In this document: piece after piece, positions 1 through 64,000 of the stretch | Layout of the letters: each line of letters starts with the position of its first letter | Numbering within the stretch: the first letter of the stretch is position 1 | Assembly: GCF_963921235.1 (NCBI RefSeq) | Contig: NC_086107.1 | Location: forward strand, 94,984,001 to 95,048,000 | Source: Mobula hypostoma | Taxonomy: Eukaryota | DNA length: 64,000 nucleotides | Direction: 5' to 3' | Notes under the pieces: generated by a model | What the model saw: only the letters and a program-made list of their open reading frames with translations | What the model was told of the DNA's origin: nothing | Databases searched by the model: none | Position numbers and translations under genes: made by a program

Positions 1-3000
1 CATCTGAAGATATGGTCTGTTCTCCTGTGGATTTTCCACCTGAAGATATGGTCTGTTCACCTATAGGTTCTTCACCTAAAGATATGATCTGTTCAACTGT
101 TGATCCTTCAGCTGAAGATATGGTCTGTTCATGTTTGCTAGTAGATTCGTCACCTGAAGATCCATCATGTTCATCTGTGTATTCTTCACCTAAAGATATG
201 GCCTGTTCACCTGTAGGTTCTTCACCTGAAGATACGGTCTTTTCAACTGTAGTTTCTTCACTTGAAGATACAGTCTGTTCGCCAGGAGACTTCTTGCCCC
301 TTGCCATTGCCTGCTTGGCTGCAGATTCTTGGCCCAAAAATAGGGGCTGTTGGGTTGAAGATACCTTCTCTGTAGCTAGGATCAATGATCCTATAGACTC
401 ATTACCTGTAGTCATGGTCTGCTCTGTCAATTCCTCACCTGGTGTCAGTGCCTGTTTGCCACTAGATTCTTTGCCTGAAGACACAACCTGTTCACCCAAA
501 GGTTCTTCATCTGCAGTCAGGAAATGGTCAAACGGAAAGATAAGAGCTGTAGTGAAAGGGTGGTCAAGTGGATACTTCATGCCTATAGCCAGTGATGGTT
601 CTGAAGGAAATACTTTGCCTGTAGTCACAGCCTGTTCAAGAGACAGCTGACCTGTAGTTAGAGGCTGTTCAAGAGATTCCTCACCTGTACTCAAAGCATC
701 TACTTTGGGAATCTTTTTGCCTGTACTCAGGCCCTGTTCTGAGAGAGATTTCTCACCTGCAATCAGGAAGTGGCCCACTGTGATGCCCTTGTCTGTACCT
801 TGGGACTGTGTGGGCTGTGATTCTGCACCTGTAGGTGATACCTGTGGCTCAGTTGTGACTGAGATAACTTCGCAGAGAGCGTCCTCCACTGTGGTCACTG
901 ACCCAGGTGCAGACACACCACTGAAAATCAGGGATGGTGGCAAAGGACTTTGTTTGCCTGTAGTTACATTGTGTTCAAATACAGGTTCCACATCCATTGG
1001 TAATAAAGATACATCACCTGTAGCCAGTGCCTGTTCAAGAGATTCCTCACCTGTAGTCAGAGTTTGTTCATTTGATTCCTCACCTGAATCCAGGAAATGG
1101 CCAAGTGGGAAATTAAGGACTGTAGTGGGAGGGCGGTTGGGTGGATACTCCTTGCTTGTAGCCTGTGACTGTTCCAAAGGAGATATTTTGCCTGTAGTCG
1201 GCACCTGTTCAAGAGATTTATGGCTTGTAGTTAGGAAATGGTTAGATGGGAAGTCAACAGCTGCAGGGCGGTCCAAAGGATACTGTATGCCTGTAGCCAG
1301 TGATGATTCCAATGGAGATTCTTTACCTGTCGTCAGAGCCTGAGCAAGAGATTCCTCATCTGTAGTCAGTGCCTGTTCAATTAATTCCCCAACTGTAGCC
1401 TGAGCAAGAGACTCCTCGTCTGTAGTCAGTGCCTGTTCAATTGATTCCCCAACCATAGCCTGTGCAAGAGATTCTTCGTCTGTAGTCAGTGGCTGTTCAA
1501 TTGATTCCCCAGCTGTAGCCTGTGCAAGAGATTCCTCGTCTGTAGTCAGCGCCTGTTCAATTGATTCCCTAGCTGTAGCCTGTGCAAGAGATTCTTCGTC
1601 TGTAGTCAGCGCCTGTTCAATTGATTCCTCACCTGTCGTTATCACCTGTTCAAGAGGTTCCCTGCCTGAATCCAGGAAATGATCAAATGGGAAGTCAGAT
1701 GCTGTACTGGGAGGGCGATCAAGTGGATATTTCACTCCTGTAGCTAACGACTGTTCTAAAGGAGATTCTTTGTCTGTAGCCAGCAATTGTTCAAGAGGTT
1801 TCTCACCTGTAGCTAGCACCTGTTGAAGAGATTCTTCACCCGTAGTCAGCACCTGTTCAAGTGTCTCCTCACCCGTACTCAGGCCCTGTTCTGTGAGAGA
1901 TTCCTTGCCTGCAATTGGGATGTGGCCCACTGCCATTTCTTTGCCTGTATTTTGGAGTTTTGTGGGGTGAGAGTGTGTACCTGCAGGTGAGACCTGTGGT
2001 TTGGTTGTGACTGAGATAACTTCACAAGGAGCATCCTCGACTGTGGTCACAGATTCAGGTGCAGAAACACCACCCACAATCAGATATGGCAGAGAAGGAG
2101 TTTGCACCCCTGTAGACTCATTTTGTTTGACTGTAAGTTCTAAGCCCGTTGGTAGCATTTGTTGCAATCGAAATTTTCCACCTGTAGGAAGTGCCTCTTC
2201 CAAAGATTTCTCACCTTTAGCAAGTGTCTGCTCAAAAAATTCCTCACCTGTAATCAGCGCTTGTTCAATGGATTCCTCGCCTGTAGACCAAATGTAGTCA
2301 AATGGGAAGTCAAATGCTGTAATGAGAGGGCGGTCGAGTGGATAGTGCATGCCTGTAGCCGGTGACGGTTCCAAAAGTGATTCTTTGCCTGTAGTTAAGG
2401 CCTGTTGAAGAGATTCCTCGCCTGTAGTCAGCACCTGTTCAAGAGATTCCCCAGTTGTAGTCAACACCTGTTCAAAAGTTTCGTTCCCTGAGGGCAGTGT
2501 CTGTTCAGTTGATTCCTCACCTGTCATTAGCACCTGTTCAAGAGATTGCTCGCCTGTAGGTAGGGTCTGTCCAATTGATTCCTCACCTGTAGTCAGCACC
2601 TGTTCAATTGATTCCTCACCTGTCATTATCACCTGTTCAAGGCGTTTCTCACCTGAATCCAGGAAATGGTCAAATGGGAAGTCAAGTGCTGCAGTGAGAG
2701 GGCGATCGAGTGGATATTCCACACCTGTAGCCAACGACTGTTCCAAAGGAGATTCTTCACTTGTAATCAGTGCCTGTTCATGAGATTCATTGCCCGTAGG
2801 GGACACCACTTCAAGAGCTTCCTCGCCTGTACTCAACGCTTGCTGCTGTGGAAATTTTTCATTTACAACTAGGCCCTTCTCAAGTGGGAGCTCCCTGCTT
2901 GTCGTCAAGAAGTGATCAAATTGGAAGCCAGAGACTGCAGGTTGTTGCTTTCTGCCTGTAGGGCCCTGCACACCATCTGAAGGGGTCTGTTGTTTGACTG

Positions 3001-4315
3001 CAGGACTCTGAACACCTGTAGGGCCCTGAAGTTGTCTGACTGCAGAATCCTGAACTCCACGTGTAGGTGGCTGTTGCCTGCCTACAGGACCACCATCTCC
3101 ATCTGCAGATGTCTCCTGGGGCCCAGCAAGAGGCTGTGAGTGGGAGCCCACCTCAGAGGTGAGGGAGGTCCGGGACCGGGACCCCCACCCCTCACCCAGC
3201 CCCTCTGAGCCATCTGTCCTCAGGCTGTGGCCCTCCTCGCTGTCCAGGTGGGAGTTGTCCAGGCTGGAGAAAGATGAGACCCTCCGCAGGGCACGGCCCT
3301 CCCAGGCGTCAGCCCCTGATTCCACCCTGCCCTGACTCCCGCTGGGGTCTTCAATTGCCCCCTCTGCCCCCCACAACCCCTTTTCCTCCCACCACCGCCG
3401 CCCTCTCTCCGTCTCCTGGCCTGGCGTTTCGATGGATGGAGTGTCAGGGGCCCCGAGCGACAGGGAGCCCCAGCGCGGTCCAAACAGGAGTCGGACTTCC
3501 CAGCCCTCTGCTTCCTCCTCCTCCCCCCTCAACACCCCAGAGTCCAGCAAGGGGGCAGGGACCGTTTCCCTGGAGATGGGGCTTAGGGTGGAGGCTTCGG
3601 CGGATCCAGGCCCTGTCTCCCGCTCCTTATGGCCCAGGAGGTTGTCCTGTAGGCCTCTGTCCTGTCCAGGGCCAGGCGGTGGGGTGACAATGATTTCCCC
3701 AGCAACAGGGTTTAGAGCAGAGGTTTCAGCAGAACCCGGCCCCTTTAGGCCCCCATCCTGTAGGCCTATGACCAGTTCTGGGCCCTGTGAGGGGGCAGGT
3801 CCTGATTCCACAGGTACAGAGGCTTTAGGAGATCCAGGCTCCTTCTCCATCACCTTGGGCCCTGAGAGGCCAGTCCTTAGACCTCTGTCCTCTCCTGGGC
3901 CTGGAAAGGAGACAGTCTCTGTTCCCACAGCAACGAGTCCTCTGGATCCCCCAGCATGGGGGACAGGCCTTGGGATGGGAAGGGGCCTGGCGAGTGGTGG
4001 CGAGGGGCGGTGGGGGCCAGGGGAGGTCCGGGGGTCCCAGGGTGGGGAGGGGAGGTGGGGTGGAAGGACTGCAGGGGCATGAGGAGGGGTGGCCTCCAGG
4101 CGGGGGCTGGCCGAGGGAGGGTGCTGAAACACCCAGGATTCTGAACTGTCCATCTCCTCCCTGCCCTGCGTCCCCCCTCCCGCTCTCTCCCCCTCCTTGT
4201 CCCGCATCCTGGCCCGGATGTGGTAGTAGCTGTCCGACAGCCAGTCGTTCTGAGGGAGCGTGGGGGCGAGATGCCCCTTCTTCGCCTCGGCCCGCTGAGT
4301 CCGGTGGTCCGAGCT
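1..4315 (-). CDS. Giant coding exon (>1430 codons, continues beyond window start) of an unidentified gene. Pro/Gly/Ser-rich region followed by acidic 11-13 aa tandem repeats
   Basis: Polypyrimidine tract plus acceptor (catcttctctttctcattccttccccacctacccacccacAG|agctcg) at 4316. Manual translation gives SSDHRTQRAEAKKGHLAPTLPQNDWLSDSYYHIRARMRDKEG...RRVSSFSSLDNSHLDSEEG...TGEESIEQVLT repeats...SSGGKSTGEQTISSD. The frame is the same at both ends. I translated 4315 to ~2480 and the last ~90 bp without meeting a stop. Between them, openness is inferred from the plus-strand shadow ORFs (12, 705, 2001, 3432), which share one register. Confidence 0.85.
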
Positions 4316-4599
4316 CTGTGGGTGGGTAGGTGGGGAAGGAATGAGAAAGAGAAGATGTGGTGAGAAGACGACCACTGTCATGTCCTATCACCTCCCCTCA
4401 ACTTTGCGATAGGACATTCCTCTGTCATTTCCGAGAAAGAGGCAACAAAGCCTCCCCAGTTGCTCCAGTGTCGTTCAAGGCCTCATTCCTGTTGCCTTCT
4501 TGTCTGTCCCTCACCTGTATACTATCCCAATCCCGACCCGAAAAGCCTTGATCCCAAACCTAGATGAGTCCCCATTGGGATGGAAGTGCAGAGGAAGGG

Positions 4600-6680
4600 A
4601 GTGAGTCTAAAGGTGTTGTAGAGGTCAATGTCGCAGGAACGGGGAAGAAAAATAGGTGGAGGGGTAGGTAGTGTTGAGGAAGCAGGAAGCCTGGACCAGG
4701 AAACTGGGCAAAGATGTGACAGATGAATTACAGTGTACGGTCATGCACGCCCTTAGGTAGAAGGAATAAAAACATAGACTATTTCCAAAATGGAGGTGCA
4801 AAGGGACTTGGGAGCCCTAAAAATTCTTGCAGATTGAGTAGGTAGTAAGGAAGACAAACACAATGTTAGCATTCATTTGAAGAGGACTGGAACATAAAAG
4901 CAAGGATGTAATACTGAGACTTCGTAAGATATTGGTCAGGCCACATTTGGAGCATTGTGAGCAGTTTTGGGCAAGAAAGGATGTGCTGGCATTGGAGAGG
5001 GTCCAGAGGAGGTTCACAAGAATGATCCCGGGAATGAAAGAGTTAACGTACGAAGGACGTTTGATGGCTTTGGGCCTGTACTCGTTGGTGTACAGAAGAA
5101 TGGGGGGGGCGCAGTGCAGATCTAATTGATACCTATTAACCATTGAAAGGCCAGGATATAGTGGACATCGGGAGGGTGTTTCCATTTGCAGATGACACCA
5201 AGGTTGGGGGCCACAGTGAACGGTGAGGAAGGCTATCAACGTTTGCAGCGGAATCTGGCCCCGCTGGAAAAATGGCAGATGGAATTTAATGCAGGCAAGT
5301 GTGAGGTGTTGTACTTTGAGAGGGCAATCTGGAGTAGGACCTACACAGTAAATGACAGGGCAATGAGGTGTTCGATAGAATACAGATCCGTAATTCCTTG
5401 AAAGTGGCATACCAGGTAGATAGGAATATAAAGAGAAGTCCCAGTACCTCAGCCTTCATTTTTTAAAAAAAGTATTGATTACAGGAGATGGGATGTTACG
5501 TTGAAGTTGCATAAGATGTTGGTGAGGACTAATTTGGAGTATCCTGTGCAGATCTGGCCAATTACCTACAGGAAAAGCATCAATAAGATTGAAAGAGTGC
5601 AGAGAAAATTTACAAGGATGTTGCCTGGATCTGCATTACAGAGAAATGCTGGATGGGTTATTCCCTGGAGCATAGGAGAATGAGGGAGATTTGCTGCAGG
5701 CATACAACATTATGAGGGGTATAGATAGAGGAAACACAAGCAGGCTTTTTCCACTGAGGTTGGGTGAAACCAGAACTAGAGGTCATAGGTTAAAGGTGAA
5801 AGGTGAAACATATGAGGGGGACCTTTTTCATTCGGAGGTTGGTGAGAGAATGGAATGAACTGCAAGTGGAAGTGCTGGATATGGGTTCGGTTTCAGCACC
5901 GAAGAGAAATGGATGGGAGAGGTATGGAGGACAGTGGTTCAGCTGCAGGTCAATGGGACTATGCAGAATAATAGTTTAGCGCAGACTAGATGGGCCTGTT
6001 TCTGTGCTGTAGTGCTCTAAGAATCTATTACAACTGGAGAAACAAGGACCAGAGTTCAGAGGAATGAGGGGGACTTTAATTGAAACTTACTGAATATTGA
6101 AAGGCCTAGAATCAATTTGGAGAGGACGCTTCCAAGGGTGAGATAGTCTAGGACCAGAGGGAACAGCCTCAGATAGAAGGACATTCATTTAGAACAGAGA
6201 TGAGGAGAAATTTCTTTGGGAGGGGGCGGTGAATCTGTGGAATTCATTGCCACAGACGACAGTGGAGGCCAAGTCATTGGGTATATTTAAAGTGAAGGTT
6301 GATAGGCTCTTGGTTAATAAGGGTGTCAAAGGATATGGGGAGAAGGCAGGAGAATGGGGTCGAGAGGGGTAATAAATCAGCCATGATGGAATGGCAGAGC
6401 GGACTTGATGGGTTCAATGGCCCTAATTCAGCTCCTGTGTCTTATGGTCTTGTGGAATGTAGAACATCAGAAGTCCATAGCTTTGGGTGAGGTGCCAGAA
6501 CACTGGAGGGGAGCAAGAGCTGTGTCTTTATTCAAGAAGGGAGGGCAGAGGAAACTCAGGGAACCTCTGACCAGTGAGTTTAACATCTGCCCTGAGGAAG
6601 TTATTGGGGTGGTTCTGAGGGATAAGGTTTCTGAGCATCTGCAAAGATGGGAGTTGATTAAGGGGAGTTAGCATGGGCTT
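4600..6680 (+). mobile_element. Cluster of degenerate CR1-clade LINE fragments
   Basis: ORF2 C-terminal motifs LVRPHLEHCEQFW, LERVQRRFTRMIPG, WQMEFNAGKCEV, and typical 3'UTR ends (gggcctgtttctgtgctgt). Confidence 0.85.
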
Positions 6681-6689
6681 TCTCAAAGG

Positions 6690-7130
6690 CTCAAAGGAAG
6701 GTTATTATCCAAGTGTATATATATATATATATCACCTGGGATTCCATTTCCTTGTGGGCATACTCAATAAGTCCCTAACAGAATAATTACCGCAATAGAA
6801 TCAACGAAAAACCGCACCAACTGTGCATTCAACCAGTGTGCAAAAGACAACAAACTGTGCAAAGACAAAAATAAATAAACAAACAAACAAACAAACAAAC
6901 CAATAAATAAATAAACAATGAATATCGAGAAGGTGAGATGGAGATGTTGCGGGAACAGTTCAGTGATGTGGCGAGTGAAGTTATCCCCTTTGGTTCCAGA
7001 GTCAAGGGGTAATAACTGTTCCTGAACCTGGTGGTGTGGGTCCTGAGGCTCCTGTACCTTCTTCCTGATGGCAGCAGCGAGAAGAGAGCATGTCCTGGAT
7101 GGTGGGGGTCCCTGGTGATGGTTTGCGTGA
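6690..7130 (-). mobile_element. Rex1/Babar-type LINE 3' fragment
   Basis: Reverse strand encodes PGHALFSLLPSGRRYRSLRTHTTRFRNSYYP followed by a 3'UTR. Confidence 0.75.
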
Positions 7131-7139
7131 GAGATCACA

Positions 7140-8290
7140 TCCCAGGTTTTTCTAAGAATTGAGCCAGAAGGCCAACAGGGGGAGGGTAGTAGATGAGACC
7201 TACGTAGATTTCAGTAAGGTCTGCGATAAAGTTCCACGTGGCAGGTTGCAAGGTTAGATCTCATGGGATCCAGGAAGAATTCACGAACTGGACACACGGT
7301 TGGATGGCAGGAAGTGAAGGTGAGGGTGGACTGTTGTTTGTCAGACTGGAGACCTGAGACCAATGGTCCCCCCCCCCCCACCACAGTGTTGGGACGTTTG
7401 CTGTTTGTCACCTGTCTCGATGATTTGCGTGAGAATGTACAAAGCATAGTTCGTAAATTTGCAGAAGACATTAAAATCAGTGTTGTGAACAGTGAAGATG
7501 GTTATCGGGAATTACAGGGGGTTTTTGATCAGCAGAGTGAGTGGGCCGAGGAATGGCAAATGAAGTTTAGTTCGGATAAACGTGAGGTGTTGCACTTTGG
7601 GAGAGTTGGGTAGCGAGGTTGCAGGTGACTACAGCGTGAGGAAGTGTGAGAATGATGTACTTTGGAATGAAGGATAGAGGTGTAGGGAGGGAATTCAGGA
7701 ATCTCATTTCCAATAGGACACAAAACACTGCAGGAACTCAGCAGGCATAGAGGGACTAAACGGTTGACATATTGGGCCAATACCCTTCATCAGGACTGGA
7801 AAGGAAGAAATCCCAGTTTAGAATTCCCTCAAGGTTAACGTGCAGGTTGAGTCAGTAAAAATGAAGGGAAATGCAATGCAAGTTTTCATTTGAAGAGCAT
7901 ATAACAGCGAGAATGTAATGCTGAGGCTTTATAAGGCATAAGTCAGACCACATTTGTATAGAACCAAGAACAGTACAGCACAAGAAAAGGCCATTCGGCC
8001 CACAATGTTATGCTGAACTAATTAAACTAGTAATTAAATATCTAACTAAACTAATCCATTCTGCCTACACAATGTCCGCAGCCTACCATTCCTTTATTTA
8101 GAGGGAAATGCCTCTATTGTATTTTCCTCCAAAACCACCCCTGGCTGCACGTTCCAGGAATGCACCCCTCCTGTGTGAAATACGTCCTGCACCCCTCCTT
8201 TGAACTTTCTGCCTCTCACTTTAAACACACCTCCTCCAGTTTTTAATTTTACCTATAAGCCACATTTTCATCTGGGAATCCTTTATGCAC
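7140..8290. mobile_element. CR1 RT fragments on both strands, with a small Penelope terminal-repeat fragment at ~7715-7810 (minus)
   Basis: KFAEDIKI and WAEEWQMKFSSDK motifs. The minus strand reads ccagtcctgatgaagggtattggccc, matching the Penelope terminus at 31274. Confidence 0.7.
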
Positions 8291-8304
8291 CAAGAGGTCA
8301 CATT

Positions 8305-8523
8305 TTTTTTAAGCATGTCGTACCAGACATCACGTGATTAACCGGGTCACGTTATGAACGTTCCTGACTCGCCCCTTGTATTTTTTATGAGGCCGAGTGG
8401 CTAGCTCGACACTCAACCTGGCACGGATGGAAAGCGCGCTCGGGGGTGGCCCGACCTGGATTCGAACTCGGGAACCTTCGCTCCGGAGTCCGGCGCTGAT
8501 CTCACTGCGCCACCAGCCGGCCT
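8305..8523 (-). mobile_element. tRNA-derived SINE with 12-bp target-site duplication
   Basis: A box (TGGCGCAGTG), B box (GTTCGAATCC) and poly(A) tail. TSD agaggtcacatt at 8293-8304 and 8524-8535. Inserted in a CR1 fragment. Confidence 0.85.
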
Positions 8524-8535
8524 AGAGGTCACATT

Positions 8536-10780
8536 ATAGCTGCACAAGACGTCAGAGAGGCCACATTGGAGGGACTGTGTGCAGTTCTGGTCACCAAGCT
8601 ATAGAAAGTGTGGGATTCAGCTGGAGGAGGTACAGGAAAGATTCGTCAGGACGTTCCCGGGATCGGAGGGCTTGAATGATAAGGAGAGACTGATCAGGGC
8701 TGGAACTGGCTTCCCCGGAGCGAAGGAGACTGAGAGAGTGACCTGACATAGGTTTTTACAATCTCGGAAGCGGATGGTCACGGTTCCTCTCACCCGGGGA
8801 GGGGAGTCTAGACCCAGAGGGCACAGATTTAAGGTGAGAGGGGCGAGGTTTAAAGGGGCAGGCTTTCCCACGCAGAGGGTGGTGGGGATCTGGATTGAGC
8901 TGCCGGAGGAAGTGGGAGAGGTGGTTACAATGAAGACACTCGGACAGGTACATGGATAGGGAAGGTTCAGAGGGATACGGGCCTAACATGGAGAGATGGG
9001 ACCAATTCATGAAGAGATTTTGATACACTAATGAGTTGGGTGGCTCCTTAAGATTGACACAGCCAAGTGGGTGAGGGGGGCAGGAAGTGGGGATAAGTTC
9101 CCACTACCTATTAAATGCTCCCAATGGCGTGCATCTTAAATAGCCTCTGACAGTCAAGTCCAGCTCCCGGCCTTCACATGTGGCTTAGCTACTAAGCCCG
9201 GCGGAACCGTTTCTACTGGCAGGAGAGGGGGCAAAGGCGGGTTACTGGCACCTTAAAACCAGTCGCTTCGGGCAGATGGGGCTCGTCAGTAATGGTTGGC
9301 AGCTCATCTTGGAGAAGGAAAACTCTGATCTCAAGCCTTCAGTGCCTTGCGGCTACACCCACTCATGGGGAAGGCTTCGGGAGTAAACCCTGAGGGAAAA
9401 GACCGGAGCTGGAGGCTGGAGTCCCCAAGGCAGACCTACAGCGAGTTCACCGCTGACTGGCAACTCCTGCGACGCCGGTCTGTAGGGGTCTCAGCTGTTC
9501 CTTTGGATTCATCCGCTGCACGGGGGTGGGGGGGCAGGGGGGAGCCTGCCGCGTGGGCAACAACTTCCTCTCCAAACCGCGCTACCCTGACTTGTGTAGA
9601 CAGGCGGGATGCAACATCCATGATTGTCCCCGACCGAGAGGGCCTCAATGGGTCGGGTGAAAGGGCCCGTTTCTGTGCTGTCCGACGCCCTGTATCTGTG
9701 TAACGGAGGTGGTGGCGTGGCTGGGATGGGGGCAGTGGAGATTAAGCTGGACAGGGTGTGGGAAAGATTCACCCGGGTGCTCCCAGGACTGTTGGGCTTG
9801 AGCTATAAGGAAAGACTGGGCAGGCTGGGACTGTTTTCCCTGCAGAATCCCGAGTGGTGACCTGACAGTTTATAAAATCACCAGGGGTGTAGATAGGATG
9901 GATGGTCATGGTTTCTCCCCCCCGGGGAGGGGAGTCTAAACCCAGAGAGCACAGGTTTAAGGTGAGAGGGGAACGGTTTAAAAGGGCAGGTTATCCCACA
10001 CAGAGGGTGGTGGGGATCTGGATCGAGCTGCCGGAGGAAGTGGGAGAGGTGGCTACAATGAAGACACCCAGACAGGTACGTGGATAGGGAAGGATCAGAG
10101 GGATTCCAGCCCAACGCAGACCAGCTCACAAAGGGATTTTTATAATGAGCTGGGTGATTCCTGAAGATTTTTGCTGACAGGGAGGATGTGGGGATAATCT
10201 CCCAATACCTATTAAATGCTCCCAATGGTGTGTGTCCCAGATAGCCTCTGACCACCAAGTCCAGGCCCTGGCCTTCACGTGGGGCTTAGCTACGAAGCCT
10301 GGCGGAACCGTTTCCGCTGACGGGAAAAGGGGCAAAGGCGGGATACCAGTGTCTTAAAGCCAGCAGATTCAGGTAGATGGGGCTTGTCAGCTGTGATTAG
10401 CAACTCATGTTGGAGACGGAAAACTCTGATCTCAAACCTCCGCTGCCTTGTGGCTACACCCACTCACGGGGAAGGTTTCGGGAGAAAATCCCAAGAAAAT
10501 ATCTGGAGCTGGAGTCCCTAAGGCAGTCCTACTTTGAGTTCATCACTGACTGGCAACTTCTGCAATGCCCCTGGTGCCAAACTGTATGGGTCTCTGCTTT
10601 TCCTTTGGATTCATCAGCTGTGTGGAGAGGGGGAGCCTGTTGCATGGGCAACAGCTTGCTCACCATATCGTACTGCCCTGGCTTGTGTATCTTGTAGAAA
10701 GTTCATTCACAATATGCATGGTGGATCCTGACCAACAGAGGGCCTCAAAGAGTTGGGTGCCTGTTTTGTGTCTGTGTATG
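8536..10780 (+). repeat. Old tandem duplication (~1.15-kb unit x2) of a CR1 3' end carrying an RTE-like non-autonomous element (~9045-9648 and ~10160-10748)
   Basis: Both units share the CR1 segment (RGHRFKVRG...TQRVVGIWIELPEEVGEVVTMKT) and the same insert (ggaaaactctgatctcaa..gccttg.ggctacacccactca.ggggaagg.ttcgggag). The insert is flanked by gagttgggtg-like repeats at the same site in both. Confidence 0.75.
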
Positions 10781-11039
10781 TATGTATGTCTGTGTGTGAG
10801 ACACAGGGGGGCGGAGAGAGAGGGAGAGAGAGAGAAACAAACAACAAAATAACCCTGTACCAACATCCTCTCCAAACCTCAACCCCATCTCTCCCCCCCC
10901 CCAAAATATCTCTGTCCTAGGACCAAGGATCCAGTGAGGAGAGTTCCAAAGACTCCGTACCCTCTACAGAAAGAAAGTTCTCCCCAAATCCATTCCCAAA
11001 GGGAATCTCCACTCCACAGTTGATTGGGATTTGCAGATC

Positions 11040-13630
11040 TCAAAAATTGGTGGAGAGTGTGGAAACTTGTCAAAGGATAGATCAGTGGGTTGGAGATGTG
11101 GGTGGAGAAATGGCAGATGCAGTTTAAGTTAGATCAGTGTGAGATGTTACACTTTGGAAGGTTAAAGCAGGGTAGGATTTACACAGTGAGCGGTAGGACA
11201 CTAAGGAATGTGGTAGAACAGAGGGATCTGGGAATCTGGGATCTGGGAACAGGTCCATAATTCCTTGAAAGTGGTGTCATAAGTAGATAGGTCATAAAGA
11301 GAGCTTTCGACACATTGGCTTTCATAAATCAGGGCATTGGTATTGGTTCATTATTGTCACTTGTACCAAGATACAGTGTAAAGCTTGTCTTGTTTGTATA
11401 GATCAAATCATTACACAGTGCATTGAGATACAATAGGGTCAATCAATAACAATGCAGAAGTTGGGTTGTTATGTTGACGTATAAGATGTTGGTGGGGCCA
11501 GATTTAGAGTACTGTGTGCAGTTCTGATCGCCTACCTACAGGAAAGGTATCGATAAGTTTAAAAGAGTACAGAGAAAACTTACACAGATGTTGCCTGGAC
11601 TTGAGGACCTGAGTTATCGAGAAAGGTTGAATAGGTTAGGACTTTAATCCCTGGAGTGTAGGAGAATGAGGGGAGATTTGATTGAGGTATACAAAATTAT
11701 GAGGGGTATCGATAAAGTTGGGTGTCAGGGTGGAGATTGTCTCTACCAAAGGAGGTGTAAGGCACTCCTTCCCTCCACTAGCCTGCAGGTCACCCTTGGA
11801 CAAGTTGTAGCACCAGCTTATCTCCTGATCAAGGTCACGTGAAGCCATGGGGGCTGGGAGTGGATGGTCGTATGAGCAGCTGATGCACATCACAAGTCCT
11901 GGTTATGCGACCACTGATGCCAGGGGGACAATCTCCAAAGAGTATTGGTAAAGAAGGCAATAGTAAACCACTTATGCAGAATGAACCAAAAACAATCATG
12001 GTCATAGACCATGATCGCCCACGTCATACGACACGGCACATAATGATGATGATAGGGTGAGTGAAAGCAGGCTTTCTGCCCTCCGTGAGATGACAACTAG
12101 AGGTCATGGGTTCAGGGTAAAAGGTGAAATATTTAAGGAAAACCTGATGGGGGAGCTTCTTCACTCAGAGAGCGTGGAACGAGCTGTCAGTAGAAGAGAC
12201 GGTTGAGGATTCAATCGTAACATTTCAGAAAAGTTTGGATAGGTACGTGGATGGGAGGGGTTTGGAGAGATATGGTCCGCATGCAGGTAGATGGGACTAG
12301 GCAGAAGAGCCGGTTAGCACAGACTAGATGGGCCAAAGGGACTTTTTCTGTGCTAAAATGCTCTATGACTCTGTCTCTCAATGTAAGATGGAAGCACATG
12401 GCTAACGGTGGGACCGCTAGCAGCCTTTATTCACCGGGGTGTGAAGCACAAGAGTGGGGAGGTGAAGCCCCCCAGTGTTACAACCCATGGGTCAGAACCC
12501 AGCCCGAGCACTGGGTGAAGTTCAGTTCCCTGCACCACCGGGAGAGGGTGATGGCGCTGGAGAGGAGCGCAGAGGCAATACCCCAGCACTGTCTCAGGTA
12601 CAAGGGTAGAGGCTGGGTCCGCTCTCCCTGGAATGGAGGAGGATGAGGGAGGTGTACACAATGGCTAACCCTTCATCTCTGGAATCAACCTGGTGAACCT
12701 ATTCTGCACCAGTTCCAAATAAATCTTTCCTCAAGTAAGGAGACCAGAACTGCTCGCAGTACCCCAGGTGCGGCCTCACCAGTACCCTGCACAGTTGAGG
12801 CATAACCTCCCTGCTCTTAAATTCGATCCCTCTAGCAACAAAGGCCAACATCCCATTTGCTCTCTTGATAACTTGTGGCCACTGATGTGCCTGTTTCATC
12901 TCGTTCATACTTTTTTTGTGCAGGGGAGGGGGATTTGGAGGTCAGCGTGCCTGTTCGGATTTATTCGTCTTTTTGTGCAGGAGGAGTGATTTGGGGGTCG
13001 ATATGCCTGTTCTGTTTTGTTTGTTTTGTTTTTTTCCGCGGGGTGGGGTGGTGGATTGGGCACTGATGAGCGTGCTGCCTTCCTTGCCTTGGGTTTTATG
13101 GCTACCCGGAGAAGAAGAATTTCAGAGTTGTATACTGTGATAATAAATGGACCCTTGACCTTTGACCTGCGAACCAGCCTTGTCCCTCTACGTCCATACC
13201 CTCTGTTCCCTGCACATCTGTGTGTCTAAGAGCCTCATAAACATGTCTATCGTACCTGCCTCCACCACCACCCCTGGTAGCACGTTGCAATCACCCACCC
13301 CTCTCGGTGTAAAAACTTGCCCCGGATATCTCCTTTGAACCTACCCCCTCTCACCTTCAATGAATGCCCACTGGATATTAGGCATCTAAACCCTGAGGAA
13401 AAGATCTGGCTGTCTACTCTATCTATGTCTCTCATAATCTTATAAACCTCTGTCAGATCTCCCCTCAATCTCCGCCACTCCAGGGAGGGCAACCCAAATT
13501 TGTCCTACCCCTCCTGCCCCCTAATCCAGGCAGCATCCTGGTGAGTCTCTTCTGCCCCCTCCCCAAAGCCCCCCTCCCACACCCTTCCTGTAATGGGGTG
13601 ACCAGAACAGAATGCAGTTCTCCAGATGGG
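11040..13630. mobile_element. CR1 fragments on both strands, including an RTE-type short element at ~11718-12052
   Basis: LVRPHLGYCEQFWSPYLRKD and LEWRRLRGDLTEVYKIMR motifs. The insert has ggcaatagtaaaccact (RTE/BovB-like 3' region) and a (TGA)n tail, and interrupts a CR1. Confidence 0.75.
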
Positions 13631-13736
13631 AACTAGCTTCCCCTCTCCGAGACCGGGGTTTGGATTGCCGGGGCAGGGGAGGGGACACGGTGGAGGTTCT
13701 AGGATGTCGGCAAGCTGGGGCTGTTACGCCGCTCAC

Positions 13737-13860
13737 CAACCCCATCAGCCTCCGGGTTTGAGCTGTTCCGACTCTCCGGATGGTGGGTAGCTGATGCAGT
13801 CCCATTAAAGGCTCAGGCCCACCCATACTAATTGGCGGCCATGTTTTGGCGACAGAATTT
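13737..13860 (-). other. Candidate alternative first exon (ATG 13826, MGGPEPLMGLHQLPTIRRVGTAQTRRLMGL, phase-0 donor)
   Basis: Unique-sequence island with a YY1-like AAAACATGGCCGCC and donor ttg|GTGAGC at 13736. In frame with the giant exon. Confidence 0.3.
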
Positions 13861-14064
13861 TAATATTTAAAGATCACCTAATCCGAGGTTCAGTGCTCAA
13901 TCATCAGCTGCACTTTGGACTCTTGTCTTGCTTCTGGTTTAGAAACCTGTCTTCATTTCAGTTTCATATCCTGCCTTGATTCTAGTCTCAGATACTCCAG
14001 CACTGGGGTCCTATCCATCCTCACCTAGGTCTCTCGTCTAAGAGACGTGGTGGTGAAGGGGCGA

Positions 14065-17000
14065 GGGAGATGATGCAAAGGTCAGAGGTGGGACATTGGG
14101 CAGGGGGAGATGATGCAAAGGTCAATGATGGGACACTGGGCAGGGGGAGATGATACAAAGGTCAATGATGGGACTCTGGGCAGGGGGAGATGATGTGAAG
14201 GTCAGGGATGGGACTCTGGGCAGGGGGAGATGATGTGAAGGTCAGGGTTGGGACTCTGGGCAGGGGGAGATGATGCAAAGGTCAGAGGTGGAACACTGGG
14301 CAGGGGGAGATGATGTGAAGGTCAGGGATGGGACTCTGGGCAGGGGGAGATGATGTGAAGGTCAGGGATGGGACTCTGGGCAGGGGGAGATGATGTGAAG
14401 GTCAGGGATGGGATTCTGGGCAGGGGGAGATGATGTGAAGGTCAGGGATAGGACACTGGGCAGGGGGAGATGATGCAAAGGTCAATGATGGGATACTGGG
14501 TGGGGGAGATGATACAAACGTCAGCGATGGGACATTGGGCAGGGGGAGATGATGCAAAGGTCAGCGATGGGACACTGGGTGGGGGGAGATATACAAAGGT
14601 CAGGGGTGGGACACTGGGTGGGGGGAGATGATGTGAAGGTCAGGGATGGGACTCTGGGTGGGGGGAGATGATGTGAAGGTCAGGGATGGGACTCTGGGTC
14701 AGGGGAGATGATACAAAGGTCAGGGATGGGACTCTGGGCAGGGGGAGATGATACAAAGGTCAGGGATGGGACAGTGGGTGGGGGGAGATGATACAAAGGT
14801 CAGGGATGGGACACTGGGTGGGGGGAGATGATGTGAAGGTCAGGGATGTGACACTGGATGGGGAGAGATGATGTGAAGGTCAGGGATGGGACACTGGGTG
14901 GGGGGAGATGATGTGAAGGTCAGGGATGGGACACTGGGCAGGGGGAGATGATGTGAAGGTCAAGGATGGGTCACTGGGTGGGGGGGGTGATGATGTGAAG
15001 GTCAGGGATGGGACACTGGGCAGGGGGAGATGATGTGAAGGTCAGGGATGGGACATTGGGCAGGGGGAGATGATACAAAGGTCAGGGATGGGACTCTGGG
15101 TGGGGGGAGATGATGTGAAGGTCAGGGATAGGACACTGGGTGGGGGGAGATGATGTGAAGGTCAGGGATAGGACACTGGGTGGGGGGAGATGATGTGAAG
15201 GTCAGGGATGGGACACTGGGCAGAGGGAGATGATGTGAAGGTCAGGGATGGGACACTGGGCAGGGGGAGATGATGTGAAGGTCAGGGATGGGACACTGGG
15301 CAGGGGGAGATGATGTGAAGGTCAGGGATGGGACACTGGGCAGGGGGAAATGATGCGAAGGTCAGGGATGGGACACTGGGCAGGGGGAGACGATACAAAG
15401 GTCAGTGATGGGACTCTGGGTGGGGGAGATGATGTGAAGGTCAGCGATGGGACTCTGGGTGGGGAGAGATGATACAAAGGTCAGCGATGGGACACTGGGT
15501 GGGGGGAGATGATGTGAAGGTCAGCGATGGGACACTGGGTGGGGGGAGATGATGTGAAGGTCAGGGATGGGACACTGGGTTGGGGGAGATGATGCACTGG
15601 GCAGGGGGAGATGATGTGAAGGTCAGGGATGGGACACTGGGCAGGGGGAGATGATGTGAAGGTCAGCGGTGGGACACTGGGCAGGGGGAGATGATACAAA
15701 GGTCAGCGGTGGGACACTGGGCAGGGGGAGATGATGTGAAGGTCAGCGGTGGGACACTGGGTGGGGGGAGATGATACAAAGGTCAGAGGTGGGGCACTGG
15801 GCAGGGGGGGATGATGTGAAGGTCAGCGGTGAGACACTGGGTGGGGGGAGATGATACAAAGGTCAGAGGTGGGGCACTGGGTGGGGGGAAATGATGTGAA
15901 GGTCAGTGGTGGGACACTGGGTGGGGGGAGATGATACAAAGGTCAGAGGTGGGGCACTGGGCAGGGGGAGATGATGTGAAGGTCAGTGGTGGGAGATGAT
16001 ACAATGGTCAGAGGTGGGGCACTGGGTGGGGGGAGATGATACAAAGGTCAGAGGTGGGGCACTGGGCAGGGGGAGATGATGTGAAGGTCAGCGGTGGGAC
16101 ACTGGGTGGGGGGAGATGATACAAAGGTCAGAGGTGGGGCACTGGGCAGGGGGAGATGATGTGAAGGTCAGTGGTGGGAGATGATACAATGGTCAGAGGT
16201 GGGGCACTGGGTGGGGGGAGATGATACAAAGGTCAGAGGTGGGGCACTGGGCAGGGGGAGATGATGTGAAGGTCAGCGGTGGGACACTGGGTGGGGGGAG
16301 ATGATACAAAGGTCAGAGGTGGGGCACTGGGCAGGGGGAGATGATGTGAAGGTCAGTGGTGGGACACTGGGTGGGGGGAGATGATACAAAGGTCAGAGGT
16401 GGGGCACTGGGTGGGGGGAGATGATACAAAGGTCAGAGGTGGGGCACTGGGCAGGGGGAGATGATGTGAAGGTCAGCAGTGGGACACTGGGTGGGGGGAG
16501 ATGATACAAAGGTCAGAGGTGGGGCACTGGGCAGGGGGAGATGATACAAAGGTCAGAGGTGGGGCACTGGGTGGGGGGAGATGATACAAAGGTCAGAGGT
16601 GGGGCACTGGGCAGGGGGAGATGATGTGAAGGTCAGTGGTGGGACACTGGGTGGGGGGAGATGATACAAAGGTCAGAGGTGGGCCACTGGGTGGGGGGAG
16701 ATGATACAAAGGTCAGAGGTGGGGCACTGGGTGGGGGGAGATGATACAAAGGTCAGAGGTGGGGCAATGGGCAGGGGGAGATGATGTGAAGGTCAGCGGT
16801 GGGACACTGGGTGGGGGGAGATGATACAAAGGTCAGAGGTGGGGCACTGGGTGGGGGGAGGTGATACAAAGGTCAGAGGTGGGGCACTGGGCAGGGGGAG
16901 ATGATACAAAGGTCAGAGGTGGGGCACTGGGCAGGGGGAGATGATACAAAGGTCAGAGGTGGGGCACTGGGTGGGGGGAGATGATACAAAGGTCAGAGGT

Positions 17001-19232
17001 GGGACTCTGGGTGGGGGAGATGATACAAAGGTCAGAGGTGGGGCACTGGGTGGGGGGAGATGATACAAAGGTCAGAGGTGGGACTCTGGGTGGGGGAGAT
17101 GATACAAAGGTCAGTGGTGGGACACTGGGTGGGGGGAGATGATACAAAGGTCAGAGGTGGGGCACTGGGTTGGGGGAGATGATACAAAGGTCAGAGGTGG
17201 GGCACTGGGTGGGGGAGATGATACAAAGGTCAGAGGTGGGGCACTGGGCAGGGGGAGATGATGTGAAGGTCAGTGGTGGGACTCTGGGTGGGGGGAGATG
17301 ATACAAAGGTCAGAGGTGGGGCACTGGGTGGGGGGAGATGATACAAAGGTCAGAGGTGGGGCACTGGGCAGGGGGAGATGATGTGAAGGTCAGTGGTGGG
17401 ACACTGGGTGGGGGGAGATGATACAAAGGTCAGAGGTGGGGCACTGGGTGGGGGGAGATGATACAAAGGTCAGAGGTGGGGCACTGGGCAGGGGGAGATG
17501 ATGTGAAGGTCAGCAGTGGGACACTGGGTGGGGGGTGATGATACAAAGGTCAGAGGTGGGGCACTGGGCAGGGGGAGATGATACAAAGGTCAGAGGTGGG
17601 GCACTGGGTGGGGGGAGATGATACAAAGGTCAGAGGTGGGGCACTGGGCAGGGGGAGATGATGTGAAGGTCAGTGGTGGGACACTGGGTGGGGGGAGATG
17701 ATAGAAAGGTCAGAGGTGGGGCACTGGGTGGGGGGAGATGATACAAAGGTCAGAGGTGGGGCACTGGGCAGGGGGAGATGATGTGAAGGTCAGCGGTGGG
17801 ACTCTGGGTGGGGGGAGATGATACAAAGGTCAGAGGTGGGGCACTGGGTGGGGGAGATGATACAAAGGTCAGAGGTGGGGCACTGGGCAGGGGGAGATGA
17901 TACAAAGGTCAGAGGTGGGGCACTGGGCAGGGGGAGATGATACAAAGGTCAGAGGTGGGGCACTGGGTGGTGGGAGATGATACAAAGGTCAGAGTTGGGG
18001 CACTGGGCGGGGGGAGATGATACAAAGGTCAGAGGTGGGGCACTGGGCGGGGGGAGATGATACAAAGGTCAGAGGTGGGGCACTGGGTGGGGGGAGATGA
18101 TACAAAGGTCAGAGGTGGGACTCTGGGTGGGGGAGATGATACAAAGGTCAGAGGTGGGGCACTGGGTGGGGGGAGATGATACAAAGGTCAGAGGTGGGAC
18201 TCTGGGTGGGGGAGATGATACAAAGGTCAGAGGTGGGGCACTGGGTGGGGGGAGATGATACAAAGGTCAGAGGTGGGACTCTGGGTGCGGGAGATGATAC
18301 AAAGGTCAGTGGTGGGACACTGGGTGGGGGGAGATGATACAAAGGTCAGAGGTGGGGCACTGGGTGGGGGAGATGATACAAAGGTCAGAGGTTGGGCACT
18401 GGGTGGGGGAGATGATACAAAGGTCAGAGGTGGGGCACTGGGTGGGGGGAGATGATACAAAGGTCAGAGGTGGGACTCTGGGTGGGGGGAGATGATACAA
18501 AGGTCAGAGGTGGGGCATTGGGCGGGGGGAGATGATACAAAGGTCAGAGGTGGGGCACTGGGTGGGGGAGATGATACAAAGGTCAGAGGTGGGGCACTGG
18601 GTGGGGGAGATGATACAAAGGTCAGAGGTGGGGCACTGGGTGGGGGAGATGATACAAAGGTCAGAGGTGGGGCACTGGGTGGGGGGAGATGATACAAAGG
18701 TCAGAGCTGGGGCACTGGGTGGGGGAGATGATACAAAGGTCAGAGGTGGGGCACTGGGTGGGGGAGATGATACAAAGGTCAGAGGTGGGGCACTGGGTGG
18801 GGGAGATGATACAAAGGTCAGAGGTGGGGCACTGGGTGGGGGGAGATGATACAAAGGTCAGAGCTGGGGCACTGGGTGGGGGAGATGATACAAAGGTCAG
18901 AGGTGGGGCACTGGGTGGGGGAGATGATACAAAGGTCAGAGGTGGGGCACTGGGTGGGGGGAGATGATACAAAGGTCAGAGGTGGGGCACTGGGTGGGGG
19001 GAGATGATACAAAGGTCAGAGGTGGGGCACTGGGTGGGGGGAGATGATACAAAGGTCAGAGGTGGGGCACTGGGTGGGGGAGATGATACAAAGGTCAGAG
19101 GTGGGGCACTGGGTGGGGGAGATGATACAAAGGTCAGAGGTGGGGCACTGGGTGGGGGAGATGATACAAAGGTCAGAGGTGGGGCACTGGGTGGGGGAGA
19201 TGATACAAAGGTCAGAGGTGGGGCACTGGGTG
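14065..19232. repeat. G-rich minisatellite, 39-40-bp unit (gggggagatgatacaaaggtcagaggtggggcactgggtg), ~130 copies
   Basis: Directly visible periodicity. Variant units (gatgtgaaggtcagggatgggacactgggca) dominate the left part. Confidence 0.98.
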
Positions 19233-19256
19233 CGACGGGAACACCCTCAAACTCAC

Positions 19257-19352
19257 CTTTGAGGAGCCTGAGCAGCACAAGAGCTTCCTCACTGACATGA
19301 GATCAGACGGCAGACAAAATTCCTGGGAATCCCAATAATCCCGTTCTATCTG
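19257..19352 (-). CDS. Candidate upstream exon of the giant-exon gene. Likely start ATG at 19298 (MSVRKLLCCSGSSK), phase-0 donor
   Basis: Acceptor ctctcttcctcttcttcAG|cag (NAGNAG) and donor aaag|GTGAGT. The 96-nt exon is open (QIERDYWDSQEFCLPSDLMSVRKLLCCSGSSK) and joins in frame to the acceptor at 4315. Confidence 0.6.
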
Positions 19353-19517
19353 CTGAAGAAGAGGAAGAGAGCAGGTCAAGGTGGGAGTGTGATTGCTGGG
19401 CGAGATGGTCAGACAGGTTCAGTAGGATCGGGAGGGGCTGTCGTCGGTGACTTGGTCGTTTGTATTCATAATTAGCATGTCCAGGTAACAGGGTGGGATG
19501 GTGGAGGGGTGTGAACC

Positions 19518-21416
19518 CGGGGTCAGACACAGAGTGAAACTCCCTCTACACCGTCCCGTCACACACTCCCAGAGTCAGGCACAGAGTGAAACTCCCTCCA
19601 CACCGTCCCGTCACGCACTCCCAGGGTCAGACACAGAGTGAAGCTCCCTCCACACCGTCCCATCACACACTCCCAGAGTCAGTCACAGAGTGAAGCTCCC
19701 TCCACACCGTCCCGTCACACACTCCCAGGGTCAGTCACAGAGTGAAGCTCCCTCCACACCGTCCCGTCACACACTCCCAGGGTCAGGCACAGAGTGAAGC
19801 TCCCTCCGCACCGTCCCGTCACACACTCCCAGGGTCAGGCACAGAGTGAATCTCCCTCCGCACCGTCCCGTCACACACTCCCAGAGTCAGGCACAGAGTG
19901 AATCTCCCTCCGCACCGTCCCGTCACACACTCCCAGAGTCAGGCACAGAGTGAAGCTCCCTCCGCACCGTCCCGTCACACACTCCCAGAGTCAGGCACAG
20001 AGTGAAGCTCCCTCCACACCGTCCCGTCACACACTCCCAGGGTCAGGCACAGAGTGAATCTCCCTCCGCACCGTCCCGTCACACACTCCCAGAGTCAGGC
20101 ACAGAGTGAATCTCCCTCCGCACCGTCCCGTCACACACTCCCAGAGTCAGGCACAGAGTGAAGCTCCCTCCGCACCGTCCCGTCACACACTCCCAGAGTC
20201 AGGCACAGAGTGAAGCTCCCTCCGCACCGTCTCGTCACACACTCCCAGGGTCAGGCACAGAGTGAAGCTCCCTCCACACTGTCCTATCACACAACCCCAG
20301 GGTCAGACACAGAGTGAATCTCCCTCCACACCGTCCCATCACACACTCCCAGGGTCAGGCACAGAGTGAATCTCCCTCCACAGTATCCCAGCACACATTC
20401 CCAGGGTCAGACACAGAGTGCATCTCCCTCCACACCGTCCCATCACACACTCCCAGGATCAGACACAGAGTGAAGCTTCCTCCACAGTGTCCCATCACAC
20501 ACTCCCAGGGTCAGGCACAGAGTGAAGCTCCCTCCACACTGTCCCATCACACACTCCCCGGGTCAGGCACAGAGTGAAACTCCCTCCACACGGTCCCGTC
20601 ACACACCCCCGGGGTCAGACACAGAGTGAATCTCCCTCCACACCGTCCCATCACACACTCCCAGGGTCAGGCACAGAGTGAAGCTCCCTCCACACCGTCC
20701 CATCACACACTCCCGGAGTCAGGCACAGAGTGAAGCTCCCTCCACACCGTCCCATCACACACTCCCGGGGTCAGACACAGAGTGAAGCTCCCTCCACACG
20801 GTCCCGTCACACACCCCCGGGGTCAGGCACAGAGTGAAGCTCCCTCCACACCGTCCCATCACACACTCCCAGGGTCAGGCACAGAGTGAAGCTCCCTCCA
20901 CACGGTCCCGTCACACACCCCCGGGGTCAGACACAGAGTGAATCTCCCTCCACACCGTCCCATCACACACTCCCAGGGTCAGGCACAGAGTGAAGCTCCC
21001 TCCACACCGTCCCATCACACACTCCCGGAGTCAGGCACAGAGTGAAGCTCCCTCCACACCGTCCCATCACACACTCCCGGGGTCAGACACAGAGTGAAGC
21101 TCCCTCCACGCTGTCCTATCACACACCCCCGGGGTCAGGCACAGAGTGAATCTCCCTCCACACTGTCCCATCACACACTCCCAGGGTCAGACACAGAGTG
21201 AATCTCCCTCCACACTGTCCCATCACATACTCCCAGTGTCAGGCACAGAGTGAAGCTCCCTCCACAGTGTCCCATCACACACTCCCAGGGTCAGACACAG
21301 AGTGCATCTCCCTCCACAGTGTCCCATCACATACTCCCAGTGTCAGGCACAGAGTGAAGCTCCCTCCACAGTGTCCCATCACACACTCCCGGGGTCAGGC
21401 ACAGAGTGAAGCTCCA
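19518..21416. repeat. C-rich minisatellite, 52-bp unit (cacagagtgaagctccctccacaccgtcccatcacacactcccagggtcagg), ~36 copies
   Basis: Period 52 (agagtgaa at 19531, 19583, 19635...). Confidence 0.98.
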
Positions 21417-21421
21417 CATAC

Positions 21422-21498
21422 CTCAACACTGCCATGAAGCCCGTCACTGGGAAGGCTGTCCCATGGTTATTGCTGGGACCCAGAAAACTTCATGTGGG
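21422..21498 (-). other. Candidate non-coding 5'UTR exon of the giant-exon gene
   Basis: Acceptor tctccctcacAG| and donor gag|GTATGT. The frame continuous with the next exon contains a TAA, so the exon is probably UTR with uATGs. Confidence 0.4.
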
Positions 21499-21779
21499 CT
21501 GTGAGGGAGACACTTGCAGGATTTTGTGTGTGTGTGCACGTGTGTGAGTGTGTGTTTGTATGAGTGTGTGCGTGTGGGTGAGTGTGCACACGTACCAGTA
21601 TTTGTGGGTTCCTTTGTGTGCCTCTCAGTGTGTGTATACCTCCTACTGTCCCAAGCACAGAGCCCCATGTTGTAACCTCTGACCTCATTATGACTCTGGC
21701 CCCATTGTTGGGACTAAGCCACCAGCCCTCTCACTGCCCAAGTTGTGGGGGAGGGTCCAGTGGTAGGCCAGTCTCAATG

Positions 21780-24090
21780 TAGCCCACATCCCTGCCCCAG
21801 GCCTCATGGAGGCAAAGGGTGAGGGAAGGAGCGGAGATTCACAGTTTGAACTGGTCACTATATACGGAGATTGTTGCCATTTTACCTGCCACGGGCAGTT
21901 CAGTGAACATTTTGGTAGCAGTGTACAATCTACCAAAGGCTAATGTCAAACTGGCTCGAGATGAACTGAGCGACAGGCATGAAACAGCACAGCCTGACAA
22001 TTCCACCATCATTTTTGGAGATTTTAACCAGCCAGCTTGAAAATGTCACTAAATAATTATCATCAACAAATCACTTGTGGCACCAGAGGAAACAACACAC
22101 TGGATCACTGTTCCACCACCATCAGGAATACCTACCGTGCTAGTCCACGCCCTCACTTCAGGCAATCTGATCACCTGGCTGTACTTCTACTCCCTGAGTA
22201 TAGGCAGAGACTGAAGAATGCAGCACCAGCAGCGAGGACCAAGAAGGTTTGGACAAGGGAAGCACAGGAGCTTTGAATCTGTGGACTGGACTGTATTCAT
22301 CTTCGAGTCTGGATGAGTATGCTACAGTTGTCACCAACTTCATTAAAACCTGTGTGGATGAGTGTGTGCCTATGAAAACTTGCTGTACATTCCCAGACCA
22401 AAAGCTGAGGTTTGTTACTCGATCTGTGGCACTTAAGGCTGGAGACCCAGGCCTGTACGAGGAAACCAGCGTGACTTGCGGAGGGCTATTTCAAGAGCAA
22501 AGAGCGAGGCTGGGGCGACATCGGATGCGCGGCAACCCACTTTGAAAGGGAGAATACAACTACAGCGGTGACCCTGTGATCTCTGTCTCGGAGGCTGACG
22601 TCAGGCTTTCCTTGACCCCAACGGAGTTCCTGGTGAGGCTCGGAAAACTTGTGCCAACCAGCTGATGGGGGTTATTCAAAGACAGTTTCAATCTCTCACT
22701 GCTACAGTCGGAGGTTCCCACCCAATTCAAAAGGGCAACAATTATACCAGTGCCCAAGAAGAGCAGAGTGAGCTGCCGCAGCGACTATTGTCCAGGAGCT
22801 CACCTCTACGGTGATGAAGCTGCTCACGGCCAGAGCAAGGACCTGGACCCACTGCTATTTGCCTATCGCCACAATAGGTGTACAGCAGACACGATCTCAA
22901 TGGCTCCCCTTGTGGCCTTGGATCACCTGGACAATGCAAATGCCTGTCAGGATGCTGTTTATTGACTACAGCTCAGCGTTCAACCCCATCATTCCCAGTG
23001 CCCTGATCAAAAAGCTACAGAACCTGGGCCTCCGTACCCCCCTCTGCAACTGGATCCTCAACTTCCTAACAAGAAGACCACAATCGGTGTGGATTGGCTC
23101 CTCACCTCCATCTCGCTGACGATCAACGCTGGTGCACCTCAAGGGTGTGTGCTACTCTCTGTATACCCTGGACTGTGCGGCTAGGCACAGCTCAAATACC
23201 ATCTATAAATTTGCTGATGATACAACCATTGTTGACAGAATCTCAGGTGGTGACGAGAGGGCATTCAGGAGCGAGATATGCCAACTAATGGAGTGGTGTC
23301 ACAGCAACAACCTGGCACTCAACGTCAGTAAGATGAAAGAGCTGATTGTGGACTTCAGGAAGGGTAAGACGAAGGAACACATACCAATCCTCATAGAGGG
23401 ATCAGAAGTGGAGAGAGTGAGCAGTTTCACGTTCCTGGGTGTCAAGATCTCTGAGGATCTAACCTGGGCCCAATATATCAATGCAGCTATAAAGAAGGCA
23501 AGACAGTGGCTATATTTCTTTAGGAGTTTCAGGAGATTTGGTTTGTCAACTAAAACACTCGAAAACTTTTACAGAGGTACTGTGGAGAGCATTCTGACTG
23601 GCTGCATCACCATCTGGTATGGGATGGGGGGGGGGGGCTACTGCACAGGATCAAGATAAACTGCAGAAACTTGTAAAATTAGTCAGCTCCATCATGAGTA
23701 CCAGCCTCTGTAGTATCAAGGAGCGGTGCCTCAGAAAAGGGGCGTCCATCATTAAGGACCACCACCACCCAGGGCAGGCCCTTTTCTCACTGTTACCATC
23801 AGGGAGGAGGTACAGGAGCCTGAAGACACACACTCAGCGATTCAGGAACAGCCTCTTCCCCTCTGCCATCCGATTCCTAAATGGACATTGAACCCGTGAA
23901 CAAAACCTCACTACTTTTTTTTTAAGTTTCTGTTTTTGCGTTGCTTATTTCAATTTAACTACTTAAAGTACGTATTTATGCACTTACTGCAATTGATTTT
24001 TTCCCTGTACTTATCAATGTACTGCTGCCACAAAGTTAACAAATTTCACGACACATGCCGGCGATTTTAAACCAGAGTTTGATTCTGCTG
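21780..24090 (+). mobile_element. Degenerate Rex1/Babar-type LINE (APE endonuclease + RT)
   Basis: [50 protein letters not shown] and LLPSGRRYRS motifs, with multiple frameshifts. Confidence 0.9.
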
Positions 24091-24634
24091 TTGCCACAGG
24101 TGCGATGAAAAACTTCCCCACAGCAACATCACAGGCACAGAGCGTCAGAGACACGGGGTTCACAACAGAAGCAGCAATGAATGTAAACTGAGGATCTTAT
24201 GTGTCTTGTTTTCAGTTTATAAATTTCAAACTCTGGTCAGACCGCATCTGGATTACTGTATTCGGTCCTGGTCGCCCTGTTGCAGGAAGGGTGTGGGGGC
24301 TTTGGAGAGGGTGCAGAAGGAATTCACCCGGATTAGAGGACATGAGGCTGTAAGGAGAGGTTTTATCTGGAGCAGCGGAGGTTGAGGGGAGACCTCATGG
24401 AGGTCTAAAAGATTATGCGAGGCATGATAGAGTAGAGAGCCAGTATCTTTTTTTTCCCTCTCGGGGCATGTACTTACAGTGAAAGGGGGTAAATTTAAGG
24501 AGCTCTGCGGGTCAAGTGTGTTTTTCACATAGAGAGTGATGGATGCCTGCAACGCGGCACCAGGGGTGGTGGTGGAGGCAAGTACATCAGGTAGGGGCAT
24601 GGTTGTAGAGGGAATGGAGGGTAATGGACATTGT

Positions 24635-25633
24635 GGTTGCAACACTGTGTGTCCGACAGAGTGATCAGCAGCACTGGGGCTCCACAGGGGACTGTCTTGT
24701 CTCCCTTTCTCTTCACCATTTACACCTCGGACTTCAACTACTGCACAGAGTCTTGTCATCTTCAGAAGTTTTCGGATGACTCTGCCATAGTTGGATGCAT
24801 CAGCAAGGGAGATGAGGCTGAGTACAGGGCTACGGCAGGAAACTTTGTCACATGGTGTGAGCAGAATTATCTGCAGCTTAATGTGAAAAAGACTAAGGAG
24901 CTGGTGGTAGACCTGAGGAGAGCTAAGGTACCCGTGACCCCTGTTTCCATCCAGGGGGTCAGTGTGGACATGGTGGAGGATTACAAATACCTGGGGATAC
25001 AAATTGACAATAAACTGGACTGGTCAATGAACACTGAGGCTGTCTACAAGAAGGGTCAGAGCCGTCTCTATTTCCTGAGGAGACTGATGTCCTTTAACAT
25101 CTGTCGGACGATGCTGAGGATGTTCTACGAGTCTGTGGTGGCCAGTGTGATCATGTTTGCTGTTGTGTGCTGGGGCAGCAGGCTGAGGGTAGCAGACACC
25201 AACAGAATCAACAAACTCATTCGTAAGGCCAGTGATGTTGTGGGGATGGAACTGGACTCTCTGACGGTGGTGTCTGAAAAGAGGATGCTGTCCAAGTTGC
25301 ATGCCATCTTGGACAATGTCTCCCATCCACTACATAATGTACTGGTTGGGCACAGGAGTACATTCAGCCAGAGACTCATTCCACCGAGATGCAACACTGA
25401 GCATCATAGGAAGTCATTCCTGCCTGTGGCCATCAAACTTTACAACTCCTCCCTTGGAGGGTCAGACACCCTGAGCCAATAGGCTGGTCCTGAACTTATT
25501 TCCTGGCATAATTTACATATATTATTTAATAATTTATGGTTTTATATTGCTATATTTATACTATGTTGTTGGTTGGTGCAACTGTAATGAAACCAAATTT
25601 CTCTCGGGATCAATAAAGTATGACTATGACTAT
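24635..25633 (+). mobile_element. Young 5'-truncated Rex1/Babar-type LINE inserted in a CR1 3' fragment (24220-25735)
   Basis: Uninterrupted ~280-aa RT C-terminal ORF (GAPQGTVLSPFLF, QKFSDDSAIVG, YKYLG), then AATAAA and an (ATGACT)n tail. The CR1 sequence resumes after it. Confidence 0.92.
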
Positions 25634-25739
25634 GTGTAGGCAGAAGGGATTAGTTTTTCCTACTGGATTAATTAGTTGAGCACAACATCGTGGGAGAAAG
25701 GGCCCGTTCCTGTGTTGAGCTGTTCAGTGTTCTAATTTC

Positions 25740-27485
25740 TACAAGAACGAAATAGGAATAAAACCAACGCCACTGTTAGTACGGAGGGGTCACACCTTTG
25801 CTGCGTTGAGGCTGTGATCGGGGATGTGCTGATTGGCTCGGGAGCCGAATGGTGGAAGGGATTCGGCCGTTTCTGGACCTGGTGGTGTGGGACTACTGGC
25901 AGCGGTACCGCCCGATGGGATCTGAGAGAAAGTCGCAGGACCCAAACGGTGGGGATCTCTGTTGATGAGTTTTGAGGCAAAACCTCCTGTAGGTATTTGA
26001 GCTGGTTGGGGAGGGATGTGGCCATGATGTAACGGGCTGAGTCCGCTACGCTCTGCGGCTTCTAACGTTCCTGCGCATTCAGATTGCTGTAGCAGACCGT
26101 GACGCAACCCGTCAGGGCACTTCCAACGGTGTATCTGTAGAAGTTTGTTAGTGCTCGGTGACAAACTGAGCCTCCTCAGTAAAGAAGGCGTACAATACGC
26201 TCGCCTTTATTTGCAGGTGCACTGAGTGCAAGAGTCAGGAAATTGTTCTGCAACTTTACAAAAGCCTGGCCAAGCCACATCTGGAGTTTTACATTCGGCC
26301 TGGTCACCCCATCAGAGGAAGGGTGTTGGGGGGTGTGTTCGCTTTTGGAGAGGGCACAGAAGAGATTCACCAGGATGCTGCCTGGGTTAGAGGGTATGAG
26401 CTCTACAGAGAGGCTGGACAAACTTGGGTTGTTTTCTCTGGAGCAGCGGAGGCTGAGGAGAGATCTGATCGAGGTCTGTAAGATTATGAGAGGCACAGCT
26501 AGAGCGAACAGCCGAGGCTGATTATCCAGCACAGGAGGAAGAAGCCAGACTTCCACCAGCCAGTCCTCATTAGGGGACTGGATGTGAAGTGCATCAATAA
26601 CTTTAACTTCCTTGGCCTTATCTCAGAGGGTCTGTCCTGGGACCAGCATGTAAGGGGCATCACAAAGACAGTCTCAGAAGCTTGTGTGGACTTGGAATGT
26701 CACCAAAAAACTTTGACAAACTTCTACAGACGCACACTGGAGAGTTTCCTGATTGGTTGTATCATGGCCTGGCATGACTACGCCGGGAATAGAAACAACT
26801 ACAGAAAGTAGTGGATACAGCCTGGTCCATCACAGGCAGAGTCCCACCACTGTACACGTTTGCACAGAGGGCTTCCACAAGAACGAATCGTCCATTATCA
26901 AGGTGTTTTTCTTGCTACGGCCATTGGACAGGAGGTACAAGGGCCTTAGGTCCCACACCACCAGATCAGGAACAGTTATCACTCCTGCAACCATCAGGCT
27001 GCTGAACTGACATGGATAATTTCACTCACCTCAACTGTGAACTGATTCCACAACCTACAGACTCACTTTCAAAGGCTCTTTACAACTCATGTTCTCAATA
27101 TTACTTTTTTATTTGCACAGTTTGGCTTCTTTTGCACATTAGTTGTTTGTATAGTTCTTCCGTAAATTCTATTGTATTTCTTTATTTTCTTGTAAAGCCC
27201 TGCAAGAAAATGAGTCTCAAGCAAGCACTGTATACGATAATTTAATTTGAACTTCGGCATGATAAGACGGACTCTAGACCTCACAATCTACCTTGTTATG
27301 GTCTTGCCCCTCATTATTCTCTGCTTGCTTTGCCTTTCTTGGTAGCTGTTACACTTTATTCTGCATTCTGATATTGTTTTACCTTGTACTACCTCAATGC
27401 ACTGTGTAATCGTTTGATCTGTCTGTAGGCGAGAACGGCTTTTCACTGTATCTCAGCACATGTAGCAAAAATAAACCAATTTCAA
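25740..27485. mobile_element. Mixed Rex1-type (both strands) and CR1 LINE fragments
   Basis: LERAQKRFTRMLPGL (CR1). FNFLGLISEGLSW and LTNFYRRTLES (Rex1). Confidence 0.7.
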
Positions 27486-27641
27486 ATCATCACACACTCC
27501 CAGGGTCAGATACGGGTGGAGTTACCTCTACACCATCCCATCACACACTCCCAGGGTCAGATCTGGGGCAGAGCTCTCTCTGTACCATCCTGTCACACAT
27601 TCCCAGGTTCAGATACAAGATGGAACTCAGTTCAGCTACAA

Positions 27642-28860
27642 CAGTGGTCCCCAACCACCGGGCCTCAAAGCATGTGCTACTGGGCCGTGAGGAAACAATA
27701 TGATTTGGCGATATGAAACAATATGAGTCAGCTGCACCTTTCCTCATTCCCTGTCACGCCCACTGTTGAACTTGAACGCACACGAGGTATCAGTGACCCA
27801 AGACGCAATTGACTCAAGTTGTGCAAGGAATGGGTCTTGTGAATGTTTCTGGTGAATTTTCCATGTCAGTGCAGGAAAAAGATGAACACCTCGAGCTTGC
27901 AAGTGACGGTGGGCTGAAAAGTATGTTTGACATAACATCTCTGCCGGCATTCTGGATCAAAGTCAAGGCTAAATATCCTGAGATAGCCACGAAAGCACTG
28001 AAAACGTTGCTTCCATTTCCAACATATCTCTGCGAAGTGGGGTTTTCTGCAATGAAAACTAAATTGCGGAATAGACTGGACATAAGGAACCCCCTTCGAG
28101 TATCGCTGTCTCCCATCACCCCTCGATGGGACCATCTTGTTGCAGGGAAACAAGCCCAGGGCTCCCACTGATTCAGCGATATTGGTGTGTTGGAATGATT
28201 TTATATGTTCATACGGGGAAAATATGTGTTTAATATACAAATGTTACTTATAATGTTATGATGCTATTGACTTATAATTCAGTGGTCCCCAACCTCCTGG
28301 CTGCGAAGAACGCAGGGGTACTGCGGTAGCCAGAACGCACCCGGCACATCTTTAAGAAAAAGCCCGAAATAAACAAGCTAATTGATTAGGTACCGCCCGA
28401 CACGTAAATGTTGGCCCAGATTGGAGGCCCAGATCCGATTGTGTCGCCTCTGATCTGGGCCAACATTTACATGTCGAGTGGCATCAAATCAATTAGCTTG
28501 TTTATGTTGGCTTTTTTCTTAAAGGTGTGCTGGGTGTGTTGGGACTACCGCTATATCGCTGCATTCTTCACGGGAATGTATCAGCCCGCGGCCCAGAGGT
28601 TGGGAACCACTGTTATAATTGACTTATCACTACATTCATGCTAAGAAAATATGCGTTGTGTGTTTAATATTAAATTCGTTAGATAAACCCCTTTAAAAAC
28701 GAAATTGAGTGTATTTGCCACTTATAAGTGACTTATCACCTATTTTCCGGTCGTGATTAACACCCACCCTGCCCCCCGCACCTCCCCACGGTCAGCCAGT
28801 CTGCAAGAATATTGTCAATATTAAACCAGTCCGCAGTGGAAAAAAGGTTGGGGACCCCTG
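27642..28860 (+). mobile_element. hAT (Charlie/Buster-like) deletion derivative retaining the transposase C-terminal dimerisation domain (~27870-28171)
   Basis: TIRs cagtggtccccaacc / ggttggggacccctg and near-perfect TSD agctacaa/agcttaca. Peptide FWIKVKAKYPEIATKALKTLLPFPTYLCEVGFS...KLRNRL...KQAQGSH. Confidence 0.9.
28280..28612. mobile_element. Near-palindromic hAT MITE nested in the Charlie-like element
   Basis: TIRs cagtggtccccaacct / aggttgggaaccactg and perfect 8-bp TSD ttataatt. Internal inverted arms gtaaatgttggcccaga / tctgggccaacatttac. Confidence 0.92.
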
Positions 28861-29230
28861 AGCTTACAAGGTGGAGCTCCCTCCACACCATTGTATCATA
28901 CACTCCCAGATTCAGCCACAAGGTGGAGCTCCCTCCACACCATTGTATCATACACTCCCAGATTCAGCCACAAGGTGGAGCTCCCTCCACACCATTGTAT
29001 CATACACTCCCAGATTCAGCCACAAGGTGGAGCTCCCTCCACACCATTGTACCATACACTCCCAGATTCAGCCACAAGGTGGAGCTCCCTCCACACCATT
29101 GTATCATACACTCCCAGGTTCAGCCACAAGGTGGAGCTCCCTCCACACCATTGTATCATACACTCCAGGTTCAGCCACAAGATGGAGCTCCCTCCACACC
29201 ATTGTATCATACATTCCCAGGTTCAGCCCC
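28861..29230. repeat. Variant 52-bp minisatellite array (aggtggagctccctccacaccattgtatcatacactcccagattcagccaca), continuing the units at 27488-27640
   Basis: About 7 tandem copies homologous to the 19.5-21.4 kb unit. Confidence 0.9.
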
Positions 29231-31405
29231 AAGAGCACTTCCCGTTTTTACCTCCTACCCAAGATCCACAAACCTGCCTGTCCAGATAGTCCCATTGTCT
29301 CAGCTTTCTCCTGCCCCACTGAACACATTTCTGCATACATCAACACTGTTTTATCCCCCCATATGGCCCTTGTGGCTACAGGGGTCGGGGGTATGGAGGG
29401 AAGGCTGAGGTGGGGTTCTGAGTTGGATGATCAGCCATGATCATAATAAATGGCGGTGCAGGCTCGAAGGGCCGAATGGCCTACTCCTGCACCTATTTTC
29501 TATGTTTCTATGTTTCTATGTTCAATCCCTTCCTACCTATATTCGTGACACTTCTCACGCTCTGAAACTTTTCGATGATTTTAAGTTCCCTGGCCCCCAC
29601 CGCTTTATTTTCACCATGGACGTCCAGTCCCTATATACTTCCATCACCCACCAGGAAGGTCTCAAAGCTCTCTGCCTCTTTTTGGATTCTAGACCTAACC
29701 AGTTCCCCTCTCCCACCACTTTGCTCCGTCTTAGCGGTTAGTCCTTACTCTTAATAATTTCTCCTTTGGCACTTCCCATTTCTTCCAAACTAAAGGTGTA
29801 GCTATAGGCACCCATTTGGGTCCTAGCTATGCCTGTCTTTTTGTTGGCTTTGTGGAACAATCTACGTTCCAAACCTACTCTGGTATCTGTCCCCCACTTT
29901 TCCTTCGCTACATCGACGACTGCATTGGCGCTGCTTCCTGCACGCATGATGAGCTAGTTGACTTCATTAACTTTGCCTCCAACTTTCACCCTGCCCTCAA
30001 GTTTACCTGGTCCATTTCCAACACTTCCCTCCCCTTTCGAGATCTTTCTGTCTCTATCTCTGGAGACGGCTTATCTATTAATGTCTACTATAAGCCTACT
30101 GACTCTCACAGCTAGCTGGACTATTCCTCTTCTCACCCTGTCTTTTGCAAAAATGCCATCCCCTTCTCGCAATTCCTCCGTCTCCCCCGCATCTGCTCTC
30201 AAGATGAGGCTTTTCATTCCAGGACAAAGGAGATGTCCTCCTTTTTTAAAGAAAAGGGCTTCCCCTCCTCCACCATCAACTCTGCTCTCAAACGCATCTC
30301 CCCCATTTCACACACATCTGCTCTCACTCCATCCTCCCGCTGCCCCACTAGGAATAGGCTTCCCCTGGTCCTCACCTACCACCCCACCAGCCTTTGGGTC
30401 CAACATATAATTCTCCGTAACTTCCGCCATTTCCAAGGGATCCCACCACTAAGCACATCTTTACCTCCCCCCACCCCCCACTTTCCACAGGGATCACTCC
30501 CTATGCGACTCCCTTGTCCATTCGTCCCCCCCATCCCTCCCCACTGATCTCCCTCCTGGCACTTATCCGTGTAAGCGGAACAAGTGCTACACATGCCCTT
30601 ACACTTCCTCCCTCACCACCATTCAGGGCCCCAGACAGTCCTTCCAGGTGAGGCAACACTTCACCTGTGAGTTGGCTGAGGTGATATACTGCATCCGGTG
30701 CTCCCGATGTGGCCTTCTATATGTTGGCGAGACCCAACGCAGACTGGGAGACTGTTTCGCTGAACATCTACGCTCTGTCCGCCAGAGAAAGCAGGATCTC
30801 CCAGTGGCCACACATTATAATTCCACATCCCATTCCCATTCTGACATGTCCGTCCACGGCCTCCTCTACTGTAAAGATGAAGCCACACTCAGGTTGGAGG
30901 AACAACACCTTATATTCAATCTGGGTAGCCTCCAACCTGATGGCATGAATATTGACTTCTCAAACTTCCGCTAATGTCCCACCTCCCCCTCGTACCCCAT
31001 CCGTTATTTATTTATATACACACATTCTTTTTCTCTCTCTCCTTTTTCTCCCTCTGTCCCTCTCACTATACCCCTTGCCCATCCTCTGGGCTTTTTCCCC
31101 CTCCCCCTTTTCCTTCTCCTTGGGCCTCCTGTCCCATGATCCTCTCATATCCCTTTTGCCAATCACCTGTCCAGCTCTTGGCTCCATCCCTCCCTCTCCT
31201 GTCTTCTCCTATCATTTCGGATCTCCCCCTCCCCCTCCTACTTCTAAATCTCTTACTAGCTCTTCCTTCAGTTAGTCGTGACGAAGGGTCTCGGCCCGAA
31301 ATGTCGACTGTACCTCTTCCTAGAGATGCTGCCTGGCCTGCTGCGTTCACCAGCAACTTTTATGTGTGTTGCTTGAATTTCCAGCATCTGCAGACTTCCT
31401 CGTGT
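29230..31405 (+). mobile_element. Penelope-like element (RT + GIY-YIG endonuclease), 5'-truncated and degenerate, with a CR1 3' end inserted at ~29361-29520
   Basis: [40 protein letters not shown], and VIYCIRCSRCGLLYVGETQRRLGDCFAEH. Confidence 0.93.
31274..31309 (+). ncRNA. Degenerate minimal hammerhead ribozyme in the Penelope terminal repeat
   Basis: agtc-gTGACGA-a-ggg-tctcgg-ccc-GAAA-tgtc-gact matches the CUGANGA/stem II/GAAA/UH layout, with a C>G change in the CUGA core. Confidence 0.6.
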
Positions 31406-31439
31406 TGGAGCTCCCTCTGTCCCGGGTTCAGACACGAGT

Positions 31440-34400
31440 TGGGGCTGCTCTGATTGAGCTGGAATAAATTGAGGAAATCTGTTGTATAAAGTTTGCAGGA
31501 GGTACAGAGAGCTCCTGAACCTCTGAGTGAGTGGCTGTCTTAGTCTTGGAGTTTATCCGCCTGCTTGGACTGTATCCGTTTGCGGCTGCTAACTGTGCAT
31601 CTTCTAGCTGCGGCCGCTGGCAACTCACCAAGAAGCTGTTTTGTTCCATAAGCAAGGGAGACACCATTGTCCCCCTGTATCACCATGTTTCTCAGTCAGT
31701 GTGGGTGCCAGAGTGTTTGAGACGCCTCGCCCCTTCGCGACCTGGTCCTTCTTTAACACCGATGGAGCCTTTCCTGGCGTTGGAACTTCTGGCGCCGTGC
31801 CTAGAGGGACTGTCGAGTGCTGGGTGTTTTTCTACTGCACCAACAACAGAAGTTTCCTCTTCCTCTGGGCTGTTTAAGCAGCACAGGCTGGTCTGGACCG
31901 TCTGCAACATGCTCCAGCTCTTCTCAGGATCCCAGGACGTACCGACGGCCACACCGACGGGATCTGCGGACTGCAGGAAGTTCCAGACTCTTCCATCCAG
32001 GAACACAACTTGCTCCCGGGCTTTTTCAGCAGACACTGCTGCTCATATTTTAGTAGTGATCAGTCTATTTGTTTCTTCTTTCGGACGGCAGTGCCGCCAC
32101 ACTAGACCGGTCTCCGGGGAACTATGTAGGGGCAGCTGCCTCTGCACCCTCAGACAGCACCCTGTCTCAGACAGTGGAGGACGAACATCGGGCTCAATGC
32201 ATTTTCTGCTCCGGAGCTCAAAGGCCAATGGAGGACCTGGTTGGGTAGGTGGTACCTGGGCCACCGAGAAAGAGTTCGGGAAGGTGGTGCTCTATCTGAG
32301 GTTTGGCGAGTTGAGCACCGGGCTCTCGGTAGAGGGATCACGGTCAGAGACACACTTTTACAGATGTAGCTCCCATGCAGCGGATCGTCCTTGGGCATAT
32401 CATACCCAGATCACTGCCATCAGACATACGTTTAAGAGACGCACCCTCCGCAGCATAGTCTCTTCCCAGCGCCAGCTCTTTATGTATGTGTCATGGGAGG
32501 AGGAGTTTACAAAGGGGTAAACTACCAGATGTACTGGGGCACCCAGCGCCCGCAGTGCCATGTGTGTGGGGAGGTGGGGCACTTGCGGAGGGACTGTCCG
32601 AAATCCCGGCCAAAGGAGTCCCACCTCTGGCACCACCGACCCCCACAACGACATGTCAATTAAATAAAAAGCACGCACACGGGACATGGTTTTAACTGGT
32701 GTGTTCACATTGCAGCGAGAGAGAGAGAACAATGTGAATGCGTAGACAACAGATCAATACGTAGTGATAAGGGCGGGGTCATTTCTCTAAAAGAAATAAA
32801 TCCATACATTACATTTCCTCCCCCTTTAGATTAATACAACGTAAAACTGTACATGTACAAAGCATTCAATTTCCTTTTCATAAACCTATATTCCAAATAA
32901 ACCTCCTTTCACAATAACAGTCCATAAATAACTTCACAGTTCTAAAGGTTCAGTCTTTTGGGTTGCACTTTGTTTCTTTCAAGATAACGCCTCTGGACCT
33001 GTGGAGTGGAATCAGGTTTGGCAGGTGTCTTGTCTAAGACAATGTTCTTGGTTTCTGGTGTCAGATTGCTGTCAGTGGCATCATCACTGAGAGGTAAATC
33101 CTGTGATTGAAATGTGTCCGTCTTGTTGGACGCAGTCAGCTCAGGTGTGTTCTTCAGCTGAGCATCCAGTATCTGGTCCACATGACGTCTCCATGTCTGA
33201 TCTCCAACATCCACTGTGTGCATCAGTGGTCCAGTTCTCGTAGCTGTCCTACCGGGTGTCCACTTGGTAATCACGCGCTTGGAGCTCCTGTCCAATCTCG
33301 AAGTTCCTTGCGGCTTCATTTTGCAACTGGCTGAACTTCCCACCGTAGATCTGGTTTCAGGTCTATGCAAGATCTCAAATTCCTGTTCATGAACAACATT
33401 GCAGGTGTTTGATTTGTCTTCGCATGAACAGAGTTCCGATACACAAAAAGGAAGTTGTCCACCTTGTGCTGTAGAGAAATCCCCTCCTTATCCATCGCTT
33501 CTTGAAGGTTTGGATAAACCTTTCAGCTAACTCGTTCACAGCTGGGTGGCGTGGACGATGTCTGATGCCACTTTTTTTTCCACGAACGCTCTGAATTCTT
33601 CTGACTTGTATTGTGGTTCATTGTCACTGACGATTGGTTCTGGCGAGCTGTTTCTGGCGAGGGTAGTCCTCAGAGCGGAGACAGTCTTTGCTGAGGTGGT
33701 TGACTTCATTGGTATAACCTCCAGCCACTTCGAATGAGCATCCACATGGAGTCCATAAATGGCCCAGCAAACACTTTGCCATGGTGCCATGGTGACTCCC
33801 AGGGGTGGATCAGTGCCTGTGGGGGTGCATCTTGAACCTTTTGGCATCCTGAACAGTTTTTGGCCGAGTTCTCAATCTGTTCATCTATTCCCGGCCACCA
33901 CACATGGCCCCAGGCAAGACTCTTCATCTTGACTATACCCAAGTGTCCAATATGCAAATTTTCCAAGGCTTTTAGGAACAGAGCTCAACGTTGTAACTGG
34001 GTAGCGGTCATCCCTGGAATTCCCTTCCCGGAATTGAAAGTGGGCACAAGGGGCTGGTGGTCTGTCACTAGCGTAAGCTTTTGTCTGTGGAGGTAGTGGT
34101 GGAACTTCTTTATTCCCCATGCTAGACTAAGGGCCTCTCAGTCGATCTGTGTGTAGCTGCATTCTGCACTCGTCAGTGATCTTGGAGCAGATCCATAGCC
34201 TGTGACAAAACAGCTCCAATGCCATAAGGGGACGCGTCACACACCGGTCTGATGGGCAGGGATGGGTCATAATGGGTGAACAGTTCATCAGATGTTACTA
34301 GTCTCTTTCTTTCCTTGAATCCTCATTTCTTCCTGACCATTTCCACTTTGCTCCTGTCTGTAACAGTGTGTTCAATGGATGCAGCACCGTAGCAACGTCT

Positions 34401-37400
34401 GGGAGAAACAGGAGGTAGAGGTTTACAAGGCCCAAGTATGACCTGAGTTGTGACACATTTTCCAGTTTGAGTGCCCGTAGCACTGCTTCAATCTTCTCTT
34501 GAGACTTACGTCACAATATGAGATTTATTTCTTGAAAAACTCACATTTCTCTCTCTCTGCACACGGGCCACACTCACTCAGCCTGCTAAGCACTTTATCA
34601 GGTGCCCTTCATCATTCCTGCCAGTCACGATGATGTCATCAAGGTAACACCGTGTTCCTGGGATATCTTGGAGCACTTGATCCATTGCTCTTTGCCAAAT
34701 TGCTGGAGCTGATGCGATGCCAAAGACAAGACACTGGAAGGTACTGGAACAGTCCCTCACGAGTGTTGATTGTGAGGAACTTACTACTTGACTCCTCAAT
34801 CTCCATTTGCAGGTAGGTTTGTGACAAGTCAGTCTTTGAAAACCTCCCCCTGCCTGCCAAAGATGCAAAAATGTCTTTGATTCATGGCAGGGGACACTGC
34901 ACAGTACATAGCACTGGGTTGATGCTCACTGTGAAATCCCCACATATGTGAACGGCTCTGGCCTTCTCTTCCTTGATCACTAGGACAATGGGCATGGCCC
35001 AATCCCTCCACTCTACCTTGGAGAGAATTTCAGATGCCTTCAAGCTCTGCAGTTCAGCATCCATTTTAGGACATAGTGCGTAAGGTACTGGACATGCTTT
35101 ATGGAATCTTGGTGTTGTTGTTTCATCCAGTTCAATCCTGGCCTCCATGCTTTAGAGTTTACCAATCTCCTTCTCAAACACCTTCTCATTAGCATTAAGC
35201 TGCTGTGCCAGTCTCTGGTTAGTGCTACCATTGGGGTGGCCGTTGCCTGTCGATGTCACACTGACAGCTTTGACAGCCGGTCTAGTTGGATTTTTCTCAA
35301 CCATTCACATCCAGAAAGTGCTGGCCCTCCACTTTTCCATTCATAAAGGTCTAACTGCTGTGTTTGGCCTCCAGACGTCACATTCACTTTCAGTTTGCCT
35401 TTGGGAGACAGCTTTTCACCTGCATTAAGTCCTTAGCATCACTGAGGTCTTCTCTAATGGTAGCTTAGAAAACAGTCTGTTGTAGTCAGCCTAGGAAATT
35501 ACAGACAAAGCTGACCGTGTATCCAGCTCCATTTACAGTTTTACACCAGACACTTCTATTGTGATCCAAATGATTTTGTGATCTGCTTCAGTTATAGACA
35601 TGACAGGTCACCTTTGTCAGACTCTATGTTGTCTGATTCTGGTTCACATTCAGTAACTTTATGCATTTGCTTATTTTTGTGTTTGAAACTTATCAGTCAG
35701 TTGCGCAATTAACTTGTCAGTCTTGCACACTCAGTGCACAACGACATATCAATTAAATAAAAGCATGCATGCCGGAGATGGCTTTATCTGGTGAGAAAGA
35801 GAGAGAGATAGAGAGAGAGAGGGAGAGAGAAACAATCTGCATGTTCAAACTGGGGGGAGTTGCTCTAAAAGAAATAGATCCACACATTATTGCCCTTACC
35901 CCTGTCCCTGCTCCAGCCCCTGTGATTCGGGTGGGAGAACCTGAGGCAATGTGTAGCGAGGGTGTGGCAAAGGATGGGAGAGGAGAGCTGTGACGGGAAG
36001 GTGAATAACAAGTCCAAACACCCGAGGAAGCTGGCCCCTGAGAACGCAGATCTGACGCCCGACCCGGTGTCTTGTCCAGAGGAATCCGGTTGCAATGAGA
36101 TTCAACGGGAGGCCGAGGGAAGTGCGCGGATGGATGGGGTGATGGAAGTGGAGGGTGTCGGTGGTCCCTGTACCTGCGTGCTCATCCGGCCTGAGGAGAT
36201 GGAGCTCTTCTCCCATTGGGGGAGAGAGCATAGACGTGAAGGTCGGACCCAAAGCTGAACTCCTAGATGTGGCTCAACCCCTGTGGTGGGTGAGTGTGTG
36301 TACAGGAAGGTGCTGTGGCCCTGATCTGGCCATGAGAACTCTGCACCCAGTACTCGTTAGTTAGTGTCTCCTTAGAGGTGAGTACACTGAGTAAAGATGG
36401 CAAAGCAGTGACCAGCCCCTCTCACTCTCAGGATCCAGTTCCTGTGGATTCCGAGAACTAGAGCTGTCAGGGTCCACTTTGGGCCTGGTCCTTGAGGTGA
36501 GGGATGTATTCACCATGCTGACCCCATCAACCTTTGTTTCACAAGGAATTCCCGGGCATGATCCCTCCTGGGGGTAGGGCTGAGGTGAGGCTGGAGCTGG
36601 CTGGTGTGAGTGAGGTGTGGGTTGGAAGTGCTTTCATCTGCTGGTACATTCTGGAGGAAGATGGGGGCTCTGGGTGCAGTGAGGGGGTGGAGGGAGACTC
36701 ATTTGATAGTGAGTCAATGGATATCCTCACCCCTCCCGAGAAGTCCCCGCTGATACCCGTGGAGGAAGTCAGAGATTTATTCTCACCTCCGGCCGAAACC
36801 GGTCTAGCATGCCGAGTTTGGTGAAATCTTTGCCTGTCTTGCTCAGACGGAAGGGCAAGGGGAAAGGGAATGCTTTGTCTGGGAATGGCAGGCGACAGCT
36901 AAAAACCTTCCTGGATGACCTGGCGGGAAGCAGCCTCGATCCTTCGAGCGATAGCAGGTCACGAGGTGGCGTTGGCACTACTCGAGTCAGGGGCACTCTT
37001 GCTGTTTTTAGTGGGTGATGGGTAGAGGGAGGCATCGCTCTCGCCGGGAAGGGTAACGGCGCAGAGGCCCAGTGTACTCCGGGCAGGAAGCTCACTGCAG
37101 CTATCCTCAATGTGAACGGCAGCAGAGTTTCTCTCCGCCGATTTCATAATCTTTCAGTCGTTGGGGATGGGAGATAAGCGGTGGGTTTCCTGCAGGAAAC
37201 CGATACCACCCCTCACCCCAGGGGATGAGTTCACTTCGCTCCTGGAGTGGCGGGGAGTGTCTAAATGAGCCACTTCAGTTCCATCTCTGGAGGGGGGGGT
37301 GGCGATCTTGTTGACCCCCAGCCTTCCGGCCGGAGACCGGAATATCGTTCCCGGCCGGAGATCAGGATGTTGTTCCCGGCTGGAGATCGGGATGTCGTTC

Positions 37401-38062
37401 CCGGCCGTGCGCCTGGGCGGTGTGCCCCGAGGCGCGGTGTTGCAGCCCCGCCAGTTCCCTCAGGTGTCCACGCTGCTCGACCCTAGGGACGGCGCCACCC
37501 TCGAGGGAGACTTCAACCGAACCCTCAGAGTGGAGGACCCGTCTGGTGTCCGGTGCGACCCAGCATCCGTAAAGGAGTTAAAAGGGCTAGTCGGCTCCTT
37601 TGACTTGGAGGGCCCCTGGCGGAACCTTCACCCTGACTCTAGCGCCTTCTCGAGAAGGTCGGGGAGGGGGGTCCTGCATAGACCGTCTCTGCATCTCCCC
37701 CATGAAGGCATCTTCCATGCGGCCGGTGACCATCTCTTCGTGTGGATGGAGTTTGCTGCCCCTGTACTCTCGGGTGGGATCCCGGCACTGGCACTTTAAC
37801 AACCGGCTGCTGGGAGACAGCTGATTCTGGGATTCGTTCCGAGCATTCTGGGCCATCTGGAGGAAGAGACGGAGTGGTGGGGGAGGTTTGTTCCCAGCGG
37901 CTATGGTGGGATCCGGTTTTCATGTCGGGAGTACACTAGGAGATCGACAAAGAGGCGGGGCTCTGAGACTGAGCGGCTTGAGAGAGCGTTGCTTGACCTA
38001 GAGTCCCACCTTGATCTGACCACTGGGGACCAACAGTTATGGCCGGAAGAGGAGAAGTTGTG
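31440..38062 (+). mobile_element. Older Tx1/L1-clade LINE: ORF1 with zinc knuckle, split by a Gypsy insertion, and ORF2 endonuclease (~37085-38060). Probable 3' end at ~42075-42455
   Basis: CHVCGEVGHLRRDCP knuckle at ~32555-32600. LTAAILNVNG, LQET, GDFN, IDR and HWHFNNRLL motifs. The distal piece has HCVFQCRL and AATAAA. Confidence 0.75.
32644..35890 (-). mobile_element. Degenerate Ty3/Gypsy LTR retrotransposon (PR-RT-RNaseH-IN), gag largely deleted
   Basis: Direct repeats at ~32644-32813 and ~35737-35890. PPT aaagggggaggaaa precedes the TGT LTR start at 32813. Motifs MELDT, YLDDIIVTG, CDASPYGIGAVL, HIGHLGIVKMKSLA...CSGCQ, VDAHSKWLEV and IVSDN. Confidence 0.92.
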
Positions 38063-38469
38063 ACTGAGGTTGTGACCCCTCAGCTGAATACCCCAGGTCC
38101 CTCCACAAGACAAGGAGGGGCCCACGGAGGAGGGGGGAGCGGGGGTCAAGAGGAGGAATGGCGGGTGCTGAAGAGGAAGAAGTCCCGGAAGACACCACTG
38201 CCGTGGGCAGAAGGAACAGGAGGAAGAGGGCAGGGCAACAGACAAATGCCAGCTACCTCTCCTCATCAGAGGATGAAGCAAGCCCGAGAAACCGACGCCG
38301 CAGGCAAAGGTAGCGTCGAACCGGAGAGGAAAGAGTAGAAAGAAGCAACAGGCAATTATGGACGGGGAAGGAATTCGGCCCCGGAGACTAGTAGCAGCAT
38401 AGTGACTGTCAGCGCTTAGCTCCAGGAGACTGGGATCAGCACCGCACCCAAATGAAACCAGCTCCGAGA

Positions 38470-39812
38470 ACCCGGAAGTTATAGACCAGTGAGTCTTACT
38501 TCAGTGGTTGGTAAGTTGATGGAGAGGATCCTGAGAGGCAGGATTTATGAACATTTGGAGAGGCATAATATGATTAGGAATAGTTAGCATGGCTTTGTCA
38601 AAGACAGGCCGTGCCTTACGAGCCTGATTGAATTTTTTGAGGATGTGACTAAACACATTGATGAAGGTAGAGCAGTATATATAGTGTATATGGATTTCAG
38701 CAAGGCATTTGATAGGGTACCCCATGCCAGGCTTATTGAGAAAGTAAGGAGGCATGGGATCCAAGGGGACATTGCTTTGTGGATCCAGAACTGGCTTGCC
38801 CACAGCAAGCAAAGAGTGGTTGTAGACGGGTCATATTCTGCATGGAGGTCAGTGACCAGTGATGTGCCTCAGGGGTCTGTTCTGGGACCCCTACTCTTTG
38901 TGATTTTTATAAATGACCTGGATGAGGAAGTGGAGGGATGGGTTAGTAAATTTGCTGATGACACAAAGATTGATAGTGTGGAGGGCTGTCAGAGGCTATA
39001 GCAGGACATTGATAGGATGCAAAACTGGGCTGAGAAGTGGTAGATGGAGTTCAACCCAGATAAGTGTGAAGGTCAAATATGATGGCAGAATATAGCATTA
39101 ATGGTAAGACTCTTGGCAGTCTGGAGGATGAGAGGGATCTTGGGGTCCGAGTCCATAGGACTCTCAAAGCTGCTGTACAGGTTGATTCTGGTTAAGAAGG
39201 CATATGGTGCATTGGCCTTCATCAATTGTGGGATTGAGTTTAAAAGCCGAGACGTAATGTAACAGCTTTATAGGACCCTAGTCAGACCCCACTTGGAGTA
39301 CTGTGCTCATTTCTGGTTGCCTCACTACAGGAAGGACGTGAAAACCATAGAAAGGGCGCAGAGGAGATTTACAAGGATGTTGCCTAGATTGGGGAGCATG
39401 CTTTATGAGAATAGGTTGAGTGAACTCGGCCTTTTCTCCTTGGAGCATTGGAGGATGAGATGTGATCTGATAGAGGTGTACAAGATGTGAGAGATATTGG
39501 TCGTGTGGATAGTCAGAGGATTTTCCCTAGGGCTAAAATGGTTAGCATGAGAGGGCATAGTTTTAAGGTGCTTGGAAGTAGGTACAGAGGAGATATCGGG
39601 GTAAGTTTTTTACACAGAGAGTGGTGAGTGCGTGGAATGGGCTGCCAGCGGCGGCGATGGAGACGGAAATAAGAGACATCAGGATAGATACACGGAGCTT
39701 AGAAAAATAGAGGGCTATGGGTAAGTCTAGGTAGTTCTAAGGTAAGGACATGTTTGGCACAGCTTTGTGGGCCGAAGGGCCTGTATTGTGCTGTAGGTTT
39801 TCTATGTTTCTA
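38470..39812 (+). mobile_element. CR1 LINE, 5'-truncated (RT to 3' tail)
   Basis: [51 protein letters not shown], and tail tttctatgtttcta. Confidence 0.93.
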
Positions 39813-42070
39813 AGACTCCCGGAAGCGACGGCTTACCGGCTGAGTTGTACTCGGCTCTGTGGAACTGGATGGGCCCAGACCTGCTGGAAGTGTACAATGC
39901 TATGCTTCTGGCCGGCAGTATGTCTGAGTCCATGAGGAAGGGCATCATCACCCTCATCTACAAGCAGAAGGGGGAAAGAGAGGACATTAGAAATTGGAGA
40001 CCCATCTCTCTCCTGAATGTGGACTACAAGATCCTGTCCAAGGCTATCGCCAACAGGGTCAAGTCTGCTCTGGGACAGGTGATCCACCCAGACCAAACCT
40101 GTGCTGTACCAGGCAGGAAGATCTCAGACAGCCTCGCGCTGCTGAGGGACACCATCGCCTACGTGCAGGACAGGAGGGTGGACGCCTGCCTGGTCAGCTT
40201 GGACCAGGAGAAAGCCTTCGACAGGATATCGCACACGTACATGGCGGATGTGCTTTCCAAAATGGGATTTGGGGAGGGAATCCGGAATTGGATCAGACTG
40301 CTCTACACAGACATCCATAGTGCAGTCCAGGTCAACGGGTGGGAAACAGACAGCTTCCCCATCAGGTCTGGAGTCAGGCAGGGCTGTCCCCTCTCCCCTG
40401 TCTTGTTTGTCTGCTGCATCGAACCCTTTGCGGAAGCCATCAGGAGGGATGAGGGCATAAGAGGGGTGACGCTGCCAGGCAGTGGAGGGACCCAAGTGAA
40501 AACCTCCCTGTACATGGACGACGTCACCGTCTTCTGCTCTGATCCGAGGTCAGTTCGCAGGTTGATTGGCACCTGCGAACAGTTCGAGCTGGCGTCGGGG
40601 GCCAGGGTCAACCGCACGAAGAGCGAAGCCATGCTCTTCGGCAACTGGCCAGACCGATCCAGCGTCCCCTTCACCATCAGGTCTGACCACGTGAAGGTGT
40701 TGGGGATCTGGTTCGGAGGGGCGGAGGCGTGCAACAAGAACTGGCAGGAGCGGACTGCCAAGGTGAAACAGAAACTGGGACTGTGGGGAGGGCGCTCCCT
40801 GTCGATAACGGGCAAGAACCTGGTCATCAGGTGTGAGATGCTCTCAGGGCTGCTGTACTTGGCGCAGGTCTGGCCCGTCCCCCGCTCCTACAGCTCGGAA
40901 ATCACCCGGGCTGTCTTCAGATTCGTCTGGGGATCCAAGATGGAGCGGGTGAGATGGACCGCCATGCACAAGTCCCTGGACAACGGGGGCAAGAACGTCC
41001 CCAATGTCGCCCTCACCCTGATGGCCAGCTTCGTATGTGGCTGCATCAGGTTGTGTGTAGAACCCAGGTATGTGGGCACCAAGTAGCACTATGTGCCCAG
41101 GTTCTACCTGTCGCCCTGGCTACGAAGGATGGGTCTGGCCCCACTCCCGCGCAACGCCCCAGTCAGCTGGTCGTTGCCGGCATACCTGTCCTACGTAGCA
41201 AAGTTCTTCCAGGAGAACGCCTTTGACCACAGGGCCATCAGGCAGTGGTCGGCACGTAGTGTCCTGCAGGCACTGCAGGAGAAGGACGTGACGGACACAG
41301 TGGGGTGGTTCCCTGAGCAGACCGTCCAGTTCATCTGGCAAAATGCCTCATCGCCAGATCTCACCAACAGGCACCAAGACCTCGCCTGGCTGGCGGTGAG
41401 AGGGGCCCTCCCAGTCAGAACCCTCCTGTACACCGGAACGTCGTCTCCGCACCCCACTGCCCACGGGAGGACTGCAGTGAGGAGGAGTCTGTGACCCACC
41501 TCTTTGCACACTGCCAGTTCGCAGAGAGGCTGTGGAGGAGGATGGACGGGCTAGTGTCACGTTTTATCCCCAGCAGCTGTGTAACAGAGGACTCTCTGAT
41601 CTCCGGGCTGTTCCCGGGGACACACACGGAGACCAACGTCCGGTGCTGCTGGCAGATCATCAACTCGGTGAAAGATGCTATTTGGTCGGCCCGAAACTTG
41701 ATGATCTACCAGCACATGGAGATGTCCGTGGGAGAATGCTGCCGACTGGCACATTCTCGACTGCAGGAGTACGTGCTGAGGGACGCACTGAAACTGGGTG
41801 CAGCCACCGCAAGGGCCCGGTGGGGAAGGACCACGGTTTAGGGTTCTTCTCCGCTGGAGAGGTGGTGAATGGGGTTGCACATTGGATTGGGAAGCCCCTC
41901 AACTATTATGGTGGTGTACCACCGCGGGGAGCACGTCATGGCAACAATCCCATTGGATTTTAAGAAATAATGTCATAGAACTCTGGACTATGAACGTAAG
42001 AATGAAAAAAAACATCGCACATTTTATTTTTGTAAATTTTTTTATTGAATAAAGTTTATTTTCATTTAGT
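39813..42070 (+). mobile_element. Younger Tx1/L1-clade LINE ORF2 (RT + C-terminal CCHC), nearly intact. An ORF1-like piece lies at ~38065-38470
   Basis: KTPGSDGLPAELY, NWRPISLLNVDYKIL, LDQEKAFDRISH, GVRQGCPLSP, LYMDDVTV, and CPREDC...THLFAHC. One premature stop (41084) and one frameshift (~41436). AATAAA at ~42048. Confidence 0.95.
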
Positions 42071-43595
42071 TTTTAAATTGCTTCCTTGTCATGTGCTCCG
42101 CGTGGACCAGCTGCGCCCGTTCCACTATCACTGCGTGTTCCAATGCCGGCTCTGCCTCCGGCGAGACCCCACGACCACGGGACGGACACGGCCAGATGCT
42201 CCCGTTTGCTCCGATGACGACCTTTTCCGATCGCTGTCATTCACCGCGGCCTGAAATGCTACCTGCAGCCCCGCACGCCACGCTCGAGGGTTGCGCAGAG
42301 GCCATCGGCCATCGGCCGACGAGGTGGCCGGGAAGGCGGCGTTCTCCCCGAGTACCTCGGGCTGGTGGAATGAGCGCTGAGGACGGGGATCACGATGCGC
42401 GGGACTTTTCTACTGGCGCTACTGCTGAACGAGGGTTGAAATAAATTTGTTTCTCAAGACCATCCCATCACAGTCTCCTGAGGTCAGACGCTGAGGGAAA
42501 TTCCCTCCGCACCGTTCCGTCGCTTTCTCTCGGTCACTCCTCTTCCTCAAGTAAGTAAGCGTCTCTCTCCCATCCCATCGGGCGGAAGATAGAAACGCCT
42601 GAAAACACACCCCATCCCGCTGTCAACAGACCTCGGTCTCACATTCCATCTCGTTGTGTTCTGGTTACCCTGCTGGGGCAACTACCGTTCCTACGGGTAG
42701 CCCCTTCCACTCTTACACCACCCTGAGTCAAGTCCTATCTCCTCAAATTCCCCTTCAATATATCACCTTTCCCCTCGCCCTTCCTCCCAACCCCCCATAA
42801 ATTCTCTCTCTCTCCCCCTCCCTTTCTACTTTTCTCTCCCCTCTCCTGCACCTCAGGGTCCCAGCAGGATTTTCACCCCCAACTCCATAGGAGAAGCCGT
42901 GCAGCCAGTTTCAACCCCGAATGCCCTGATACACCTCGCCGCTTCTCCTCCTTCACTCCCCTCCCCTCTATCTCTCCCTCCCCCTTATCCCGCAACCTCC
43001 ATGCCTCCCTCCCACTTCACTCCCCGTGACCAAAGGGCGAGGCATTTCCCCGAGACGCATTCTGCCGCTCCTGGAGTCTGAGCGAAAATCCAGTCTCCAC
43101 GCACAGCGTAAGTAAAGAGACCAGTGAGTCCACGGCCGGGGAACAGGCCTTCCGGCCCATCGTGTCTATGATGGTGTCTACGTTGCATTGTTTCTGTGTC
43201 TGTCCTGGGCTGCCAGCTCCCATCCCTACTCTCCCAGCCGAGAATCACCCACAAAGCTAGATCGGCCACAGTTCGCCCGTTGTTTGAAGTGAGCATGGAC
43301 CGTGGGAGGGTGAGGAGCGAGGCTGGGATTGGACCCGATTTCCCAGGGTGGATCGCTTCCCCTTGGGAGGGAGCATCCCCATTTCAAGACTGGGATGTTC
43401 CAGCCTAACAACCTGTTCCGTCCATTTGATCTCCTCTCCAACCCCTCTCTCCTCCCCCACACCGCCTCTTCCCGTTCCCCCTCCACTCTCTCTTCCACTA
43501 CACACTCCCCTTCCCTCCTCCACCTCCCCTACACCCTCCCTTTCCCTCCTCCCCTCCACTACACACTCCCCTTCCCTACAACCACTCCCCTACAC

Positions 43596-44362
43596 CAGTG
43601 GTCCCCAACTACCGGGCTGCGGACCGGTACAGGGCCCACAAGGCATGTGCTACCGGGCCGTGAGAAAACGATATGAATTAGCTGCACCTTTCCTCATTCC
43701 CTGTCACACCCTGTTGAACTTGAACATAGGGTTGCCAACTGTCCCATATTTGTTGGGACATCCCGTATATTGGGCAAAATTGGTTTGTCCCATATGGGAC
43801 CGCCCTTGTCCCGTATTTCCCCCGCTAAGGTAGTGCGTTCCTATAAAACCTTTTGTGCCGAAATAGCGAAAATCGAAGAAGCAATTACCATTAATTTATA
43901 TGGGAAAAATTTTTGAGCCCTCCCAGACCCAAAAAATAACCTATCAAATAACACATAAAGCTGAAAATAACACTAACATATAGTAAAAGCAGGAATGATA
44001 TGATAAATACACAGCCTATATAAAGTAGAAATAATGTATGTACAGTGTAGTCGGGAAGATTAAGCCAAAACCGATTTGTGGGGGAAAAAAATCGGCACGT
44101 ACACCCACGTGCACACAGGTGCCCGCGCAAGGCTTCATGGTCATTGTAGTCTTTCCTGGGGTAAACACAAGTGTCCCGGGATTTGACTGCTAATTTGTCC
44201 CTTATTTGGGAGTGAGAAAGTTGGCAACCCTAACTGTAAAAGACATGTTGAGTTGAGTTTAACCCTACTTGAACACCCTCCCCCCCCCCCCAGTCGACTG
44301 GTCCACAAGAATATTGTCAATATTAAACCAGTCTGCGGTGCAAAAAAAGTTGGGGACACCTG
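43596..44362. mobile_element. Composite hAT MITE: Charlie-like ends enclosing a TAGGGTTGCCA-type TIR element that carries a Tigger-MITE interior
   Basis: Outer TIRs cagtggtccccaact / agttggggacacctg with perfect TSD ccctacac. Inner TIRs tagggttgccaact (~43727) / agttggcaacccta (~44232). The interior matches 59270-59680. Confidence 0.88.
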
Positions 44363-44774
44363 CCCTACACCCCCCCTTCCCTCCTCCACCTCCTCTACAC
44401 CCTCCCCTTCCCTCAACCCCACACCCTCTTTCCCTCCCCTTCCTGTCCCCAACACCTCTAATTTCCCTCCTCCCCTTACATCCTCCACTTCCCTTCCTCG
44501 CCTGTTCCCTACACCCTTTCCCTCCACCCCTCCCCCTCCCCTTCCCATCCCCCAATACTGCCCATTTCCCTCCTCCCCTTCCCCTCCTCTCCTCCTACCC
44601 CTCCCCTTCCCCTCCTCTCCCCTACAACCTCCCCTTCCCTTCCTCGCCCATTCCCTACACCCTCTCTTTCCCTCCTCCCCTACCCCAATCCCTATACCTT
44701 CCCCCTCTCTCATGCCAGGGGTTAGTGGACTGGAGAAGGCAGCTGAGATGGTGGACATACTGGGTTAATGTCGA

Positions 44775-44784
44775 TTTATTTATT
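44775..44784 (-). other. Candidate polyadenylation signal (AATAAATAAA) of the claudin gene
   Basis: Plus-strand tttatttatt about 270 nt downstream of the stop codon. Confidence 0.55.
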
Positions 44785-45051
44785 GTTATAACGCGCGGTC
44801 GAAGCCGTAAGTATTCAGTGACCCCACCTTCCCTCACCGGTGGAGCTCCCTCCCTCTGCCCCCTCAGATTAATTTATTACCCTGTCCACGCTCCAGTCGC
44901 CCTCCCTCCCTCCCTCTCCCACACAGACCCCTAACCCTCTCCCTCTCTCTCCCTCAGATGGTTATCGCCCCTTGCCCTTCCTACACCTCACTCCAACCCC
45001 GTCCTCTCCCCACTCCCCTCAGCTGATTACCACCCTACCCCCTCTCCTCCT

Positions 45052-45714
45052 TCAGAGGAAGTTACTCCCCGCGTCGTCACTCCACTTGCCTCCCTTCCTC
45101 CCTCCGTGGCTGCTCGCTGCCGCAGCCGACCCGCCGGCCCGGCAGCCCCAGCAGCCGAGCAGCATCCCGGCCAGCAGCAGCACCGCGCCGTTCGCCCAGC
45201 CCAGGTAGATGCAGGGCCCCAGCGACACCTCCAGCTGCTCGGAGAGCAGCGGGTGCTGGTACTCAGTGGCCAGCTGGAAGGCGGGCCAGGAGACGGCCAG
45301 CAGTATGGACAGGGAGGCCACCAGGTAGAGGAAGGCAGTCGCCGCCAGCAGCCGAGGCCGGTGGACGGGTGATGGGCCCCAGCGGAGGCAGCCCGAGCCC
45401 AGGCAGTGCAGGATCAGGGCGAGCAGGCCAAGCAGCAGGCTGGTCAGGGTGAGCAGGCGGGAGGCATAGACGTCGAGCGGGATTTCGCCGCCGTGCGCTG
45501 TCAACATCTGCCGGCAGTTGGCCTTGCCGGGGCTCGGCAGCACACAGCTGGCCCAGAGCCCCTCCACCGTCCACTGACGTAGCAGCAGGCCCCGGCCAGA
45601 GGCCACGGTGCGCCGCCAGAACGGCAGGCCGCAGCAGGCCAGCACCCCCAGCTCGCCCAGCAGGCCCAGCAGCAGAGTCACCACCTGGAAAGCGGCCGGC
45701 GGTGGGGGCGGCAT
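45052..45714 (-). CDS. Claudin-family tight-junction protein, 220 aa, single coding exon, divergent
   Basis: Four hydrophobic segments and the claudin signature W...GLW.SC...C (PFWR...EGLWASCVLPSPGKANC). SRLLTL after ECL1 and LGPCIYLGW in ECL2/TM4. Splice acceptor 4 nt upstream of the ATG. AATAAA at ~44778 on the minus strand. Confidence 0.92.
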   Translation of the reverse strand: MPPPPPAAFQVVTLLLGLLGELGVLACCGLPFWRRTVASGRGLLLRQWTVEGLWASCVLPSPGKANCRQMLTAHGGEIPLDVYASRLLTLTSLLLGLLALILHCLGSGCLRWGPSPVHRPRLLAATAFLYLVASLSILLAVSWPAFQLATEYQHPLLSEQLEVSLGPCIYLGWANGAVLLLAGMLLGCWGCRAGGSAAAASSHGGRKGGKWSDDAGSNFL

Positions 45715-46814
45715 CCGGCTGGTGGGAAGAGGAATGGGAGGGAGGCAGTAGGGAAGGGAGAGGGGAGGAAATCAGAGGAGGATTGGGGGAGGAGGGGCAG
45801 GGGAGAGAGCAGAGGGAAGGGAAAGAAGAAGGAGAGAGGAGGTGGAGAACATGGAGGGAGGGGGTGGAGGAGATGGGGAGAAAGTGGGGGGTTTGAGGAA
45901 GGAAGAATGCGAAGAGTATAGATGGAGAACAAAGTGGGGATGAGGAGGGAGGGAAAGGGAGTAATGGTGGAGGAGAGTGTGAGGTAAGGACGAGGGAGGG
46001 AATGGGAGTAAGGGTGGAGGAGAGTGTGAGGTAAGGACGAGGGTGAGGTAAGGACGAGGGAGGGAATGGGAAGGAAGGGAGACAGGTGGAGAAGAGACAG
46101 GAAAGATGTTGGACAGGAAGAAGGGAAGGGGAATGAGAGGGTTGGAGAGAAGAAGGGGTGGGGAAGGAGGGAAGGAGAGAGAGAGAGAGACAAGGTTAAT
46201 TGTGCACACTCCGACAGGACGTTCATTTACTAACACACTGTGGCATCTTTCCTCTGAATCAGTCATTCCTGTCCGAGACCCAAGGGAGGGAAGAGCCGGA
46301 TTAGAGGAGGGATGGCTGTAGGAGAGGGGGAGTGCCCCACCATACCACTGCTCCCAGCGCGAGTCCCCTCCCCCTCTCCCAACTAAATCGCAACCCCCCC
46401 CCCCCCGCTTCATCCTTACTGGGATTAATTCCAGAAATTCCTGGGATTTGAAAAAGACGTCCCTCATCAGCAAACAGGAACTCACTTTCGGGACTAATTA
46501 GCAAAGATGCAAGTGTTGATATACTTCGTCATATTCTAATGGATTCAGTACTTACAACAGCTGATAAAAATCATGAAATCGCCCCTAATTGCCTTCCTGT
46601 TAGGACTACTCACTGGCACAAGTCATCCTGAGTCACTCCCACATGAGAAAGTTATTTAGAAGTTAAGCAAACAAAAGTTTGGAGAGTATTTTGGAACCAA
46701 CTGCTGATGCCCTGAAAAACAAGTCCCATCCTTTCCCACTTCATTAAACGAAAGAGTAAGCATTCAGCAAATTCAGAGGTTAGGTTAATAATTTTCAAAA
46801 AAGCAGGTGGTGAA

Positions 46815-47050
46815 CAAAGTGAAGTCCCATCCGCACTGTCCCGTCACACACAGAGTGAAGCTTCCTCAACACCAGCCCCCATCACACATTCCCGGAGTCA
46901 GATATATAGCGAGTCTCACTTCACAACTTTGTGGTCAGATACAGAGTGAAGCTTCCTTCATACTGCCCTGTCACACCGTCCTGCGGTCAGACCCAGAGTG
47001 AAGTTCCCACCAGTCCGCCCTGTCACACACTCCCAGAGTCAGACGTAGAG
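46815..47050. repeat. Degenerate copies of the 52-bp repeat
   Basis: cagagtgaagctt...tcacacactcccagagtcagac units. Confidence 0.75.
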
Positions 47051-49699
47051 GTACACCTACCTAGGTACTATTAGTGCCTCAGGGAAGTCTGGTCCTGTCC
47101 TCGGTCTTCTTGAACTCTCGGTCCTTCTCGTCCCCCTGGAGCCTCGCACGGGGTCCGAAAGGCAGGGCTAGAGAGCTGATCTTGTGCAGCTGGTCCCCAG
47201 CAGATTGAAGCAGGGCAGGGCAGGGCAAGGGGGCGGGAGGCCAGGAGGGAGGGAGTGACCAGCTATGATTGGACCAGCAACTGAAGGACAGGCTGTCCCT
47301 ATCTCAGGAGAGGTGAGACAGGACAATGGTATCTGTGAATCCCTACCCTCTCCCCCTGTCTCTTTCTCCCGTTCTCCCCCTCCCCACCACTCTCCCTCAC
47401 CCCTCCCTTCCTATTTCTCTCCATATCGCAATCCCCTCCCTCTTCTCTCTCTTCCTCTCATTTTCCTCCTCTTTCCCTCGCCCCTTCCTCCCTCTCCCCT
47501 TCACTCTCTGCCCTCCTCCATCTCCTGCTTCCCCCCACCGCATCTACCACTCCAGATTCTACTGTACCCCCATGTGCCCCTGATGCAGCCCTTCTTGTCT
47601 CCCACCCCTCCACCCCTTCCTCTCCTCACCGCCACATTGAGCGAGGCTGGACAAGAAGGCGGGTGGGAGAAAGGGGGGAGGGAAAGGAAGAGGCGGGTAA
47701 GAAGGAGTGGGGGAAGAAGGGACTGAGATTGAGAGGCTGGGAATGAGGGAGGGTGGAGGAAGGGGTGGGGAGGGAGGGTGAAGGAAAGATGGGGAGGGAG
47801 GGGTAGGGTGGCGAAAGACAACACAGCGAAAGGGGGAGAGGAAGGGGGTGGGAGAGAAGGGGGGTAATGAGTGGCTGAAAGAGAGGAAGGGGAGAGAGAT
47901 TCCAGAAATGTGAAGAGAGGGAGGGAGAGGTAAGAGAGCGATGGGGAGGGAAAGAGGGATGTAGAAGAGAAATGGCAAAAGGGGGAGGAAGAGAAATTGG
48001 GAGGGAGAGAGAGGGGGTGGGGGAAAGGGGGGAGATTGGAGAGAGGGAGATGGGAGAGAGAACTGAAGAGGAGGAGGGAGGGTGTAGAAGTGAAAGATAG
48101 GGAAGGACAGAGAGAGGAGGTGGGAGAGGGGAGATGTTAAGAGTGGGAGAGAGAACTGAGGAGAGAGGGAGGGGGTAGAAATGAGAGATGGGGAAGGACA
48201 ATGAGAGGGGGGATGTTAGAGTGGGAGAGAGAGAACTAAGGGGGGGGGGTTAGGGGAAGCAAGAGATGGAGATGGACAGAGAGACGGATGGAGAGATGGT
48301 AGAGTGGGCGAGGGAGAACTGTGGAGGGAAGGAGGTGTACACAAGCAGTGGGCGGGTGTCCCAGGAGGACACTAATTACCATGCCGTGACTGAGCCAGGA
48401 AAACACCCTGGTGTTTGTGCACCACGCTGATGGGCTTGCTGATAAGAGCTGAGCGGCAGGAGGGAGGAATGGGCTCGTGGGGGGGGGGTGGTTGTACGGG
48501 CACTGGGCTGGTCCAGGGTCTGGGGCCACGCTTGGGTCCCTCAATGAGGGACTCTGGTCCAGCCTAGGGAGGCAGGTCAGGGACTGCACCTGGTGACGGA
48601 GAGGCCAGGAGAGGGAGGGGGAAGAGGAAAGAGGGCAATGGTAGCAGTGGGAGGGTAGGGGAAAGAGGTGTAGGGAAGGGAAATAGGGGAGAAAAGGAGG
48701 TGGGAAGAGGAGGGGAGAATTAGGAGGTCGGGGAGGAAAGGGAGCTAGAGAGGGAAAGGGAAGATGGGGGAAGAGAAGGAGGGAGAGAAACTAAGAAAAA
48801 TGAAAAAGGGCGAAGAGGGCAATGTGTGGGCAGAGGGAAGTGGAAGAGAGGGAGGGGAGAGGAATAGGACAGAGAAAGTGAAGGGATGGTGAGGGGAAGA
48901 TGGACAGGGATGAATAGAGGGAGAGGGGGATGGTAGAGAGAGGGAGGGGGATGTGGGGAGAAAAGAATGGGGTAGAATGGGAGAGAGATTGGGCTGGGAT
49001 GGGGAGAGGGGGAGGTGGAGAGAGGGGGCAGGAATGATTAGAGAGGGTAAGATAAGGGCTGAGAAGAAAGAGAGTGGGGGGAGAGAGAGGAAGAAGGGGG
49101 AGGGCGAGGAGAGGGAGAGAGCAGGGTTAGAGTTAGACAAAAGAGGACCAGAAACAGGGAGAGGGGAAACTGGGTGGAGGAGAGGGTGGAGAATGAAAAA
49201 GTGGGGGAAAGATGCAGAGGGATGAGGAGGGAGGGCAAGGAGGCAGGCGAGAGAAGGCAGAGAGAGCAGAAGAGAGTGGAGTAGCCGTATTTTAATCTGA
49301 GTATACTCACTGTCTTGTATATGTGATGTAAGTAAACTGTTACAGTTTTGTAGAGAAAAAGGGAGCGGAAAGGAGTAAACAAGGAAAGCGGAGGGAAGGA
49401 AACAGGCAAAAGAGTGAATCAGCCTCTAATCTATCTTGGCAAGCCGTGTGTGTTTACAGAGTGCACTGGGAGATAAGAGAGGCGATCTCATGAGTCTCCC
49501 CAGCGTGGGATAGGATAGCCACACTCACACTGTGTCCCCGCTTCCCTCAATGACTTCATCCACAGGACTTCAACACAGCCTGTGACATCCCCAGCGCTGC
49601 ACTCCCACACGAGGCGAAAATCCAACCATCGCCACCTCAAAGAGCTCCCCAGAGAGCCAGCCCTTGAGAGAGTCGGGCGGGGGGTGGGGGAGGGAGGGG

Positions 49700-49743
<44 letters not shown>

Positions 49744-49819
49744 AACGGTGAGAAAGGGAGATTCAATATTCTCCCCTTGCTAAAGAGGGAGACTCTTCCA
49801 CCATTGGGGACTTCAGTGA

Positions 49820-50390
49820 CCGAAAGAGTCTCAGCCCATTACCCCTGGTACAGGGGGAGTCTCTCCCCATTACCCCCAGTACAGGGAGAGTCTCTCCCCA
49901 TTACCCCCGGTACAGGGGGAGTCTCAGCCCCATTACCCCCGGTACAGGGGGAGTCTCTCCCAATTACTTGTGTCATAGAGGGAGCCGACACCCCTTTTAT
50001 AAAAGAAGTTGCTACCCAATTACCTATCACTGAGGAAAGACTCTTCCCCATTACACCTGTTAAAGAGGGTCTCTCTCCCCATTACCCCTGTTACAGAGAG
50101 AGTGTCTCCCTGCTAACCTCTGTTACAGGAGACTCTCCCCCATTACCCATCATAGACAGAGTCTCTCCCTTTGCATTTATTACAGCGGGAGTCTCTTCCC
50201 CAATCGGAGACCCCCATTACCCCTGTTACGGGGGTGTCTCTCCCCCATTACAGAGGGAGTCACTTGCCCAATCTGGGACCCCTGTTACCGAGGAGGTTGC
50301 TTCTCCATCAGCGATCCCTATTACCGAGGGAGTCTTTCAGCCAGCAATAACACCCATCACAAAGGGTGTCCCTCTTCCCACCTAGTACTT
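49820..50390. repeat. Degenerate ~31-bp minisatellite (ccccattacccc.ggtacagggggagtctct)
   Basis: Visible periodicity decaying rightwards. It explains the 267-aa pseudo-ORF. Confidence 0.8.
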
Positions 50391-51619
50391 ATCATACCAG
50401 GGAACTGTTCAACAGTCCTATAACTGTGCGGTAGAAAGGTCAAAGTTCAAAATAATTTTATCACAACAATTACAAGAAACACAATAGAGTAAGTGAAAGA
50501 GTGCCCCCAACAGGACGGACAAACAAACTGTGCCAAAGACAGCAAACTCTGCAAATACAAAAGGAAATAATAATTGTAATAAATAAGGAATAAGTATTGA
50601 GAACATGAGATGAGGGAGTCCTTGAAAGTGTGTCCATACGTTATGGGAACAGTTCAGTGATGGGGCAAGTGAAGTTATCCCCTCTGGTTCAAGGCTAATA
50701 ACTGTTTCTGAACCAGGTGGTGTGTGTCTTGAAGCTCCTGTACCTTCTCCCTGATTGCAACAGCGAGAGGAGAGGTGTCTTTGAGCCCAGTGGGACTTGT
50801 TTTCAGATATTTGTATCTTCTGCACAATGGGGGGGGGGGGGAAGCAAGAGTATGCAGGGTCAAGGTAACAACTGTCCACTACCTGCCCTCTAATCCAGGA
50901 GGATCAGCCATGATTGAATGGTGGAGCAGACTCGATGGGCTGAATGGCCTGATTCTGCCCCTGGTGAAGCTTTTCTGTGCCCTCTCCAGGTCTGTCTGCT
51001 GAGGATGGGTCGTCAGCAGGGAAACCAAAACGCGGCTGAGGATGAACCAGGAAACTGGCTCTGCTAGTTCAACTCCTCTTCCTGGCTCCCTCTACCACCA
51101 GCCCCTCCTCCCACAACCTCAACACCTCTCCTCCTCGCTTCCACCCCCCCCACCCCTGACAAATCAGTACCCTCCCTCTCCTCCACCCCTCAAGCATCCA
51201 CCCACTCCCTCCCTCTACCTACCCCTTCCCTCACCCCAGATTCAGATTTACTTGTCATACCACGGTGGGGGAGCCTAGGACAAGAAGGCACAGCCTATGC
51301 ATAGAGGGGCGTCCATTCAAAACAGATGCAGAGAAATTTTAGCCAGAGGGTGGTGAATTTGGGGAATTTATTACCACAGGCAGTCGTGGAGGCTAGGTCG
51401 TTGAGTGTATTTAAGGCGGAAATTGATAGGTTCTTGACTGGATATCGCATCAAATGTTACGGGGAGAAGGCCGGCCGGGGAGTGGGGCTGAGAGGGGGAA
51501 AACAGGATTAGTCGTGATTGGAGTCTTCAGCCTCTCAGCCACCCTGAGTATAGAAGCAACAGAAGAAAATCAGAAACCCATCTTCATATTCCAAGGTAGG
51601 AAAGAAAAACTCAGTGTCT

Positions 51620-52735
51620 GGCCTTTTTTTTTACAAAATACATTTATTACAAATTCATACCACTGCAGTGCTGTTGTACAATCACATTGCAAACAAAACT
51701 CAGAGAAATCATGACGAACACAGACTAAACTAACACATTCCCATGTTCATCAGGGATGGAATTTATCTCCTGTGGTGCTCAACGCTTTTGAAACACCTTT
51801 ACGTTACCTGTGGATGCTGCGTGTTCTTGTTCCACAGCTACCCAGGTACAGGCATGTTCCCTGAACAGTGCCAGGCAGTTAGCCTGGGCAGAACCCTCCG
51901 CTGCCCATCTCCAGGACCCACAGATAACTATCCTAGCCAGCCCCAGAAGCAAGTTAACTAGGACATCCTCCTCCCTCCTGGATGACCAAAGGTGAAGAGG
52001 GTGGGGCTAAAGTGCAGCCAGAAGGCGAGAAATAGCCCCCCCCAGATGTGCAGATAGAGGCTGCAGTCTGATGGCATGAGTGTCAATTTTTCAAACTTCT
52101 GGCAATGCTCCCCTTTTCCCCCATTCCCTCTCTCACCTTGTCTCCTTGCCCACCCATCACCTCCCTCTGGTGCTCCTCCTCCCTTTTCATGGCCTCTGTC
52201 CTCTCTATCAAACTCTCCCCTTCTCCAGCCCTGTATCTCTTTCACCAATCAACTTCCAAGCTCTTCATCCCTCTCCCTCCAGGTTTCACCTATCACCTTG
52301 TGCTTCTCTCTCCTCTCCTTTCCCCCACCTTTTAAATCATCTACTCAGCATTTTTTCTCCAGTCCTGCCGAAGGGTCTCGGTTCAAAACGTTGACTGTAC
52401 TCTTCTCCATTGATGCTGCCTGGCCTGCTGAGTTCCTCCAGCATTTTGTGTGTGTTGCTTCTGACTCCTCCCCCTGCTTTCAGACTCCCTGACATTTTTC
52501 CAACAAGTAGAAGGGTGAGTCATGGTGCAAATCCTGCAGCATTTGGATCTGTGACCTCACAGAAGTACCTTGGAAGTGCCGGAGCTGCAGATCGTTCAGT
52601 GCGTCCTTCTCCTGGTATTCCTGCCATAGCTGAGGGTGCCGGATGGTGGGCTCAAGACGGGACTCTTAAGTCGAGCAACTCTCTCTCGTGCTGTTTGATC
52701 TCAGAGTTCCGCCTCTTGTCAAACCTGTAGTGTAT
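51620..52735 (-). mobile_element. Internally deleted Tx1/L1 remnant interrupted by a Penelope 3' fragment (~52070-52460, plus)
   Basis: 52600-52735 resembles the reverse complement of 37930-38060. AATAAA plus an A-tract on the minus strand at ~51625-51648. The Penelope piece matches 30940-31380. Confidence 0.6.
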
Positions 52736-52740
52736 TTGTG

Positions 52741-53027
52741 TGGGCACGTGGCCAGCTGGTTAAGGCATTGGACTAGTGACCTGAAGATCGTGAGTTCGAG
52801 CCCCAGCCGAGGCAACGTGTTGTGTCCTTGAGCGGTGTCCTCTGTGACGACACTGCTGCCAAGCTGCATGGGTTCTAATGCCCTTCCCTTGTACAACATT
52901 GGTCTCGTAGAGAGGGGGAGACTTGCAGCATGGGCAACTGCTAGTCTTCCATACTGTGCCTGTGGCCTGGAGAGTGAAGCCTTTCCAGGTGCAGATCCAT
53001 GGTCTTGCAAGACTAACGGATGCCTTA
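52741..53027 (+). mobile_element. tRNA-headed SINE, same family as 63543-63851
   Basis: A box tggccagctgg, B box gttcgagcc, gtgtccttgagc core, and 3' end gactaacggatgcct. Confidence 0.85.
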
Positions 53028-53329
53028 AGAGTAGTGGAGCAGACTTGAGGGGCCAGATAGCCTAATTCTGCTCCTACGTCTTATGTGCGTAGAAACATAT
53101 ACCAAAACGTGTTGTTTGTGTTAATAAACAATGTAATCTGAGCAGAATTAGCTCATTCGGCCCATCAAACCTGTTCTCCCATTTGATCAGGCTGGCTTCC
53201 TTCCTAATCACATACTCACGAACATATTAATCTCCGTTTTAAATATAAGCAGGACCACCAACAACAAAACCAGCAAAGCCCACAACCTCCCGCACCCTTC
53301 TACCCCACTCCGAATTTCACATGCCCCTC

Positions 53330-53585
53330 TCCCGGTGCAGCCAGTACTAAAGATGGCGGCGGCCGAATCTGGGGTTGCCAGTATCCGTGACGTCAGGCAG
53401 GCCGCGGCGCGTGCCTGGCCGGGTGTCCGGGAGCCGGAGGTCCACCATGAAGCTCCTCAGCAAAATGATCGAGCGGGACAACTCGGGGTGAGGCGCGGCG
53501 GTTACCGAGCAACAGGGTGGGGCTGGGGAGGAGGGGGGTGGCTGTATCGGTCTAGTGACCTCCGCCCTCGGTCCGGCGTGGTGTA
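53330..53585 (+). promoter_or_regulatory. CpG-rich PELO promoter/first exon with YY1 motif (53350-53360) and palindromic CRE (53388-53395)
   Basis: AAGATGGCGGC and TGACGTCA within a CpG-dense stretch directly upstream of ccaccATG. Confidence 0.75.
53447..53487 (+). CDS. PELO: Pelota (Dom34 homologue, ribosome rescue factor), coding exon 1
   Basis: Kozak ccaccATG, MKLLSKMIERDNSG, donor gg|GTGAGG (phase 2). Confidence 0.95.
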
Positions 53586-54129
53586 ATTTCCCCTGAATGA
53601 CGTTCCACAGTCTCCACCGGGCAGAAGATACTCCCTGGTTCCCTGCTCCCTCTTTAGGTTTTCCCGGGGATCCCTTCTGCCCCACTTCCAGTTTTCCCAG
53701 TTTACCTGGGTTCTACCTACTCCACTTCCATTTTCCCTGAATTTTCCTACCCCGCTTCTGGTTTACTTATCCTGCTTCCGGTTTTCCTACGTTTTCTGTT
53801 GCCCCACTTCCGGTTTTCATGTTTCACCCCTCCTGACCCACTTGCCCCTCTTCCAACCCCCCCCCCTTTCCCTCTCCTGTGTCCTGGGTTTCGCAGTTTT
53901 CACATGCCCTACTTTCCAGTTCCCACTGTCCCACTTCCTATTTTCCACAGCCCACTTCCAGGTTTCCCTGCTCAGCTTTCCAGTTTTTCCAGCTCTGGCC
54001 TCCAGTTTTCCTCGTTCCCAGTCTTGCCTGCATTTTGACCCTGGCCCTTCTGATTTTTGCCAGGCTCTCCCCACTGATTCCTCTGCCCCCTCACTCCCCC
54101 CCCCCCACAAACTATCTGCTCCCTCCCTC

Positions 54130-57060
54130 TTGACCCCAGCAAGGGGGAGATTGGTGATGGACACGTTCTTGCTCTTGTCCACATCAATGGCACTGAAGCT
54201 GAGAGTGTAGGGAGCTTCAAGTTCCCAAGTGAACATCTCCAACAACATCCCCAGATCCAACCATGTTGATGCCATAACCAAACAAAAACACACCAATGCC
54301 TCCATTTCCTGAGGAGGCTAAAGACATTTGACATTTTTTGCTATCAGCCCTCACCAATTTTTATCAATGCACCGCAGAAAGCATCCTGTCAGGGTGCGGC
54401 AGAGCTGGGTATGGCAACAGCTCAGAGATTCGTGGACACAACTCGGCACACCATGCCTCCCCTCCTCAGTAAAGCAGCCAGCACAATCAAAGATCCCACC
54501 CACTCTGGGCATTCTCTCTTCTCTCCCCTCCCACTGGGCAGGAGATACGAAAGCCTGAAAGTACATCCCGCTAGCTTTTACTCTGTCGTTATGGACCATT
54601 CAGAAATCTGATGGCAGAGGGGAGGAAGCTCAAAAGTTCAAACTAAATTTATTATCAAGGTCACCATATACTGCCCTGCGATTCGCTTTCATGCAGGCAT
54701 TCACAGTAGAGAAATAGAGTCAAGGAAGAGCTACACACTAACAAAGACTGTTCCTCAAACGATGAGTGTGGTTCTCCAGGCTGCTGTACCTCCACCATGA
54801 TGGTGGTAGTGAGAAGAGAGGATGTCCCAGATGGTGACAGTCCTTGATAATGGATCCCTTCTTGAGGCACTACTTGGAGGTGTCCTCGATGGTGGGACTG
54901 TTTGTGCTGGTGATGGATCCAGCTGAGTCTACAGTCCTCTGCAGCCTCTTGCGATCCTGTGATTTGGAGCCAACATAGAGGTGGAGATGCAGCCAGCTGG
55001 AATGCCCTCCACCACCCATTTGATGAGCCTTTGGTGAGCTCCAGAATCTGCTCAGACTCCTAATGAGGTATGGCCGCCAGCCTGCCTTCTTCATGATTCC
55101 ATCGCTGTGTTCAGACCAGGATAGATCCTGTGAGCTGTTGATGCCCTGAACTGTACCTCAGTACGTGTGACAGTAACAGCCAATTTCTTTCCCCCCGTTA
55201 GCCAGGTGACTCTGATGCCAGAGGAGGCTGAGGACATGTGGCACACCTACAATCTCCTCAACGTGAACGACAGCTTGAGGGCTTCCACCATCAGGTGCGC
55301 AAAGCGTCTGGGAGTGAGGGGAGGCTGTGCTGAGGAGGTGGGCGTTACTCTGCCGGAATTGATGCAGGTGTATAGGGTGATAAGAATCATAGATCAAGCA
55401 GACAGCCAGAGACCTTTTTCCAGGCTGTCAGGGGCTCATAGGACAGGGCATAACTTTAAGGTGATTGGAGGAAGGTATAAGGTGGTATGTTTTGTTTTTA
55501 CACAGAGAGTGTTGAGGGTGTGGAACGTGCTCCCAGGGATGGTGGTAGAGGCCAATACATTAGGGACACTTAAGGCTCAAATTCAAGTTTCATTGTCTTT
55601 TCCATGGGAAACAGCCAACTAAATGAAACAGGGTTAGTCCGGAGCCAAAGTACCAACAGTCATACACAACACAAGGCACATATAGCACATAGAAGCTAGC
55701 AGTAAAAATATGGTCCAAGTCCCTGAGTCCGTGAATGTTGCAACAGTCTGCAATTGAACACAGTACAGATTGTCTTCTGCCGAGCGAACACTGGAGGGCA
55801 GCACTGACGCCAGCTTGGTCGCTGTGCCACACCTCTGCCAGCACCGACACAGACTCCCCTCTCCTGGCGGGTGCAAACGGGTGACACCGTGGCTTGAGGT
55901 CTCGTCCTCACCAGAACCGAGGCCACGCAGCTTCCCCCGCCGTGAATTGGGCTTGCAGCATTCCACATTACCACTGCGATCACAAGAAAAGCGACTAAGA
56001 CGATCACCTGCTGCTAGAATGCACACTGCCTTCGCGCATCGACTCCAACGTCTCTCTGTAGCCGGCGGCAACACTGTCCACACAAGTGCAGCTCGCTGAT
56101 GGGGTAGACCCGCAGTCCAGAGGCAGCACCATCTTGCCAGAAAACAGGCACGTGAATGAAAGTAAAATGGAGGGCTACGTGGTAGGGAAGCATTAGATTG
56201 GGTTTGAAGTTGGCTTAAAGGTCGATACAACTTTATAATCCTGCACTGTTCTGTGTTCCATGTTCACTCTTCACAAGGTCAGACCGTATTTGGAGTAGTG
56301 TGAGCCCTATATCCAAGGAAGGATCTGTGAACCCTGGAGAGAGTCCAGAGGAACTTCACAGGAATGATCCCAGGGATGAAAGAGTTAATGTTTGAGGAGC
56401 GTTTGATGTATGTTACAGAGTTCGGAAGGATAAAGGGAGGGGGAATTCTTCTGAAACCTCCCGGATGTTGAAAGGCCTGGGTAGAGTGGGCGTCTCCATC
56501 AGAGGGAGAATCTGGGATCCGAGGGCGCAGCTTCGGAACGGGGGGACATCCATTTAGAACGGGGATGAGGGTGAACTACTTCAGCCAGAGGGTGCTCCAT
56601 CTGTGGAATTTGTTGCCACAAGGGGTGGGGGACTCCGAGTCACTGGGTGTATTTAAAGCGGCAGTTGATAGGTTTTTGACTAGTAAAGGTGGTGGGGTGA
56701 CGGTTAAGCATTATGGGAAGAAGGTGGGAGAATGGGTTCTCCAGTCATTATTGAATGGGGGAGCAGACTCGACAAGCCAAATGGTCTAATTCTGCTCCTG
56801 TGTTTTATGATCCTTTCCCTAATGTCTGCCACTGATATTTAACCAGATGAGTTCTCTCTCTGAGCCCACTGTCCGGGACACCGCAGAACAATACAGCCAC
56901 TTTCCTCCTCCCCACAATTGAAGACATCTTCAAGAGATTTGTATACGAATTCAGTAGGGAGCTCCTCCCGCACTGTCCCATCATGATCTTCTGGGAAGAT
57001 GGGAAGAAAGAGAATGGTGGGGTGAAAGACAGGACTAATGCCACTGACTCTCCAGTCCTC
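54130..57060. mobile_element. Rex1-type and CR1 LINE fragments in PELO introns 1-2 (span includes exon 2)
   Basis: STIKDPTHSGHSLFSPLPLGRRYESLK, FTQRVLRVWNVLP, FSQRVLHLWNLLP. Confidence 0.7.
55202..55294 (+). CDS. PELO: Pelota coding exon 2
   Basis: ttAG|c...QVTLMPEEAEDMWHTYNLLNVNDSLRASTIR ag|GTGCGC. Phases are consistent with the flanking exons. Confidence 0.96.
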
Positions 57061-57143
57061 TGGGTCTTCGCCTGAGGGTCAAGAGGGCAGAACTGGAGCC
57101 TGTGACTGACCCGCACGGTCTCATTAAATCCCCCCTCCCCCAG

Positions 57144-57294
57144 GAAGGTGCAGACGGAATCGGCGACGGGCAGCGTAGGCAGTAATCGCGTCCGCACGAC
57201 CCTCACCATCTGCGTGGAGAACATCGACTTTGACGTCCAGGCATGCATGCTGAGAGTGAAAGGGACCAACATCCAGGAGAACGAGTACGTGAAG
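57144..57294 (+). CDS. PELO: Pelota coding exon 3
   Basis: ccAG|g KVQTESATGSVGSNRVRTTLTICVENIDFDVQACMLRVKGTNIQENEYVK |GTGAGT. Confidence 0.97.
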
Positions 57295-57339
57295 GTGAGT
57301 GGGCACTGGGATCACGGGCTCCCCGGAATGAGCTGCAAC

Positions 57340-57864
57340 ATTGGATTTGATCTGGGGTGGGGGTGATAAATAGAATGATAGATAGTGAGTTACAAGCTGG
57401 GATCTAATCCAGGGGTTCGGAGATTTATATATAGAATAACAGATTCCTGGGAGTGGGTTATAGGCTGGGATTTATTCCAGAAGTTTGGGGGGGGCGGGGA
57501 GTTACATGTAAAATAACATCCCTGGGGGAGGGTTATAGGGTGTGTGCGCACGCGCGCAATTCGGTGAAGGGATTTAGAATGTATGTCTAGTGCACATTCT
57601 GGAGCAGAGGGTGGCAGTAATGCACCATTAAGCTGGATGCCAACCGCCGTAAAACGAGATACAGACAGACAGACAGGGTTATAGGCTGAGATCTAATCCA
57701 GGGGTTTGGGGTTGGTTTATAAATAGAATAACAGATCCCTGGGAGTGGGTTAAAGACTGGGATCTGATCCAGGGGTTGGGGGATTTATATATAGAACAAC
57801 AAACAGATCCCTGGGAGTAGATTACAGGCTGGGATCTAATCCAGAGATTTGAGGGTGGTTTATA
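57340..57864. repeat. Degenerate ~65-bp tandem repeat (tatatagaataacagatccctgggagtgggttataggctgggatctaatccagggg..) in PELO intron 3
   Basis: About 5-6 units. The repeat resumes after the Tc1 at 60001 (tatataggttaacagatc). Confidence 0.8.
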
Positions 57865-60000
57865 GAGTGCCTATAAAAAGTATTCACCCTCCTTAGAAGT
57901 TTTCATGTTTTATTGTTTTACAACATCAAATCACAGTGGCTTTTTGACAGTAATCAACGGGGGGAAAGAACTCTTTCATGACAAAGTGAAAGCAAATTTC
58001 TGCAAATTGGTCTAAATTTATTACAATTATTAAACACAAAATAATTGATTGTATAATTACTCAACCCCTTCAAGTCAGTGTTTAATAGATACTTTGGCAG
58101 CAATGACAGCCTCGAGTTTGTGTGGATAGGTTTCTATCAGCTTTGCACCCTGCAATTTACCTCATTCTTCTTTACAAAACTGCTCATGCTCTGTCAGATT
58201 GCATGGGGATAGTGAATGAACAGCCTTTTTCAAGTCCAGACACAAATTCTCAATTGGATTGAGTCCTGGACTCTGACTTGGCCACTCCAGGACATTAACT
58301 TTGTTGTTTTTAAGCCATTCCTGTGTAGCATGGGGGTCATTGTTTTGCTAGAAAACAAATCTCCCAAGTTGCAGTTTTCTTGCAGACTGCATCAGGTTTT
58401 CCTCCAGGATTTCCCGGTATTTTGTTGCATTCATTTTGCCCTCTACCTTCACAAGCCTTCCAGGGCCTGCTGCAGTGAAGCATCCCCACAGCATGATGCA
58501 GCATACTTCAGGGTAAGAATGCTGTGTTTTTGACGATGTGCTGTGTTTTTACGCCAAACATAGTGGATAGTCTGATGGTCAAAAAGTTCAGTTTTGGTTT
58601 TACCAGACCATAAGAACCTTCTTCCAACTGACTTAGTCTCTCACATGCCTTCTTGCAAACTCTAGCCGAGATTTCATGTGAGGTTTTTTTCAACAGTGGC
58701 TTTCTTCTTGCCACTCTGCCATAAAGCTGTAACTGGTGAAGCACCTGGGCAACAATTGTTGTGTGTGCAGTCTCTCCCATCTCAGCCACTGAAGCTTGTA
58801 ACTCCGCTAGAGTTGTCATAGGTCTCTTGGTGGCCTCCCTCACTAGTCCCCTTCTTGCACGAGCACTCAGTTTTTGAGAACAGCCTGCTGTAGGCAGATT
58901 TATAGCTGGGCCAATTTCCTTCCATTTCTTGATGATTGACTTAACTGCAAAGGATATTCAGTGACTTGGAATTTTTCTTGTATCCATCTCCTAACTTGTG
59001 CTTTTCAATAACCTTTTTCCAGAGTTGCTTTGTCTTTGCGGTGTAGTTTTTGTCAGGATAATCTCACCAACATTTGAACCTTCTAGCTACAGGTGTATTT
59101 TTACTACAGTCAATTGAAACACCTTGACTGCATACAGGTGATCTCCATTTACCTAATTAAGTGACTTCTAAAACCAATTGGCTGCACCAGTGATGATTTG
59201 GAGTGTCATATTAAAGGAGGTGAATACTTAAGCATTCAATTATTTTGTGTTTTATACAGGTTTCCCCCACTATCCGAAGGTAGAGCGTTCCTATGAAACC
59301 GTTCGTAAGCCGAAATGGCGTAAAGCGAAGAAGCAATTACCATTAATTTATATGGGATCATTTTTTGAGCGTTTCCAGACCCAAAAAAATAACCTACCAA
59401 ATCATTACCAAATAGCACATAAAACCTAAAATAACACTAACATATAGTAAAAGTAGGAATGATATGATAAATGCACAGTCTATATAAAGTAGAAATAATG
59501 TATGTACAGTGTAGTTTCACTTAACAGAATCCGGAAGATTGAGCCAAAACCGAGTTGTAGAAAAAAATCAGCACGTACACGCATGCGCACGTCATGTATG
59601 TGCACATGACGCATGCGCACACACCTGCCCGCAAAAGGCTTCACGGTCATGGTAGTCTTTCTCAGGATAAACACAAGTTTAAAGCAGGCGTCTTTTTTCA
59701 TAAAAGCAAAAATCTTCTTTCGGTTAGCGAAAACAGGGACTAATGTAGGTCTTTCGTAAAAGCGAAGTGGCGTAAAGTGAACATTCGTAAAGCAGGGGAC
59801 ACCTGTATTTGTAATTAATTTAGATCACTTTGTAAAGATCTGTTTTCACTTTGACACTAAAGAGTCTTTTTCTGTTGATCAGTGTCAATAAAGGCCAAAT
59901 CAAATCCACAGTGACTCAATGTTGTTAAACAATAAAATATGAAAACTTGCGGCGGGGTGGGGGGGGGTGGAGGCAGGTTGAAAACCTTTTATAGACACCG
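57865..60000 (-). mobile_element. Tc1-like DNA transposon with degenerate transposase
   Basis: Long TIRs (gagtgcctataaaaagtattcacc... / ...cttttatagacaccg) flanked by TA. Peptide REATKRPMTTLAELQ...LYGRVARRKPLLKK. Confidence 0.92.
59257..59805. mobile_element. Tigger/pogo-type MITE nested in the Tc1
   Basis: TA|caggtttccccc...gcaggggacacctg|TA. Confidence 0.88.
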
Positions 60001-60077
60001 TATATAGGTTAACAGATCTGAGTTGCAGCTGACTTGAATGAGTGTGTACCTTCCCCTTCCTCCCCACCCACACACAG

Positions 60078-60168
60078 ATGGGTGCCTACCACACCATCGA
60101 GCTGGAGATGAACCGGAAGTTCACGCTGGCCAAGAAGCAGTGGGACAGTGTGGTTTTGGAGCGGATTG
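60078..60168 (+). CDS. PELO: Pelota coding exon 4 (gene continues beyond the window)
   Basis: acAG| MGAYHTIELEMNRKFTLAKKQWDSVVLERI g|GTGAGT. Confidence 0.97.
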
Positions 60169-61229
60169 GTGAGTCAGCTGTGAGGCAGCTGGGGATGGGG
60201 GTTCCTGCAGTCATTCCCACTGGCAGTTCGGCAGTGCCAATGTCCTCACTTACTCTTTGCACTTTGAGACAGACCCCATGCTTTCTCTTCTCCACCTCCC
60301 TGCCACTCCCTCACTCCTCCTTCCACACTCCCCCCCCTTGCTCCATCTCCCAACATTGCTGCTCCCTTTATCCTCTCTCCCTCTCAACTCTCTCACCCTC
60401 CCCCTCCCTCTAACCTGTGCCTCCTCTCTCTTGGTCCACCGTACTTTCTTTCTGACTTATCTCTTTCTATCTCTCATCCAACCCACTCACTCCCTCTATT
60501 CCACTCTGTCTCTCAATCATCCCTTCTCTCCCTCCCTCTCTCTATAGTTCACACCCCTCTGTCATGCTCACCCCTCCTCCCTCTCTCTTGCTCACCTCCC
60601 CCACTTCTCCCTCTTGCTCACCCTACCCCCCTCTCTTCCTTCCTCCCCGTCATCCCCTCTCACTTTCTGCTTCTCCCCTTCCTTTGGGGACATTCCACTA
60701 CAGCGTGTTTCTCTTGATCTGGGACATCGGAGACTTGGGGAACTGTGGACTTTTGTTCTCCTGAGTTGTGAGATATGCTGGGGCCTGAGTGTGCACGTCT
60801 TAAGGTTACGACTGTATGGGGTGTTGGAAAGCAAAGTGGAGTTTACTGTCATTTGCACGTGTCTGTGTGTGCACAGGTGCCATGAGAAACTTACTTTCCA
60901 CAGCATCACAATCACAGAGCATCAGACTCTGTCTCCACTTCTCAATAAAGCAGTCAGTATTGTCAAAGACCCCATTCACCCCAAACATTCTCTCTTCTCC
61001 CCCCCCCCCACCATCGGGGCGAGGATACAAAAACTTGAAAGCACTACCAGCAGGTTCAAGGTAGCTTCGACCCCGCTGTTAGAAGTCCTTTGGACGGTTC
61101 CCTAGACAGATACGACTTTTGACCTCACCGTGGCTCTTGTACTGGTGCCAGTGAACCACAGCGATGCTGTGTGGGTTGTGGACAATATGTCTACCTACCC
61201 TTCAATATATACCTCTTTTGAATTACTGT

Positions 61230-64000
61230 CCCTGCAATGTGCCTCTGAGCAATGTGCTTTAAAATCAACTTAATGATCTACAGATTTCATGAAAGTCTCA
61301 GCAGACCAGGCAAGCACAGCACTTTTAAATGGACACAGGTTCACCGCCATGGCTGGCGGGGGGGTGGAGGGTGGGGGGGAAGGACTCCGAACTGGGCTGA
61401 AACGCAGAGGAATGAGGTCCCCTGGATCCAGCATCTCAGCAAATGTGTAGTCGCTGGAGAACAAAACTGAGGACCTGATGGCAAGATTGCTGCGTCGGAG
61501 GGAAATGAGAGACTGTTGTATTCTGTGTCTGAGTGATTCATGGCTATCTCCTAGCACACCAGGTTCAGCGATCAAACTAGGAGGCTTGTCGATTTTCCAT
61601 ATGGACTGCAATGCTGATTCGGAAAAGGTAAAAGGTGGAGGTGTGTGCTCCGATGTGGTGGTTTTGTCGAACACCTAACGGTCAAATGCTGTCTATTCTA
61701 TTTACCCTGGGAGTTCTCCTCCATAATCCTGACCGCTGTTGACATACCACCAGTGGCTGACTATAATCAAGTGCGTGATGCATCTCCAAACGAGAAACAG
61801 TCCATCCCTACACATTTCAAATCATAGTCAGGGACTTCAGCCGGATCCCTGCCCAGTCACCATCAGCATATAACCTATAGCACACACTAGATCACTGTTA
61901 TACTAAGATACAGAATGCCTACCTTTCCATGCCCAGACTGCATTTCGGTAAATTGGATCACTTGGTTGTCCTTCTACCTGCATATAGGCAGTCGCTAAAG
62001 AGCAAGGCTCTGGGGATCAGGACGAGGAAGAGGTGGTCATGAGAGGCCGAGGAGCAACTAGGGATTGTTTCGAGTCGGTGGACAGGGCCGTGTTGAAGGA
62101 CTCACCTGTCGATCTGAATGAATGCACCATGGTTGTAATGGACTTCTATTAAAACAGTTGTAGATGAGTGTGCCCCCACAATATCGTTCAGCATCTACCC
62201 CAATCAAAAGTCCTGGAGGAACTATGAGATGCACAATCTGCTGAGGGTCAGATCAGAGACATTCGAGTAAGATGACCAAGAAAGTTATAAGAGGTCCAGG
62301 TATGATCTCCAGAAAGCCATCTCAAGGGCAAAGTGGCAATTTCGGACTGAACCTGAATCAACAAAGGATGCTCAACAGTTGTACCGGGGCTTGAATGCTA
62401 TCATCTCTTATAAAGTTAAGTCAAGTGATATAGATGATGGCTGGCCTTCGTTTCCAGATGAGCTCAATGCCTTTGACTGTCAAAACATGGATGAACCATC
62501 ACAAGGTCCCGCAGCCCCCAATAATCCTATGATTTCAGTCTCAGGACTCAGGAGAGTGAACCCATGGGAGGCATCCAGCCCAGGCGGGATAACCGGCCAA
62601 GTACTCAAGACCTACACTGATAACTGACTGGAGTGTTCACTGAGATCTTTAACCTCTCGCTTTGATGGTCTGAGGTACTCATCTGCTTCAAGCAGGCTTC
62701 AGTTACACTGGTGCCCAAGAGGAACGTCACTTACATCCACAGTGACGGAAGTGTTTTGAGAGGTTGGTAATGAAACTTATCAACCCCTGCCTGAAAAATG
62801 ACTGAGATCTGCTCCAATTTCCCTATCGAGCAACAGGTCCACAGCAGATACCATCTCGTTTGTTCTTCACCCAAGTCTAGAACATCTGGACAAAAAAGAT
62901 AATACATCGGGATGCTGTTATCGACTACAGCTCAGCATTCAATATCATCATCCCCTCAAAATTATTCATTTAGCTTCTAGACCTTGGACTCAATTTCTCC
63001 TTGTGCAGTTGGATTCTGGATTTCCTCACTTGCAGAAACCAGTCAGTTCAGATTGGCAACACTATCTCCTCCACGATCTCCATCAGCACAGGTGTAACAC
63101 AAGGCTCTGTGCTTAGCCCCCTGCTCTGTTCACTTTAAACTGTCTAGCTCAGCACAGCTCCAGTGCTGTATTTAAGTTTGCTGACAACACCACTGTTGTA
63201 GACCGAATCAAAGGTGGTGATGAATCAGCATATAGGAAGGAGATTGAAAATCTGGCTGAGTGGTGCCATGACAGCAACCTCTCACTCAATGTCAGCAAGA
63301 CCAAGGAGCTGATTATTGACTTCAGGAGGAGGAATCCAGAGGTCCATGAGCCAGTCCTCATCAGAGGTGGAAAGAGTTAGCACCTTTAAATTCCTTGGTA
63401 TTATTTTGGAGGAACTGTCCTGGGCCCAGCACATAAGAGTAATTATGAGAAAGCACGGCAGAACCTCTACTTTAAGAGTTTGCAAAGATTCAGCATGACA
63501 TCTACAACTTCGGCAAACTTTTATGGATGAGTAGTGGAGAGTGTTGGCGCGTGGCCAAGTGGTTAAGGCATTCGTCTAGTGATTTGAAGGTCGCTAGTTC
63601 GAGCCTAGGCTGAGGCAGCGTGTTGTGTCCTTGAGCAAGGCACTTAACCACACACTGCTCTGTGACAACACCTGTGCCAAGCTGTATGGGTCCTAATGCC
63701 CTTCCCTTGGACAACATCGGCGGTGTGGAGAGGGGAGACTTGCAGCATGGGCAACTGCTGGTCTTCCATACAACCTTGCCCAGGCCTGCGCCCTGGAAAC
63801 CTTCCAAGGCACAAATCCATGGTCTCACGAGACTAATGGATGCCTATATAAAGTGGAGAGTATATTGATTGGCTGCATCACCTGATATAGAAACACCAAT
63901 ACTCTTGAATGGAAAAATCTTACAAAAAGTAGTGGATACGGCCCAGTCCATCATGGGTAAAGCTCTCCCCACCATTGAACACATCTACGTGAAACACTAT
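61230..64000 (+). mobile_element. Degenerate Rex1/Babar-type LINE (EN+RT) in PELO intron 4
   Basis: RDCCILCLSDSWL, KGGGVC, FPDELNAF, FKFADNTTVV, VERVSTFKFLG. Confidence 0.88.
63543..63851 (+). mobile_element. tRNA-headed SINE with 10-bp TSD
   Basis: A box tggccaagtgg, B box gttcgagcc, gtgtccttgagcaaggcacttaacc core. TSD agtggagagt at 63533-63542 and 63852-63861. Confidence 0.92.

Follow-up and report, generated by a model that had tools for sequence, protein, structure and literature searches.

Next to the genes for claudin i and PELO, the first 4315 nucleotides of the window (the whole 64,000-nt stretch of Mobula hypostoma DNA analysed here) hold a giant, partial coding exon on the minus strand (1..4315), delimited by a phase-0 start, a stop-free frame, and contigs from four small RNA-like runs. 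The sequence-only reading of this DNA had claimed a minus-strand exon of >4.3 kb in register at base 1, and direct translation bears it out: the frame from 4330 to 1 is free of stops over 1443 codons, and the exon itself (4315 to 1) comprises 1438 codons with 0 stops, including the interval from ~90 to ~2480 where in-frame stops had been named as evidence against it, with the frame still open at base 1. The exon's remaining frames carry 65 and 93 stops on the minus strand and 77, 69, and 21 on the plus strand. Within the non-repetitive head (462 codons), 0 stops in frame compare with 8–15 in the other frames, and none of 2000 dinucleotide-preserving head shuffles left the frame open (mean 9.8 stops, minimum 3); shuffles of the whole exon averaged 54 stops. 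The exon is absent from the ORF track because the ORF listing omits ORFs that run off the sequence end. Plus-strand ORFs opposite the exon (12-650, 705-1343, 3274-3687, 3432-4082, and 3970-4329) matched no Pfam family, consistent with their earlier description as antisense shadows.

The clean acceptor claimed at 4316 is also present, as a polypyrimidine-CAG 3′ splice site (4316..4345, minus strand) with the AG at 4317-4316 and a polypyrimidine tract of ~28 nt before it. The minus strand reads ...ctttctcattccttccccacctacccacccacAG|AGCTCGG, and the exon starts at 4315 in phase 0, the start that the sole open frame demands. If the upstream exon is untranslated, the start codon could be the first in-frame ATG, at codon 37 (4205..4207, context gccaggATGc), or the second, at codon 55 (4151..4153, context gaggagATGg).

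Transcription was assessed in four runs (X1–X4) of 86-241 Mb each, representing four samples of the window's own species; the runs are coded "RNA?" and were read as RNA from their exon-limited coverage. The share of the exon's 31-mers present was 0.97 in X1, 0.58 in X2, 0.41 in X3, and 0.30 in X4. Contigs from these runs span the exon at low depth (2-15), dropping to 0 at 4401-4600, just upstream. Contig 7 of X1 (2843 nt) aligns on 1599-4317, while its first 124 nt are absent from 1-6000; because the match ends at 4317 and the 124 nt lie elsewhere, the transcript is spliced at the predicted acceptor. The RNA coverage and junction proposed earlier as a check were therefore both found. No joints were reported within 1-4315 in the RNA-like contigs, which carry neither strand nor abundance information, and their single variant, A>G at 140, is by our own count a silent change in the third position of its codon. 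Together these results show 1-4315 on the minus strand to be a genuine transcribed, spliced exon, preceded in the transcript by an upstream exon of 124 nt or more.

Between the exon and claudin i, Pfam searches of the 258 minus-strand ORFs (70 + 95 + 93; ≥40 aa) at 4.4–45 kb returned transposon domains only (RVT_1, rve, RT_RNaseH, and Integrase_H2C2), and upstream AG|GT donor sites, examined for an ATG or open frame in phase, gave no convincing first exon and nothing signal-peptide-like. A CpG-rich patch at 8200-8800, considered as a promoter, proved to be a tRNA-derived SINE; a CpG island at 42000-42800 is a candidate promoter. None of three ray assemblies has an annotated protein gene within 10 kb on the downstream side of claudin i.

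The encoded product (pI 4.4, net charge −135) consists of a unique head followed by an acidic repeat domain, both on the minus strand as are all features below. The head (aa 1-462; 2930..4315) is Pro/Gly/Ser/Trp-rich by composition, with a pI of 5.4, and is predicted to be disordered (mean pLDDT 45 in an AlphaFold2 single-sequence model). It holds each of the elements first read from the letters: the unique string QNDWLSDSYYHIRARMRD (aa 22-39), a Pro-rich tract (aa ~65-120), and RRVSSFSS (aa 344-351; 3263..3286), a putative phosphorylation site that fits, as a sequence pattern only, the basophilic-kinase-type (RRxS) consensus. A duplication of ~40 aa also lies inside the head (aa 138-175 vs. 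214-255).

The repeat domain, delimited by composition and repeat detection (aa 463-1438; 1..2929), has a pI of 4.2 and a net charge of −120. The 11-aa repeats previously read as TGEESLEQALT were recovered by TRF as 33-nt arrays of TGEESLEQxLT, the longest at 2401..2655 and others at 618-697, 1007-1093, 1774-1891, and 2171-2252, but the 13-aa repeats described near the window edge did not hold up, as their actual period is 36 nt / 12 aa (SSGEEPxGEQTI; 7.9 copies by TRF at 4..295, continuing off the window). At 1337..1636, TRF detects five copies of a young 60-nt / 20-aa repeat (xxxESIEQALTTDEESLAQA), with 91% matches and free of indels. The 11-residue arrays are punctuated by six copies of an anchor motif, YPLDRP-x5-DFPFDHFL, located at aa 534-552 (YPLDRPLTAALDFPFDHFL; 2660..2716), aa 658-676 (2288..2344), aa 863-881 (1673..1729), aa 1012-1028 (1232..1282, shorter by two residues), aa 1057-1075 (1091..1147, degenerate, YPPNRPPTTVLNFPLGHFL), and aa 1248-1266 (518..574), along with a partial motif, FQFDHFL, at 2906-2926. 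Compared by eye with consensus motifs, the anchor motif fits none of FFAT, LIR, clathrin-box, FxDxF/DPF, EVH1, or KEAP1 ETGE, and a literature search on the motifs yielded nothing but unrelated papers on pfdhfr. A module of ~85 aa (..VSAPESVTTVEDAPCEVISVTT..) occurs at aa 738-822 (1850..2104, with one of the protein's two Cys residues) and again at aa 1122-1206 (698..952); the pair shares 61% aa identity with a dN/dS of 0.42 over 167 codons, and the second copy sets a super-repeat of ~384 aa. The repeat domain expanded through duplications that kept the frame, both tandem and higher-order, with units of 33, 36, 60, and about 1150 nt.

Across nine comparisons of internal repeat copies, dN/dS ranges from 0.32 to 0.69 at a dS of 0.3-1.0, values that derive from protein-guided local alignments of paralogous repeats, are biased downward, and could be distorted by gene conversion. 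DNA alignments of repeat copies show net length differences of 6, 15, 6, and 0 nt, all multiples of 3, but with compensating 1-2-nt gaps that are alignment artefacts, and we give these alignments no weight. As far as the dN/dS values can show, amino-acid change appears to have been selected against between the internal copies. An alternative is that the transcript is spliced but non-coding or decaying, its open frame being a by-product of amplified stop-free repeat units. Repeats whose periods are multiples of 3 make up two thirds of the exon and could, for some time, keep a frame open even in the absence of selection; the databases searched yielded neither a protein model nor a homologue, and RNA-contig depth is low. 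Yet the 1.4-kb non-repetitive head is just as open, the repeat copies are old but remain in frame with constrained amino-acid change, and the anchor motif is retained in six diverged copies, so that we regard a non-coding origin as very improbable. An open frame beyond chance, a splice site, transcription, and fewer nonsynonymous than synonymous changes, which are generic marks of protein-coding sequence, are all found here.

The hydrophobicity power of the 11-mers is highest at 98 degrees, reaching 159 against 8.6 ± 8.6 after shuffling, and AlphaFold2 single-sequence prediction models the arrays as helices of low confidence (pLDDT 55-70). With such helices as the only predicted structure, the models agree with the earlier claim of a disordered product; both have mean pLDDT values of 44-45, too low for fold searches. 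No signal peptide or membrane segment was seen within the available 1438 residues.

Relatives of the protein were sought at several levels. Pfam searches of the whole exon returned nothing at E ≤ 1 for known families, with sub-threshold noise only (Tape_meas_lam_C, DM9, and ssDNA_TraI_N), and a PDB sequence search gave no match at E ≤ 0.1. Two word-index protein searches, one querying aa 1-520 (head) and the other aa 1190-1438 (tail), gave no relative among candidates of 791-2516 aa, and scores from ESM Atlas feature searches (≤0.80) were at noise level. HMMER searches of aa 1-1200 against 1.84 billion representative proteins likewise identified no relative: the 17 weak matches are all unrelated TGE-type repeat proteins, rejected as homologues since the similarity is restricted to the repeats at 21-45% identity and the host proteins are wholly different. 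Four of these (P0001, P0005, P0007, and P0011) match aa ~495-712 with E-values of 3.5e-10 to 2.8e-5 and share units of 10-11 residues (PTGEKPIPVTI, TGDETNQQSAT, QAGEQSIENKT), but their hosts, one of them NLR-like, do not resemble the present protein; judged from sequence, the likeness is best described as compositional convergence and not homology. The database searched with HMMER holds RefSeq claudin i from both the M. hypostoma genome and Mobula birostris. The protein therefore remains, as the sequence-only reading had it, without an assignable family, and the absence of detected relatives, although RefSeq proteins of M. hypostoma and its sister species are included, agrees with its suggestion of a lineage-specific or rapidly evolving protein. 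No matching protein model was found in the databases searched, a result still compatible with a RefSeq non-coding or pseudogene model. Among DNA runs from six other organisms, the share of the exon's words present was 0.08-0.42; the sequence therefore exists in related species, at a nucleotide divergence of roughly 3-8% by our own conversion (share^(1/31)).

Giant acidic exons are known from several vertebrate genes, and the exon could be a fast-diverging projection or spacer exon of a known gene whose recognisable domains lie beyond base 1 or far upstream. A short upstream exon followed by a giant acidic disordered exon is the layout of the CMYA5 (myospryn, exon 2), MAP2/MAP4/tau (projection), ankyrin-B/G, and AKAP12 genes, and supports this explanation. 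As in the present exon, a short 5′ exon precedes a multi-kb acidic disordered exon in these genes, and their spacers evolve fast and contain internal repeats; such exons diverge quickly and are often missed by sequence searches, and the frame open at base 1 means that more protein follows. However, no sequence similarity to any of them was detected, and MAP2_projctn (PF08377) had no Pfam match in the exon. The domains that define these proteins are a B-box-coiled-coil, two FN3 domains, and a SPRY domain at the C-terminal side of the giant exon in CMYA5 (TRIM76), the C-terminal tubulin-binding repeats (PF00418) in MAPs, ZU5/death in ankyrins, and RII-binding helices in AKAP12; any C-terminal exons here would lie beyond base 1, and no host domain appears in the upstream ORFs described above. 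No database protein shares any part of aa 1-1200, RefSeq of M. hypostoma and M. birostris included, the head and tail are unmatched in the word-index searches of candidates of 791-2516 aa, and had RefSeq modelled the present exon within a known gene, that model would have been matched. In human, neither PELO nor a claudin is known as a neighbour of CMYA5, the MAPs, the ankyrins, or AKAP12, which also counts against a known gene. On balance this explanation is unlikely, though it is the strongest of the alternatives.

Nestin (transitin/tanabin) tails resemble the product in being encoded by a giant (last) exon and in being acidic and disordered, with 11-residue units containing S-L-E..Q..L. Nestin differs in having an intermediate-filament rod before its repeats, whereas here a unique head of 462 aa precedes them and no Pfam Filament domain (PF00038) was found in the upstream ORFs of at least 40 aa (4.4–45 kb). 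No nestin-like match was obtained among the 1.84 billion representatives, and the human nestin locus has different neighbours. The 11-residue period, with hydrophobic residues at i, i+3, and i+4 and a 98-degree spacing, is shared with apolipoproteins A/E, perilipins, alpha-synuclein, and group 3 LEA proteins. Unlike the apolipoprotein type, the polar face of the present 11-mers is almost purely acidic, without a Lys belt, and each unit carries a Thr-Gly helix breaker. The Apolipoprotein, Perilipin, and Synuclein Pfam profiles gave no match at E ≤ 1, and with a repeat-domain charge of −120 and few Lys residues the protein falls outside the exchangeable apolipoprotein/perilipin/synuclein group, which is marked by amphipathic class A helices with a basic-acidic pattern; its 11/3 periodicity is a resemblance in design only. 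Given the acidic face, the Thr-Gly breakers, and the lack of a Pfam match, classical lipid binding is unlikely.

The composition also invites comparison with secreted acidic matrix, mineral-binding, or proteoglycan-type proteins, in which case a signal peptide would be encoded upstream and the SSGEE tail would serve glycosaminoglycan attachment or Ca2+ binding. The strong net negative charge, the near absence of Cys (2 residues in 1438), and 16 Ser-Gly dipeptides clustered in the acidic tail 12-mers are in keeping with such a role, as is the phase-0 intron, a feature of SCPP/SPARC-like matrix genes. Lectican (versican/aggrecan/neurocan/brevican) GAG exons are similarly giant, acidic, Ser/Thr/Glu-rich, and weakly conserved, with some acidic Ser-Gly sites, but lecticans have phase-1 exon boundaries and HAPLN synteny, in contrast to the phase 0 and the claudin i and PELO neighbours found here. 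Neither Ig or link (Xlink) modules nor EGF or lectin domains occur in the upstream minus-strand ORFs of ≥40 aa at 4.4–45 kb, and the donor scan yielded nothing resembling a signal peptide. The RRxS kinase-type site and the Trp/Arg-rich head argue further against secretion, as do contigs in all four samples, which do not point to a single specialised tissue. A secreted matrix protein is accordingly improbable.

Our preferred interpretation is that 1-4315 on the minus strand is probably an expressed coding exon, next to claudin i and PELO, of an acidic disordered scaffold or spacer that is ray-restricted or fast-evolving. From its composition and pattern, the protein would act in the cytoplasm as a flexible scaffold or spacer, long and negatively charged, presenting the repeated short linear motif YPLDRP-x5-DFPFDHFL to a partner, and the gene would be restricted to rays or evolving too fast for recognition outside them. 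The spacer role is a functional guess, and the region beyond base 1 could encode a known domain. A more specific version, held tentatively, is that this is a ray-restricted (possibly mobulid/myliobatiform) orphan gene, encoding >1400 residues from one giant exon and founding a new family of multivalent, disordered, motif-bearing scaffolds that lacks relatives among other vertebrates. As part of that orphan-gene reading, the anchor motif set between acidic 11-residue amphipathic helices might be previously undescribed, which we put forward with the same caution.

The exon fills an apparent annotation gap in a reference-quality cartilaginous-fish genome, namely a transcribed, spliced ORF of >4.3 kb without a matching protein model in a database that includes RefSeq proteins of M. 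hypostoma and its sister species, and homology-guided pipelines tend to miss such repeat-rich, disordered giant exons. It is a gap in the gene map and opens no new category of biology. The repeated and conserved anchor motif offers a possible bait for a binding partner, and if the gene is truly ray-restricted, it would provide a large and tractable case of disordered-protein growth by nested in-frame duplication.

Translation of the minus strand from position 4330 to 1 yielded 1443 codons with no stops, and the frame of the giant exon within it (4315 to 1, 1438 codons) is still open at base 1, as the sequence-only reading had described. Across the exon, the other minus-strand frames contain 65 and 93 stops and the plus-strand frames 77, 69, and 21, while shuffled versions of the whole exon average 54. 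The head of the product, a non-repetitive stretch of 462 codons, is likewise stop-free (8–15 stops in each of its other five frames), and every one of 2000 dinucleotide-preserving shuffles of this stretch contained stops (9.8 on average). A non-coding transcript with its frame maintained by repeats is therefore very improbable: most of the exon is repetitive, but repeats alone do not account for the open frame, since the head is open too. The frame is absent from the ORF listing because it extends past the window edge.

Immediately ahead of the exon, the minus strand carries an extended polypyrimidine tract leading into a CAG acceptor (ctttctcattccttccccacctacccacccacAG, followed by AGCTCGG), with the AG at 4317–4316 and an exon start at 4315 in phase 0, which bears out the clean acceptor called earlier at 4316. 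Codons 37 and 55 are ATGs in acceptable contexts, so translation could begin within the giant exon, provided that the exon ahead of it is not translated.

Transcription was assessed in four small same-species sequencing runs (X1–X4; four samples from one organism), whose contigs total only 86–241 million letters per run. Queried with the exon alone, they contain its sampled 31-mers at fractions of 0.97, 0.58, 0.41, and 0.30, respectively; chance coverage of a multi-gigabase genome would take far more letters than runs this small provide. When contigs were placed on positions 1–6000, X1 covered nearly the whole exon at a depth of 11–15, falling to half in the 4201–4400 bin, and depth at 4401–4600 was zero in all four runs. 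From this exon-limited coverage we infer that X1–X4 are RNA, the tool label being ‘RNA?’. One X1 contig of 2843 nt aligns to 1599–4317, and its first 124 nt match nowhere in 1–6000. As these unplaced bases precede the acceptor on the minus strand, the transcript is spliced there, and the match of two bases beyond the exon start indicates an upstream exon ending in AG. The plus strand reads CT rather than GT at 4316–4317, making the junction compatible only with a minus-strand transcript. No joints are listed inside 1–4315 in the RNA-like contigs, so the transcript runs through the exon without interruption. The check on RNA proposed with the initial reading is accordingly answered, by coverage and by a junction at the predicted acceptor, in contigs of runs inferred to be RNA. 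The sole variant, A>G at 140 (X2 and X3), changes the third base of a Thr codon and, by hand count, leaves the residue the same.

At position 1275, inside the fourth copy of a recurring anchor motif, one X1 contig stops matching and continues for 176 GC-rich nt with no match in the window at up to three mismatches. The break is not a splice, because no AG precedes it on the minus strand; the continuation may belong to an extra repeat copy past the window edge, derive from a paralogue, or reflect chimeric assembly of the contig. Directly upstream of the acceptor, 4600–6000 is a transcribed high-copy transposon, with depth in the thousands in all four runs and many variant joints, as expected for a young family.

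The 1438-residue product is strongly acidic (pI 4.4, net charge −135, 173 Glu) and contains only two Cys. Its head (aa 1–462; pI 5.4) is rich in Pro, Gly, Ser, and Trp, includes an internal duplication of ~40 residues, and was predicted by single-sequence AlphaFold2 to be disordered apart from one short helix at 303–311 (mean pLDDT 45). From aa 463, arrays of 11-residue repeats (consensus TGEESLEQxLT) are interspersed with six copies of the ~19-residue anchor motif YPLDRP-x5-DFPFDHFL (aa 534, 658, 863, 1012, 1057 [degenerate], and 1248), with a half motif, FQFDHFL, at aa 464. Two copies of a ~85-residue module (..VSAPESVTTVEDAPCEVISVTT..) spaced 384 residues apart define a super-repeat, and five young 20-mer copies (91% matches) occupy aa 894–993. 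The features named in the sequence-only reading were all found except the repeat at the window edge, which has a period of 36 nt, or 12 residues (SSGEEPxGEQTI), rather than 13, and continues past the edge. Third-codon-position GC shifts sharply within the exon, from 0.64 in the head (2930–4315) to 0.35 in the repeat domain (1–2929).

The hydrophobicity spectrum of the 11-mer arrays peaks at 98 degrees (power 159 vs. 8.6 ± 8.6 shuffled), indicating an 11/3 periodicity as in an amphipathic alpha-helix. AlphaFold2 placed long helices over exactly these arrays (pLDDT 55–70) and drew the anchor motifs and 85-residue module as disordered. Internal copies differ by dS of 0.32–0.97 with dN/dS of 0.32–0.69, although guiding the alignment by protein pulls this estimate down; the divergence is old and took place under amino-acid constraint. 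Together, these nested units show that the protein grew through in-frame duplications.

No detectable homologue or protein model was recovered, consistent with the earlier failure to assign a family. Pfam gave nothing beyond noise on the product, PDB sequence searches and word-index protein searches with head and tail gave no match, and ESM Atlas feature searches scored at noise level. Exhaustive HMMER of aa 1–1200 against 1.84 billion representatives returned 17 matches (best 3.5e-10), all within repeats; the four inspected are unrelated proteins with PTGEKPIPVTI-like or QAGEQSIENKT-like 10–11-mers. The searched collection includes RefSeq claudin i of both M. hypostoma and M. birostris, so a protein model using the exon should score far better than 1e-30, and we conclude that it holds no such RefSeq model from either species. 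Tests of nestin-type and lectican-type membership were negative. DNA runs from six further organisms hold 0.08–0.42 of the exon’s 31-mers, corresponding to roughly 3–8% nucleotide divergence, and the exon sequence is thus present in related species; a small RNA-like run from another organism holds 0.06.

Upstream, Pfam recovered only transposon domains in the 258 ORFs that reach at least 40 aa on the minus strand from 4.4 to 45 kb, and a donor-site scan revealed no convincing first exon. Two back-to-back satellites, a G-rich 40-bp unit at 14065–19230 (129 copies, GC skew about +0.64) and a 52-bp unit at 19516–21415 (36.5 copies, 92% identity), fill part of the interval from the giant exon to claudin i, along with reverse-transcriptase and integrase remnants; smaller copies of the 52-bp family occur at 27488–27616 and 28866–29233. 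Retrotransposon reverse-transcriptase ORFs (one intact, 413 aa) and a Tc3-type transposase HTH fragment map to 39845–41086 (+), 24631–25482 (+), 23132–23659 (+), and 58511–58957 (−). A tRNA-derived SINE at 8380–8540 (minus strand; ggccggctggtggcgcagtgag...ggttcccgagttcgaatcc) explains the CpG-rich patch at 8200–8800 (8.2–8.8 kb), which is not a promoter. No CpG island in the window is stronger than that at 42000–42800 (observed/expected up to 1.23), in the stretch separating claudin i from the giant exon, where no gene is annotated; this island may be the promoter of the giant-exon gene or may belong to the adjoining retroelement.

The claudin i ORF (45052–45714, minus strand) encodes a classical claudin (Pfam PMP22_Claudin; 5e-27 to 1e-23 to claudin-4/9/3 structures) with 97% identity to M. 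birostris and 84% to Hemitrygon akajei claudin i. PELO (53447–55622, plus strand; eRF1_1 domain at 55167–55622) lies head-to-head with it, ~8–9.5 kb away in this window, and the two genes are arranged likewise in all three ray assemblies. None of the three annotations calls a protein gene in the 10 kb that follow claudin i on its downstream side. A CpG-rich patch at 53201–53800 matches the annotated PELO 5′ end. PELO is 488 aa in M. birostris vs. 385 aa in M. hypostoma and H. akajei, and the longer product may be an extended or mis-joined model.

The giant exon is thus a real, expressed, and spliced coding exon of a disordered acidic repeat protein, and its recognition is a worthwhile annotation correction. 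The disorder models and lack of homologues support the original view of a disordered spacer in a lineage-specific or rapidly evolving protein, the spacer role itself being inferred. The product would act, probably inside the cell, as a scaffold or spacer in the form of a long and flexible polyanion, in which the repeated aromatic/proline motif, set between helix-prone acidic 11-mers, may be presented to a partner. That the protein is instead secreted, as an acidic matrix component or a proteoglycan whose signal peptide the upstream exon would encode, is unlikely. More plausible, though still clearly less likely than the main reading, is that a known gene of the CMYA5, MAP, or ankyrin type includes this giant exon as a rapidly evolving part, with its domains encoded outside the window. 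It belongs to a familiar kind, that of lineage-restricted disordered repeat proteins with giant exons, and it possibly represents a ray-specific orphan family.
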